Shown: positions 1 through 64,000 of the stretch, piece by piece
How the letters are laid out: the number at the start of each line of letters is the position of its first letter
Numbering within the stretch: position 1 is the stretch's first letter
Assembly (NCBI RefSeq): GCF_032854445.1
Contig: NC_088300.1
Coordinates: 60,534,969 to 60,598,968, forward strand
Reading direction: 5' to 3'
Source of the DNA: Liolophura sinensis
Taxonomy: Eukaryota
Length of the DNA stretch: 64,000 nucleotides
The notes under the pieces: model-generated
Told to the model about the DNA's origin: nothing
The model's database searches: none
The model's input: the letters and a program-made list of their open reading frames with translations, nothing else
Translations under genes and position numbers: made by a program

Positions 1-3000
1 GCCTAACTTGCGACCCATGAAGTTATGCATCTGAACTTGAGCTAAAATAAACGTCTGTGTGTTCACCTTCACTTCTTTCACTTACCAAAACACAGCTTAA
101 TTAAACGTGTGTTATCAGAAATCCAGTTAACGACAAAATTTTTCATCTACTGTACATCTCGTGTTGGTGAGAATCCATTGGCGCGCTCCTATGGTGCAGA
201 TGGGCCAAGTTGTTCAAATGTGTATTGACCGTTAAGACCGGAGTGAGGCTAACAAATTTTAGGTTTTTTAAGTAATTTTAAAATAATAACCTCGTCCATC
301 TTATGGACTATAAAATTATCGCAAGACACCCATAACAGGAACAATATTTCGTAAGTAACTGTAGTTCGAACTGAAGTCCAATTGGTATTGTATTAAGAAA
401 AAAAAAAGAACAGTATTAAGATTTTAGCCTTGGTTAACCATTGATACATTTTTCAACAACTGACCCCCTATGTATTGCTGCGTGGCGAATAGATGCCTAT
501 CCTTGATTCGAAAGCCGGAGTGATCTCTGTCACTGCCAAACCCAATTTTATAACCATAATGCTGTTATTCTGGTCCATTAATTGCACATTTGGTATTGGA
601 ATTGTCTATATGAATTATCAGATCCAACATCTTCAAAACAAAGCTGAATAGAAATACTGAACAATTAAGTCACTGAACATGATTTCTCATGTAACATGTA
701 GATCTCTTATAATTATAACATGGTTTCGATGGAAGTTCTGATGTACACTTAATAGGCATACATCAACGGAATCAGCACTTTGGCGGCATGGACTCGCCCT
801 GCGACAAGAAGCCATAATATATGTATAAGTACACACCTAATGACTCCTCGTCATATGCCATCAAAATTATTAAGCACGACGTAAAACCCAAAGCATACAT
901 ACATATTCAATACCAGCCAAAAATTATGCCGATAGTTTCGATAGTTACCGATTAGTTTATACAGTACTGAGCTTATTGGTGTTTACAATATCCGTCTTCA
1001 TAACTTTATACGCTGTTCCCGGACCATGTAACGTAGTTCACCAAAAGGGACACAACTTTTACACACCTTAATACAATGAGAGTGATCCCCCTTTTTTCAG
1101 CACTTCAAATTCGCCCAGAACATTTCTTGCGTTTCCGTCATCGGTTAAAACTGGTAACTGCTTCTCTTTGCATACATTCGTTCTAAATGCTTGCTTTATA
1201 TACTTTCTGAGTTGTTCTGGAAACTGATCTTACAATCACTGGCCAGGGAAGTTCATTCTCGTTGAACGTCATGTTTTGACGCCTATAGATATTCCTTCCA
1301 AACTTCCACATCATGATGTTCCAGAAAGATAGAACTATCAAACAGAGGATCCAAGGACATCCTAGCAATTTCCAATGAATGAAAAGAAAAATGATCACAA
1401 ATTGGATTCGTAATAATGGCATATCATCTAACTGGCCTTACATAACCGAGTTGGCAAATTCGAAGGTACTGTATTTCTACAATTTATAACTAACGTAACA
1501 AATTATGTGCAGTTCAATGTTTCCCAGCTACAATATACGTCTTTCGTTCGCGTTGAAGAAAAGGTATCATTTTCCCAAGATGGCATTTCAGTACATTCTG
1601 AAAAGGCATATCATTTCCTTGAAAACAAACACTACTGATATTTTGATTGACGAATTGATCAAACTAACGAGTACGTTTCACCAGGACCGATTTGCTATCT
1701 AATCCTGAGAACCGTATTTATATGCCGTTCAAAATTGTTAGCGTTTTTAGACTGGTGTTAACTTTATTACACACTAAAGTGCACCTTGCTCGGTAGGCCT
1801 GCATGACATGAGACTTTATTTTTTAGATGACTGTTCCCAGAAGTTAGTGCCACAGGACTTATCATGAACTTTCCCCTTTTACGACGGTGGTCACTGCAAA
1901 CCATGCATTCTTGGCAAATTACTGGACACCTCTCTCACATGTGACAAGTGTCACATTGATGAAAGACAGGTGCATGGTCTCCCATGACCTAGATGTAAGA
2001 TTACACAAAAAGCAGAATTCTAATAATTATGGAAAAAGGCGAATCTTCAAACAAGCAGTTCCCAAACACTGCTGCAGTATGAATGATGGGTATTTACACA
2101 TCTTAGAACCAGTCTGTGTGGGAAGGAAATATTAAACATTTTTCGTCAAAGACAAGATGTCCAGGCAAACTCCAGGCCTCTGTAAAATCACAATGTTATG
2201 ACACGAAAAAACTGAATAATCCTAAAGGATACCTTAACTGATTAGACCAGGATGACCTTTGAAAACACTGAAGAATAACACACAACAAATGAAGGTTTAT
2301 ATATAAAGCAAAAACAGTTCCAATAGCTTTGTGTTATTTAGCTTTATGTGCACTGAGAAGAATACAGTTTGATGGTTTATTTTAAAAACACATGATGAGA
2401 ATTTTGTGACTTATTTATTTGGGTTCTTCTAAAGTCACACTTGAGCAACAAAGAACACAAAAAAGTATCTGAAATACACACATGGACAGGAGACTGTATA
2501 TACTTTTCTGGGGAAACATCACAACAACAAGTCATTCTGTTGCCTTTTTTAGATGATTTAAGTTAGATTCAATAAATATGACCACCTTCTTTATACTATC
2601 TACAATGTAAACATAACTGAGAAAAAAAAAAAAAAACACAACAACATAGCACTGACATAAAAAGTCATCGTATCATATGCTTTGGTATCCTTATAATATA
2701 ATTCAGGTACATGTAGCTTGGCCAAAAAAACTGTGGTCAACTTGACAAAAATAAATAAATAAAACTCTCTTGCCAAAAGATTATAGCATTGCAATATCGG
2801 GAATAAACATAACCTCAACTCCATCAAACATTAATCTCATTACTGACTAAAACCTGAACTAAAGACATTTTGATTTCAAAAATCTCAATATTTGGAATGC
2901 ACCTGGCCCTGGCAAAAATCTTAGTTTAGATGTAGCTAAAGGTCGTATTAATAAGCATGCAGAAGTTGTGAGAGTACATGATTCAGAAGTTCTAGAAGGT

Positions 3001-3034
3001 CTGGCAGCAACCTACAGATAGTCATGGGTTTTCT

Positions 3035-3110
3035 CTGGGCTCTGCCTGGTTTCCTCCCACCATAATGCTGGCCACCATCATATAAGTGAAACATTTTTTT
3101 TTTTGTTTGA
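3035..3110 (+). mobile_element. SINE-A fragment
   Basis: Sequence ggctctgcctggtttcctcccaccataatgctggccaccatcatataagtgaaacatttttt. Confidence 0.55.
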
Positions 3111-5524
3111 TATATAAACAGCAGATATGACTGTTTCCCATGACAGACTTTGTTTGATACATAAACAGTATATATGTCTGTTTTCCATGAGAGATTTTGT
3201 TTCTCTGGATCTACTTTTCTGGAGAAGTATTTATACATTGTACATGTACATAAAGTATATTCAACATTAAAATGCAAAATGTAGCATACAGCCAAATGGG
3301 GTTCATATAATCTTAGGGCAAGAGAGTCATATGTCAGGACAAGACTTTAAAATTGTACTGTATTATGCTATACAATAAAAGAAAACACAAACACACATGC
3401 TTTAACATAAATATACATAGGAACAAAACAGAAAAACACAGTACACATGACACACATGTACTGAGTGTTCAGTCAGCATTAAAACTCATAAGCTGTAATA
3501 AATACATACAGGTTTAAAATTGGTTTTTGGTTTGCATGTACAGATCTGATATAAGATAGAGCTAAAGGCATGAAAGCTTGCAACATTTGTAACATGGCCA
3601 GAAATGAGTATAAAATGTAACAATATTTCAACAACAACAAAAAAAGAAAGGAACCACAATTCTTCTCTATCTTACATTAAATTCTGAGAAAAACAGTAAA
3701 AATTTGCTAATATCCTGGATTTCTTTTAGCAGGTCCACACATAATCTGCTTATTAATACTATTATAAGGTAAAATTAAAATAGGTTATTGTGGTATATGT
3801 ATGAAAGTCCAAGGGCACTGTACCTAAAACAAAGCTATTTTCAAACTCACCTAAAATTCAATAGGTTTTTGTGTGTGTGTCAAATTTCACTGATTTGCCA
3901 ACACATAACATAATGTTTTTGATTTAGGACATAATATTAAAAAAAAAAATGTCAAATCATTTTTCAATTTTTTTTTTTGCAAAAGTGTGAAAGCAGCCTA
4001 AATTGTGCATGTTATCATTGCATATACCATACTCTGACCACTGTGAATATGATGATAGCTTTATATTCATGACTAGACCTGTGTAAAGCTCAAAACAACC
4101 TTCATAAAGGTGTTTTCATAAATATTCTCAAGCTGTACCTGCACTTGAATAAAAATAAAGAACCGGTTAATGTTACAGTGTGTAAATATTGATAATATAC
4201 AGAATACATCATTCTGAGACTGACAACAAAGACAACAACACATTAACATGCCAGCAAATTACATCCCATATGACAAGTTTGGGATCTCCCAAACTGAAAC
4301 AAAAAAAAAAAAAAAGGACATTTTTCCAATAAATTCCTCTATCACTTTTGGTCATGTAACTTTGATATTTGCATGTAAAATTATGACAAACCTTGAACTG
4401 ATCTCTCCACTAACATAATGCTGCCTCAATAAAACATATCCATAGAAAAGCCATGTTATGATACAGTTTTGTGTAGCTACTCATACTGTTAATCTACAGA
4501 TACAAGAAAAAAATACAGCTGAACATGATGATGGCCAATGTCAAACTGGTACAATTACTTAAACAGAAAATTACATGTAGTACAACACACTTTTTTTAAG
4601 ACAAAAGCATGTTGTGAGCTTTATAATAAAACATGTTTGCAGTGCTGTGAAAAGTGGTATTTTCCAAAAAAATATTCATCTGGTGGCTGTATAGATCATT
4701 TCTCAATGGTACTTGACTTATAAGAAAGCACTATGGTTTATAAGTACAAGAAACCAAGAAAAGCAAAGAAGAAACCAAGAGGATCAAGTATAAGGGAAAT
4801 ACCCACAATGCACCAGGATCAGGGGGGAAAAGGATCAGTGGATAGGTTACCTTTAAACATGCAAAAGACTGAAAAAACAAATGTGGTACAAAGACAGAGT
4901 CAGCCAACTGTCAAATATCTTAACTGTATTTGGCACTTTTCTTTTTTTACCCTCATCAGGAGAATTATTTCCATACATCAAAACAAATTAAAATCTGTCA
5001 AAGTTTCAAAAGATGTTGACAAAAGAGTAAACAAGTTACCTATAACATGTCTTTAGGCTGTCTAGTCAAAAAAGCAAGAAACACTTCCTCCAAACTCCTA
5101 ATTGCATTTTTGTTGTTGTTGGAATTGTCTCAAAAACTATGTAGTCTACAATGACTAGAGCTGACATGATGCACACAATACAATGCCTAGAGCTGACATG
5201 ATGCACACAACATGTCTAAAAAACATCTAACAACAAAGTCTGGTGAATGAGGGCGACTTTTCAAGAACTGTCCCAAAGGCAATGTATACATACAAACTCT
5301 GTCAGCCTTGTGGCTGAGTGCAACCAAGAGTGACTTTGAAATGAACACAACGATGAGAAGGTTATTTAAAAAGAGCAGAGAGTCAGACCCATGTGCACAT
5401 GTTACATGTTAACTATAAACTTAAAAAATAAAAAACGAGTCTTTCATTAAAGCCTTGTTACAACCATTCCTCCTAACAAGCAGTTCACCAACACAATCCT
5501 TGTCTAGCGTTTAACAATAGTAGC

Positions 5525-5875
5525 TTGTTCAACAAGTACATGATTGTGCAACAACTACACACTTGTACAACAAGTACACACTTGTACAATGAGTACAAAC
5601 TAGTGCAAACAAGTACATAACTGTGCAACAAGTACATAACTATACAACAACTGCAAGCTTGTACAACAAGTACACACTTGTACAATGAGTACAAGCTAGT
5701 ACAACAAGTACACACTTGTACAACAAGTACACACTTTTACAATGAGTACACACTTGTACAATGAGTACAAGCTAGTACAACAAGTACATGACTATACAAC
5801 AACTGCAAGCTTGTACAACAAGTACACACTTGTACAAGCTAGCCTGTACAATGAGTACAAGTTTAATAAGTACTG
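5525..5875. repeat. Minisatellite, roughly 21-bp unit (tgtacaacaagtacacacttg and variants), about 16 copies
   Basis: Visible periodic repetition of gtacaa(c/t)(a/g)agtaca... The ORFs at 5485-5715 (-) and 5742-5927 (+) lie inside it. Confidence 0.85.
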
Positions 5876-7212
5876 TACTGGACACACTTGTATAACAGAT
5901 AAATTGGTACCCATAATGTCAGGTTGATAACCTGTAATGCTATTTTTTTAATATCATTAGCCCTAATTAACAGCCGACTGAAAGAATAGTTGAATACTGG
6001 TATGAAACAACTCAAAAGGCAACTTTTCATGAACAACTGAAACCAGTTCACCAAGTCTGCAGAAGAATAATGTTCAACCTTCAAATAGCTTCTTTTGATT
6101 GAATAAATAATAGACGAGGTAGAAAATGTAAATAACATATTGTTAACAAGACGTCCTAACCCAGCACTACCATACACATCTATGTCAAAACAAAGTAGAG
6201 ATCGTCTGATGTTAATTAAGCTTTTAACAGCTGGTAACACTTTTATTGGCATTAAACAGGAGTATTAAGTAAAATTCTTTCATACAACAGAAAACATGTG
6301 GTAGTTGTTAATTTGAAACATGCAATAGCTACCTTTTTGTCACATTTGTACCTAAAAATATTGGCTCATTCTGAAGTTTACAGTTTTGACAAACTGTAAA
6401 GCACAAGTCCTATACGTACCCAGAAACACTGATGAGAAATACTAAATGTCTAAATACTGTGACAGATTTACAACATGAAATGACTCTTCAAGTGAACTCT
6501 AGAAACTGAAAAGCAATGACCACTGGAAACGAAGGCTTTGTACAAGTCCACTGAAGGGGAAGCAACTCTAAAAGATCACTGGGAGAAAACGTCTGTTGTG
6601 CAGTTGTGAACAGGAGTTCCAGGTTTTCACTTTAGAACTTTACCAGTTCTGTCCTTGTATGTGCATCTACACATAAACACCCCAAACCGAGCTTACAGTA
6701 TCATAATCCTGAGGAATTATCTACAGTTTGAGATTATAGCTCCTCTGTGTGCAGTAGCTGGTCCATTCCTGTCTAATTTGTCAGGAGATTTGTGCCTGCC
6801 ACACACGGTCTGGGGTCTGTGTTCATGAAATCTCACTAGGGGATCACCTGCTGTGGGGAAGAAGGTTAAGGTATTCCAGCTATATCCTCGCACATCCCTC
6901 ACACAGATGTCTCTCTGAAGACGCGGACTGATGTGCCGTACTGCTTGACGTGGATATATTTGGTGGATTCTACCTGTGAGATTTTCACCTGTGTGGAAGG
7001 TACAATAATGTCACTGCTCATCAGGTTACAGGAGGGACTGGCCGTCGGGACAGGCTCTGAAAATATACAACATCAAAAATAAGAACAACGAATTCTGAAA
7101 TAATGATTGCAATCAAATCATGGTTATGCATCGTCCTTACCACAGTGGTGAAATAATGATTATATTCAAATCATGGCCACAGTCCTAAATTAAAGGGACG
7201 CAACTCCTTTAG

Positions 7213-7480
7213 ACTGAAAGAATGCATGCTTGGGGTTTAACATTGTACTCAACAATTTTTTCAGCCATGTGATGACAAAGAGTCATTAGGTGTGTGTACA
7301 TATACTTTGTCTTCTAGTGGCAGTCCATGTCGCCAAAGTGCTGGTGACACTCAAGTATCATGACAACAACACAAGACATCACACCCCACCCAGTAACATT
7401 ATACTGACACCGGGCCAACCAGTCCTGTTTCCTTGCTCTAATATGTCGATTCTGAACCCCAAGTGAGGCAACAACATGCA
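7213..7480 (-). mobile_element. SINE-B subfamily B2 copy
   Basis: Shares the ttggggtttaacattgtactcaacaattttttcagccatgtgatgac end and the ...cattatactgacaccgggccaacca... segment with B1, but has a different central region. Paralogous to 16370-16610. Confidence 0.7.
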
Positions 7481-8017
7481 CTATGTACCACAAAAACAAA
7501 ATGATTTATTATAATTAAATTTTCTGATATCTAATAATGCATAAACCTATGCTCTGAGATGGTATGTATACATATTTTCATGTAAACAGGAGTAACGCTT
7601 CAGTTTATTTAAAACCCTGATCACTCCACTTATAAAATTTCAAGCAGAAACTTCATTATAAAATCAGATAAAATGTTGTAAGATTTATATACTTTTGTTG
7701 GGATTCCTTTGGTGTTTGGACTATTAGTGTACTCTTCTATGATTACACTTTTAGCAAACAAATGAGGCACCTTAAACTGTGTCATACAAACTTATTAGTA
7801 ACTTTCAGGAATTTCTTCCAGAACAGCATCTCACAATTACGAGGCGAACTACAAATAATTAATTTTTAGATATTATCTGAAAAAGGACAATTGTGATCAT
7901 TTCTCTCATCAAGTTTGAACATTCATGCAACAGTTCACACAAGATATTGCATTACATACGCAACTATATATCAAGAACAAAGGTAGAATTGATTTCTGAA
8001 AGGAGGTGAGGTGGTAT

Positions 8018-8112
8018 AAACAAAATTTTATTCATTCATTTATTTATTTAACTGATGTTTTATGTCATACTCAAGAATATTTCACTTATACGACGGTGGC
8101 CAGCTTTATGGT
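8018..8112 (-). mobile_element. SINE-A copy, 5'-truncated
   Basis: The reverse complement reads ccataaagctggccaccgtcgtataagtgaaatattcttgagtatgacataaaacatcagttaaataaataaatgaatgaataaa. Confidence 0.7.
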
Positions 8113-8403
8113 TCCAAACCAAACTTTGACCGTGTTAATACACTCACTAACCAATGCATCACAGTCGCATCGCAGGTCAAGCTGCACATGTAGCATTTAA
8201 CTATCAGCATCAGTACTGTCAAAGAGTTGTTTAACAATATAAAACACCAATCAAACATATAAAGTTCTTGTTTTTCAGTTGGCTGTAGCATCTGTAATGA
8301 TACTTTATTACATATACACTCATTCATTGTAAAATAAAATTGTAAAAACAGAAAATCTAAGTGAATATTATGTTTGGACCAATTTAATGCATGATCAGTT
8401 ACC

Positions 8404-8599
8404 CTAATTCCTCAACCCTTTTGCACATGAACGATTACCTGTCAGTGCAGTGTATGCTCATTTTGATTTTGGAGACAAAACTACAATGGTTAGATTGACA
8501 AATGTGAAGGCTTCATAAAAAGTATCAGGTTATATCAGTCTTCATAATATGCTTGAAAAAATACCTTGCAAAAAGGCAAAAATGTTGAAGAATTACAGC
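8404..8599 (+). mobile_element. Interspersed repeat family C (about 200 bp, MITE/SINE-like) copy, in the probable 3'UTR of the INPP5A-like gene
   Basis: Starts ctaattcctcaaccttttgcacatga and ends gaagaattacag. The conserved core is gattttggagacaaaactacaatggtt. Confidence 0.75.
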
Positions 8600-8860
8600 A
8601 TGAGCCAAATCCTGCCTTACTGCCTCACCTCCTTTGTTAAACGATGCCTGGGTCACCACAATACCAAAATCACAACATCAAACAAATTTTTCATCCGAAA
8701 TAAATGGCTTCCCACAGAAAATCACCTCCAGTGAGATATAACAAAGAAAAACAAAATGTGAATCTCATGCAGAAAAAAAAAAAATTAATAATAAAATAAA
8801 CAAAACATCAACTTACGACAACAAGGGATAAAGTCATGCAGCACACTACAACACAAGCAT

Positions 8861-9550
8861 CTAGAGAATACAGCAACAGTGACGTTTTCGGGGACTCTTC
8901 ACAGCATCAGACAACGGCACAGTCTTGGCAACAATCACCCGCTGAGGTTCCAGAGGGGGACCTGCTTTATGCTGGGACTGAATTTCCACATGTATCGTGG
9001 CTGGGAGAATGTTTTTGGAGATTATGACCGACCCCTGGTTAAGATCCTCGCTCTCTCGAGCAGGGGAGTGGGGCGGGTCACTAGGTGTATTAGGTACGCT
9101 GCTAACATCTGTCTCCATATCACTGGCAATTTTCTCAACCGTGACAAAATCCATGGAGGTCCTCCTCTCCACTGATTCCTCAGATGACGAGCTATGATGG
9201 CGCGTACGTTTTGGCCACCTTAACAACACGCCCTCATACTTTCTAACCTGTTGTGCGCATTCTAAAAAGGATTTCTTCTTTTTCAGCAAGGAGGAGTTAT
9301 TATTCTCTGAGGAAGCACTGTCTGATCCTGCACTAGTGTTTAAGCACTTGTGTCTAATACTGGTAAAAAAGTCAGGGGGGAGGAGGTGTTCTTGCTCAAA
9401 TGTTGCATAATCGTGAATTGAAACATTGTCAAGGAGAATGTTGTCCACCTCTTCTCCGTTAACTGAGACAGTCTGAGGACGAGAGATATGACGATTCACA
9501 ACAGGAGAATTACCTTGACCATTCCTCAGATGAAAGAACAAACAGACTGG
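8861..9550 (-). CDS. INPP5A: INPP5A-like terminal coding exon, with a long Ser-rich insertion and a CaaX box (stop TAG at 8861-8863)
   Basis: Acceptor ttttctgttgccctctgcag. Translation starts PVCLFFHL (human PVFLAFRI) and then runs about 200 aa of Ser/Glu-rich low complexity. It ends ...SPRKRHCCCIL followed by stop; human ends HKCCVVQ. Confidence 0.75.
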   Translation of the reverse strand, partial: PVCLFFHLRNGQGNSPVVNRHISRPQTVSVNGEEVDNILLDNVSIHDYATFEQEHLLPPDFFTSIRHKCLNTSAGSDSASSENNNSSLLKKKKSFLECAQQVRKYEGVLLRWPKRTRHHSSSSEESVERRTSMDFVTVEKIASDMETDVSSVPNTPSDPPHSPARESEDLNQGSVIISKNILPATIHVEIQSQHKAGPPLEPQRVIVAKTVPLSDAVKSPRKRHCCCIL

Positions 9551-9579
9551 CTGCAGAGGGCAACAGAAAAGAGAGAGAG

Positions 9580-9725
9580 ACATCAATTATGAACAACTGA
9601 ATAGTGAGGTGGACATCATTTATGAAAAATTGAACTATGAGATGGACATAGTATATGAACCACTGAATTGTGAGGTGGGCATAATTTATGAACAACTGAA
9701 TAGTGAGGTGGACGTCAACTGTAAA
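9580..9725. repeat. Tandem repeat, roughly 33-bp unit (atttatgaacaactgaatagtgaggtggacatc), about 4.5 copies, in the last INPP5A-like intron
   Basis: Repeated ...tgaa.aactgaa.agtgaggtgg.cat... blocks. Confidence 0.8.
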
Positions 9726-9992
9726 GAAGTCCATCATAGAGAGCATATCATTTCCAAAAAATAAATCAAAAGCTGGACAATCTTTATGAACAAAGGAAAT
9801 GTGAAGAGAACATGTATTTTTTGCTGATACCAGAGACTTGCTGTGCTAATCTTATATGCTGACATTCCCAAAACTGATTCTCAGGTTTTTAAACCATATG
9901 GCTTGTTTCAATCTTACAGTATTTAAGTATAGTTAAAAGCTGCTGTGTATATACTACTATCAGTAAACTTACACATGTATTCTCACACTCAC

Positions 9993-10055
9993 CTTGTGGT
10001 CTCCCATACAAATACTCTTTCCTATCAAGTCATAACTCGGTTTATGTTTTTCGTC
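9993..10055 (-). CDS. INPP5A: INPP5A-like penultimate exon (GDHK catalytic motif)
   Basis: Acceptor tctttttgtttcag and donor GTGAGT. Translation DEKHKPSYDLIGKSICMGDHK versus human SEEKVVTYDHIGPNVCMGDHK. The next exon starts with PV, completing GDHKPV. Confidence 0.85.
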
Positions 10056-10901
10056 CTGAAACAAAAAGATCTCAAACAATGCAATGAAATTCTGCACGAC
10101 AGAAAGATTAAAATGATGACCATAATAAAAAAAAAAAAACAACAGCATACATGGATCTATGGTTTTCAGTTCAACAAATTGCAGATATGTCAACCTAAAC
10201 AAATCAGGGAAGTCCACAGGCATGTGCTGTGGAGCAGTTGCAATGTAAACCCATGTGCAGTGAGGGTATCTTTTCACTATATGTTGACTATACATTATGC
10301 CACAGGCATGTTGTGCCTGCTTCATAGGACGTATCCCAGGCCCTTCTCAAGCAATACACATGAAATATCTAAATTTAGTAGAATTTTAGTAAATTTGAAT
10401 GGATTCTGAAATCCAATATGGCCGCAAATGATGTGACCTACATTACCTATTCCGCGTCTCTTGATGTAACTTTTATGCTTCTACCACATATTAAATTTTT
10501 AGATTCCTGCCTACAGCGATATGTCTTCTGGGAATACAGAATTATAATAATAAAAAGGTGACAGTGAAAACAGGCATTTCCAGCAAAGCTGCTGGAACCC
10601 TTAAATACATGATCCTGTGACAATGCTCAACAGTAGATGTACCTACCATACAAAAATGGACGAAAAGCTTCTCAGCTGCATTCCACTAACTTGCCACTTT
10701 GTACAGTAAGCTCTAGTATAGTAACACTTTTGGTATTAAGGGTGTAAGATATATTGCTATGGTCTATGGATACTGGGACATTCTTTCAGCATCCTGCAGT
10801 GAGTCCACCACAGTCAGTCCACCACAGGCACACCAGTGGCTGGCTACTGGCTTGCCTATATTGTGACCTATTAGCCTGATTAGTACCATACTAAACCTTA
10901 C

Positions 10902-11013
10902 ATCCAGCATCAATTGCTTGGCCCCAGGACTTAGCAGGACTCGGTCACACCATGACGGACAGCGGGTTTTCATATAAGACATCCCATCATTCAGATCTTC
11001 ACTGAACGGGTAA
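10902..11013 (-). CDS. INPP5A: INPP5A-like exon carrying the PxWCDR(I/V)L motif
   Basis: Acceptor ttatttattttattatttag and donor GTAAGG. Translation (S)YPFSEDLNDGMSYMKTRCPSWCDRVLLSPGAKQLMLD versus human SYPYSEDARQGEQYMNTRCPAWCDRILMSPSAKELVL. Confidence 0.85.
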
Positions 11014-11112
11014 CTAAATAATAAAATAAATAATAGTGAATACTGCATAAAGGTAAGACTAAAAAGAGAAGCCATATAACATAACCAGGTAGTAAGACAG
11101 GTCACAAGTCAA

Positions 11113-11455
11113 GAGTGAGTGAGTGAGTGCTTGGGGCTTAACGTCGTACTCAGCAATTTTTCAGTCATGTGACGACGAAGGAATCCTTAGGGTGCATGTA
11201 TGTGTAATGTGCCTCCTTGTTGCAGGACGGATTTCCACCGCTCTTTTACTCAGTGCTGCTTCACTGAGACGACTTACCGAAGGCAAGTAAGCTGCCCCAC
11301 CAGAGCCATTATACTGATATGGGCCAACGAGTCGTTGCACTATCCCCTTCATGCTGAACGCCAAGGGAGGAAGTTACAACTTCCTCTTTTAAAGTCTTAG
11401 GTGTGACTCGATCAAGGATTGATCTTGGATCTACCGCTCCCGAAGCGGACGCAAG
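11113..11455 (-). mobile_element. SINE-B (subfamily B1) copy. Tail with a (CACT)n microsatellite at the low-coordinate end and a tRNA-like head at the high end.
   Basis: The plus strand reads (gagt)n cttggggcttaacgtcgtactcagcaatttttcagtcatgtgacgacg...ggacggatttccaccgctctttt...ttaggtgtgactcgatcaaggattgatcttggatctaccgctcccgaagcggacgc. The reverse complement of its start aligns with the SINE-A tail. Confidence 0.8.
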
Positions 11456-11523
11456 TCAAGAAGTGTCAAGTTTATACCTGTTCTTTCCAACAATTAGAGG
11501 AATATTGTTATTGACAATGCAAA

Positions 11524-12021
11524 AAGTTTCAATGTCATGTATTACACACACTAGGCTTCAATGTCCTGTATTACATACACATACACAAGGTTTCAATGTC
11601 ATGTATTACATACACATACACAAAGCTTCAATCCCATGTATTACATACACATACACAAAGCTTCAATCCCATGTATTACATACACATACACAAAGCTTCA
11701 ATCCCATGTATTACATACACATACACAAAGCTTCAATGTCATGTATTACATACACATACACAAAGCTTCAATGTCATTTATTACATTCATATACACAAAG
11801 CTTCAATATCATGTATTACATACACAAAGCTTCAATGTCATGTATTACATACACATACACAACGCTTCAATGTCATGTATTACATACACATACACAAGGT
11901 TTCAATGTCATGTATTACATTCACATACACAAAGCTTCAATATCATGTATTACATACACAAAGCTTCAATGTCATGTATTACATACACATACACAAAGCT
12001 TCAATGTCATGTATTACATAC
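11524..12021. repeat. Minisatellite, 35-bp unit (caaagcttcaatgtcatgtattacatacacataca) with 28-bp variants, about 14 copies
   Basis: Clear tandem periodicity. The long plus-strand ORFs (248, 157 and 142 aa) are frame-preserving artefacts of this array. Confidence 0.9.
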
Positions 12022-12580
12022 TGAAACTTCATAATCTTGCCAAAAAATGCAATCAGCACTGTATTTACAAAATTTTATACTTGCACTCCTTCAACTGGGA
12101 TAAAATAAAAAAAAATTTGTTCTTTCTTTTTCCCCATGTGCAATTTTAAATTGGGATATAAAGTGAACCAAATTTAACAGAATTTCGTATTACCAAGCAA
12201 CATAACTCAGCTTAATTTAAACCTACATAACCATGGATAAGTGTCCTTCAAAAAGTCTATTGCTCTTCCAGGTCACTCCTCTGATCCAATCAATGCTTCA
12301 GAATCTCAACTCAGCACATCAGTCAACTCTGAACCTCTCCAAATAACAGTAGTCAGAGATTCAATGCTTCCAGGATGCTTATTAAGATTATGGATAGAGA
12401 CTGTCCTGGTTCAGACAGACTGCCAAATTTGATCAGCAAACACTGGGTATAAAATGACTCTGATGACCAGGAGATTAAGGGGAGACAACTGAGCTAAATA
12501 CTGAACATCATACTTTTACATACAAAATGTCACAAGGAACTTTGTGAAAGACACATGCATTATATTCAAAGAGAACAAAC

Positions 12581-12654
12581 CTTGGTTGGAAGCTGATATC
12601 ATATTCATGTAACTTGTCCTTGAAAGCATGCATCTCAGTGTCAAACTGGGAAAG
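12581..12654 (-). CDS. INPP5A: INPP5A-like internal exon
   Basis: Acceptor cttgtttttcag, with an alternative AG 9 nt downstream. Donor GTTTGT. Translation LSQFDTEMHAFKDKLHEYDISFQP(+AG) versus human LLEFDKELSVFKDRLYELDISFPP. It ends in phase 2, and the AG|T Ser codon is completed by the next exon. Confidence 0.75.
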
Positions 12655-14184
12655 CTGAAAAACAAGACAAATATTTAATAATGAGCCCAGATCCTAGGAT
12701 TGGATAGCAACGCTACCTACAGTTAACATGCATGAATATTTTTTCACCTGAAATGTGGCTGCTTAAGCATTTGATGCAACACTAAAAAATCTTCACTTCC
12801 TGTATTTTACCTAAAGTTTGGTATGGAAAAACGCAGTTTTAGATGCCCATAGAGGGCTTAAAATGATGACTTTCTGTTACCGACACTTACTTTTTCTGAC
12901 AATTGTAACTGTGAACTGGAGCAGATGTCCACATTATATCAACTCTATTGTCGTTTTTATTTTTTTCCCCTGCCCACCTTTCAATGAACTACTATGTTTG
13001 GATCCACTTTGGCTCCACTTTTGTTTCTTTAGTTGCTTAATGTGGTGCTGTTGACATTTTGTTGATCTTTCCAGCACCAGCGAGTAAGTCAGTGCTATCC
13101 AATGGCATAAGTTGTGACTGAAAAAACTTCTGGGTAATCAATCAGTTTTCACACTGAAGATATTAGAAGCTTGCAAGATCCATCTTTCTAAAGGAGACTC
13201 AAGAGACCCTCTACATGTAACAGTTACCACTTCTCTTACAAGTTCCTGTAAGAATAAAACCACATGGTACAAGTCCTGAACAATTCATTATCAGCCTTGA
13301 GTGCATAATGTTGATGTTGTAGTGATTTTAAGAGATGGGCTGTTCATTACAGACCATGAAGCCTCTTAACTCTGCCGCAATACCATAAAACTGCCACATA
13401 GTTTTATTGACCCTTTCCATGACCCTCTTTAGTACTGTCTAAAACGAGAGCCTGGAGTGCATTGTCTGATCTCCGTTAAGCTTTACTTCCGTTAAAAAAC
13501 GCAAATAAACCAATACAGGAGTAAACAATTTATCCATCCATTTGAGTCTGCCCATCCTATACATTACAGGGAAAACAAATGAAACTGGTAGCCCCAGAGA
13601 GCTAGCAACTGAAGCAGCCTCGTTCTGAGTATCAGCCTACATATTTTATCAATTATATATGGACACATGTACAGATATCATGCTGCTCTTACACATACAT
13701 ACATGTGAAATATTTAGGACACTGATATCAGCATCAGAATATAGAAGGAAAGTAACTCAGGATTTGTAATGATAGCACAAACATAATAGCTGAAATACAG
13801 AATGATAAAAGGACTTCAGTATTCAGCATTACTTTCCTTCTATCTTATGCAAAACTGATCTGTGGAACCACTGGTATCAGCGTCAGAATACAACATTACT
13901 GACTCCTTTTATTTGGGGAGAAGTTATTTTCATTAAAATGTCACAGTTACAATGTATCAGTAAGGTAGCCTTTCTAGCATTGTAAATGTACATGTACATA
14001 CAGGCTAACAAAAACCATCCAGTTTTTGAACAATGATAAAACCTCAGTCCACTTCCTCCAAACAATGCATATGGAAGAATATTACGAAACAATTCAATCT
14101 TCACCAGTTGCAGGGTTTCGCAAATGCTACAAATGTGGAAGCAGAGACAATTATTACTTTTTATTTTAATATATTTGGAGGGGG

Positions 14185-14212
14185 GGAAGAGGGAGGGGGG
14201 GGGGGGGTGTGC
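14185..14212. repeat. Poly-G / G-rich tract (gggggggaagagggagggggggggggggg)
   Basis: Homopolymeric G run. Similar G-runs followed by gtgtgctct.atccact occur at 16700-16745; plain G/C runs occur at 20650-20675 and 61281-61310. Confidence 0.8.
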
Positions 14213-15454
14213 TCTCTATCCACTGTTTACTGAAGCCAGGGATGTCAATATGTAAAGATATTGAAGTTAAAATGTTGAAGATTTCCTCAGAACTCTTCAT
14301 ATAATCTTTTCCTTTAATTCACTATCATAATTTAGGGAACTTTGTTCAAGATAATAAACTCAATATGTTTATCTGTAACACTGGCTGACTACACAAACTA
14401 CGATGTGACAGTTATTTTTCAATTACAGAGAGAAGAACGAACAAATGAGAGCATGTAGAGAAAACATCATTGCTAGAAGGCATGAGAAATACATCTGAAT
14501 TAATAACATCAATTGTCAGCATACACACACACACACAAACATGGATTTATCATTATGAAAGCTCAGGTTAAATTGTGCCTTTGCTCCGTAAAGCGTCTGT
14601 GTATTGAGTATGTGTTAACCAAATCATCTGTTAATCAATGTTCCCTCTGACAGATTTTCTCAAGCAGGGCAGAAAGTGTTTGGTGAAAAAAGAATAAATG
14701 TTAGCTAAGGGTTTCCATGAAAGAACTATAAAACTGATCCAAGCTAAAGCTCTTGAGGTAATAAAATTAGGGCGTGTATGAACAGCTGTTGTGATTCTGC
14801 AAACTGCTCAGCATCATGCATGCACACACACGCACACACAGAAGAATTTAGAGTTATGTGTACAGAAATCACCAGCAGATGGATGGGCTCCCGAGACACC
14901 CTGCCCACACTCAGGTGAGGTCAGCTCAGGTAAGGGCCACGCAAATCATTAACGAGCTAATAAATCTATACCTGTCAGGTGAAATCAATACTAAGGTATA
15001 ACTGTGCAAGGCTGAAGTAGAAGCAGGTCGAAATCCAATTTATTCTACAGGTAATCGGGCTTAGTTCAAAGGCATGGATTGACGTCATTAGAGGTAATTG
15101 AAGGTGTGACATGTACCCTCCGCGCCCTCATGATTGGGTATTACATCTCGGGACACGAGATTACAGTCTATTTTCCACCCACCTAAAAACAGATGGTAAC
15201 TGAAAAAGCTCCCACAGAGGGCAGATTATTCACTCAAGAGCATGTATAGCTCCTTATCTTAATGCCACTTAATTAAACATGATTGCCGAGACAACATGCA
15301 CCTAAGAACAACAGCTACTGCTTGAAAATGAATCCCAAATCCAATTACATGTCTTTGAAAGGTCTGTGGCCTGTAGGCAGTAGGCTATACTTTGCTCAGA
15401 CCGTACTCCAATGTTAAAATTTTATTATGAACTGTATTGAGTGGAAAATGTCTA

Positions 15455-15560
15455 TTCATTTTATTTGATTGGTGTTTTACCCCGTACTCAAGAATATTTC
15501 CCTTATTATACGATATTGGCCAGCACTATGGTGAGTGGAAACCAAGCAGCATGTTAGTCT
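15455..15560 (-). mobile_element. SINE-A copy, 5'-truncated, inverted relative to the 15735-15905 copy
   Basis: The reverse complement carries ...ccatagtgctggccaatatcgtataataagggaaatattcttgagtacggggtaaaacaccaatcaaataaa. Confidence 0.7.
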
Positions 15561-15734
15561 AAATTCTGCTGGCAAGAATGCGTGAAACAAGGGAGTACAA
15601 ATAATAGTCTTTCTATAGAGATACATACTCGTCATACAGATTTCATGGATCTTTTTGTCTCATTTCACTGTACTATACTTTTTCATGTATTCAGTTAATA
15701 TGATCCTATATCCACACAGCATACATGTACATAT

Positions 15735-15905
15735 GTTTCATTTCCTCTCCGGCCGTATGTGGGAAGGTCTGTCAGCAACCTGCGGATGGTTGTGGGTTTC
15801 CCTAGGGCTCTGCTCGTTTCCTCCCACCATAATGCTGGCCGTTGTCGTATAAGTGAAACATTCTTGAGTACGGTGTAAAACACCAATCAAATAAACAAAT
15901 AAACA
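15735..15905 (+). mobile_element. SINE-A copy (tRNA-derived SINE, body plus conserved tail)
   Basis: ...ggaaggtctgtcagcaacctgcggatggttgtgggtttccctagggctctgctcgtttcctcccaccataatgctggccgttgtcgtataagtgaaacattcttgagtacggtgtaaaacaccaatcaaataaacaaataaa. Confidence 0.8.
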
Positions 15906-16369
15906 AATACATATATTTCATACATGCAATGGTTATATGCAGCCCAGAAAACCCATGTTTAAGTCCACCCAAATTTCATCGCAAAGGCCTTCAGAATATA
16001 AAAAAGTTTATAATCTACCTGGGTGACACTTACAAGTGTCAATCAAACCAGGAAATGTAAACAGATAAAAATTACATAACAAGAAGCCTGTTCATAACAA
16101 ATCATATTTCATAACTTTTCAGGACCTTTAAAGTGATAAAGTTTATCAGAAACACTGATAGCTAGAAAAACTACTTAAAAATGAAAGAGTGTAATTCACT
16201 CGAGCTATTTCCAGAAACCAATGGACTTTTAAACGCATGTGAAAATCAACCAGACATAGTTACCCATTTGCCATTGCTGCTGAATACTTCAGAGTGTCTT
16301 TCATGGTGATCAAATGCTTTGGTTTCTATGGTGAGAAGGATCTGAAATAATGGATTCAACAATACATTT

Positions 16370-16610
16370 TCTTGGTTTTTTACATCGTACTCAACAATTT
16401 TTCAGTCATTTGGTGTGTGTACATATACTTCACGTGGCACCGCAAGTCCATTCTGCCAAAGTGTTGCTGCTACTGAAGTATCATGCCAAAGACATCAGAC
16501 ACGACGCTTCACCCAGTCACATTATACTGACACCGGGCCAGCCATCCGATTTCCTTGCTCTATCCTCTCAGAGCTGAGCGCTAAGCATCAAGTCTGATTT
16601 TGAACGCTTT
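16370..16610 (-). mobile_element. SINE-B subfamily B2 copy
   Basis: Sequence tttttacatcgtactcaacaatttttcagtcat...gtgtgtgtacatatacttcacgtggcaccgcaagtcc...cattatactgacaccgggccagccatccgatttccttgctct. Confidence 0.7.
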
Positions 16611-17229
16611 CGGTATAGCCCAACCTAACACGTCAACATTAAATCATCGTGATACAAATTTATCTAGAATAACTCATGACCACTAGCTTCTGACCACTTG
16701 GGGGGGGGGGGGGGGAGGGAATGTGCTCTAATCCACTTTTAAATGACTTGGTGCTGGCCTTGAGTCAGCAAGTTTGCAGAATAACGGGTACAATGTATTC
16801 TGCAAGATAAGCTGATTTCCTACACATATACTTCAAACCTTATACAGTCCTAGAAGTGAAATAATCCTGAGCATGGCCTAAAACACCAATCAAACAACAA
16901 TATTTTTTTCATTTATTTCACTGTTCAATGCTAAATGCAAGAATATTTCATTTATATAATGATAGCTAGTGTTACGGGTGGAAGAAATCAGAGTGCTTGC
17001 AAGGGGTATCCCACAGACCCATGACAAATACACACAGCAGACAACCTTCGTCACACATGATATTAAGATATACACCCCACATCGATGGAAAGCAGTGGTC
17101 ATCAACAAACGTTAGACTACACAAATGGCCGCACAAACGTTGTTGACAGGTTAGTGTCATCCCTTGCCATACACAAAGAGAGCAAGGAACGGAATCCACA
17201 AGTAGCTAAACAGATCCATCACATAAATT

Positions 17230-17410
17230 ACAACTGATATTTATTTATCTCATTGGTGTTTTATGCCTTACTCAAGAATATTTCACTTATACAACGGCTG
17301 CCAGCATTCTACGACGGCTACTATTCTGGTGGGAGGAAACCAGGCAGAGCCTGGGGGAAACCCACAACCATCCGCAGGTTGCTGCAGACATACAGCTGGA
17401 AAGGAAGCCA
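17230..17410 (-). mobile_element. SINE-A copy
   Basis: The reverse complement matches the family body and tail (cctgcggatggttgtgggtttcccccaggctctgcctggtttcctcccaccagaatagtagccgtcgtagaatgctggcagccgttgtataagtgaaatattcttgagtaaggcataaaacaccaatgag...). Confidence 0.8.
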
Positions 17411-17955
17411 TACAACTGATGTTAAAGTCACCACAAGTGTATCATTTAGGGTGTATTCATTGTTGTACTGCCTTTCTTAATATCACAGAAAGAAATCTGA
17501 AGCTTATTATTTGTAATCTGATATCATCATGATCATGATCATGGTCCCGGGTTCTTGTCATTGTTCACATCTCACCTTGCCATTGTTGTCCTCATCAGTG
17601 TAAACGATCTTGCTCAGCTGGTCTTTGTTCCCTTTCTGGTGGTGAACTTTGGCTTTATTTGTTAATTCCTGCTCAAATAAAAAGACTATTCTGAAATAGC
17701 ATTTAACACCATAATTGGGAACATTTTATACAAGTGTAGCACATACACGTACTCAATTAAAACGAATGTTTGTAATGTAAAAAAGACACAAAACATACCT
17801 GCACAAGATATCTTATATCAAGGCGGAAATTGAAATCCCCAAATATAAAAAGAGGGACCTTTTCATACTTGTCATTTTCAAATCTGAAAACAAAAAGATA
17901 AAATGGCCATCACAATATTAATATGGATAACTGTTTCCTGAAATTCAGATTCATG

Positions 17956-18106
17956 CTGGTGTGAGTTGAGGTAGCCATCTTTAGAATTTTATCCAATCAA
18001 ACATGTTGCCCGGCCTAAGCTGTGATGCAGCCTTTGTCCAATCACTCCTTGAAGTGACATATGAGAACACAGAACTACTAAAGATGTCATTTTGAGATCG
18101 TTTACA
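17956..18106 (+). repeat. Upstream copy of a roughly 150-bp direct repeat pair (TRIM-like, TG...CA ends)
   Basis: Near-identical to 19101-19257: gctggtgtgagttgaggtagccatctttagaattttatcc.atcaaacatgttgcccggcctaagctgtgatgcagcc...gatcgtttaca. The pair lies in direct orientation about 1.0 kb apart. Confidence 0.6.
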
Positions 18107-19100
18107 GAAATTAAAAATATCAACCTAATCAATAATTCACTTGTTACTTCATTACTTGGAATTATTGTACGAGACACACTTGAAAACAAAGGTATAATAC
18201 TGTTAATTAATACGACTTTAAAAATGAAAGTAAATTATTGCAATTTTACCCCACTATGAATTAACCATAAAATCTGATGACAAATGCATAACTCTAGCTA
18301 TAATTTTTTTTATCTAAAGAGCCAACATTCCAATGTTGACACTAATAGGCAGGCTAGCCAGTTCACTAATCTGATTTCGCAATAAGGAACGGTGATCCCA
18401 TCAAAGTAGCACTGTAATGGAATCACAAACGTGGAGCTCATTAGCGTGTCATAACATATTGATCTTCTTGTGTCCTGCAACTAAGCAGAAGACAAGCAAA
18501 CTATTAGCTGGAACGGCAAAACAAGGCAGGCAAAATGAGGACAGAAAACGCCTTGAGAAGTGGAGACAAATTTAACCCTTAAATAGCAAGGTTTGCCCCA
18601 TGTGCTCAGTAACAGTCCGTTTGATCCAGGGGGAATGCTTAGGCAGATGACTGAATGACCAGTGGTTGACCTTAAAACACTGGTCATTAGAGGAGTGAAC
18701 ATTTGAGACTGATCCTGATGGCAGATGACCTCTATTTGTCTGTTAAACTATCACCATTAAGGTTCGATTTATGAGGCACTAAATTGGCCAACCATTTTGG
18801 CTCTAGGGATAATCTCCATTCCATGAGGCCTGGTAGTGCAATTTGGAAAGGGACAATTAAGCTGGAGACTTAAGAAGGGTATTTTCTTGGAACGACTTGG
18901 AGAGACCCATGTCCCAGTATCATGAAGCATTGTCTTAGACTTGAGTCAGATTTAGTCTTAAAGGACAAGACAGCACCTGGCTAAAATATATTTCAATCGA
19001 AAGGAGGATATTCAAGCTTTCCAGAAAGTATCATAGTTTATTATTTTAATGAGATTTCAGTGAATAACATGTAGAACAAAATGACAATACTGCACAAAGG

Positions 19101-19257
19101 GCTGGTGTGAGTTGAGGTAGCCATCTTTAGAATTTTATCCTATCAAACATGTTGCCCGGCCTAAGCTGTGATGCAGCCTTTGTCCAATCACTCCTTGAAG
19201 TGACATATGAGAACACAGAACTACTACTTAAGATGTCATTTTGAGATCGTTTACAAG
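19101..19257 (+). repeat. Downstream copy of the roughly 150-bp direct repeat pair
   Basis: See 17956-18106. It is preceded by the purine run acaaaggg. Confidence 0.6.
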
Positions 19258-19322
19258 GGCCATTTGACAAAGTGTTGTGCCATGTCACAAAGTGTCGTGC
19301 CATTTCACAAAGTGTCGTGGGG
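19258..19322. repeat. Short tandem repeat, roughly 21-bp unit (gccatttcacaaagtgtcgtg), 3 copies
   Basis: Sequence gccatttgacaaagtgttgtgccatgtcacaaagtgtcgtgccatttcacaaagtgtcgtgg. Confidence 0.8.
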
Positions 19323-21769
19323 CCTGACTGTATCATTTACTGACCACCACAGATGTAAAATCAGTTCATTTACAAGCCATGTAATAATCAACAACTATCA
19401 CAAATTATACCAGACAGTAGCATACCGTCTCGGCCCAAACTGCATTCATCTCCCCATACACATTTTTTGTCCTTCATTTCAGTGTCTAGTCAACAGTTTC
19501 TAAATAACAAATATCAGAGTCAGTGCAAAATTCATTAGGGATGCCGAAAGTTTATGGGAATGAGAAGACGGCACCTCACCGGACAACGCTTAAAATTAAT
19601 TAAATCTTATGATATAATTTTTCCTTCTCTGGATTTATTACTGAAGAATTTAAATTTTACTCCTGCTTCTTTGTCGCATACAAGGGATGTTCTTTCTGTT
19701 TTCTTTGACAAAATACAGTAAAATTATTGAAATGCTGTGTTCAAGCCGATGTGCTTTCTCTGACGTCCGCAATAACCAGGTCAGCACTGCTTTCATCTTA
19801 CAAAATGGAAGTATACAATCCAGTTGAATGCACAGATCAGCCTCAATAGTGCTTAGATTTATTTCCATTTGTTTGAGAATTGAACATGAGTCTAGTATGT
19901 CTTCCAGTATGTGCAATTTCCAAGAAAACTATTCATCACTTGGGCCTTCATTGTCGAGGTCCACAGTTTTTATCTGCAATGGGCTACTGCTTAGACTATT
20001 GTACAGAAAATACCTTTGACGTTAGAGAGCTAGAGTTAACGTGACCCCACCTTGTTCTCAATAATGGAGATGTGCTGATTCCGTGTCAACATAAAATTTC
20101 ACTTAATTTTTACTGGGTTGAAAAAAGTCTTAAAAAAATATTTAATGTCGGTTTAAGATACTTTGAATGGTAGTCCTTCAGCGGACATAAACATTAGCCA
20201 GGTGCTGTCTTTCACTTTAACTTGCGATAATATTCCTGAATTTATATTTCAGCTTTTGATTTTTAAATTTTTCAAGAAAGCTTAGGAAAACTCTTGGTAT
20301 CACCATAAAAATCTGTCAGGTAATTATAATCAAAAATAATACAAAAATAACAGTTTATACTTTGGTATCTGAAACTCAACACACATGTGACATTATTTGT
20401 TAGAAGGCCACTACACAAAAAAAATCTACCCTAAGAAAATCATTTAACAGTGTAAAAAAGTCTTTAAAATGACCTCAGAAACTACATGCATCACTACTGG
20501 TCCTTCCATATTTGACACCCAGAATTCCACATAGCTCACCTTTGGAGAGTGTGCATAAGAGCTTGTTGTCGGTTACCACAGTAGAGAGAAGGACTCTGAA
20601 AACGAGGAGATATATTAATTATATTAATTATTCCTTTGGTTTTTTTTTTTGGGTTTTTATTGGGGGGGGGGGGGTGTATTGCTTTCCTTTTTATTTTTTT
20701 CGGAGAGGGGTGAGGGCAGTATATTCCTCAGAAGATCTCACATTCTCATATTCTCAGTCTTTTTGCTCTCCCATTGCCAACATATGTATAGTGCTGCTTC
20801 AATGGAACAACATGCTGAGGACACCGCCCATGTCGCATCTGGTACAGTACAGTTGACTACTAGAAGCACCTGATATCTATCACTTGACATCGATTGCCAG
20901 GTGAGTTAGAACCAAGATTAAAACTTCCAGTCTTTAAGGTATGACTCATGCATACATGGGCTGAACTCAGGTCTTCAAACATAACTTATGTACATGTATG
21001 TACAAATTTATATAAAACTATATAATTATGCAAATAATCTATATACAGAAATATGGAAAGGACTGCCACACTGTTTCTCTGTCTTCATCATTGGGCAGAA
21101 GACAGCAGCATTTCATGCTACATGTAGGTGCATTAATGTAACAATAAATTAATTTAAATGCAGATTACAACTTGCAATTTGTTAATGTGAGGGTGCACAC
21201 TCAACACCTGAGAAATGAATGTATTACATATTAAACACTTTTTTCACCACATTTACAGAATATTTCTGAATTTTTTGGACCCAAGGAACATGAGGTTTAG
21301 AACCACAATAAAATTTACTGGAATTAATTTAAATAATTCCATTACTTGATATGTATACCCATAGTTTTGTATCCTAATCAGAAAGCATTTCACACTGTAT
21401 AGCCTGAAGCATTTTCATTTCCATATTAAAGGCCAATTTGAAGCATGACCAATACATCTATAAACAAAATAAGATCACAAAAGTTAGAAGCCACCACTTT
21501 TCAATAAAACACTGGATACAAAACTTGATTTTCCAATATTGCAGATGATTTTTCCATATTGTCTATTTCTTACGAAAACTTGCATTATTCATAGCATGGA
21601 TCTTTGTGAAGTTCTAGTAATTTCCAGATTGAAAACTTTGCTGGTGGGGGCTATTATCTACATGCTGGTAGTATGACAATGTTTTAGTAATGTGAACATC
21701 TATGTGATACACTGTACAAATAATCCATAAATGTGCAGCTGGTAAGTAGACACTTCAACTCAAATGCAG

Positions 21770-22860
21770 GAGGAGTCTTGGTGACCAAGGTGGTTAGCAA
21801 TGACCCAGGAGCCTCAGTGGCTGAGGTGGTTAGCAATGATCCAGAAGACTCAGTGACCGAGGTGGTCAGCAAAGACCCAGGAGCCTCAGACGCCAAGGGG
21901 GTTAGCAATGACCCAGAAGACTCGGTTGCCAAGGTGGTTAGCAATGACCCAGGAGCCTCAGTGACCGAGGTGGTTAGCAATGACCCAGAAGACTCAGTGA
22001 CCGAGGTGGTTAGCAATGACCCAGGAGCCTCAGTGAGCGAGGTGGTTAGCAATGACCCAGAAGACTCAAGTGACTGAGGTGGTTAGCAATGACCCAGGAG
22101 CCTCAGTGACCAAGGTGGTCAGCAAGGACCCAGGAGCCTCAGTGACCGAGGTGGTCAGCAATGACCCAGGAGCCTCAGTCGCCAAGGCGGTTAGCACTGA
22201 CCCAGGAGCCTCAGTGACCGAGGTGGTTAGCAATGACCCAGAAGACTCAGTGATCAAGGTGGTTAGTAATGGCCCAGAAGACTCAGTGACCAAGGTGGTT
22301 AGCAATGACCCAGGAGACTCAGTGACCAAGGTGGTTAGCAATGACCCAGAAGGCTCAGTGAACAAAGTGGTTAGCAATGACCCAGGAGCCTCAGTGACCG
22401 AGGTGGTTAGCAATGACCCAGAAGACTCAGTGACCGAGGTGGTTAGCAATGACCCAGGAGCCTCAGTGACCGAGGTGGTTAGCAATGACCCAAAAGACTC
22501 AGTGACCGAGGTAGTTAGCAATGACCCAGGAGCCTCAGTGGCCGAGGTGGTTAGCAATGACCCAGGAGCCTCAGTGACCGAGGTGGTTAGCAATGACCCA
22601 AAAGACTCAGTGACCGAGGTGGTTAGCAATGACCAAGCAGACTCAGTGACCAAGGTGGTTAGCAATGACCCAGGAGCCTAGTGACCAAGGTGGTTAGCAA
22701 TGACCCAGGAGCCTCAGTGACCGAGGTGGTTAGCAATGACCAAGCAGACTCAGTGACCAAGGTGGTTAGCAATGACCCAGGAGCCTCAGTGACCAAGGTG
22801 GTTAGCAATGACCCAGGAGCCTGAGTGACCGAGGTGGTTAGCAATGACCCAGGAGCCTCA
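21770..22860 (+). repeat. Satellite array of about 30 tandem 36-bp units (ggtggttagcaatgacccaggagcctcagtgaccga), derived from an internal SINE-A segment
   Basis: Period of 36 nt with minor variants (ccagaagactc / ccaggagcctc). The unit is similar to the SINE-A internal region gttagca..caatgacccaggagcgtctcacc. The array runs directly into a SINE-A body and tail at 22861-23010. Confidence 0.9.
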
Positions 22861-23010
22861 AGTCCAGCTCATGCTGGCTTCCTCTCTGCCCGTAAGTAGG
22901 AAGGTCTGCCAGGAACCTGCAGATGGTCGTGGATTCCCACAGTCTACCACAGTCATATATGTGAAATATTCTTGAGAACTGTGTAAAAACACCATTGAAA
23001 TAAATAAATT
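22861..23010 (+). mobile_element. SINE-A body and tail contiguous with the 36-bp satellite
   Basis: Sequence agtccagctcatgctggcttcctct...gtgaaatattcttgagaactgtgtaaaaacaccattgaaataaataaa matches the family consensus seen at 15735-15905 and 63878-64000. Confidence 0.8.
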
Positions 23011-24477
23011 TATAAAATGCAAGACAACTATGTGTTAGTCAAATTAATGACTAAATATACATGTAAACATTTTGTTTATTTAGATTTGCAACAAGGCATA
23101 ATAAGTACTGGTAATCATCCACAATCCTAGTTAGGTAAAACAATACTTACAGGACTGCATGGCCACGATGTTAGAGGCATCATGAAACAAGTGTATGTTC
23201 ACCAGGTCAAAAACACTGAAAGTAAAGATTTCAAAACCACGAATAACAAGGCTATATCACAGGGCTAAAAGTAGATTTGGAGAATGGAGAATGAAGAATG
23301 AAATAAACAATAATGGCCACATCAGCAATATTTCAGTGATATCATGGTGGACTTGAATGGAGAAGATTAAAGCCAAATAGATTTATTTACTTGATTGGTG
23401 TTAAATGCTGTGCTCAGGAAGTTTGCACTTGAGCAATAAATATAAGATCTAAGGTCAAAGGAAACTGATGTGCCCAGAGTAAACCTTAGCCTTAAGCCAG
23501 GCAACCGGGACCTTAACTTTATTTATTTAATTATTTAAGTGTATTTATTTCATTGGTGTCTCTATGTCTGAAAACAGGAATGTTCCAATTAAATTATAAA
23601 TCTCTTATTCCTACATGTACCAAATGTACCTAACAAATGTCCTGACATTAGATGCTGAAGAACCCGCAAGACCTGGATTGTAACTCAATGCTTGGTAGTG
23701 AATCCAGAGTGGCTAGAACTAAGCTGTAGTCCAATCAACCAAGGGGCCGATCCCACTTAAGTCTGACTTAAGTTGAATTATGATCTGAAAGCTTGTTTTT
23801 TGGGCTTTAGAAGTTAAAATTTTGCCAGTCCATACCTGTTATTGATATTCCACCTTGTTCTTAAGAATCCTTTTCTAGACCACTTGAACTACGGAAAAAA
23901 ATTATCAAAGGCTTCATAAATTACAGGTGAGTACCTAACACCAAATCACAAAAATTCTATGTCTAATGAAATGTCTAATATAATAATCCAATTCATATCA
24001 AGTAATAAATACACTATACCTAGAAGATAACAATTTAAGAGTGTAAATCCTTTGATTTGTAAGTCTTTGATGTGGACAAATCTGTGGGTACATGATGTAT
24101 AGGTCCTTAGGAAATCAGACATGCAGACATTAAAGTAAGAATTAGGGTTATTGTCTGGGAAATGTATACCGTTTATACTGTGGAGAAGTGACTTACTTAT
24201 ATTCTTTCAGTCCATTGCTTCATGGAAGAACAGTAGTTAAGTTATTTACAGTGCTATTCATAAATACTCCTATTAGAACACAATGAACTGGGTTAAGCTC
24301 AATATGTACACAAATAAATAAGGCAGTACTCTTTATCAATGTCACGTACTGTTAACCTAGTCCTCAACTCATAATTTATGCCAGAAGCATTACAATGGCA
24401 TTTTTGCAAGAAGATACATTACATAATTTCTTACTGATTAAACCACATGACCTAAATAACATACACAACACACCTAC

Positions 24478-24549
24478 CTCTGGGAAGAAATGTTGTGGAA
24501 ATTTGGCCTTCTCTTTTGTAGCAACATTTTCAATGTTACCGGACAACAC
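24478..24549 (-). CDS. INPP5A: INPP5A-like internal exon (phase 0 to 0)
   Basis: Acceptor tcgtttatcttag and donor GTAGGT. Translation VLSGNIENVATKEKAKFPQHFFPE versus human EIYSDTLESTPMLEKEKFPQDYFPE. Confidence 0.7.
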
Positions 24550-24958
24550 CTAAGATAAACGAATTTAATGAAAGCATGTATAACAAAATTTCAAGCTGAA
24601 GTCTTGTTTATGTGAGAAACCGAAAACTCATCACTTATGAGATGCAAAGTAGATGTTCAGCATTTTCAAGGTTTTCTAACTCTCTAGCTAGCATGCAGTA
24701 GTTCTCAATTATTCTAGTGTTAAGCAGTTTACCAGTGTACCATGCCATCTAATTAAGAAATAAGTGATTTCTTCCTCAAATAATGGACACCTTCCAATAA
24801 ATGCAATATACATATACGTGTACTACAACATGTCACACCTAGAAATGGTTTATTTCTACATGTATTGAGATGTATCATAAATCTCCACATTAAGCTAAAA
24901 CCTTAAAACAACTTTAACAGGCCTGCTTCAACTAAAACAGAATTTGTAATAAAATAAA

Positions 24959-25300
24959 AGAAAGAATGAATGAGTCAGTGCTTTATGGTTTAACATCGTA
25001 CTGAACAATTTTTGAGTCATATGATGACGAAGGAATCCTTAGAGTGCATGTAATGTGCCTCCTTGTTGCAGGACGGATTTCCACCGCTCTTTTATCTAGT
25101 ACTGCTTCACTGAGACGCCTTACCGAATGCAAGTAAGCCGCCCCACCCGAGCCATTATACTGATACAGGTCAACCAGTCATTGCACTATCCCCTTCATGC
25201 TGAACACCAAGCGAGGAAGTTACAACTTCCTCTTTTAAGGTCTTAGGTGGGACTCGCCCCAGAATTGACCCTGGATCTCTACCAACTATGCTAATGGGGC
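24959..25300 (-). mobile_element. SINE-B (B1) copy
   Basis: About 90% identical to 11113-11455 over its length (…ggacggatttccaccgctcttttatctagtactgcttcactgagacgccttaccgaatgcaagtaagccgcccc...). Confidence 0.8.
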
Positions 25301-27633
25301 CAGTAAGAATGAATGAAACGAACCACAAGTTGAGCCTACAATAGCCAACAATGCAAGTGGTTTTGTTTCCTTCTATTTCTCTATGTTTTCCCTCACACAA
25401 TTTTACCTCTTGGTCAACTGATAAACCCACAGGTCATCAGGTAAGGCGTTTATCGGTGCAGCTCTGCTTATCATCCTGCATTTCCCGTCATGTGCAATGC
25501 CCTAGTGGCATTTGTGACGTATGTGTTCTATCCTGCTCTCGTTGGAACAGAGTGAGTATATCATGGTGTTTATACTCACATTTATTTCAAAGAGTTCCAC
25601 TAAATACTTCTGCTTCTTTGTTGTTTTTTTTTTTCCCAGTTTATTTTTTAAACCCTATTCTGGCAGTAAAGCATCAAGTGCATGGTAGATATGTTCAGAT
25701 AAGATGCACTTATCTGTGGAGGAAGTCGGGATATTTCGCCTTATAAATTAATCATGAATGAGGTTATCTGAGGTCATCCAGACAATTTATTTATCAAATA
25801 TATTTATTCCTTTGAAATGGTGTTTAAAGGTTGTATGTATACAAGAGTTTTTCACTTATATTTTTTCACTTGTACATTATGGCCATCTGCCATAGAGGTG
25901 GAGGAATCTGGAGAGCAGCGTAAATTATAGCTCTTTTCCTTGAGTATATGTACACAGACATGGTCCAATCAAGGAAATTCTGGAAGTCTTGGAAGTTTCA
26001 TTCCAGCAAAATATTGCCTGTAAATAAACCTGATGTAAGAAATGATTGGATGAAGCATCTGACTTACCTCTTTCCCCTCCACAGGAACAAATCTAAACTC
26101 TGAAAAGATCAAAGTGGGTGAGGATATTAGCCCAGGGTAAGACAATCTAGGGGTTGTTTATACAAGCTGAAGGAGTACTGTGGTGACTGTGTATACAGAA
26201 GTCAGGCCAGGATAACTGCTGGCTTGTTATAGGGTTCATGGACAAAGACAGCAGGAGGAGTCTGACACTCATGATTCTAACCATCTTCTACTAGATAAAC
26301 TAAACAAAAGGGTGGGCGATATCAATTTCAAACTGTAACTGATGAGGGATGTTCAAAAGATAGGTGGTAGCCAAATGGTGTACATGATTGATTGCCAAAT
26401 TTTGGGGTCAGTGGTCTGATAAAGGACTGGAGCATTCCACATGGACCACATATTGTCCATCATGAAACATTCTTCAGACAAGTATAAATACCACTGGAGG
26501 CAAAGCAACCAATCTACCTGATACAAATGTGTAACTACATGTATCAAATGAAAAATTTTGATATTATTTTAAAATTATAATTAATGCGCAATCAAAAACA
26601 GTCTGAAGAACTTTACCTGGTAAAGAAATGACCTCTGGAAACTTTCATGTGATGTATCTGGAATCCCCTTGGAAAATGTTTCAACTTTATTTTCCAAAGG
26701 TCATTACAATAATTACAGTTAAATTTCCCAGTTGCATACCTTGGAAGTTCCAGATTTCAGCTTTTTCTACAGACTCATGGATGAAGTAGATATTCCCCAG
26801 TGCCTGATTAAGAAAACAACAGACAAATAAATGCATGTATAATGCATATCATTAAACTAACAAGGGACAAATCTTGTGAAGCTGGAGTTCCAACCACCAT
26901 GGAAAAAACAGTTTCACTAACTTGATGTATGGTAGGTACAAGTATTCTATGAACATCTAACTCTGCACTGGACAAAAATGCTTATCTGACCATAATGGCA
27001 AACTGACTATTACCAGATATGCAAACATTACAAATTTTACAGTTTATGGTAAACAGTTGACAGCTTTTCAGAAAATTAATCTTGAAAGCTGTGAAAGATG
27101 AAAGAGATTATGTGCCTGACTACCCATACATGTACACCTCTTAAGGCACTGAATCTGTCTCTGGCTGCCAGAGTTGTTCCCTTGGCCTGCTTAGACTCAA
27201 TGGCAGACTGACAGACCTACCGTAAATTTGTCGACTGCTGTGAAATCTTCATCCAAGAAAACCCTGGCACGGTCATACTTCTGTAAATCTTCACTGCCAA
27301 GTAAGGTTCTACCAAAAACCCAGAGAATTACAACAACTGGTTGTTCACATCATACTAAGTGGTGTATTAAATATAACCAGTGAAAACCTGAAAAGCTGAT
27401 AACAAAGCATTTGAGGAAATATGAAAAGCTAATTAAGCAATACATTAAACTCTTCTTCACACTACATAAAGTGCTTATAGTCAGTGTAAACCTGAGAATA
27501 ATGTAATTTCAGCAAATGAAGCTAAATAATGAACTATTGTACACAGTCTATTCAACTGCAAACATTGTTACAGTGTATTCTATTTGCTCAAAGTAATCAA
27601 ATAGTGTTTCAGAAGATGTTACTAAATAAATGC

Positions 27634-27927
27634 TGACAACAGTCACTTCCTGGTTTAATGGTTACTTCAATACCTTCAACACAGTAGAGTTATGAGACCA
27701 ACATAAAATCATATAAGCTGTGGGATGTTGGCAGCCGTATTTTGATGTGGCAAATGGGAGTATTAAACTGTGAACAGAGAAAAGTGATCTTGTGTTGTGA
27801 ACTCAGTGATAAGTTATAAACAGTGACAATGGTAGCAGTCCGTGGTTCCTGAAGGCTGTCAACTACAAGCAACTGCTGCTGTTTGAGGAAGACTATTTTG
27901 AAAACCTGGAAAAATAAAACTGAGATT
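27634..27927 (+). repeat. 5' LTR of the copia-like element
   Basis: Direct repeat of 30655-30950. The first roughly 230 bp are highly similar and the distal part is diverged. Confidence 0.6.
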
Positions 27928-28995
27928 TGGCGCCCAGTGACAGACTTATCATAGGCTAAACAAGCATTGGCAGTCTCCCTTTCTCTGACTTGTAAAGCCA
28001 GGCAACAAGGGATCGAAATACAGACTGACCATTTGGATAAGATGGAGGAATGGCGTTGTTGATTGACAAGCTGGACTCAGTATTTCAGAAGGAAAAGAAA
28101 GATTCCGCGTAATGACACTTACATGGCTGACTATATAATGGAGTTCAAGCAAATATAAAACAAGGCTAGAAAGCGCAACATGGCCTTACCTGATGCAGTT
28201 CTTGCAGTTGCTAGATAATGCAGGCCTTAGTATAAAAGAGTGACTGCTTGCTATTACTGCCTGTAATGAGCTGGTACCTTTGAATAGGTATAGAAAATGT
28301 ATCCGATGTGTAGTATGTCAAAGTGTGTTTCACTGGACAAAAGAATTCTGTGAATATCACCAGTGATGTAAACAGTACCGAAGAGGAACTGACAGAAGGG
28401 GAAACAGTAGCATGCAATACCCCATTTTTGCAAAAGAACAATATAGTGACTATGAAGTGTTTGTAGTAGAGGCCAGATCATGTGTTGTGACCGATACCGC
28501 ATATACCAGAGTTGTATGTGGTGCCAAGTCCGTTCCTTGCCAAGCCTAAAGCAGTTTAAATTTGGTGATAAGAAAGTAATACAGTCAGTCAAACAGGTGA
28601 CAACACCAGCACAAAGAGGTAGTACAACCTGTCAAATTTAAACAGAAGTTGTGCCAACAAACATTTCATTACTTTTGAGTAAGAATTCACTCAAGAAAGC
28701 TTGTACAGTATTAGACCTTAAAAATGACAAGGTAAAGATGTTTGATGAGCGTTTAGATCTAGAATTTACATCCAGTGGACATTACTGTACTGACAAAGTT
28801 TAGTTAGAGATAGTGATTCAGGTACATTACATTCCGCCACAGTTTTAAGCAGGGCTGGTAAAGCCACAGGTAATCTGAATAAACTATGGTATAACTTTCT
28901 GTATTCAAAGCCGTCAGATAGAGCTGGTGTAAAAGAATCTGTTGACTTCAGTAGAGGAACAGAATTTGAAAAGATAGAACAAATTAACCAAACTG

Positions 28996-30379
28996 ATGAT
29001 AGCATACTTGAGGTTAGTGATGTTGACATTCCTGAAGCCAAATCTACAGAATGAAAGAGTTGGATATATAATGATGTCTATGCAACTGTGTGTGACAAGG
29101 GACAAAAAATGTATTTCCACCAGGTGGATTTACACATTGAAAAACAGTCCTAATGGAATCATTCCCAAAGCAAGACTTGTTACTAGAGGGTTTGAAGAAT
29201 CCAATAATGAGGAAATTCCTAAGGACTCACATGCACCACTGAATCCCTCCATCTAATCTTGGCTATTCTAGCTCAGCAGAAATGGACTACCAGGTCAATG
29301 AACATTAAAACAGCCTTTTTACAAGGGTCTAGGTTATCCAGAGACATTTACATAAGACCACCAAAATGAGTGGGTGTCGTTTGGAAACTTCAAAGGTGTG
29401 TCTATGGTTTAGGAGATGGTACGCGAAAGTGCATGAGGTCATGGTCAGTGGTGCCCATGTCTCAGTGGTAAATCCAGTAGTGTTTTACTGGCCAGATGAC
29501 AAAGGCTCAGTAAATGGAATGCTAGCAAGCCATGTAGATGACTTAGTTTTGGGTGGAAATAAAAACTTTCAAACTTCTGTAATTTCCAATATTAGATTTG
29601 CTTTCAATGTTGGAAGGGAAGAGGAAGGAAATTTCTGAATGTAGGAATTGAGATTGGACGAGACGAAACTGGCAACATCATGCTGCATCAAATGCAGTAT
29701 GTTGACAGTGTGAATCCACTAGAAATGATGATCTGGGACAAAAGAGTTCACCATGACTTGCCATGAAGTGCACAAGAAGTGAACATGTACAGGTCAAAAG
29801 TTGGACAGCTTCTATGGCCAGCATGCCAGAGTAGACACATCCACTTTGTGTGGATCAGTCAAAAGTGCAACAGTTCAAAATGCTGCAGATGCCAACAAAG
29901 TGATAAAGAAAGTGAAATCAGAGCATGTTGTTCTGAAGTTTCGGTTACTCAATGAAAAGGCCAAGCTTGTGTCATTCAGTGATGCTTCACTGGGCTATTT
30001 GTCTGATAGAGGCACTCAATGAGGACACCTGATTTTATTGATGGATGAAGCTGGAAATTTCTGTGTGCTGCACTGGCAGTCAAAGACAATTAGGTGAGTG
30101 GTGTAAAGTACCCTGCAGCAGAAACCTTGGCTTTGTCTGAGGGAATTGACAACTGTATATTCCTGGCAACCTCATTCTCAGAACTCAGCTATGGATGAGC
30201 TGATCCCCTGCAGCTGCCCATTACATGTGTGTCTAACTGCAGGTCATTGTGCGAGGCAATCAAATCTACAAAACTGGTTTCTGATAAACAGTTTCCCATG
30301 GAAATTAGTGGTATTAAGGCACTCACGAAGAATCAAATCCAAGACATTCGGTACTGCCATTGCTGAAGACCTTGAATGA
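28996..30379 (+). pseudogene. Decayed copia-type pol (RT-RNaseH) with frameshifts and stops
   Basis: ORF fragments: WIYTLKNSPNGIIPKARLVTRGFEE (copia RT K-A-R-LV-(A/T)-(K/R)-G-F motif), MLASHVDDLVLGG (YVDD box) and LVSFSDASLGYLSDRG (RNaseH D.D...G region). They lie in different frames. Confidence 0.65.
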
Positions 30380-30654
30380 TGGCTTGTGGACTGTGAGCAA
30401 TCTGTGATTTCCAGGGATTGTGTCACAGTCATTTCATTCTGTTCATTTGACACTGCTACATGGACCTACATGATGTTCTTGATGACAGTGATTTCTGTGT
30501 TAGTGATATTGAACTCTGTGTTCATGTCAATAGTAATTATATTGTAATCCCATTGCCTTTGCTTATGCACACTTACAATAAACACAGACTTTTCCTTTGG
30601 GCTGTAAAGTGAAAGTCATTTTATTTCTTATGTTCCTTTTAAAAGAGGTGAGTT

Positions 30655-30950
30655 TGATAGCAGTCACTTCCTGGTTTAATGGTTACTTTAAAACCTTCAA
30701 CACAGGAGAGTTATGAGACCAACGTAAAATCAGGTAAGTCAAGGGAAGTTGGCAGGAAGTGAACAGTTGTATGTTGCTGTGCCAAATGGAGTATTAAAAC
30801 TGTGAAAGTGAAACTCTGAAACAGAGAAAGTGATCCTGTGCTGTAAACTCAGTGATAAGTTATAAACAGCGACAAATGCCAGTACCAAGATCATGACTGC
30901 TTTGGTTTCCGCACCAAAGCAGAACATCTACTCAACACACACATGTAACA
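30655..30950 (+). repeat. 3' LTR of the copia-like element (3' end approximate)
   Basis: Direct repeat of 27634-27927, preceded by a polypurine tract. Confidence 0.55.
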
Positions 30951-33900
30951 ATATGAATTTGTCTATTAAAAAACTTTTACACCACTTCGGAATTATATCT
31001 TCCAATTTTTAAATTCTTTGTTCTAATTCTTTTTATTCATTCTACAACACTATAAACTTTACACTTTATGTCCTTGTTTTCTAAATTCTTTTGTAACGCT
31101 TAATATTATGCTTTATTTATGATGGCCACAAGACAAATTCATTCTTCTTACAGGTGGACCTCATTGTAACAGTATAAAGCGTGCACACGTAAAATCACAT
31201 GTATATACATGTACCTGAGCTTTCACACCATGCTAATGGCATTTCCTGCTTTCAATCAGCATGCTATTTTTGACACAGAAAACATAAAAGCGGAAGATTT
31301 ATATTCCATTAGCACCAATAAACAGCACTTGCAGTCACAATTATACACATAATGGTACATTTTTATAAATATATCCAGAAATACCAAAATAGCTTAGAGC
31401 AACCTAAAGGACCTCATACCATAGTTGTAGTCAAAAATGTACTAGCATTTGTGAGTCTGTTTATAGTTACGTTTAGTGTAAACAAGGTGTTATACATGTG
31501 GTGTACAGTACCTGCAGCTGCGACCAACACCTGGTGTGATAGCCTGAATATCACCGCCAGTATACACCATTGTATGGATGAAGGTTACTAACAAAGCTAC
31601 ATGTACATGCAGTACTTTTGATAACAATACATAAATGTGTTGAAAATAAGACCATTCACCACACCACAATAATATATCACTGTGATCTATTGTGGTGGCA
31701 CAAAAAATTCTCGAGGAAAAATCCTCTGATTTTTAGAGACAAATATATGTCAGAAAACATGATGACTTTTGATGCCGAAGATAAAAATGTCCATTAAAAT
31801 AATTATACATGTTTATCATCCCACATGGACCTTCCAAACAAAGTAGGTCTTTCTAAGAGGAACAGAATACTCTCAGAATCTTGTCAAATGAGCAACTTAA
31901 CATAGCCACCTACAAAATTCTAGGTGAAATACAGTATGCACTTGAATGGTATTATTAAAAAAATTTTTATTACCTGGTGTTAGGCATTGCTTTTATTCTT
32001 ATTTTCAGTACTTCCATTTCCCCTAAAGTTGAGCATTTTTCTAGTAAGACATTTTGCTTGATTCTGACTGGTTCATCCACCTGAGGATCACTTTTTTCAT
32101 CCTCGGATAAATTAAGTTCTGCGTTAGACTTATCATTTTAAGGTCCATGTGTGCATGTGAAAATGTGAGATTTTACACACCAAACTTTAGGCGAAATACA
32201 GTTCATACATGGAGTAATGTCCACCACATTTTGTGTCTCTGTACAAATCAGTGGAAATTCCTAATCTAGCATATACACTTTTTCCTCAATGAAAGACCTA
32301 CAAAGCATTGATGATGACACTACACAACTGTAACATGTGAAACGGTCAAAGTGTAGTAGTAAGCTGGCCCTTTTCTCCTTTGGAAGATATATAGAGTAGA
32401 AGTGCATGAATCAATATTGTCAAATATATCTAAGACTTTAATACTGGGATTGAAACACAGTCTGTTTGTTTACAAAAAACACCTGATTTAAAATGATCAA
32501 GAGTCTTCAGAGAAATAGGAACTAGCTTTAAAAGCACCAAGTCACAGTCTATGGCTAACTAGAAACTTGCCTAAGTTAAAGACAAAAAACTAGCAGGACC
32601 AAATTGCTGTTATCAGAAGTGGATACAAAAAAGAAGCTTTCCAAGATTTACTGTCCTTAAAAAGTTGCTTAATATCCATTCATTCTGATAAACTTCAAAT
32701 GTCTCAAATGTTCTGCCATGGAAATTAGAAACACTAAGGTATATCGACGTGATGGGCTGAGTTAAACTCACACAGGCTTCCCATATAATCAGGCTTTCAC
32801 TGATTGATCTAAAGGGCTTATACCAATTCCACAGCGCTTCCGGCTTGTTCTATCACATAGGGACAAGAACAGCCCCGGGAGAAAGCCATTCGGAGTGGAA
32901 GACATGAAACGTCATGCACTAACTTAAAAAAAACTGAGAGGGAGCAGTTGACTAAAGCCACCGGAGGTTCATTCCGCCATCCTCACCTCATTTATTTTTT
33001 ACAGTTACATGTATCTACATACACAGAATTATGCTTTTACCGAAGATCATTCAATAACACTATTATATGTACATTTACACTATGAACATGTTCCAGTTCT
33101 TGGAAATCACTGTATTTTCAACACATGTTTACAATTATATAGAGCAGTTGGAAGATGGTTTATCAAATCAATTTCACTTGGAGCAGCTGGATGTTTTCAT
33201 GTATTCATAAATAACAAATAAACAAATATCAGAAATATACTACTCATTAATATTGATGCTTGCTTTGAAACAAATGCCAATGCATCATTAATCATGACAA
33301 CGATGAAGACAGAGGTATAAATGATAGTGTTCGGTAAGATTCCTACCAACATACATGTATGTCTGAAGGCTTGGCTCAATGACAATGGCTCAAGGACAAC
33401 ATGAGTATATATTATATGAGTAGAATATAGTCAGACACCTCTAGCTCGCCACAATGATATCTGGACAGATACATAATTAAAACAACAGATACAATCAGAT
33501 ACAATAACAGATTTAATATGTACATAAATTTGGATGTCACAGAGTACAGTTCTATTCCAAACAGTAATGCCTTGGGTCTGATAGCCTGACGGTGGTCGAC
33601 TTTCAGAAAACAGACAGCCAGCCTCTGGGCAGGGAAACTGATCAACAATGAATATAAATGTACTCGCAAACTATTCATGATTCTCCAGACAAAATGATGC
33701 AATATAATACACAGGACAGCAAAATCTTCTACTTAACAGAACATCTGCAAATTAAAAGGCACAAAACTACATTGGTTACATTAGACAGGCATCACAAATT
33801 ATCAGAGAAACGGAAAATTGGCATCTTAGTCGATACTGATGTTACTTCATGTATATTTCACATGGGTGCAATTTAATGTTGTACATTTATGCACATGATT

Positions 33901-33989
33901 CACAGGACGGCTTCATAAGTGGAAGAAACAAGCTTCCATCAGTTTCTGCCAATAAGAAACTGATTTTTCACATAAAAATTTGCTGTCAA

Positions 33990-34270
33990 AATTCCATTCC
34001 ATTCCAAATGGATGGCAAAAATCTTAGCAACATGGTCGGGACCATTTCCTTTGTACATGATATCAATGAAGTGTCAGGTACTGTTGATGTCTATGAAATA
34101 GTGTCAAACTGATGACCTTTCTCACGTGTGACAGACAAATTTTTACCTAGACAACAAATTCCATTCCATTGGTGGCAAAAATGGCCACACAATCGGAATC
34201 ATTTCCTTTGTACATGATGTCAATGGAGTGATGTACTGTTGATGTCCATGAAATAGTGGCATGTTTTAAT
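33990..34270. repeat. Local tandem duplication of a roughly 140-bp segment (2 copies, diverged)
   Basis: Sequence ...ccattccattccaaatggatggcaaaaatcttagcaacatggtcgggaccatttcctttgtacatgatatcaatgaagtg... is repeated as ...ccattccattggtggcaaaaatggccacacaatcggaatcatttcctttgtacatgatgtcaatggagtg... Confidence 0.7.
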
Positions 34271-34585
34271 GGTTTATTTATTTCACGCAAGCCTTTTTCA
34301 TGCTTGTCAGTTTTATGGATGGTGGGAACATGTATTAATGAACTTTCCTATGTGACGTACGTAATGTATTATAAACTACTAGTCATCCTTAAAGTGCAGC
34401 ATGGTCTTTTAGGAATTCACAAGCACTGTCAACTGTCTACTGTCACCAATGGACTGACGGACAATGAGAGTAGGTGCATGAATCCAGAAATTCCCCGCCC
34501 AGGACCTTGACTCAGGTTAGCTAATGGTTGATACGTGTAAGTGCTCACCTTTCCACCAAGCCAAATCTCACTCCTTAAATCTTTA

Positions 34586-34803
34586 GGTAATTCCCCAACT
34601 TTTTCGCATATGAAAGAGCAACTCTCAGTGCGATTTATGCACATTTTTAGTCTGATTTTGGAGGCAAAACTACATTGGTTGGACTGGCAAATTTCAGGGC
34701 TTAACAAAAAGTATAATTTTTTCAGTCTACACAGACATATGCCATCAGAAGATGCCTGAATAAACACCCTGCAAACCTTGTGAAAAGGATGAAGAATTAC
34801 AGT
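34586..34803 (+). mobile_element. Repeat family C copy
   Basis: Sequence taattccccaactttttcgcatatgaaagagcaactctcagtgcgatttatgcacatttttagtctgattttggaggcaaaactacattggttgg...gaagaattacag. Confidence 0.75.
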
Positions 34804-35829
34804 ATTGTCAATTTAAGACTTTTCACCTTTGGGAGTGATATGCAACGAAGGTACATAAATTATGGGAAAACATAGCTTCCTTCATACCTAGATAATATGA
34901 GTTCAATTATACCATATGGTAAAGTTTGGTCGAACTAAAAGCATGGGGAATATATATAGGCAAACATGCATGTGCACATCTATATAAGTGTAAGCGATAC
35001 ACGTTGGTATGAACGTAAAGTGCTGTGCGTCTCTGGAGAGAAGTGTTAACACACGCCAGATCAAATTTAATACTTTCATGCATCCAGCTAGAATCCACAA
35101 AAGCTTTCAGACATGTCTGAGCTGAAGACCGACTCTGGTTAGGATACCAATGTGTGTGTACTGTTTACACAGAAAGATTTATTAAGAGATTCTTGTCATT
35201 GGGGGGTTTGCTTTGGTGCTTGGATCAAGTTCTAACCAAAGCCCAGAGCTCGAACAACAACACTTCTTGATAAAGCAAAAAAGGGGTCAGTCATAACAGA
35301 ACTCTCCCTCGTCGGGAGATAATTGCTATGCGTAATCAATAGAAGTTACAGGACAACTCCCAGGATAGAGGTTTGCCAAATCTTGGCTGCACCCCGGAAA
35401 ACATTCTGACAACAGGAGTAAGGGAGAGGTAGTTAATGGGAGTTCTGACCCTGCCACTAACATCGGCCTGCACCTGTGTGTGTATCATATTGATCTAATT
35501 GGCTGGAGCTCGACAGACACGCCAGTCTATCATCATACTGGTATTTACACATTCTTCACCTCTCCCATTTAAATGTATGGGTCGTGGATGCAGCAACAAA
35601 AACACATCCTGTTCATCTTATGTCTTACAAACTTCCATTTTTTTTAGATTATTTTGTTTTTTTACCTTGGATGCAAGTATAACATGTACAACAAGATATA
35701 GCACATGTATACTTCCGATGCATTACAAATAAAAAAAACATCAACAGTAAAATTTTTACCTGTCAGTACAATGTACATGCATTTCGTTTAATCATTCCCT
35801 GAAACATTGATCTCTTTAGTATTAAACAC

Positions 35830-35989
35830 TAAAACTGTACAAAATGATTTTGGAGGCAAAACTACTTTGGTTAGGTTGGTCAATTTAAAGGCTTCATAAG
35901 AAGTATAATTTTATCAGTCTACACAGAGTAATGCCTTCTGAATATGTATGAATAAACACATGCAAACATGTAAAAAGAAGAATTACAGT
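35830..35989 (+). mobile_element. Repeat family C copy (5'-truncated)
   Basis: Sequence gattttggaggcaaaactactttggttaggttggtcaatttaaaggcttcataagaagtataatttt...gaagaattacag. Confidence 0.7.
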
Positions 35990-36271
35990 AAACTGCTTTG
36001 GTCATACACCCTTAATATCACTCCCTCCCTGTCCCCCACCCCACCCACCCACCCACACAAACACGCACAGCCTGACTACATAAAGTGCTGAACAGGTTTG
36101 TACAGAAATGCTACATGTAGTCAGGGTACAGTGTATCAGTTTTCTGCCAGCATGTAAGCCTTGTGAGTGCATATGTATGTCTTACAAACCTGAGGTAGAT
36201 CATGGTATAGCTCGTTTGCTGAAAACCTTCAATGCGATTCAGAGTAAATTAGTTGTCACCTCTAGGGAACA

Positions 36272-36444
36272 CCTGTAAGCCTTAAAAGAGTTGCCCAACT
36301 TTTCTGAAAACACCCCTTTGGAGAAAGTGTGGAGATCAATATTGTTCATGTTATAATACTGGAGCCAGGTGATACATGTACTTGATCCAAATAACCTTCG
36401 GTCAACATCATGTAACACGACACTTATTTTGGCACATATCAATT
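36272..36444 (-). CDS. INPP5A: Candidate INPP5A-like internal exon
   Basis: Strong acceptor (cacccctttgcag) and donor CAG|GTGTTC. The 57-codon open frame ...YYNMNNIDLHTFSKGVFSEKLGNSFKAY weakly resembles human ...LKNIYQFDFKAKKYRKVAGKEIY. Phase continuity with neighbouring exons is not established. Confidence 0.35.
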
Positions 36445-36785
36445 TCTGCAAAGGGGTGCTGCCTAAAATTGCATGCACCTATATTCAGAGTTGCACACAT
36501 AAGTCATGCTAGTAAGGTAAAAGCCTCCTGAGCTAGACAAAATGTCTCCCATAATCAACTGTAATATTAGGCTAGTTGATGAATTTGACCTATCCACTTA
36601 CACAGGGTATGTACATGCTTGTGGAATTGTATTTTAATACAACTGTTGGTAATGCAGTTTTTTCACTTTGGTATCAGTGCTGGTGGCAAAACTAGATTTT
36701 TTGCGCATTACATATATCCTGAAAAAATAACATTGCATTAAGACACTGTATGACCTGTTTCATGTGGCCTTACATGAAGCATACT

Positions 36786-36950
36786 GGATTCTTCTCCAGC
36801 CGAACACGGGAAAGTTTGTCAGTAACCTGCAGATGGGTATGGGTAATTTTCCCTGGGCCAGACTTCCTCCCACCATAATAGTGGCCACCGTTGTATAGGT
36901 GAAATACTCTTGATTACGGCGTAAAACACCAATCAAAAAAGTAAATATAT
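36786..36950 (+). mobile_element. SINE-A copy
   Basis: Sequence gtcagtaacctgcagatgggtatgggtaattttccctgggccagacttcctcccaccataatagtggccaccgttgtataggtgaaatactcttgattacggcgtaaaacaccaatcaaaaaag. Confidence 0.8.
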
Positions 36951-38122
36951 CTTACATGATGTATGCTCACCATCCACAAGCATGACCAACATGACATACA
37001 CCCTTTGCAGGTAACTTTATATAGGGAGTTATATAGGCTTTATATAGGGAGAAAATCTGTGCTCTCGTGGAAAAGTTCATCAACTTTTACTAGTCAAAGT
37101 TAATGTAAATACAAAGAACTGAAAAAACTTTTCTGCCTAAGCTTGAGGTATTAGATTTTCCCGTACAGATCAAGCAAGTTAAAATGTGTGCACGCCATAC
37201 TTCCAAAATACATGTGTAATCTCAAACAAACTTCATGTATACCCACACACACTGCACTTCATGCACACATAAAACGCCAAATGAGGTTGAAAACTTTGTT
37301 TTTACGATGGTACTTTCAAAGTATACATTTTTTAATAGTCCTTTTGTCCGCCAAAAGTAAACCACAGAGGAATGGTGACATACCGTAACCATGCATACAT
37401 AATAGCTGGAATGCACAGTGAACAATAACGGTTGGATTTAGAGTGCAATTAACGTCACAAATCCATACACATCCCCTTCACCATTTAATCGCTTTACAGG
37501 GCGATACCAAAATCTGACTATTACACAAAGAGATTTGTATCGAGTTAGTTTCTATGACAACCCAGCTGATAAATGCGCACTTGCACTTTGGAGACAGGCT
37601 TTTGCAGATTCACACAGAGACCATTAACACAAATAGATCTAACAGGAACAGTAACTGAGTTTGGTCACGTAAATGTAATCAGAAATGATACAAATCCTCT
37701 CAAACCAGTGACAGACTATCAATGCAGTCATCTGATATATAATCACATTATTATACCCTGAGAACACTCACTGTCGTGCACTTGAAAAAAAAAACTATTG
37801 GATTACGCTCCTTCGAACAGGGAGGTTAAAACGGAACTGTGTAATTGTTATACATTGTAATGGTGTTGATGTATAGCTCAGTTCAAGTTTCCAGACTATG
37901 GTCAGGTGTTTGTACTTATACAAACTGTGTCACTGTTTATTCCTGAACCTGTCAAATGATTCCAGCTACTAATCCTGTTAGCCTAGCTCTTTCCCGTAAT
38001 ATGTCCACAGGACAATGTGGCTGACAAATCAGGTTTTAAGAGAGCACCTGCCATAGGACAAGTTGTGAATATTTCAGATTGTTGGCAAAAAAGTTCCTGT
38101 CAATCTTTTTGCGTGCTGCATA

Positions 38123-38338
38123 CTGTAATTCCTTTTGCAGTGTTTTCAAGGTGTTTATTCAAGCATATTCTGAAGGCATTACTCTGTGTTGACTGATAGA
38201 ATTGTAGTTTTTGTGAAGCCCTGAAATTGGCCAACCCAACCAATGTAGTTTTGTCAACAAAATCAAATGAAAAATGTGCATAAATTGCAATGAAAGTTAC
38301 TCTTACATATGCGAAAAGGTTGAGGAATTCTGGGATAC
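38123..38338 (-). mobile_element. Repeat family C copy, abutting INPP5A-like exon 5
   Basis: Reverse-complement copy: ctgtaattcc...tagtttttgtgaagccctgaaattggccaacccaaccaatgtagttttgtcaacaaaatcaaatg...ggttgaggaattctgg. Confidence 0.75.
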
Positions 38339-38350
38339 ACACACAGCCAC

Positions 38351-38438
38351 GTGCATGTACATAAAGGTATTCTCCGTACCCCAAGGTATACACTTCACGA
38401 AACTTCTTGTTGCGATTTTTCTCCATCAGAAATGTTAC
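38351..38438 (-). CDS. INPP5A: INPP5A-like exon 5. The 3' (low-coordinate) boundary is unresolved.
   Basis: Acceptor atcacgatattag. Translation VTFLMEKNRNKKFREVYTLGYGEYLYVHA... versus human VYLDENYKSQEHFTALGSFYFLHES. Candidate donors are GTACAT (exon low end 38361) or one at 38351. A repeat-C copy begins at 38338. Confidence 0.4.
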
Positions 38439-39125
38439 CTAATATCGTGATACAACAATGTTACAGCTATTTCAAAACAAGAATTCATAACTTTTCATCG
38501 CCAAATCTGACAATAATTCATAAATGACAAAATGACAAATTTGAAGACCAGTATTACATCAGTCAAAAATGTTCATGTAGCTTGTACATGTTTCACCATC
38601 AGACATGAAGATACCTGTACAACTAAAAAAAAACTCCACTGATGAGTGCCTACCCATGCAATGTCATACAATTTTCAAAATTTATGACCTTTTTGTGGGA
38701 ACAGTCTGATAGAACTTTGGTACGTGGAAAAATAAATTTGCACTGTTGTATTAAGATTACATCCTTAGTGACACTAATGAATCATTTAGTGTCATTTCCA
38801 TACTAATTGTACGTATAAATTCCACTCCAAAAAATTTGAAGATTTACAGTGTTCATTGTTTTTTTCCTGACCATGCATGCATGGCAATTAGTCCATGAGA
38901 TACAACACAGGGTGCATATATTTATGAAGAAAAATCTCTCTGAATTAAGTTTCATGTAAGTGATGGAAAAACTTTTTCAACTTTCACTTTACCAAACAAC
39001 TTTGATCCATGCTTTAACCTAACAAGAACTTGATTGTCTGCACAGGTATTGTGGTAACAATAATTGTAGCCAGGTTTAAAGTTTGACAAAGAAAACAAAC
39101 CCAATATCATCTTGTTACATGTAAC

Positions 39126-39171
39126 AGAGGTGTCAGCGTATTCCTTTAACGCAGCTAGCGCATGTGCCACT
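39126..39171 (-). CDS. INPP5A: INPP5A-like exon 4. Boundaries less certain; alternative donor at 39119.
   Basis: First nt A completes AAA (K). Then VAHALAALKEYADTS versus human (K)ELLSSDAMKEYNRAR. Phases fit exon 3 (+2) and exon 5 (0). The acceptor lacks a pyrimidine tract and the donor GTTACA is weak. Confidence 0.5.
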
Positions 39172-40647
39172 CTCTACACTCGCTTTACATCACTGCCACC
39201 ACCAGACAAACTTGACATTTTGAGCCTGTGTGATGCACTTTCATGTAGTCTTCTTTAGGCTACACCTCACCACTGGTGTTCTCTCGTGGAACTTAGACAG
39301 CGGTGCATGAGCTGCAGGAGTATGTGGTGTATTCAATTTGACTTTTTTTGTGTCTGCCATCAGTGCAGCCTGCAACCCAATTCACTTCATTTTCTTCACA
39401 ATGAAAAACAACAGCTAATTTATATGAAGAATCAAACATTGCTGACTATATGTAAAATGCATCAGACCGAGGAATGAATAGAAATGATGACAAGGACTAA
39501 AAAAAGGACACCTGGATGTTGTGAACAGACAAGATATTATCTACTATGGTATACAGCATTAGCTAGAGCTTATCTGATCACAGCCATACAACTTAGCTGC
39601 ATTTGAAAGGTGATCGTGCAGTGATAGATAAAGAGGCTATAGAATTCAGTATTTGATCGTGCGGATGGAAATGTCATGATTTATTTGTCAATACATTAAA
39701 TTTGCTATTGAGTGCTGTCAGTTACAATGGCTAAGATGGAAATCTACACCAAAAGTGGATTTGTCTTCCTCATGTGGTTTCAACCTTTTGACAACCACTG
39801 GTTATAATTTTCAACTTTTCCAGAGCATGAAGTGAGCTTAAAGTGTTTTTCTAAGTTACCTAATCCTTCCATATCATCCGTCCAGGGATGACACCAATAA
39901 TGGGAAGAAGATATGCCTAGCAGTGAGGTATAGGCCTAGATACCCGGGTGTGGCAATAAGCTACTGTCTCTGAAGACACCATTATCTGTCACTTACATGT
40001 ATCTGTCAGACAGAACATTCCAGGGTCTTTTCTTCACAATCATAAGGCTTGCAACATAATTGTCAACACCAAAATGGTGTAATGCTTACATGTTCTACAC
40101 TTCATAATGGTATTCCAAGTCACAATCTAAAATGGGCCCAATGTCTTTGGCACTTGCATTAAAAGCTATGAAAGTCTAAATCATATGATCATTTATAAAA
40201 TAAATTATTCTCTATATGCCAATTAAGAAAATCCAAGACACATAGAATTGATCCAAATAAGCCCCATTCACTTTTCAGAGGGCCACCATTTTTTTAGACA
40301 AAATGTTATGAGATCCTGCAGTACAATTGGGAGCTGGAGCTAATTTTCACTAAACTGCCTATTCTTACCACATTAAATATCTCTTTAATTTGAAGTCTAC
40401 ATGGCAATATGTTTTCAATCTGCAGTAAATTATAACCAAAACAATGGAAAACTCAAAATGCCACGTAGAAAGTGCTACTTTGAAATGTTGACGTTCTATT
40501 GACTATAGAAATCAGCTACAGCCTCAAACTTCAAAGGCCACTGCATGTCCACAAATGGATGTTAATTTGATAATGGCTGCTCTGCTGGGACAAGCGTATT
40601 GTAACACATGGCCTGAAATGCAAATGTGGCTTTCTGGTTGAACTTAC

Positions 40648-40748
40648 TTGATAAAATGGTTCACATGTTGCATGGAAGCCTCATAATTTTTCCCACCCAC
40701 TTCCTGGAGATGCAGGGCAAATAGTCCAGGTTCTATGTTTGAGATAGT
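40648..40748 (-). CDS. INPP5A: INPP5A-like exon 3
   Basis: Acceptor ttattttgcag and donor GTAAGT. Translation TISNIEPGLFALHLQEVGGKNYEASMQHVNHFI(+AA) versus human VVHTHKPHFMALHCQEFGGKNYEASMSHVDKFV. This segment contains the conserved 5-phosphatase QE motif. Confidence 0.8.
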
Positions 40749-42057
40749 CTGCAAAATAAAGTTAAAATCTGACTCATACACTTTACTGAAAGTAACTTTC
40801 AACATTTTTTTTTAAGAAAGTTTTCACAGGATTTCATCATGTACAGTAGAAAATATGATGTGACGATGTACCATTAATAACTACAAGCATCATACATGTG
40901 ATCATAAATATGAGCCTGCTTCACACACGTAAATAAATACAAGCACCTGCATGTAAACAAATACCCTACATGTAAACAAATACAAATACCTTACATGTAA
41001 ATAAACACACACAGGACACATTATATTTATTTATTTGCATACTCAAGAGTAAGTCACTAATACAACAGCAGCCAATATTATGCTGGGAGAAAACCAAGGA
41101 TTCATCTGCGACCATCTGCACACTTTATAGGACATGTCACTTAAAATTAAATGACAAGCATCCTAAATGTACAAATAAATACAAATGCCCTAAATGTACA
41201 CAAATAACATCATCCTACATGTGAATGAATATAGAAAAATGTGTATACACAGTGTACATGTAAGCATGTGTGTAAAGACAACATGTAGTTGGGAAATGTA
41301 TCTACACGTACATGCAGCTGCAGGAGTGAACACTATACTTATGGTGAGCTCTTCACCAATATTATACTGTATCACCACATGGAGGTACAAGGAATGTGAG
41401 GGCTGCTAAATTGCTGGCAACTGCAGGTCTGTTTGCACAGGGTCAGCAATTCTAAGGGACTGAAAAGTCAAACCAACAGTCAGCTACCTTATTAACCACA
41501 TTTAATCTTTGATACAGGCTATCTAATTGCATGCAATTATATCACAGTTACAGCTCTACAAATTGGTGTGCATGTACATGTATGTTACATGGACAACTTG
41601 TATACACTACATGTTGTTTGCTTATGTTTCTGGTCAAAAGGAAATTTTTATACAGTTTTCCAGACAAAGTTCAGTTGACCTGCAAAAATAAATAAACGGC
41701 AATGTTTATAAAAAAATGACAGTGAATGTAAACCCACTGCTGAAATTAACTATGTACCTATCCAGATTCAGTATATAAAGGTATATACATGTACACCTGG
41801 CTTGACTGTCAGAAGTAAATATATAGAGAAAACATGTCACCACTTTATGTGGTAAATTTGCACTAACTCTGGTGTGATTGGCCACTGCCATTCAAAATAA
41901 AAACTTCACATACTAAGAAATTATGGGAAATGATTTTTCGTGTTATTGTTGAATCAAACACTTTACCCTCAGTTAAGGGACGTTTCGAGTTCTACTGTCT
42001 CATGTGACTTGTGAAAAATGTTAGGTAAACTTAGTTGACATTGATTTTCCAATCAGC

Positions 42058-42170
42058 TCTTTCAGCATGCTCCAGAGGCACAAATGTCACATCTTTCAGC
42101 ATGCTCCAGAGGCACAAATGTCACATCTTTAAGCATGCTCCAGAGGCACAAATGTCATATCTTTCAGAAA
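42058..42170. repeat. Tandem repeat, 34-bp unit (tttcagcatgctccagaggcacaaatgtcacatc), about 3.3 copies
   Basis: Three near-identical consecutive copies. Confidence 0.85.
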
Positions 42171-45100
42171 CTTCTCAAGTTCTTGAATGTTCAGTTCCTC
42201 AATTTTAAAGCTCATGTACATGTACTCTATTTAAATAACTTTCTGCAAACTTTTTTCATAAGCCCATGTCATAGTAAATGTGATCAATAATAGTTAATTT
42301 CAATGATAAAACACTGGTTTTGAGGTTTTGAAGTGTTTGACAATTTTGTACATTATATATAAAAGTAACCTTCATCATGAGTTTAAACATGGCACTTAAC
42401 TATTCCTGCACCCTACGTTTTCCTCTGCAATCTTACCAGGATGCATCGCGTCATGTTTTTCTACAAATAGAAATACCCTGAGGATCATGAGATACATAGG
42501 CTAGCTGTCTCAGGGATTGATAGCAGCAATTCAAAGCACATTTGCGATAAAGTACAATCAAAAGCACAATACTTAATGACATGTAGCTTGTTTATTTGAA
42601 AAACATTTTTACATACACTGTACACTTTGGACTTCATCAATGCAACCTGATAAGCTAGAAGACACTTAATCCATGAATTAAGATAGAACGCTGTATTGAC
42701 TTGGCAACTGTCCAACACATCTGCAAATGTCATATTCACTACAGGCTAAAAATAACACCATTCTAAATTACATCACACCAGCTGATCAACTGAGGGATAC
42801 TGACTTTAATATAGATTTATAATAAGAATCATCTGGCTTTCCATTCAAGTTGATTAAATTTCTATCATTAATTTCATAAAAGACAAGAAATACTACAACC
42901 CAAGAAGGGTGAAAAGAGACCTAAATAGTTACATTTTGTTCTGCCATGTTGGTAACTATAAATTAACTTCTAATAAGGAATTCTTATGAGGCCATATGAG
43001 TATCGCAACATAAGAGCAACTGGAAACACCATGTCACCGAACTCGTTCCCCAAGCTCATATTAAAGCGCAGAACAGGTTTCGGGTGACGTAAACAGAAAC
43101 ATAGGAGTCTTCAGGTTATAGTAATATCTCGCGCCAGATTGGATAAAAAGGAAAACATGGCGATGCCATTGATTATATTGTGTCAACTGGCGTGATATTG
43201 CTTACTTAGTGACCACTTGTATAAAAAAAATTCAGAGAAAGAGCTCATCAATTTATCGACCATATTGAAACACAACATGAGTCAGCATGTCAGCATCTAC
43301 AACCACATGGCTGGTGCGCTGGACACGGTACATTCTAACAGTGATAACAACCTCTGATCAAGACATGTGGACCATCGGCTTATCAGACCTTCAGTGTATC
43401 GTCTGTGTAGGGGGAGAAACGTGATTAGCGTGTGGTCAGCGCAGACGGTCAGCATACCATGCGGCAATCGTCCGTGTATCTTGGCCCACGATGGGCAAAG
43501 GATTTTAGGTTAGGATCTGGCTGTACTGTTTGTACAATCTATACTCGCTCTTCAATTGTTTGCCTGGGATTGAACTTTGCATAGAACATAATTCTGGTCA
43601 ACTTACGACCATGTCTTATGGTCTTTATAGGCCATGATCAAGAATAAATATTACATTTGTATAGAGGTGATTTCAAGGATATGGGTGGAGGCAGGAAAAC
43701 CAGTTACAATCTGACATATAAAGCAATATATACAATAAGACAACACATTTATCAAAGTACGTATTCCCGGAGTTTAAAATCTTCTTCCTGATCTAATACA
43801 CGCTTTCTTTTGTTATATTATACTGCAACCTTACTAACTTAACAGGCCAACAATACAGCCTCTGTCATTTCCAGCCAGTCAGTATATATATGTACACAAC
43901 GCATACCTGTACAACACATACATCCACACAGCATTCCAGCATTATCTCTCCCATCAAAATAGTCAATAGATATCGGGTATACACCTAACCAAAATCAAAT
44001 CACTGAAATCGCTTACACTGGGCAGCACTAGCACACTATTATTCTCCTGTTAATCTAGTGGTGAGCCAGCCAGCCCAACGAGACGCACAGGCCAAGTGTC
44101 AATTACTGCCGTTAGCCATGGCTAATTCTGAGTTGGAATCCCCTATAGCCTGCTAGCCAAACTAGCGCTGTTGTTGATTATTATGTAAACATCTGTACTA
44201 GAGGGATCCCACTCAGCTAAACAATCTCTGCCAAATTCCAAGCTTCAGCCCTGCTTAAATCTGTGATGTTCTAGCTGCCAGGAATCCACAGCACTTCCCC
44301 TTCTAAGAATCACTCATGTATGTATTTGTATGGCTATAGCTATATACTGTACATGACATAAAAACTTCAAACTATAAACTGTTCCTCACTTCAATGTCTG
44401 ATTCTGAGAGTTCTTTTAATGTTAAACAGAAAAATGTCTTAAGGCTTGAACCAAAAGTTTTAAGCAATATTTCTTAAACTTTTTTTGCTTCTGAAACTGT
44501 TTGTTCAGGCAAATTTTTAGGGCATACACGGTATATCTATTAAAAGAATTAACTGTTTTACTCCTTGTTTATTTTCCATTGCTTGTTTTGTTCCTATTGT
44601 ACATGTAATTGTACATTCCACAGGAAGATTCACGTAGGTGCAAATCTGAGTACATGGAAGAATAGGACCTTTGTCTCTGCAATCGAAGGAAATTTTGAAT
44701 TTAAGGTCATGTGTTCACAGTTATTCTACAAAGTACTTTTTTTTATTCAAAAACTGGAATTCAGAGTGCACCACTTAATAATTACACATCACCACATAGT
44801 CTCAAACTAATACACAAGTAGCGTAAACCCAAATGCGGAAGCATCAAATTGACTCAATATTTCAGCATTTAATAATTTATTTTGAGACCATCAGAAGTCA
44901 GAAAAGTTTCTGACATAAATTTGGAATGAGTGACATCGTGTGACAGAATTCTACGATTTTTGGACATGATACCTAGTTAATCACCAAAACTTTTTCCTCT
45001 ATAAGAAAGATCTAAATGTTACACTCTCACAAGAATGCATGTATACAAACAACACACAGTTCTGAACTTGTACATGTAAGCATCATTATAACAGGATAAT

Positions 45101-45294
45101 GATAAAAACATCAACAATGCCTGATATCGCGTAATCCGTAAAAAATCTCAATGTGCTTTTCTCAATTTCAATGCATGGTTAAAGTTACGTGGAGAAAAGA
45201 TTCTACCCATCAATCACTGTTTAGTTTAACTGCACCATATGGTGAAGGTCAGAAGGATGTTATACCGATCGATCAATACAACTGACGCAGACAA

Positions 45295-45475
45295 GATTCA
45301 CGGTTTTCATTTAGGGGATGTTTTAGGGCAATATACTCAAGAACATTTCTCTTGTACAGAGTCAGTCACTGTTACGGCTGGAGGAAACTATGCCGAGCCA
45401 TGAGGAAATCAGTGGGCCTCACCAAGCAGACCAAGTATACCTGGCAACTCTCCTGTTGTTCTGGAGACATGAACA
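45295..45475 (-). mobile_element. Related SINE subfamily copy that shares the SINE-A/SINE-B tail
   Basis: The reverse complement ends ...gtacaagagaaatgttcttgagtatattgccctaaaacacc, similar to the gtataagtgaaatattcttgagtacggcgtaaaacacc tail. The body differs. Confidence 0.5.
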
Positions 45476-45790
45476 TGTACCACCCCTCTGATCGAGGTCT
45501 ACATAAACATGTATAATGGTCCTAACCACTCAACCAGCAGTCACACACAATGGCTCACTGCTGAAATTAGCAATTCAACATGCCCAAAGAACGTCAATAC
45601 TCGTCCAACCTTAAAGACAATAAGACAATGAATTTCCAAAGAACGTGTACATGTATCTTTGAGATAAAATTAGCGGAGTGGGATTCAGTACATGAGACAC
45701 AATCTCAGATATTTACTAAACCACATATACATGTACATCTTAACAAGCATATACATGTATACTGTACATGTACAACAGGGGTAACAACTG

Positions 45791-45948
45791 CTGTAATTCT
45801 TCAACCTTTTTACATGTACGCAAGGTGTACATTTGAGCATATAATCTGAGGGCAATATTATGCGTTGATAAAACTATACTTAGTGCATAAATTGCATAAA
45901 GAACACTTAAAAAGGCTCTTTCATCTGTGAAAAGGTTGAGGAATTAGA
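45791..45948 (-). mobile_element. Repeat family C copy
   Basis: Reverse-complement copy: ctgtaattcttcaacctttttacatgtacgcaaggtg...ctgtgaaaaggttgaggaattag. Confidence 0.65.
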
Positions 45949-46669
45949 GATAGGATTCTTTGACTAGGGTTTAATAAGGCTTTCACCATTATTTTGTTCA
46001 AATCATGGCAGCGTTTTAGTATAGCATTTAGTCCTTGACTTTGTTATGGTGCTGCCTCACTCTAACAACATTCTGATAATAAACACCCTAGATGCCTACT
46101 GATGCATTCACACCTGAGGTTGACCATTACAACTTAGACAAATACAGTATCATATCTTATATCAGTTACATCCAATTAATTAATGACTTGGGTCTCAGAG
46201 GACATAATATGTGTTACTCTGTATGAAAGTCCAGTGTCAAGGCAAATATTTATTTAAATATTAAAATGTGAAGTGTCTTCAGTCAAGAATCCATAAAATA
46301 ACTGTAAGCAGTAACATATGAATAGACCTACTTTACACTACACTACAAATATAAACCAGGCTGAAGAACAAATCCTTCAAACCATTGGATTTCCTTGTGA
46401 GCAGACAACAAATACAAGCACTTTCTAACAATGCGACAATTTCCATTTATATTAGCTGCCTTTTTTAGTCTAAACCTATGGCACAAACCATCTAATAATT
46501 ATGTGATCACAATGTAAAAAGCCCCAAGGTACATGTATGACAGACAAATATAATTCCAGCTTGACATAAATTCACATGCTTTGAACATTTTTATTTTTTA
46601 TCACTGAGCATTCTTTCAGAGACTTGGGTATATAAAAACATAATAGAAGTCTTATTGATTTTACTTTAC

Positions 46670-46711
46670 CTTCAGAAATTCCTGTAGCCATATCTTCAAC
46701 ATATGTTCTGG
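46670..46711 (-). CDS. INPP5A: INPP5A-like exon 2 (42-nt microexon, phase 0 to 0)
   Basis: Acceptor tcttctctttccag and donor GTAAAG. Translation PEHMLKIWLQEFLK versus human PENLQKNWLREFYQ. Position and phase fit between exon 1 and exon 3. Confidence 0.6.
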
Positions 46712-47134
46712 CTGGAAAGAGAAGAAGCAAAAAAAGATTACACACAACATAAAGTGTATTGCTGAACAAAAAATGCATCCTTTCAGCTGAGGATAAGAAA
46801 GCCTGGAGACAAATGAATTGAAAAGAAGTAAGACAATGCGATAAACTGTGCATAATTACAAAAGGGTGAAACAAATTCAGCACATGGAATTTACAGCACC
46901 TTTATGAATACATACTTATGCATTACTTATGCATGTTGCCAAAGAATAAATACAAGAAAAAGTCAATGTAAAACCAACAACTCAAAACTTCTTCTATACC
47001 AGAAGATTTTGTAACCAAACTAAAAAATAAGCCACAATCTATAAGGTCACATATCATACATGTCCATGTATAACTGATGCTATGTATGGAGAATCATCAT
47101 TTTATCGGTAAATACCAAACTATTTATGTATATC

Positions 47135-47275
47135 TTATTTATTTATTTATCAATTTGATTGGTGCTTTACACCATACTCCAGAATATTTCACTTATACAA
47201 CGGCAACCAACATTATGGTGGGAGGAAATCTAGCAGAACCAGGGGAAAATCCATGCTCTGGCATGCTATCCAATT
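47135..47275 (-). mobile_element. SINE-A copy
   Basis: The reverse complement matches the family body and tail (…cctggttctgctagatttcctcccaccataatgttggttgccgttgtataagtgaaatattctggagtatggtgtaaagcaccaatcaaattgataaataaataaataag). Confidence 0.75.
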
Positions 47276-50200
47276 AACCCAATTAACATATAACATGCGT
47301 AAAACCTATATATACATGTTGCGGCTTAGCCACCATACAACATATGTGAACAAAGTGTTCAGGACATTACTAAGAAAAGACTGCCAAGGATTTTCATTTA
47401 ATTTGTCAATCATTTCACATAAAGACTGTCGTCCCAGTACTCCTTATGTCTTGCAAGATCTTCAAATAAGGTTGTTTGTTGATGCAAATTTTCATATCTG
47501 TTTGCACACTGATCACCAATATTCACTGTACTAGTAGTTTAATTGGTCAACCACAATCTGCTTCACTATTCTTTCACCAACATAATGAAGACAGTAGACC
47601 GAGTCGCGGTACATCCATTAAGGTGAGTGTATAGCATACCTAACACTACTAATGTGTGGACATGTACAAGTAATGCACAGCCTGATGCCTCTGCCAGTTC
47701 TTGCTGTCTTTTATCAGGTTTGAGTGCCCGCCAACACAAGGTGTTGCAGGGCATTAGTAAAGTAGTCCTTAAACGTAAAACTCACAGAAATTGTGCCAGG
47801 TACTTAGAGCAGATGCAAAGGTGGCAAATGTCGGGCAAACAGTGGTTTTGTGTAAAGTTAATTCTTGTCAGGAATGTAGTATTCCACGATGGATGTGATC
47901 TGACTGACACAGTGTTCCATACAGTTTTATAGTTGGAGGAAACTTAAGTGCCCTGTAGCTAGTTTGACCTAGCTGACCTTTGGCAAGTTACCTTCTCAAT
48001 TATGACATGGTGGCCATTATGGTTAGACATGGTCTTCAAAGAACATTGGTGGGTGCAAAATTAATCGTCACTCGTTCGCGGTCAAATGCTATTTTCCACC
48101 ACAGTCCTTCAAAGAGTGCGACTGGGGCAGTTCATAAATTCCATATCCGCACCTTGAGTGTCTTAGTGATCGAAAGACAGTGACTCCCTCCCTGCAATTA
48201 TCGTGAATGCATATTTATTTATTTAACTGGTGTTTTATGCCCTACTCAGGACTATCATGCACGCATCTCTGACCGTGAATACAAAACAATAAATGCAACC
48301 ACCCACATCATTTATTCCCCCACATGATTATCATGTACTGTACCTCGATCACCTTACTTCGTAGCCACAAGCTAATACTTCACAATGTTTTGCTAATTGA
48401 AATCATTGCTAAATTGTAGCTATGGGCCATGTCATTAAATCTCATTTGGCAATAATTGCATGAAAATGCTAAAGAATATGGGTAAAGGCTATATAATCCA
48501 CACAAAGAATTTATCCTGTTATTTACACTGAACAGTTGCTGTTTTGAAGAGTCATGGAATGGTGTACATAATGATATGGATACAGTGCCTTATAGATAAG
48601 CTCCTGCAGCCATCGCAGTCCCTCATCTCATAGTGCCCCTGGGACTTCATACTGCTAGCAATTTCTCCTCAAAAAGCAATTTAAAACAAAAAAACCTGAT
48701 GCTCTGTCCATGATATTTCATCATCTAGTGTTTAACAGAAAATGTACATGGAAAAAGCTCGAACAATAATGAATATTATTTCACATTAAACTAGTGATTA
48801 AAAATCAGGTTCCTGAAAGGCTGTGAACACATTTTAATTATTCTTAATAAAGTAATCTTTTATTGGATTGATGCAGGCAAAAGTGCATTTATGCCATACT
48901 TCAGTAGCAACAGCAAATAAATGTAAAACTATGCATCAAAACAGATGTTCCTATACCAGCCGTCAACCAAACTGGACAATCCTGGCCAATAATCCCCAAT
49001 AATTCCCAAAAGAACGTTCAACACAAACCTCCACAGAATGAAGCAAGTGTACTAAAGCATGAAATCAGGGATGGAGTCATGTGAAGAGATGCTAAATGCT
49101 AGTCTACATATGTACATTATCTCAGTTGCACTTTACTTACATGTACAAGACAATTATACTCACAGTACATGTAAAAGTAAAGAAACTTGGAGTGAAGGCA
49201 TTTGATGGAATAGCCTCATTTGATGGAATAACCTTGAATAATAAAAATGCACTTTTAGGGGTGAAATTCTAGCTTCATTTACCATTACGGTGCTACCAAA
49301 AAACAACATGAACCTGACAAACTGTAGTTCCACATCCATGTAGCCCATACACATATATGTGACTTACATGTACCAGTGATGCATTTACCTAAGTCCTCAC
49401 CAAATCACCAGTTTCATAGCCCAGTCCCAGCACCATTACAACTTGAGACAGTTAACCTGTGAGAAACTATCTACCAGATATACACTTTCATGATGACCTA
49501 CATGAGCATGTGTATCAGTTAACAGCTCTGCAGTCAGTCAGTATGGTCATTATTCATCTATAGATGGCATCTACATGATAATCTACTGACCATTAAAGAT
49601 AAGAGACTCTTGTCTGTAACAAGCCATGTACATCAAGTAAGTGAGAAGGCCTACACTTTATATACCAGGTCACATGGGCTGAACTCTATCCCCTGGGGTA
49701 CATGCATGTACATTTCTCTACAGTAATTTGGTTTCAAGCTGAATAAGTCTATATAATTGCAGAGCGTAAATTCTGCATGTGCATTACAGTGGTTTAACAA
49801 TGTTGTATTCAATTTGAATACGGTCGATTTTAGCGGATTGGTTAGGTTACCGAATGATTAATATGTTTCTTCAAGAGTATTTTTTGATTTTCATACCTGA
49901 AAATTTGAATTGATGTTGAAAATTCCATCTACATGTACATAGCTTCAATACAGATATCCATGTATGCATGTCATGTGTCAGTATGATCATACCACTTTGC
50001 CCGCAAAATGTCATCTCTAAATCAGGAATGAACCATAGATCACACAGCTTAGGCCTAAATTACTTTAGACCTGAAAGGTTGGCTCCTTGAATGACATTGC
50101 ACGATTTTCAAATTGCCACTCTTGTCAGCAGGATTAACCCTTGCTGAAGAGTTGTTGCCATCTAAATACAGATGTTCTGTTTGCCTCCCTCCTTCCCAGC

Positions 50201-52068
50201 CAGCACTGCTATAGTTTTTTTCCCCTTGTGTGATCAACTGAGGCTGAAGAAACTTGTGATTAACACAAACCCCACTGCTGCTAAACAACCGCCAAATCAA
50301 TCAGGCCATTCCTACACAGACATATGCATGTAATTTAAAAAAAAGGCAGTAAAGAGGATTTCCTTAGTTTTTCAGGAAACTGTGTGAATCTTTCGTGAGA
50401 TTCAGCTTTTAGGAAACACCGGGTGGTGCTGTTTTTTTTTTTAAGAAATTTTAACCAGCTTTCATCACCATCATGAAGTGAATTATGAAATTATATTTAT
50501 AGCAGCATTTTCCACTAAGCACTTAAATATAAATAGCTTTTTGAAATATTTAAGACAATCAAATCTGTACCAGAACACAAAATTAAATTATCAAAAGTGG
50601 CTCAACCTGAAATCAATATCGGTACTTCCACAATTAAGCACTTGAGATTCAGGCAATACTAAGGGATAAAATTAGCGGAATATCAACTTTCTAAAAAAAT
50701 AATACTTTCTCTTATGTTACTGTCATGATAGTATTGTTAATGATTAGGATGAGAATTGATAGCTGTGTGCAATAAGAAAGAACCCTGTGAATATTGGTTG
50801 ATTTCTCAATATGGAGTTCAGTCTACACTGTGAGCTACAAGTTTGTTTGCTAGCTTATTCATCATATGTTACAAACAAATCACTGGTAGGGCAGCCAAGA
50901 ACTGTGTTGCAAATGGTGGCTATAAAGTCTATTCACAGAAACTAATTATGAAACAAGGTCCACAAATAAAAACATGAGAGATACTAATATTTCTTTGTGA
51001 TAAAAATTATATTATATTTATTTATTGTTATAATATAAAATGTTTATTATTGATAAAATAATCTTGGTTATTTCAAAGAGTACCAGTAGAAAACTTGAGG
51101 AAGTAATGAATAAGCGAGCAAGTCCAAAGGTGGAGAACAGAAGAAAGACTGTTCCATGCAGTGGGCTGCAGATTTACTTTCTGGTGGGGATGGGATGAAT
51201 ATTGTAAAAACCTTCTGAAGAAATCAGAAAAAATGATCCATATGTTAAGCAGCGAATTTGTGATAATTAACCAAGGAAAGAGGAGTGTGGATTTTGATTC
51301 TTTATAACTAATTATACTGACCAATTGAGCCATTCCATAAATGATAATAGAGTATATGATGTACATGTAAATATTAAATGAATATTTCAATCAGGGATTG
51401 TCATTAAGAGAGAGACAGATATATGCGTTCAGTTCACCATAAGACTGGTTGGTAGATTATTCTCTTCAGAAGACTAAAACAATATGACTGATATTTGTTG
51501 ACATGACTTAACTGTTTGCATGTTTATTAAATGTATACTTGCCTGTTTTCATTAACTTCTAGGAAAAAACTCATTCCGAACAATGAATATATATGTACAT
51601 GTAAATAATTTTGTACTGTGTTAGTTCACACCTGTATGTGGTAAAATTACAGGAAATAAACACTGTCTGCTGATAGATACTGCATGACACCAAATGCATA
51701 TATCAGTTATTGGCATAAGGAACATCAATAAGGTGTTATTGTGCTGTGGTAGGGTTGTCATCTACACATGAATAAATCAAACTGCAGTATCACAAAGTGC
51801 TCCTGGTTGCCTTGCATGTCACACCCTGAAATGTTGTGGCCATTAAGTACAATGCCCAGACACGTGCATATAAATGTACCCTAAATGACCATGAATTTTG
51901 TCCATGACTAACTTACCCATTTGTCCTGATTCTGAGAGTTCTACTGAGTTTAGAATTTAGACCCTGGGATGATATTCTACTGGAACATTGTAAGTTTAAT
52001 ATTTTGTCACATTTATTTGTCTCTAAAAATGCACTTTTGTGGTTGAAATTTTAGGTCATTTAGAATAT

Positions 52069-52092
52069 ACATATATATATATATATATATAT
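52069..52092. repeat. (AT)n microsatellite
   Basis: Sequence atatatatatatatatatatatat. Confidence 0.9.
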
Positions 52093-52957
52093 AAACACAA
52101 TATCTGCAATATTCTACATTTTAAATTTTAATTAAATTTGATTTGCTCAATTATGGTTTACATTTGGCAGCATTAATCTACTGGCCACATACACTAAGAG
52201 AGGAGCTTGCAACCATGTGTACTCCATGTAACATGTTACTCAATGAACATCTTGGCTAGATAAAATAACATAATATACTGCATTTCACCGGAAGGTAAGT
52301 AAAACCAAACGTTCAGAAAAACACAAAAGCCTTAATATGATAATTTTGATGCCAACACACAAGTTTTGATAACAAATTAATCAAAGAACTCTTGAGTGGC
52401 CATATCAGTTGGATGCATCAAACAGAATCTAGCAAAATGTGTCATTTAAAAATGGCTAAACTTTAGGTAAAATACAGTAGTACATATCAAATATTCAGAA
52501 AATAGTATACATACAGTTAATCAGCATCTATGGCAATAATCAATAAAAATTACATATTTATTTATTTCATTAGTGCAACTTTTAATCTGAATATTTCTCT
52601 TAAAAGACAACGGTCAGGATTATGGTGGTTGGGCAATTGTAGCTTGCTGTTGTGGATAACTACCCACATGTATCACGCCAGATTTACCTTGGTTGGGATA
52701 TGAGCTTGAGGATAAATTAATACATTTCTGAATGGTTTACATCACACACATGTAATCTAAATACCTGTGATTTGTTTTTCTAGTACTGAAATGTTCACGT
52801 ATACTTTTTGGGTTTCATACTTGAGATTTTAAACAGAAACCCGATGTGTATAAGTTTACATTCAACAGCATAAGCATGCATATGTGATGTTATAGAACAC
52901 TGTAAACAAGCAGTGTATCTCTGGAATTTAGATACATGTAAAAAGCTAAACGTACTA

Positions 52958-53176
52958 CTGTAATTCTTCAACCTTTTCACATGTTTGCAAGGTGTGTATT
53001 CAGGCATATTCTGAAGGCATTACTCTGTGCTGACTAGCAAAATTATACTTCTTGTGAAGCCCTTAATTAATTGACCAATTCAGCCAATGTAGTTTTGTCT
53101 TCAAAATCAACTTGAAAATGTGCATAAATTTCACTGAATGTTGCTCTTTCATAGGTGAAAAGGTTGACTACTTAGG
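52958..53176 (-). mobile_element. Repeat family C copy
   Basis: Reverse-complement copy: ctgtaattcttcaaccttttcacatgtttgcaaggtgtgtattcaggcatattctgaaggcattactctgtg...ccaatgtagttttgtcttcaaaatcaa...ggttgactacttagg. Confidence 0.75.
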
Positions 53177-56100
53177 GTAAATATGCCAAACACTACAGTA
53201 CATGTATCTAAAATTCACATCTGACATGGCTCTGACCTGCCTATTTATAACTACTCCAAGTTCTTGAGATACAGCAGCCACATCGACCTTAAAATCTGAC
53301 GGACAAGATCGAATGGTGCTGTCTAGAAAAAAAATTGTTTCCAAAACTCCAGGTCAAGTTAACAAGTTGGAAGCCGGTTCATAGCAGCTTTGTAGTGCCA
53401 TTTAGTTTTCTGTTTCTTTTGGGTCAGTGGTTCGGCATGTTCAAATAGTCAGCCTTGTGGTGCCAGTGCTTGTACAGGATTCTACAGGATAAAGTTCTCT
53501 GCCAAACTCCTCTACTGCTGTGCCCGCCATCACTGCACAACGGTTCTGTTCTGCAAGGGATATATGCATGTAAATTCCATGTTCAATATGGCAGTCGACC
53601 AAACAGTAAAATTAAGGTCATTTTACTTGTTGTTGGCCCTTCCCATCAGTACAAACTACATTATTATATTATATATATTTCTGATTCTGTACATGTATAT
53701 GCATAACATATTTTTAATACTAATATTAAATACCATAATACTAATATTTCAAATTAGGTGGTACTTATGTCCCTGGATTTGCATTAATTATATCAACAAA
53801 TGAAGGCTTATTCTTGAAAACTTTCCCCAAAAAGATAACTCAAGTACTTATAGGCATACTGCTCTACTCAGGTAAAGAACAACATTTAAAGGGAAATCTT
53901 GGGTATTGTACTATAAATCTTCCACCTTTACAACTGCTGAAGCACCTTCTTTCAAGCAGAAACTATGCATACAGTTATTACGAAAATGATTATGAAATGA
54001 TTTGTTACGTATCATTAAAGATGTGTCTATAAAACTGTGTTGTTGTTTATTTATCACGCAAATTTTTAAGGCAGATACAGAAGTGTCCATGAACAGTGAT
54101 TACAGAACCCGATATTTATATCTAGATCTTCTATATTGAACTACTTTCTTTATATGGTATACATGTACATTTACCAGAACTTGATTGTATGATTACAGGA
54201 TTCTACAAATATATTTTATATTTTTGGATATACTTTGTTTGCTTTTGACTCACCAGAGATGAATTATCTTCATGACATACCACATACAATATAATTCTCT
54301 CTATCAAGAGGGTACAGCCTGTTCACAGGCTTTAGACATGTATGTATGTATGTATGTAGGTGAAAGAAACAGGCCTAAAGGTGTGTGTAATATACACGAT
54401 CACAGTCAAAGTGAACAAAGTACTGTCACAATTCTTAAACACCTGTCATAAGCTAATAACATGCACATGGAAGTATGTGATTAAAAACAGAAACATAATA
54501 GCTCTGATTATGCATAATTTAGACTATATTATTAAAATATTATATGTAATTTTGTTTTCTTTTTTGAATTTTTGAAATATATATCATGCTGCAGTCTGGG
54601 TCATGTATATGAATAGTGTGAGTTTGAGAACATTCATCTTTTAATAAGGAACATGCCAACAAAACACAGTACCCTGGGTTTAATACCTCCTCTTTTTTAA
54701 AAAAAATTAAATACATGAATGTATAGATGCATGTATGTTTATAAGACATGTTTGAACGAAAAAATTTTTAAAAAAAAAACCTTCACATATTACGAGAAAA
54801 GATACACCAGCGCTTTCTTTACCACCTAAATCAATTTTCACTTGAACAAGACGCTTTTCCAGTTTCAACAACATACATGATGTACATGTCCAATATGCTA
54901 AATGAATCAAACATTTACCACAGAAAGGTTTTTAATCTTTTTTTAGATGTATAATTTAAACTTTATACTTTTAGTCAGTTATGCATCAAGCCCACATCCT
55001 GTTACTGCAGTGCATGTGTAAGAGATTCATTCACCTCTACATCTACATATACATAGGTGCAAACAGATCAGCTACAAACTGTTTCTTACACAGGCAATTT
55101 TAAAGTGGCAAGGCCATCGGTCGACTACCCAGGACAAAAGGCGAGGGTCCAGGATGCCCCGAAAGGTTTGGGGTATTAAACGCCTGGAAATGGCCATGGC
55201 CATACCGGCCGTCCTGTTAAATGACCTTTCATAATTGCATGCCCATAATCACCTACAACACTTTATCAACTAACATATACAATTGGAACATATGCACCAC
55301 AGTTAAATGGGTACAGATTTGCGGCTCGCTTTGAATTATATGCTCGGTTACTCCAGTAATTTGGTTCACTAGAGTATTAATGTGTGTATTGGACAAAAGC
55401 TCTCTTGATCAGCGGAATATAACTGCTCTAGACACACAAAGGCCGGAGGACAGTGGATAGACAAGAGACCAAACGAGGTGCCCAATAAGAATGATAGGTT
55501 AAGACATAAATGGCCAGATTCTGTTGACAGCTTTTAACGTTAAAAGGTTCTGTCTGAGGGCCAAAATACTCCAGAGCTGCAGACAGTCTGCCACAACCTG
55601 AAGCAAGGGTCTGATTCTTGAAACAGGTGAGCTTATTGATTCTGTAAATAAGCCTGTCAGATCGCACAGAAATGGAGAAATTGATGACAGGACACATGGA
55701 GAGAATCACCATAACCCAACTCTGATAATCTCTATAGCTCTAGGTCTTCCCAAGAATCGAGCCTGTATACTAGCTGTAATACTACAATAGGCGATATGAA
55801 TGTATCCTTGGGTGGAAATGCACGCCCTATACACGTCTACTGAGAGAAGGCATGTGGTACATGTCAATCAGATTAATTAACGGTCCACACAATAACAACA
55901 CTGCCATGGTATAACTGTACAAGACGCCTCCATTTGAAAGATTTAATTAATAGGGGTGGAGTGCAGGTGTGGATGTGGGTGATTGATGTGGAGGAATATA
56001 GAGAGCTAGGGGCCAGGTTATTTCATTTACACATTCATATAAACATATTCAGGGCAACAATCATATATCTTCAGACTAAAAATTGTACAATATTCCATTT

Positions 56101-58195
56101 TCCAACTTTAGTCAAGATTTTGAATGGTAAGGCAGTATGCACAGCCAAGGCTGATATTTTGTGAAAGGTTATCATTAGGGGGTATTCTAAAATGATACAA
56201 AATAGAAAAAATCAATTGGATTTGCACTGATTGATTTTTTGCCAAACCTGTGGTATAGCCTCCTTAAGTTGTGCACAGGCAAACAGACCTGGATTTGAAC
56301 ACGTGACCTCAATGGTCAACAGCCCAACTATCTCAACCAGCCAGTGTTCAATCAATCTGTCTGAGGTAGCTAGGGCAGACAACATCATACATCTACACAT
56401 ACATGTACGTGAATATATTCTGTAAATTGGGTTATCTTCCCACAAAAAACATGGAAATAAACCTGATAAGATAATTAATTTATAAATTAATATAAATTCA
56501 TTATCAAGACAACAGAGAAGCTCGCATCTATGTCTGATTTCTAGGTACTGAATACATGTAGTCTCCAAATGTACATGTATGTCACTTGGAGATAGCACAA
56601 GTCTAGGCCTAGCCTGTACTGTTCATAAGCCCTACCAACTCGCTATCCTTCAAACTGGCAGAAGATGAGATTGCACTGAAGCACTCACAGTGCACCATTA
56701 AAGTTACACTCAGAGTGTTTCTAAATGTTTCCACATATTGCTTGGTCGTGGGCCTACATTGCTAGAAGGAAACCTAAAGATAAACATCAAAACTTGTTAT
56801 CAATGTTTTCCTGTCTACGGCCATTTTTGAAATCGTTTTGACATTGCTACCTCTACTCCCAGAAACAACAGAATTCTATCTCCCAGGAACAAATGGCTCT
56901 GATACACTGCACAACTTACTGTGCGATCTCACCTTCTGCCAACTGAGAATAGCAAGTTTAACAGCGGGGCTAAACTGTTAAGGTTGGCCCTAGAATTATG
57001 CTACATGTAGTTTAGAGAAAGCTCGCAGTAAACATGACACTATCCCATATCTGACAAAATACGTACATCAGGAATAAAGTCACAAGTGCTGCTCTAATTC
57101 TTCCTGTTTCTCTATATACCCACTATATGTTGTAATTAAGGCACGACATAGATGTTATTGTATACATTAATATGACCCACAATGGCATGACAATGGACTG
57201 GAAATTACCACCAGGTCAACAGCAAATTTATACTGCATGTGCAGGCTATGTCTGCCATCACACACAATACATGTGTTCAAAATATTTACCCATCCCACAT
57301 ATTGAAGAATGTTTGTTTAAATTTTGTACATAATATCACCACATTCCATCTTAAACAGAAAATCTGTTGAATAATAATTCACAAAAGCTAGAAAATTTAT
57401 GGTGAAAAGTTACACATTTACACACACCAATTTTTTTTGTAATCTGATTTTTTAAAAACTAATGTTCAGTTTACAGACACATCGATGCACTTACCCTCAA
57501 GGCCAAAGAAACTTCATCAATTAATGTTGTCTTTCTAAAAACCATCATCAGCTGCATGCAAATGTAGGATGTAAATGTAACTTATCCCATAATATACAGG
57601 TCCCATGTTCACATTATATTGATTATCACATGAGTAATGAATGTTAACATTTAAGTGTACTCAGGTCAGCTACATGTAAATATGCCTGAACCTTCTATTT
57701 CTAGATGATAGCCATTGGCCGAGTGGCCTAGACACCTGGAAAATATAGCTGCTACAGACTGGGGTTACTCAAGTCCGATACCCTATTAGCACATTTAACT
57801 CCGGACATGCTGGAATCTGAAGCCTAGAGGTATGTACAGTATGTGTATACCCAGAACAAAAACAACACCCACGCCTTGGCATATATATGTGTGTTAATTG
57901 AACTGTAATAGCTATTTAAAACTGTTTTGTATGGCTGTAGTACAAGGATGTAATCACACAAAACACTGTGCCATACCCAATTTTACAATTAACCTTCATC
58001 CCCACTGTAGCTTTATACATGGGAGCTTATGGAAGTTGAAAAGCACAGGCTTGATTAGTCAACTTCCAAGGTTCACAAAAGATATAACCCAGCTTAAAAG
58101 ATAAGATAAAATTATACCTGCAAATTGTTTTTTTCTTGGAATGATATCAATATGCCATATGGTCGGGCTGCTCCCAACAAATGGTCTGATTAACC

Positions 58196-58320
58196 TAATT
58201 CCTCAATCTTTTTGCATGTGAATGTGCAACTTTCAGTGCAATTTATGCTCATTTTTAATCTGATTTTGGAGACAAAACTACTTTTTTTGGATTGGTCAAC
58301 CAAGGTTGAAGAATTCAAGG
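58196..58320 (+). mobile_element. Repeat family C copy (3'-truncated)
   Basis: Sequence ctaattcctcaatctttttgcatgtgaatgtgcaactttcagtgcaatttatgctcatttttaatctgattttggagacaaaactac. Confidence 0.7.
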
Positions 58321-59905
58321 TTAAACAGATTTTCACTGACCAAGTACTTAAAAAAAGCTTCAGTAAAACCAGGGAAACTTCAATGTAAATGCTGAAGAAT
58401 TATAGCAAGACTCCTTACTTATTCCAAATAAAAGTCATACAACATGACAAATGTCGTTACATTAAGGGTATACAACTGTATGTATGACCTAGTAAAGTAG
58501 TGAACACAAGTTTTTCCGGTAAATTCTTCATTGTCTGAGATGTTTTGACTCTCTACAGAGAAACAGCTCTTGCATTTCATATGTGGAAGTAATATAGTCT
58601 TTTTAATATTATTTTCATATACAGTGTATACCTCTCAAAACTATTATATATATATATACACGAATATCATAAAATGAATACATACACTTAAATTATATAA
58701 TTTACATGTTATATTCACTTCTAATACATGTGTGTATATATAAACTGCTTTTTGTTTTACCTTAACTTTTTAAACCAAACAGAAATAAGAGAGCTGCCTT
58801 ATCATTACATGGAGGTCAACATCCTGTTGACGGCCCTTCCATTTATCCATCTTAAACTAAATTCAGATACCAATACATGAATATATCATGTATTCAATGT
58901 TACATCTGAGATCTTGAAGTCAATTATTATGAGAAGTAATAACTGTATGCTTGACAATTAGAACCTGGAATTATAACACTACTAAAATGGCTAATAAAAT
59001 GTCTTAAGTTTTCTAACAGAACTATATGCGCAATAAAAAATCTGAATGTTAGAGAAACATAGTTTGTTATTTTACAATGAATACATAAAACACATAGGTC
59101 TATATTTATAAATGCTATGCAAAAGATTCACCTCATTGTTGTAACCAAGGAAATTAGGTGCAGTATAACTCAGGCGATATGCTTGGCTGTCTGTGCTACA
59201 GTCTCAAGCACATATACATAATGTTTTATACAATTTAAAATTGATTACTTACTCTTGGTGTAAATTGTATGGGAATGTCACTTCTTCATTGGTCCCATTA
59301 TAATAATTTAATAATTTGAGAAAAAAGTCTCATAAGTGAAGTTGCCACAAAGGTTTACAATTCGAACAAAAAAAACACTGGATACACAATATAGTACAGC
59401 ATAGACTGCTCAAAACCCATGTAGGCCCGGGTAGCCATAATACTGTGAATTACAGTGTATATATGTATACACATTGTAAAAACATTTGAAATATGATACA
59501 TGTAATATATAGTAGGTCCATATATTAGACACATCGCTTTTGAAGTAAATGTTTTATTTTATCTATACTCAAGATATGCATATTTGTGTTGGTACAGTAT
59601 GTATAGGCCCTTATTTACTGAAGGACACAGGCCTGCAAAAACTGGTACATCTGTACATAACTATCAGTACATGTATAACACATGAGTTGTAACATACTGA
59701 TTTGTAACATACTATGTACTACACTACTACCACCATGGCTATTAACACATGCAGTGCCGGCATGCAAGCCGACTGACTGCCGAGTGAGAACAAATTTAAC
59801 ACACTAATCAAGCTTTACATTCATAAACTGTGTGTAACTGACCTATATCATATGACAATCCAAAAATTCGGTTCATGCGGAATCCTAATCAGATAATATA
59901 CTCAC

Positions 59906-60001
59906 GTCTTCGAATATAGAGCCCACATTGGCACTGATAAGCATCACTTTGGTTGTTCTGTGTTCCATGTCACCGCTTCTTCCAGCAACTCCTGCCTGCA
60001 T
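59906..60001 (-). CDS. INPP5A: INPP5A-like exon 1 (start codon at 59999-60001)
   Basis: Minus-strand translation MQAGVAGRSGDMEHRTTKVMLISANVGSIFED followed by a GTGAGT donor. Human INPP5A begins ...TAVLLVTANVGSLFDD|PE. This is the first in-frame ATG after an upstream TGA. Confidence 0.8.
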
Positions 60002-60905
60002 GAGTGAAATGTATTCCTCGCCAAACCATGGAATAATCCTCACACAGAAGTACTCGACCCCTCAGCTTTTCACTGCACGGATTACATCGCACTTAGGTTG
60101 TTCGCGGCAGTAAGTGCCATTTAAAAAACCACCATTGGTGTCAAAATCAGGGGATTTCTACCTCAGCATCGTTCACAACACAACTGACATTTCTCCTACC
60201 CAGATCGCCGCTGTGGTCCTACGTCATCAGTTTGTGTGCTCTGCAGTACAGCTGGATTTTTAGTGCCAGGGTAACTGCAGCGTTATTAATGGATACGCAG
60301 GTGTTCGTCCTAGAACAGACCCACAAAGTTGGACAAAACTGTTTGTTGTACCAGAAAAAGATAGAATTTATATAATGGTGTCAAATTTCCACATGAACAA
60401 ATGATTCTGGAAAACTGTTTTAAATAAACAGGTATTTAAATGAACGCGTTGTACACTGGGCATGTTGAAATGATCACATTTACTTTTTACATCAAAATTC
60501 ACTTGATTATTTCTATAATTTTATAATGACATAATATTTACTATTACTATTTTTATTTGGTGTTTTGGCACTTTTCAAGAATAAAATTCTGTGCTGTTTT
60601 CACACATTAAGAAGAATATGAAACGTCAACAAATAAATCTGCAAAAGATACCTTAAATGAGGCGTTATTAATATTTATTGTCTTAACATCAAATTGTTTC
60701 ATTCACAGCATGTTTATAATGCAAGTTCTCGGGCTTGTCCACACGCTTGGTCCGAGCTACAAGTGTGGCAACGCACGCTGTCACTGCTTGTGCTTTCCAT
60801 TGGTCAAACTCAGCAGGTGACCTTTCGTGACCTCGTCGTTTGCGTGGAGATCGTAAAACAAATGTCGAAAACACTGTCAAGAACTGCTACAGTTTTCAAA
60901 TTTTG
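60002..60905. promoter_or_regulatory. Putative bidirectional promoter / 5'UTR region between the divergent INPP5A-like (-) and DUF4062/NWD-like (+) start codons
   Basis: The two start codons are about 900 bp apart in head-to-head orientation. Sub-segments 60100-60310 and 60700-60850 are CpG-containing and GC-richer than the otherwise CpG-poor, AT-rich surroundings. Confidence 0.4.
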
Positions 60906-61005
60906 ATGACCATGGGTGACAAAACAATGTTCGAGGGTAGCCTTGACAGTCTACCCGAGCAAGAGTCTTTGGTCGTTCGGGTGTTTCTAAGTTCAACTTT
61001 CACTG
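60906..61005 (+). CDS. NWD1/NWD2-like (DUF4062 N-terminal module) exon 1, with start codon
   Basis: Kozak-like context gaccATGg. Translation MTMGDKTMFEGSLDSLPEQESLVVRVFLSSTFT followed by a GTAAAA donor in phase 1. (V/I)F(L/I)SSTFTD is the DUF4062 signature that opens NWD-type STAND proteins. Confidence 0.75.
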
Positions 61006-61574
61006 GTAAAATACAAAAGTTTAGTTCTCAACTTACTAGTGCAGCAACAACAACACTTTTAGTTGATTCTCGATATCAGAGTTTGAATTTAGCATTGGCT
61101 TCCATTGTACTTGGGATTAAGATAGACGTGTGTCTTAATCTCAGATTATACCAACCCCACGCTGTCCTGACTTTCATGATCTAACATAGCAATACTTGTG
61201 TCAGTGCACTGACATATGATCAGTAGCGTTATTGTGATCATAGTATATATTACGCCCTCGTAGTGATATGATTCACTTTTTTTTTAACCGCCACCCCCCC
61301 ACCCCCCCCCACGCGCCTCTCCCAACACAAAATACAGTCTTCCTATTAAAACATTGTTATGAATAGTCAGAAAACATAGTATGACATATAGAATGTGTTA
61401 ATATATGGACCTTATAAATGAAGAAAAACATCTTATATTAGGTAAGCTATGTATTGAACATGAGAAAACATTATCACTGAGCTGCATGTAAAGGTTTAAT
61501 ATTGGGAAGGCATTTACCTGCACTTTTGTCAGAATTTTAAATTTGTATTCTTGTGTTGTTTTGCTATCAAGGCA

Positions 61575-61885
61575 GTAGATCCAGTGTCAGTCCTGTGTCG
61601 GGTCACACCTAAGACCTTAAAAGTTGTATCTTCCTTGCTTGGCGTTCAGCATAGAGGGGATAGTGCAATGACTGGTTGGTCCACATCAGTGTAATGGCTC
61701 GGATGGGGCACCTTACTTGCATTCGATAAGTCATCTCAGTGAAGCAGCAGTAGATAAAAGAGCGGTGAAAATGCGTTCGGCAACAAGGAGGCACATTGCA
61801 CGCACACTAAGGACTCTTTTGTTGTCATATGACTGAAAAATTGTTTTGTACAAAGTTAAACCCCAAGCACTCAGTTGCACTATCA
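61575..61885 (+). mobile_element. SINE-B (B1) copy in intron 1 of the NWD-like gene
   Basis: Reverse-complement copy of the 11113-11455 family. It ends ...gtcatatgactgaaaaattgttttgtacaaagttaaaccccaagcactcag. Confidence 0.8.
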
Positions 61886-62155
61886 ACATTAATGCACTAT
61901 GATGCATACAACCTTAGGGAACATATAATACCACAATTGTTACTAATGAATATGTTCTCAAGTTCAGATACATTTTGTAAGTGAGTGTGTAATATGAGTA
62001 ACAATTTTTCAGGTGTGTCTTTATATACTACTTGTAAATTATCAAGTCTTCATTTATATGCTGTTAAATGCTTATGCATGTATAGTCAGTACAAAATGCC
62101 TGTACTGTTGTGGTGAAGTGGGTCATTTTGTAATTGATCACTTTTGTGATTTCAG

Positions 62156-62241
62156 ATATGTCATCAGAGAGAAATGAAATAATGAAAATAGCTGTTCCAG
62201 AGTTAAGGAGCTTTTGCAGAGAGAAGGGCCTAGAGTTTGAG
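62156..62241 (+). CDS. NWD1/NWD2-like exon 2
   Basis: Acceptor ttttgtgatttcag and donor GTTTGT. G+AT gives D, then MSSERNEIMKIAVPELRSFCREKGLEFE. Together with exon 1 this reads SSTFTDMSSERNEIMK...PEL..FC..KGLEFE, which is DUF4062. Confidence 0.8.
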
Positions 62242-62394
62242 GTTTGTTTGAAAAGAAAATCACACACCGGTAGTGGCAAATGGAAAAAATCTGCTGTATT
62301 TATTCTACATGACAGTGAACACAGACTGTATTGTTAGTATAGAATCAGGCTTTCTTTTTGAAATGTAATAGCCTTCATATTGATATTGATACTA

Positions 62395-62500
62395 ATGTTT
62401 GTTCCAGCAGCCTACTTGGTTACCTCCCACCGTAATGCTGGCCATCGTCGTATAAGTGAAATATTCTTGAGTACGGCGTAAAACACCAAACAAATAAATA
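62395..62500 (+). mobile_element. SINE-A copy, 5'-truncated, in intron 2 of the NWD-like gene
   Basis: Sequence ggttacctcccaccgtaatgctggccatcgtcgtataagtgaaatattcttgagtacggcgtaaaacaccaaacaaataaataaataa. Confidence 0.8.
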
Positions 62501-62907
62501 AATAATTAAACACCTATATTTCCAGATTTCTTCAGAGACTTCAGATATATGCTTTGTTTATATATAAATGGCTGGAGGATTATTATCACTGATTTTCAAC
62601 ATGTAATCTACTGACCACTCTAAGTATTTAATGCAAACTTTTCATTTCTAACTTCAATGAGAATGAATATCAGTATATCAAAAGTGTAATTTTCTACATT
62701 ACAGCTTAATAGGATTATGAGCAGAAATCAGGTTTATCACGAAAGCGTCGCTTTCAGACCTTTAAGCTTACAAACAATGGTAATGCACGTAAGGTACATG
62801 CATAACACAATGAAAGCTGAAAGTGCCTCATTAAAAAAAGCAAACTTAGTTGAAATGAAGTCTTTATATTCCTGTATGTCACTCAGTGCATGTATTTGCT
62901 ATTCCAG

Positions 62908-63028
62908 ATTTGCGACATGAGATGGGGTGTGAGAGATGATGCATCCATCAGCCATTCCACATCAGATATTTGTCTCAATGAGTTAAAAAACTGCCAGAGG
63001 ATATCCAGAGGACCTAACTTTGTGGCAT
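62908..63028 (+). CDS. NWD1/NWD2-like exon 3. Donor ambiguous: GT at 63029 or GC at 63026.
   Basis: Acceptor tgtatttgctattccag. Translation ICDMRWGVRDDASISHSTSDICLNELKNCQRISRGPNFVA. The conserved block is (V/I)DMRWG(V/I)RD...ELCL.E...C...S.GPNFVA. Both candidate donors leave phase 1, matching exon 4. Confidence 0.7.
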
Positions 63029-63520
63029 GTGTTACTATGTCGATGTATTTCAGTGAATCACACATGGAATACTGTTATTAAAAAGCCTTCACAGTACAGC
63101 AGTGTTCGCTGTCAATTTCTAACCTTTTCAGTTAAATCCAAATAGTTGATTGACTCTACATGAACATATGTTTAAAAGATGAAATAAATTAACACTACAA
63201 AATACTGTCATGTTTTTTGTGTGGTAGACTTAAATGGACCATGAATTTGTTAATATGAAGCAGAATGCTGTAAGCAACAAGATGATAAACATTTTAAAGA
63301 TTGGAAGCACATATTGTAATGTACATGTAGGTGTTTCATGAAGATTTATTTGATGTCTATGTATTTTTCTTATATGTAAATTTCTTTTCTTGTCTTTTTT
63401 TTCTATTTTTTCTTATGTTGTGATGTATTTTAATATTGCATTCATGTTGGAAATTCTTTTGTTGATTTCTTGAATTCTCAATGTTTCATTCTTCTTGTAA
63501 TTGATTTAAGGCAATTTTAG

Positions 63521-63747
63521 GTGATAAGTACGGGTATTGTCCATATCCAGCCAAACTGCTTGAGAAGGAGTTTGTCAAACTGCGTGACATCATAGCTGAA
63601 CAGAGTGATTCTGACCTCCGTCTCATTGAGAAGTGGTTTAAAAAAGACACCAATTGTACTCCACCTATGTACATCCTCCAGCCAATCACTGATATTCTGC
63701 ATCACTATGACAATACAGATCCAGAAAATAAAGAGCTATTTGAAAAG
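63521..63747 (+). CDS. NWD1/NWD2-like exon 4. The gene continues beyond the window.
   Basis: Acceptor gcaattttag and donor GTATGA. Translation (C/G)DKYGYCPYPAKLLEKEFVKLRDIIAEQSDSDLRLIEKWFKKDTNCTPPMYILQPITDILHHYDNTDPENKELFEK. The .YGYxPxP ... W(F/Y)(K/R)(K/R)D.N..PP.Y.LQPIT pattern is typical of NWD1-like proteins. Confidence 0.75.
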
Positions 63748-63877
63748 GTATGAACAATTAGCAGAAGTTTGTTAGATTTTAACCTCTAACAAACATTTCT
63801 GTGTAGCTGTATGTCATTATGCTTTTGTATTCCATACATTCATCTTCATATACAATGACTGTATGATGGGAGGAAGT

Positions 63878-64000
63878 GGCCAAGGGAGTTAGCACGCCAG
63901 CGCAGCACAATGACCCAGGAGCGTCTCACCAGTGGGCTCATTGGGAGTTGAAGTCCAGCTCATGCTGGCTTCCTCTCCGGTTGTCTATGGAAAGGTCTGT
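63878..64000 (+). mobile_element. SINE-A 5' head (tRNA-like, B-box-like gagttgaagtcc), cut by the window end
   Basis: Sequence ggccaagggagttagcacgccagcgcagcacaatgacccaggagcgtctcaccagtgggctcattgggagttgaagtccagctcatgctggcttcctctccgg... continues into the family body. Confidence 0.7.

Follow-up and report, generated by a model that had tools for sequence, protein, structure and literature searches.

The DNA described here most likely belongs to an INPP5A gene of the molluscan type, whose 3′ end is composite and able to make two different C-termini. Comparative sequence analyses indicated that this gene has two mutually exclusive, conserved C-terminal coding options, a long tail closing in a CaaX box and a short end reading RETSV, which are split by a conserved splice donor. 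Based on the same comparisons, both ends of the gene are probably used, the species from which the analyzed 64,000-nucleotide stretch (hereafter, the window) was obtained included.

The INPP5A orthologue lies on the minus strand of the window at 59968..6899, spanning roughly 53 kb in 18 exons. Exons were located by tblastn using as queries the INPP5A proteins of Patella, Myotis and Helobdella and the product of L003, a Logan contig of 1223 nt that comes from a different species (SRR25158131); exon junctions were placed by hand and then verified by translation. The features of the gene are listed below (a slash within a sequence marks a splice junction).

9993..59968, minus strand: the 16 exons common to both isoforms, encoding INPP5A residues 1-380
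Shared exons 1-8, minus strand: 59968-59906, 46711-46670, 40748-40648, 27308-27221, 26803-26740, 26099-26068, 24549-24478, 23888-23836
Shared exons 9-16, minus strand: 23215-23152, 20595-20540, 17883-17799, 17668-17576, 16341-16264, 12654-12581, 11013-10902, 10055-9993
9550..8861, minus strand: long-tail exon (acceptor AG, 229 sense codons and TAG)
9514..9550, minus strand: 37-nt exon core, PVCLFFHLRNGQ plus 1 nt, in both isoforms
9508..9513, minus strand: predicted internal alternative 5′ splice site, CAAG/gtaatt (9514/9513), phase 1, after codon 12
8864..9513, minus strand: read-through extension, tail residues 13-229 of isoform A
9347..9472, minus strand: conserved block at tail residues 27-68, TVSVNGEEV...VSIHDYATFEQEHLLPPDFFTSIRHK
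9173..9271, minus strand: conserved block at tail residues 94-126, SFLECAQQVRKYEGVLLRWPKRTRHHSSSSEES, a predicted helix followed by a basic/Ser/acidic cluster
8861..8878, minus strand: CaaX end, Cys-Cys-Cys-Ile-Leu codons 8878-8864 and TAG 8863-8861
6899..7056, minus strand: predicted alternative last exon of isoform B, (E)PVPTASPSCNLMSSDIIVPSTQVKISQVESTKYIHVKQYGTSVRVFRETSV and TGA 6901-6899, with the ETSV codons at 6913-6902

Analyses of the assembled protein agreed with an earlier reading of the window, made from its sequence only, that the gene was INPP5A-like. The catalytic part comprises 380 residues and contains the signature motifs FIFGDFNFRLD and CPSWCDRVLL (PxWCDR type). PF22669 (Exo_endo_phos2) was matched with a score of 54.8 bits (cutoff 27; E = 1.4e-14), and this was the only Pfam domain identified in the assembled protein, with no SH2, Sac, RhoGAP or similar domain. 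Identity of the catalytic domain was 66-69% with the INPP5A of the gastropods Biomphalaria and Patella, 60% with that of Lingula and 42% with that of Myotis, and every named match was an INPP5A or a type I IP3 5-phosphatase. From these identities, the source organism is most likely a mollusc. Together, these comparisons identify the gene as the orthologue of INPP5A, the type I inositol-1,4,5-trisphosphate 5-phosphatase, with a predicted enzyme activity. Type I inositol polyphosphate 5-phosphatases remove the 5-phosphate of Ins(1,4,5)P3 and Ins(1,3,4,5)P4, and INPP5A ends IP3 and calcium signals. Fifteen of the 16 shared exons have a GT donor. The exception, exon 9, reads ...CAGTCC/tgtaagta at 23152, has no canonical in-frame donor and resembles a one-base problem, an extra T at the donor that may be an assembly error; it leaves a small chance of a defective gene copy, although all the other exons are intact.

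The sequence-only reading had placed an open frame at 8861-9550, running from PVCLFFHL to CCCIL-stop after an exon ending in GDHK. These coordinates proved to be exact, the strand, which had been left unstated, being minus. The preceding exon (10055..9993) ends ...GKSICMGDHK/gtgagt and the long-tail exon opens ctctgcag/CCA at 9551/9550 (acceptor AG at 9552-9551); the long frame is contiguous with the GDHK exon and in the correct phase. Its 229 sense codons (9550..8864) translate as PVCLFFHLRNGQGNSPV...SPRKRHCCCIL (PVCLFFHL...CCCIL) and are followed by TAG at 8863..8861; the minus-strand translation begins PVCLFFHLRNGQGNSPVVNRH and ends AVKSPRKRHCCCIL. Candidate poly(A) signals (AATAAA or ATTAAA) lie 472, 551, 812 and 828 nt past the CCCIL stop. 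With 229 aa after GDHK, compared to 26 aa in the INPP5A of Pongo (P0016), the window gene has an excess of 203 aa, in good agreement with the extra segment of roughly 200 aa first estimated.

From stop to stop the frame measures 241 codons, a length not attained in any of 200 first-order Markov simulations of the window (mean maximum 147 codons, largest 225), as expected from the initial argument that such a frame was unlikely to be open by chance. Only one longer frame is present in the window, of 263 codons on the plus strand (11358..12146), which arises artifactually from a tandem repeat (35 bp) at 11523..12021. Since the window holds repeat-derived pseudo-ORFs of 203-263 codons, we considered whether the long frame might likewise be a chance ORF, or a repeat- or transposon-derived frame unrelated to the gene. 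We regard the probability of this as vanishingly small: there were no tandem repeats inside 8861..9550, the simulations did not produce a frame of this length, the frame is in the correct phase with the GDHK exon and its tail homologues are all INPP5A tails.

Comparison with a close relative indicated that the long frame is coding and under purifying selection. The Logan genomic contig L001 (SRR26493809) aligns with exons 11013-10902 and 10055-9993 and with the tail exon. Over codons 13-229, i.e., past the internal donor, dN/dS was 0.127 with a dS of 0.31, and the 57 substitutions in the whole 229-codon exon were distributed 9/11/37 across codon positions 1/2/3. The tail exon (690 nt) was 91.7% identical with no gap columns, whereas identity was 78% with 33 gap columns over 200 nt of the upstream intron and 82% with 64 gap columns over 346 nt past the stop. 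Purifying selection is deduced from this combination of low dN/dS, excess of third-position changes and a gap-free exon between gapped flanks.

A word-indexed search with the tail recovered two homologues, the L001 ORF and P0002, which was 37% identical, ends CVVL and is an ORF from the Meretrix genome run SRR32575146 (PMC12229300). The first impression from this search, that the tail was nearly unique, was overturned by an exhaustive HMM search with a profile built from the window tail, the L001 ORF and P0002, which identified 81 cluster representatives at E <= 1e-3, 47 of them at E <= 1e-10. The frame and its terminal CaaX were kept across these 81 representatives at 20-37% identity. Among 71 ORFs retrieved, nearly all had a CaaX end, C-a-a-[L/V/I/M/F/Q] (CVVL, CVLL, CVIL, CVVI, CVLF and CVVQ), usually with more Cys upstream. 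Named long-tail proteins on a full catalytic domain were those of Biomphalaria glabrata (XP_055893397.1), B. pfeifferi (KAK0070526.1), Lingula anatina (XP_023929969.1), Elysia marginata (GFS27244.1), Tegillarca granosa (KAJ8317086.1) and Mya arenaria (WAR21819.1).

Scoring of conservation on a 48-sequence alignment defined five family blocks, all of which the window tail carries, in order. The first is PV[YFC]L...x-G-x-G-[NK], the second [LI]S[IV]NGE and the third NIHD[FY]AxFExE..LxPEF..SI[KR]. The fourth is SF..[IV]A..V...E.VL..WP.R.R.RHHSSSSED, a second subgroup having ALKHYSHRSDSE (HYSHRSDSE type), and the fifth is a terminal Cys-x-Cys-a-a-X, in which the two C-terminal Cys columns were invariant (48/48). 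Within tail residues 27-68, I45 and H46 were invariant and S29, N31, G32, E33, D47, F51, F61 and I65 at least 90% conserved, as were S94, F95, A99, H119, S121, S123 and E124 within residues 94-126. The stretch RWPKR.R.RHHSSSSE is identical in Meretrix.

AlphaFold2 modeling of the tail on the same 48 sequences gave a mean pLDDT of 62 and was confident only at residues about 21-70 and in a helix at 95-111 (pLDDT 77-82). Within residues 27-68 (pLDDT 75-92), 28-35 were predicted to form a hairpin and 59-68 a helix, whereas residues 120-229 were predicted to be disordered. The disorder first supposed for the segment is thus predicted for residues 120-229 and does not extend to the two confidently predicted parts. 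No meaningful match was found in Pfam for the window tail or the 48 family members, nor in the PDB by a sequence-profile search with the tail.

These results bear directly on the original interpretation of the locus, taken here to mean a single constitutive terminal exon in which a disordered stretch of low complexity, rich in Ser and Glu and specific to one lineage, was inserted after PVxLxF and before the CaaX box. Such an insertion would fit a continuous frame that ends in CaaX, a stretch predicted to be disordered and a vertebrate INPP5A that extends only 26 aa past GDHK. However, the same tail with the same conserved blocks was found in molluscs and in a brachiopod, and only about 6% of its 12-aa windows were of low entropy (<= 2.2 bits), limited to two short patches at residues about 70-98 and 114-133. 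In terms of composition the tail is indeed rich in Ser (13.8%), but Glu accounts for only 7.4%. A conserved internal donor, a conserved downstream ETSV exon and the existence of the spliced form in relatives (all described below) also speak against an insertion, which we consider very unlikely indeed. Instead, sequence conservation identifies the tail as a conserved module in gastropods, bivalves and a brachiopod, rather than a lineage-specific insertion.

The long-tail exon had also been taken to be terminal, with no internal intron. This view had to be abandoned, as a conserved 5′ splice site, CAAG/gtaatt, lies 37 nt into the exon. Its PWM score of 7.76 was the best of any GT in the long exon, compared to 4.5-12.2 for the other GT donors of the gene. 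The site has no G at +5 and is a weak-to-moderate one. In the long isoform, gtaatt is read as Gly-Asn codons, in which G/GTAA is embedded. Exon nucleotides 38-39 are GT in each of the six genomic loci examined (the window, L001, L002, L004, L005 and L006), and Gly-[Asn/Lys] is nearly invariant across the family alignment because the position of the donor GT is conserved.

Phase-compatible with this donor is an exon 1.8 kb downstream of the long-tail exon, past the CCCIL stop. Its acceptor, tattttcag/AG, is at 7056, it opens tattttcag/AGCCTGTCC... and its frame was confirmed. The encoded C-terminus, R-E-T-S-V-stop, fits the class I PDZ pattern x-[S/T]-x-[V/I/L]-COOH, and RETSV was identical in all the homologous exons retrieved. 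In the window, L002, L004 and L006, the CaaX stop is followed further downstream by an ETSV exon with a phase-1 acceptor; no such exon was found within 8 kb downstream in L005, which has the donor; the L001 contig is too short to show the exon either way. The ETSV exon was also identified in Dreissena polymorpha DPMN_165986 and in several other ORFs, and several bivalves have the same sequence over about 40 aa of it.

Use of the internal donor was observed or annotated in relatives. The L003 product is colinear with window exons across 11 kb, which indicates that the L003 contig is spliced. After GDHKPVYLLLYIKNGT the product continues AKSNED...LLTTDIIVPSTQVKISQVDTTKYIHVQHNGASVRVFRETSV-stop (junction ...KNGT/AKSNE...RETSV), and its last 41 residues match window positions 7024..6902 on the minus strand with 78% identity. 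Similarly, the B. glabrata X2 model (XP_055893414.1) reads ...FFHIKPGK/APTPKAELSALPGTSDIIIPSTQVKISEVDTTRYIHIRQGESSTRVFRETSV, i.e., KPGK/APTPK...RETSV, and the X1 model reads ...FFHIKPGKGKSPAED...CCSCVLF, i.e., KPGKGKSPAED onward; as RefSeq XP_ isoforms, both are computational models. Splicing that removes the Ser-rich segment, which had been named as evidence against the long tail, therefore occurs for one isoform in relatives (L003, B. glabrata X2), while the long CaaX isoform is annotated alongside it (B. glabrata X1) and its frame is under purifying selection in the window.

The architecture of the window gene is the same as that of the INPP5A-like X1/X2 model pairs of B. glabrata and Lingula anatina (XP_023929969.1, XP_023929970.1). 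In X1 of B. glabrata, KPGKG-K reads through into a tail with SINGE, NIHDYAVFE, WPGR..RHHSSSSED and CCSCVLF, and X2 splits exactly past KPGK to end ...STRVFRETSV; identity of the catalytic domain with the window protein is 66-67%. They differ from the window gene in that tail identity is ~30-35%, the window tail is shorter and RNGQGN replaces KPGKGK. In addition, Lingula X2 (XP_023929970.1), Mya WAR21819.1 and P0122 use a second donor, by which the ETSV exon follows on the tail core; this has no good counterpart in the window, where no phase-1 GT in the long exon scored above 4. The long-tail/ETSV isoform pair is thus already present in snail and brachiopod RefSeq models, and the window gene is a further member.

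We also weighed whether the short ETSV form is the sole genuine isoform. The long frame would then be either chance-open intron or 3′ sequence, or its translation would be confined to an unproductive transcript that retains an intron. In favor of this, conservation is much higher in the ETSV exon than in the tail (78% identity with L003 and ~40 aa identical among several bivalves), and the sole clearly spliced transcript contig, L003, is of the short form. Against this, the dN/dS of 0.127, the third-position excess and the lack of indels over 687 nt between gapped non-coding flanks are those of a coding sequence, the frame and CaaX persist in the 81 cluster representatives despite their divergence, and five named genera have an annotated long-tail protein. 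In addition, nonsense-mediated decay would not be expected, because the stop would sit in the last exon of the read-through transcript. Overall, we judge it very unlikely that the short isoform is the only product.

Our preferred model is therefore the two-ended gene, which we propose would operate as follows. When the internal donor CAAG/gtaatt is skipped, translation would run for 217 more codons to give isoform A (609 aa). When the donor is used, the 37-nt exon would be joined in phase 1 to 7056..6899 to give isoform B (444 aa), which would have no lipid anchor. Its RETSV end is a putative PDZ ligand, as judged from the sequence pattern, and would localize the enzyme via scaffolds.

The tail of isoform A would be mostly disordered, with an SVNGE-IHDYAxFE-PxF hairpin plus helix, and an amphipathic helix that leads into RTRHHSSSSEE. 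It carries a conserved R-x-R-x-x-S and a Ser-acidic cluster, RTRHHSSSSEES. This cluster presumably suits basophilic-kinase and CK2 consensus sites, and its phosphorylation is predicted. The isoform ends HCCCIL, with the CaaX box C606-C-I-L609 and an extra Cys at 605. This end conforms to the CaaX pattern (Cys at -4, an aliphatic a2 and Leu as X), and the geranylgeranyl type assigned to it at the outset was borne out, X being Leu and the Cys columns being invariant in the 48 homologues. The a1 position of the box is a Cys, which is unusual. Cys606 would be geranylgeranylated, because X = Leu directs GGTase I, and a neighboring Cys (Cys605 or Cys607) may be palmitoylated, by analogy with C408 of the human protein. 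With Cys606 and its neighbor lipidated, the catalytic domain would be anchored to membranes through a linker of about 215 aa, which phosphorylation probably regulates and whose two conserved motifs are putative docking or regulatory elements. The terminal CCIL is the same as the C-terminus of RalA. Boxes of the CCaX type, such as those of RalA (CCIL) and brain Cdc42 (CCIF), receive a geranylgeranyl group, and their second Cys can carry a palmitoyl group. Those proteins belong to a family unrelated to INPP5A, and the modification of the window protein is a prediction.

The vertebrate enzyme shares much of this organization. Human INPP5A (Q14642, end ...GDHKPVFLAFRIMPGAGKPHAHVHKCCVVQ) has an orthologous catalytic domain (42% identity over about 390 aa for the vertebrate comparison), the GDFNFRLD and PxWCDR motifs are present in both, and both have an exon boundary after GDHK followed by PVxLxF...G.GK. 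Both also have a CaaX box with an extra Cys before it (vertebrate end ...PGAGKPHAHVHKCCVVQ), and the ends are homologous in concept. In contrast, vertebrate INPP5A is without the ~203 residues and conserved blocks that the window gene has between G.G[NK] and the CaaX box, its X is Gln (farnesyl only) rather than Leu, and the conserved alternative last exon ending RETSV is a feature of the window gene. In the human protein, C409 is farnesylated and C408 palmitoylated, both lipids being required for the enzyme to be targeted to membranes and to control calcium oscillations in human cells, and a Q412L change would switch farnesyl to geranylgeranyl in accordance with the X = Leu rule (PMC12450637). 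Mammalian alternative ends, such as that of a predicted cat isoform (X5, ...RALRETSP), were considered as homologues of the ETSV exon and set aside, as homology was not established and the junction phase is incompatible.

In human cells, INPP5A has to be targeted to membranes by its lipids in order to function (PMC12450637). The orthologues of invertebrates have a conserved tail of ~200-300 aa before the CaaX box, together with an alternative end of PDZ-ligand type, which suggests that the localization and regulation of IP3 turnover outside vertebrates are more elaborate and controlled by splicing. If such a switch is real, the site of IP3 degradation would be set by splicing. With slightly less belief than doubt, we put forward a broader reading in which INPP5A carries an old, conserved splicing switch between a prenyl (plus palmitoyl) anchor on a long regulatory tail and a RETSV PDZ-ligand end, the tail being a module with no existing model and the vertebrate tail having been reduced to 12 residues. 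Molluscs and a brachiopod, at least, appear to have the switch, and more divergent family members suggest that it could be more widespread. A limited literature search found no paper on the tail or the switch. With regard to annotation, the supposed terminal exon contains a splice donor that is predicted to be functional, and the gene reaches further, to 6899. Insect fragments (...KETTV, ...ESTAM) and a coral fragment (...EYLTSV) were also noted, which hint at an even earlier origin of an [S/T]-x-[V/M] end.

A third type of isoform was found in three of the retrieved homologous proteins and ORFs of other species, P0155 (Lingula X2), P0069 (Mya) and P0122, in which the conserved core of the tail, running through RHHSSSSED or HRSDTE, is retained before a splice to the alternative last exon that ends in ETSV. 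This isoform thereby loses no more than the distal part of the tail with its CaaX box. Tails of a similar type, [S/T]-x-[V/M], were identified in INPP5A fragments of other animals (among P0033, P0036, P0043-P0050, P0025 and P0014). A PDZ-ligand-like end may be ancient.

C-terminal ends of INPP5A fragments and isoforms of other animals
Drosophila sulfurigaster X4 fragment: ...LLKETTV
further INPP5A ORFs: ...ESTAM
coral Orbicella fragment: ...EYLTSV
cat predicted isoform: ...RALRETSP

The more divergent family member L005 (ENA ERZ24900295, 8001-8831) has the conserved donor (ACAG/gtaatg), and its tail ends in a CaaX box, CVCILM. The ETSV exon was not detected in the 8 kb searched downstream in ERZ24900295.

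Every junction of the INPP5A gene was GT-AG other than the donor of exon 9 (23215..23152, minus strand), where a canonical in-frame donor was absent and the junction reads ...ATGCAGTCC/tgtaagta (window 23140-23160). A perfect donor, CCT/GTAAGT, lies 1 base beyond the exon end on the minus strand. Joining it to the sole good acceptor, ttttcag/AGTCCT (window 20590-20600, minus strand), would create a TAG. One surplus T at the donor, possibly an assembly indel, would account for the missing canonical site.

Repeats, both tandem and dispersed, were as follows.

Repeats in the window
21781-22860: 36-bp tandem repeat, 30 copies, intronic, open on both strands
11523-12021: tandem repeat, periods 35 bp and 134 bp, intronic
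9579-9717: 33-bp tandem repeat, 4.2 copies, in the intron directly upstream of the tail-exon acceptor
25433-24986 and 11455-11062: second repeat family beside the short dispersed repeat, giving similar ORFs
15755-15895, 17244-17305, 22858-22935, 36864-36962, 62419-62498, 2995-3098 and 8039-8078: short dispersed repeat

The 36-bp repeat generates pseudo-ORFs of 203-214 codons (...TEAPGSLLTTSV... repeated). The sole frame in the window exceeding that of the tail exon, 263 codons on the plus strand (11358-12146), arises from the tandem repeat at 11523-12021. The 33-bp repeat lies 28 nt from the tail-exon acceptor. Many copies of the short dispersed repeat occur across the introns and flanks of the INPP5A gene, and it was also present in L001, a contig of a close relative, at 1395-1588.

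What the first reader, a model, noticed from the sequence alone, without database searches (positions are those of the whole stretch)
21770..23010. SINE-born satellite: a 36-bp array whose unit comes from an internal segment of the adjoining SINE-A
About 30 tandem 36-bp units run straight into a normal SINE-A body and tail. The unit (gttagcaatgacccaggagcctcagtgacc) matches the SINE-A head/internal region (gttagca...caatgacccaggagcgtctcacc). This looks like satellite DNA being generated from inside a retroposon. Because 36 is a multiple of 3 and the unit has no stops, both strands show ORFs of about 200 aa (VVSNDPGASVTE / SLLTTSVTEAPG repeats). These ORFs are artefacts, but such arrays could be exonised.
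Basis: seen in the sequence. Interest (0 to 1): 0.6.

Follow-up and report, generated by a model that had tools for sequence, protein, structure and literature searches.

The report
Minisatellite grown inside a SINE
A 36-base piece from the head of a short retroposon (SINE) has been copied 30 times in a row inside that same SINE copy; this is a real but already well-known way for mobile elements to seed tandem repeats, and the long open reading frames it creates are by-products.

Summary
The array spans 21781-22860 with 30.0 units of 36 bp at 88% match. It runs directly into a SINE body and tail.

The array does not merely adjoin the SINE. It sits inside one full-length insertion:
- target-site duplication AAATGCA at 21762-21768 and 23015-23021
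- SINE 5' end at 21769-21780
- array at 21781-22860
- body and tail at 22861-23014

Both halves of the unit match the head of the only other headed copy in the window (63869-64000), in the same order:
- 3' half: local score 33, reached by 0 of 5000 shuffles
- 5' half: 15 of 19 bases, reached by 11 of 100000 shuffles

The 3' half also matches a SINE head from a related species (L001).

Compared with those heads, this copy lacks 15 nt inside the unit. It also lacks 25 nt, including half of the B-box-like motif, at the array/body junction.

Multi-unit block duplications point to growth in place by slippage and unequal exchange.

The roughly 200-aa ORFs are artefacts. Two indels break the frame, one unit carries a stop, substitutions show no synonymous excess, and no real protein relatives were found.

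"Satellite" is not shown. Only this one 1.1-kb locus is visible, and no public collection I could scan holds the unit.

This kind of array is known from squamate SINE-derived satellites, bivalve TSD-(SINE)n-TSD arrays and B1- or Alu-derived minisatellites. It is a new member of a known kind, of modest interest.

The parts
21762..21768 (+). Left target-site duplication, AAATGCA
   Evidence: The same 7-mer lies directly 5' of the SINE start and directly 3' of the tail at 23015-23021. The chance that the 7-mer immediately before a given position recurs in a given 20-nt window is 0.002.
21769..21780 (+). SINE 5' end, GGAGGAGTCTTG, outside the repeated segment
   Evidence: It aligns with the 5' ends of the copy at 63869 (GGAGGAAG...) and of the related-species copy L001:1306 (GGAGGGGGGTCTCC...). 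Upstream flanks are unrelated in all three.
21781..22860 (+). Array of 30 units of 36 bp. Consensus GTGACCGAGGTGGTTAGCAATGACCCAGGAGCCTCA. Two main unit types: ..GGAGCC.. and ..GAAGAC..
   Evidence: TRF and unit tables. There is one 37-bp unit (22033-22069), one 35-bp unit (22646-22680) and a TGA in unit 29. GC is 55% against 37% for the window. The longest exact internal repeat is 103 bp. Units 24-26 and 27-29 differ at 2 of 108 positions.
22861..23014 (+). Rest of the same SINE copy: 3' remnant of the B-box-like motif (AGTCCAGC), a partly deleted central domain, and an A/T-rich tail similar to that of other dispersed copies (...AAATAAATAAATTTATA)
   Evidence: There is a 27-nt exact match to 63951-63977. 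It is 68-84% identical to 5'-truncated copies at 15742-15900, 62447-62503, 36885-36950, 8038-8099(-), 17239-17291(-) and 47139-47197(-).
23015..23021 (+). Right target-site duplication, AAATGCA
63869..64000 (+). Reference SINE-A copy with an intact head, cut off by the window end. It has an A-box-like motif at 63877 and a B-box-like motif at 63946.
22052..22681 (+). Artefactual 209-aa ORF (VVSNDPGASVTE repeats)
   Evidence: No homologue in 5.8 billion protein clusters. The synonymous fraction is 0.32 against 0.26 expected under neutrality.
22066..22665 (-). Artefactual 199-aa ORF (SLLTTSVTEAPG repeats)
   Evidence: The 97 hits among 1.84 billion representatives are unrelated proteins with 12-residue repeats, and the best match is 14 of 24 residues over two units. 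The synonymous fraction is 0.39 against 0.31 expected.

Best explanation
A full-length copy of a dispersed SINE inserted here by LINE-type retroposition and made a 7-bp target-site duplication. The SINE has a head with A- and B-box-like motifs, a conserved central domain and an A/T-rich 3' tail. Within the head of this one copy, a 36-bp segment became tandemly duplicated. The segment runs from the A-box-like GTGRCCRAGG..GTTAGCA to AATGACCCAGGAGCCTCA and had already been shortened by a 15-nt internal deletion. The first duplication was probably seeded by short direct repeats in the head, such as AAGTGGCC / CAGTGGGC / AAGTCC and AGCA..AGCA. Replication slippage and unequal exchange then expanded it in place to 30 units, moving blocks of 2-3 units at a time. 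The same rearrangements removed 25 nt at the array/body junction, including the 5' half of the B-box-like motif. The array is non-coding and most likely neutral: a locus-specific minisatellite, and possibly the first step of a SINE-derived satellite. Shown: the array, its homology to the SINE head, its position inside an element flanked by a target-site duplication, the block duplications, and the lack of coding constraint. Inferred: the order of events, the microhomology seeding, and growth in place after insertion.
For: The array is real and far beyond chance. The 3' half of the unit matches the head at 63869 (CAATGACCCAGGAGC exact) with local score 33; 0 of 5000 shuffles reach it, and this is the best-scoring tile in the whole window. 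The same half matches the SINE head in the related-species contig L001 with score 30, again 0 of 5000. The 5' half matches the A-box-like region 15 of 19 ungapped, in the same order; 11 of 100000 shuffles reach that. Outside the array, each half has its only window-wide fuzzy match in that one head. The multiple alignment places the locus, collapsed to one unit, colinear with two full heads from the 5' terminus to the tail, with gaps of 15 and 25 columns. AAATGCA flanks the whole composite exactly at the SINE 5' start and after the tail. Growth by multi-unit exchange is supported by a 103-bp exact internal repeat at an offset of 433 bp, by units 24-26 and 27-29 differing at 2 of 108 positions, and by identical 72-bp dimers at 21961-22032 and 22394-22465. 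Growth in place is favoured because this copy has no B-box-like motif left (best match has 4 mismatches). It is therefore a poor Pol III master copy, and the deletion ends exactly at the array border. The array is non-coding: 37-bp and 35-bp units shift the frame, unit 29 has a TGA, minor-variant counts by codon position (tallied by hand from the column table) are 20, 37 and 15, and the synonymous fractions of 0.32 and 0.39 are close to the neutral 0.26 and 0.31. There are no true protein relatives. The architecture has precedents: squamate SINE-derived satellites with terminal units reaching the SINE termini (PMC10702118) and TSD1-(SINE)n-TSD1 arrays in the bivalve S. broughtonii (PMC11481361).
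Against: Only two reference heads were available, one in the window and one from another species, so no family consensus could be built. I could not test whether a subfamily that already lacks the 15-nt and 25-nt segments exists. The target-site duplication flanks the whole composite, and the element has no run of four or more T. Retroposition of an element already carrying the array is therefore not excluded. A 7-bp A/T-rich duplication is modest evidence on its own: 6.8% of random 30 x 40-nt window pairs share a 7-mer. The 12 nt at the left edge could also be read as a degenerate partial unit (CAGGAG is shared). The head is not recognised as a tRNA by ARAGORN or Rfam, so 'tRNA-derived' rests only on weak A/B-box-like motifs. 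Array length cannot be verified without reads.
Confidence: 0.75

Rival explanations
1. The array is not private to this locus. It is one array of a SINE-derived satellite family spread over many loci, like the squamate sSats, so the reader's word 'satellite' would be right.
For: The architecture matches that described for sSats: tandem units plus terminal units that extend to the SINE termini (PMC10702118). Units are about 90% alike and fall into two interspersed types, as in young satellites. The bivalve SINE survey used a 150-bp length filter and says short-fragment arrays may have been missed (PMC11481361).
Against: There is no second array or isolated unit in 64 kb. The unit core gave no exact match in metagenome or genome contig collections, though these hold little eukaryotic DNA. 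No ORF translated from such an array appears in 5.8 billion protein clusters. The array is only 1.08 kb long and lies in gene-rich sequence.
Confidence: 0.15
2. A SINE subfamily carries the 36-bp array as a built-in variable module, as SVA elements carry a VNTR. This copy was retroposed with the array already present.
For: The target-site duplication encloses 5' end + array + body + tail as a single unit. No run of four or more T would stop Pol III anywhere in 21769-23014.
Against: This copy lacks the B-box-like motif, and the other headed copies, 63869 and L001, have a single head with no repeat. A 1.25-kb Pol III transcript would be unusual for a SINE. The near-identical multi-unit blocks show turnover after any insertion.
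Confidence: 0.1
3. The array is, or recently was, a protein-coding tandem-repeat exon. One candidate is a Ser/Thr/Pro-rich stretch on the minus strand, the strand of the neighbouring 5-phosphatase-like gene.
For: Two frames of the unit are open, giving ORFs of 199-209 aa. The minus-strand peptide TTSVTEAPGSLL resembles mucin-type repeats. The most 5' recognisable exon of a minus-strand gene lies about 3.9 kb away at 17760-17909.
Against: Two indels and one stop split the array into three ORFs per strand. The main variable sites are non-synonymous, and the synonymous fraction equals the neutral expectation. There are no homologues for either strand: the hits are unrelated 12-residue repeats, the best is 14 of 24, and the most similar one (P0025) has unrelated plant-like DNA.
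Confidence: 0.03
4. The juxtaposition is chance: an unrelated minisatellite into whose edge a 5'-truncated SINE happened to insert.
For: 5'-truncated copies of this SINE are common in the window.
Against: The unit matches exactly the part of the SINE that should precede the junction, in the right order and orientation (0 of 5000 and 11 of 100000 shuffles). A SINE 5' end and a matching target-site duplication lie on the far side of the array.
Confidence: 0.02
5. The array length or the array itself is an assembly artefact, through collapse or expansion of a repeat.
For: Tandem repeats are often mis-assembled, and no reads were available to check.
Against: Units carry many private variants and two indels in a non-periodic pattern. 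That pattern is what a sequenced real array looks like, not a consensus-collapsed one. Both junctions are unique sequence.
Confidence: 0.05

Closest known systems
SINE-derived satellites (sSats) of squamate reptiles (Vassetzky et al. 2023, PMC10702118)
   Same: Tandem repeats are made from a portion of a SINE. The end units continue into the SINE sequence up to its terminus, and a minor variant has both termini, as here. Units are imperfectly homogenised, with dimer- or trimer-like alternation.
   Different: The host is different: a mollusc-type genome, judged from the SINE structure but not verified. The SINE family is unrelated. The unit is much shorter (36 bp) and comes from the A-box-like head with an internal deletion. 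Only one locus is known here, whereas sSats are defined over many loci, often subtelomeric.
TSD1-(SINE)n-TSD1 tandem-like SINE arrays in bivalves, especially Scapharca broughtonii (Martelossi et al. 2024, PMC11481361)
   Same: One pair of target-site duplications encloses a first unit with the complete head, internal repeats truncated at both ends, and a last unit with the complete tail. Such arrays are found in genic and intronic regions.
   Different: Those repeats are near-whole SINEs of at least 150 bp, in 2-15 copies. Here the repeat is a 36-bp head fragment in 30 copies, below that study's detection filter.
Minisatellites or VNTRs expanded from inside SINEs in mammals: mouse B1-derived VNTR family, Alu-derived minisatellites (listed in PMC9659126; Ahmed & Liang 2012, PMC3389668)
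   Same: A short internal SINE segment expands into a locus-specific tandem array by slippage and unequal exchange. This is a common fate of transposable elements: the review cites about 23% of human tandem arrays as derived from them.
   Different: The SINE families and unit sequences differ. The instability and length polymorphism shown for the mouse loci are untested here.
PcH-Sat of the limpet Patella caerulea, derived from a Nin-SINE (Petraccioli et al. 2024, PMC11121367)
   Same: A molluscan tandem repeat whose monomer contains a SINE segment.
   Different: PcH-Sat is a true pericentromeric satellite with a 179-bp monomer making up to about 10% of the genome. It lacks the A and B boxes. 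Here the array is a single 1.1-kb euchromatic array built from the A-box-like part.
SVA retrotransposons (hominids), composite elements with an internal VNTR. Comparison from general knowledge, not tested.
   Same: A non-autonomous retroposon with a variable tandem array of roughly 35-50-bp units between its 5' and 3' parts, all enclosed by one target-site duplication.
   Different: In SVA the VNTR is a family-wide module mobilised with the element. Here no second copy with an array is known, and the copy has lost its B-box-like promoter half.

Membership tests
SINE-derived tandem repeat (sSat-type architecture) | Head-to-tail units homologous to a portion of a SINE | tested here: met
   both unit halves match the SINE head in the same order (0 of 5000 and 11 of 100000 shuffles).
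SINE-derived tandem repeat (sSat-type architecture) | Terminal unit(s) continue into SINE sequence up to the SINE terminus | tested here: met
   the 5' end is at 21769-21780 and the body plus tail at 22861-23014. A target-site duplication lies on both sides.
SINE-derived tandem repeat (sSat-type architecture) | Several or many loci per genome carry the same unit | not testable with these tools
   The genome is not available. There is no second locus in 64 kb, and the unit is absent from the scanned collections.
Satellite DNA in the strict sense | Long arrays, high copy number, heterochromatic (centromeric or subtelomeric) location | tested here: inconclusive
   Only one 1.08-kb array is seen, between recognisable genes. 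Genome-wide abundance and chromosomal position are unknown.
Minisatellite / VNTR | Unit of 10-100 bp, array of about 0.5 kb or more at a single locus, interspersed unit variants | tested here: met
   30 units of 36 bp in two main types plus private variants.
Minisatellite / VNTR | Length polymorphism between alleles or individuals | not testable with these tools
   No reads or second haplotype are available. Exact-ORF look-ups in public assemblies found nothing.
SINE (non-autonomous, LINE-dependent retroposon) | Dispersed copies that share the 3' body and tail, many of them 5'-truncated | tested here: met
   at least 8 partial copies on both strands.
SINE (non-autonomous, LINE-dependent retroposon) | Target-site duplication | tested here: met
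   AAATGCA at 21762-21768 and 23015-23021. Seen for this copy only.
tRNA-derived SINE | Head recognisable as a tRNA, with internal Pol III A and B boxes | tested here: inconclusive
   ARAGORN and Rfam find no tRNA. The A-box-like motif has 2 mismatches and the B-box-like motif 3 in the copy at 63869. The minimal B box GWTCRANNC is exact only in L001. A resemblance to the tRNA-Ser D-arm rests on my recollection only.
V-SINE superfamily | Conserved V central domain | not tested
   The central ..GGGTTTCCC..GTTTCCTCCCACC.. resembles the V domain as I remember it. No reference sequence was available in the tools or in the text of the papers.
Protein-coding tandem-repeat exon | Continuous frame, purifying selection, homologues | tested here: not met
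   Frame shifts and a stop, neutral synonymous fraction, no true homologues.
SVA-like composite retroposon with an internal VNTR | Multiple retroposed copies, each with its own target-site duplication and a variable array | not testable with these tools
   Only one copy with an array is known, and it lacks a B-box-like motif.

The most novel reading that the evidence does not exclude
The 36-bp unit may not be private to this locus. It could be the monomer of a so far undescribed SINE-head-derived satellite, or of a VNTR-carrying SINE subfamily, in a mollusc-type genome. That would extend the squamate sSat phenomenon to invertebrates, with the A-box-bearing part of the head as the amplified module.
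Probability: 0.15. Interest if true: 0.45.

Novelty: new member of a known kind. Interest (0 to 1): 0.25.

Why it matters
This is a clean, fully resolved example of the first step from transposable element to tandem repeat. Both SINE termini and the target-site duplication are still in place around the array. The source segment, the two accompanying deletions and the block-wise growth can therefore be read directly from the sequence.

The bivalve SINE survey states that arrays made of short SINE fragments fall below its 150-bp filter and need targeted screening (PMC11481361). The squamate study left open whether SINE-derived satellites exist outside reptiles (PMC10702118). This locus is one data point for both questions.

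In practice, the array produces ORFs of about 200 aa on both strands and a 55% GC island, either of which could mislead gene predictors. It changes no general concept, because minisatellites derived from transposable elements are common.

Tried and rejected
**Searches for other loci carrying the unit or the SINE**
- Exact-pattern scans found nothing: unit core in metagenome contigs and genome contigs; SINE head/body junction in metagenome contigs; SINE tail in genome contigs and viral contigs. These collections hold little eukaryotic DNA, so the negatives are weak.
- Exact look-ups of three array or SINE ORFs in public assemblies found nothing on record.
- A protein search with a translated SINE consensus, meant to harvest more copies, found no candidates. 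That search was wasted.
- Contigs fetched through the neighbouring gene's relatives (L002-L008) added nothing. Only L001 and L002 reached the working folder for the blastn, and only L001 has a SINE-A-like copy.

**Tests of a coding reading**
- The plus-strand ORF has no homologue.
- The minus-strand ORF gave 97 hits among 1.84 billion representatives. All are unrelated proteins with 12-residue repeats.
- The most similar hit, P0025 (SSVTESPGKM.. repeats), comes from a plant-like contig with unrelated DNA.

**Classification of the SINE**
- Rfam and ARAGORN give no tRNA or other family.
- Full-text searches for SINE sequence strings returned only coincidental primer matches.
- No supplementary SINE libraries are held for the mollusc SINE papers.

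**Other checks**
- A hairpin or slipped-strand mechanism is not supported: four units folded as ssDNA are less stable than shuffles (z +1.9), and the array has no inverted repeats.
- Whether the array is intronic could not be settled. Pfam on pooled minus-strand ORFs from 15-34 kb gave nothing, and motif scans for the N-terminal 5-phosphatase exons gave nothing convincing.
- The organism could not be identified. The Logan run accession SRR26493809 appears in no paper.
Full report
**1. The observation**

Tandem Repeats Finder reports a single strong array at 21781-22860. It has period 36, 30.0 copies, 88% matches, no indels at its resolution and score 1647. The consensus is GTGACCGAGGTGGTTAGCAATGACCCAGGAGCCTCA.

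A 20-nt core of the unit, allowing 3 mismatches, occurs 30 times. All matches lie inside the array, against 0.01 expected.

Splitting the array unit by unit shows:
- 28 units of 36 bp, one of 37 bp (22033-22069) and one of 35 bp (22646-22680).
- Two interspersed unit types linked at columns 29 and 32: ..GGAGCC.. in 17-18 units and ..GAAGAC.. in 10-12.
- A G/A split at column 7 (17 G, 13 A), which is the CpG of CCGAGG.

The array is a 55% GC island in a 37% GC window.

**2. What the array is attached to**

The last unit runs straight into AGTCCAGCTCATGCTGGCTTCCTCTC. This string occurs exactly once more in the window, at 63955. There it sits inside an element whose head starts at 63869 and which is cut off by the window end.

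The 150 nt after the array (22861-23014) are 68-84% identical to at least eight dispersed, mostly 5'-truncated copies on both strands. These include 15742-15900, 62447-62503, 36885-36950, 8038-8099(-), 17239-17291(-) and 47139-47197(-). All end in the same ...GTAAAACACCAATCAAATAAATAAA-type tail. That is the behaviour of a LINE-dependent SINE.

A contig from a related species, L001, carries a full copy of a related SINE at 1306-1580. L001 comes from Logan run SRR26493809 and was found through the neighbouring gene's last exon, which is 84% identical in DNA.

**3. The array is inside one SINE copy**

I collapsed the locus to one unit and aligned it with the two headed copies and three truncated ones. 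It is colinear with a full SINE from the 5' terminus to the tail.

The 12 nt before the first unit (21769-21780, GGAGGAGTCTTG) align with the 5' ends GGAGGAAG.. (63869) and GGAGGGGGGTCTCC.. (L001). The flanks further upstream are unrelated in all three.

Directly outside lies the 7-mer AAATGCA, at 21762-21768 and again at 23015-23021, immediately after the tail. A shared 7-mer somewhere in two random 30 x 40-nt windows is not rare (6.8%). At these fixed positions, however, the chance is about 0.002.

The structure is therefore: target-site duplication, SINE 5' end, 30 units of 36 bp, SINE body and tail, target-site duplication.

**4. Is the unit derived from the SINE head?**

Yes, as far as two reference heads can show.
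- **3' half of the unit.** It matches the head at 63869 over CAATGACCCAGGAGC(GT)CTCA with local score 33. No shuffle out of 5000 reaches this, and it is the top-scoring tile of the whole window. It also matches the L001 head with score 30, again 0 of 5000.
- **5' half, GTGACCGAGGTGGTTAGCA.** It matches GTGGCCAAGGGAGTTAGCA, upstream in the same head, at 15 of 19 ungapped positions. Some unit variants reach 16 of 19. Only 11 of 100000 shuffles reach 15.
- **Uniqueness.** Outside the array, each half has its only window-wide fuzzy match in that one head.

Compared with both full heads, the unit lacks 15 nt between GTTAG and CAATG. The last unit joins AAGTCCAGC with 25 alignment columns missing. 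Both segments are present in the other species' SINE, so the full head is ancestral and the short form is derived.

The missing 25 nt include the 5' half of the B-box-like motif, which reads AGTTGAAGTCC at 63946 and AGTTCAAGTCC in L001. In L001 this contains an exact GWTCRANNC. The composite element has no B-box-like motif left.

The central domain of this copy also lacks about 33 columns.

**5. How it most likely arose (inference)**

The head contains short direct repeats at the relevant places:
- AAGTGGCC at the A-box-like motif, CAGTGGGC about 55 nt downstream, and AAGTCC at the B-box-like motif.
- AGCA..AGCA around the 15-nt segment that is deleted.

These could seed the deletions and the first duplication by slippage. 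Later growth was in blocks of units:
- The longest exact internal repeat is 103 bp, at an offset of 433 bp.
- Units 24-26 and 27-29 differ at 2 of 108 positions.
- The dimers at 21961-22032 and 22394-22465 are identical.

This pattern points to unequal exchange within the array.

Hairpin-driven slippage is not supported. Four units fold less stably than shuffles (z +1.9), and the array has no inverted repeats.

I favour growth in place after insertion for two reasons. This copy has lost its B-box-like half, and that deletion ends exactly at the array border. I cannot exclude retroposition of an element that already carried the array, because the target-site duplication encloses everything and there is no run of four or more T anywhere in 21769-23014.

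**6. The ORFs**

Only 2 of the 6 frames of the consensus unit are open, which is unremarkable for 12 codons. The 37-bp and 35-bp units shift the frame, and unit 29 carries a TGA, so each strand shows three separate ORFs.

Variation shows no coding signature:
- Minor-variant counts by codon position, tallied by hand from the column table, are 20, 37 and 15.
- The common variants change the amino acid (E/K, G/E, A/D).
- The synonymous fraction of distinct variants is 0.32 on the plus strand and 0.39 on the minus strand, against neutral expectations of 0.26 and 0.31.

Neither ORF has real relatives:
- The plus-strand ORF has no homologue in 5.8 billion protein clusters.
- The minus-strand ORF gives 97 hits among 1.84 billion representatives. 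They are unrelated proteins that share only a 12-residue period, and the best match is 14 of 24 residues over two units.
- The most similar hit has unrelated, plant-like DNA.

**7. Is it a satellite?**

That is not shown.
- Only one 1.08-kb array is visible, and it lies in gene-containing sequence.
- A minus-strand inositol 5-phosphatase-like gene has exons at 8.9-11.0 kb and 17.6-17.9 kb. A hand splice of these hits PF22669 at profile positions 171-260 of 288 (E 2.8e-6).
- A plus-strand DUF4062 gene lies at 60.9-63.75 kb (PF13271, E 1.6e-7).
- Whether the array is in an intron of the phosphatase-like gene could not be settled.
- The unit core is absent from the collections I could scan, but these hold little eukaryotic DNA.
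- No genome of the source organism was available, and I could not identify the organism.

On present evidence this is a locus-specific minisatellite.

**8. Comparison with what is known**

- **Squamate SINE-derived satellites.** They have the same architecture: units from part of a SINE, with terminal units reaching the SINE termini. The authors left open whether such repeats exist outside reptiles (PMC10702118).
- **Bivalve arrays.** Martelossi et al. describe TSD1-(SINE)n-TSD1 arrays with a complete head on the first unit and a complete tail on the last. Their units are at least 150 bp. They note that arrays of short fragments would have been missed (PMC11481361).
- **Limpet PcH-Sat.** This satellite derives from a Nin-SINE segment (PMC11121367).
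- **Mammalian minisatellites.** B1- and Alu-derived minisatellites are classic cases, and about 23% of human tandem arrays are reported to derive from transposable elements (PMC9659126).

The locus meets the tested defining features of a SINE-derived tandem repeat and of a minisatellite. The multi-locus feature of a satellite could not be tested. Recognisable tRNA ancestry of the head was inconclusive: ARAGORN and Rfam found no tRNA, and only weak box-like motifs were seen.

My impressions that the central domain is of the V-SINE type and that the head resembles the tRNA-Ser D-arm come from memory and were not tested.

**9. Verdict**

The feature is real and its origin is correctly identified. 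It is a new member of a known kind and of modest interest (0.25).

The most novel reading not excluded is that the unit belongs to an undescribed SINE-head-derived satellite or VNTR-carrying SINE subfamily in a mollusc-type genome. I put its probability at about 0.15.

Noticed in passing
window 11130-11455(-), 24985-25300(-), 61551-61694(+): A second, unrelated SINE-like family of about 330 bp. The copies share ..CCTAAGACYTTAAAAGAGGAAGTTGTAACTTCCTC..GGTGTTCAGCATGAAGGGGATAGTGCAA.. and translate as ..PKTLKEEVVTSSLGVQHEGDSA.. There are three copies in the window.
   Followed up: partly
window 11523-12021: A 35-bp x 14 array with a 134-bp higher-order period and 89% matches. It lies about 60 nt from the 5' end of the second-family SINE copy at 11455 and inside the 5-phosphatase-like gene. 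The unit shows no similarity to that SINE. It yields ORFs of 142-248 aa on the plus strand, which are also likely artefacts.
   Followed up: partly
window 5524-5837; 9579-9717; 42058-42167; 3102-3202: Further tandem arrays: a 19/38-bp unit that is partly palindromic (CTTGTACAACAAGTACA), a 33-bp x 4.2 array next to the start of the 241-aa exon ORF, a 34-bp x 3.2 array at 96% identity, and a 47-bp x 2.1 repeat just after a truncated SINE-A fragment and a T-run at 2990-3100.
   Followed up: no
window 8864-9586(-), ~9983-10094(-), ~10820-11000(-), 17561-17725(-), 17760-17909(-): Exons of a divergent inositol-polyphosphate 5-phosphatase-like gene, with the motifs FGDFNFRL and CPSWCDRVL. A hand splice hits PF22669 at positions 171-260 of 288 (E 2.8e-6) and weakly matches SHIP1/2 structures. 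The N-terminal catalytic exons were not located, so whether the array at 21.8-22.9 kb is intronic remains open.
   Followed up: partly
window 60900-63750(+): Exons of a gene with a DUF4062 domain (NWD/NACHT-like N-terminus). Spliced by hand, they hit PF13271 with E 1.6e-7. The reference SINE-A copy at 63869 lies just after a GT donor at about 63748, so it is probably in an intron of this gene.
   Followed up: partly
L001 (Logan SRR26493809), 1-2727: A genomic contig from a related species that covers the 3' end of the same phosphatase-like gene. The last exon and UTR are 84% identical in DNA, and the introns do not align. Its intron carries its own, non-orthologous SINE-A-like copy at 1306-1580 and a short SINE fragment at 765-871. 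The closest relatives of the last exon in 5.8 billion protein clusters all come from unannotated Logan or ENA assemblies. No close relative carrying a source-given name turned up.
   Followed up: partly
window 21781-22860, unit columns 6-7: The single CpG of the unit (CCGAGG) is intact in 17 units and reads CA in 13. Two of the CG units have T at column 6 and read TG. This pattern fits methylation-driven CpG decay acting on the array, a point of interest if the array lies in a methylated gene body.
   Followed up: no
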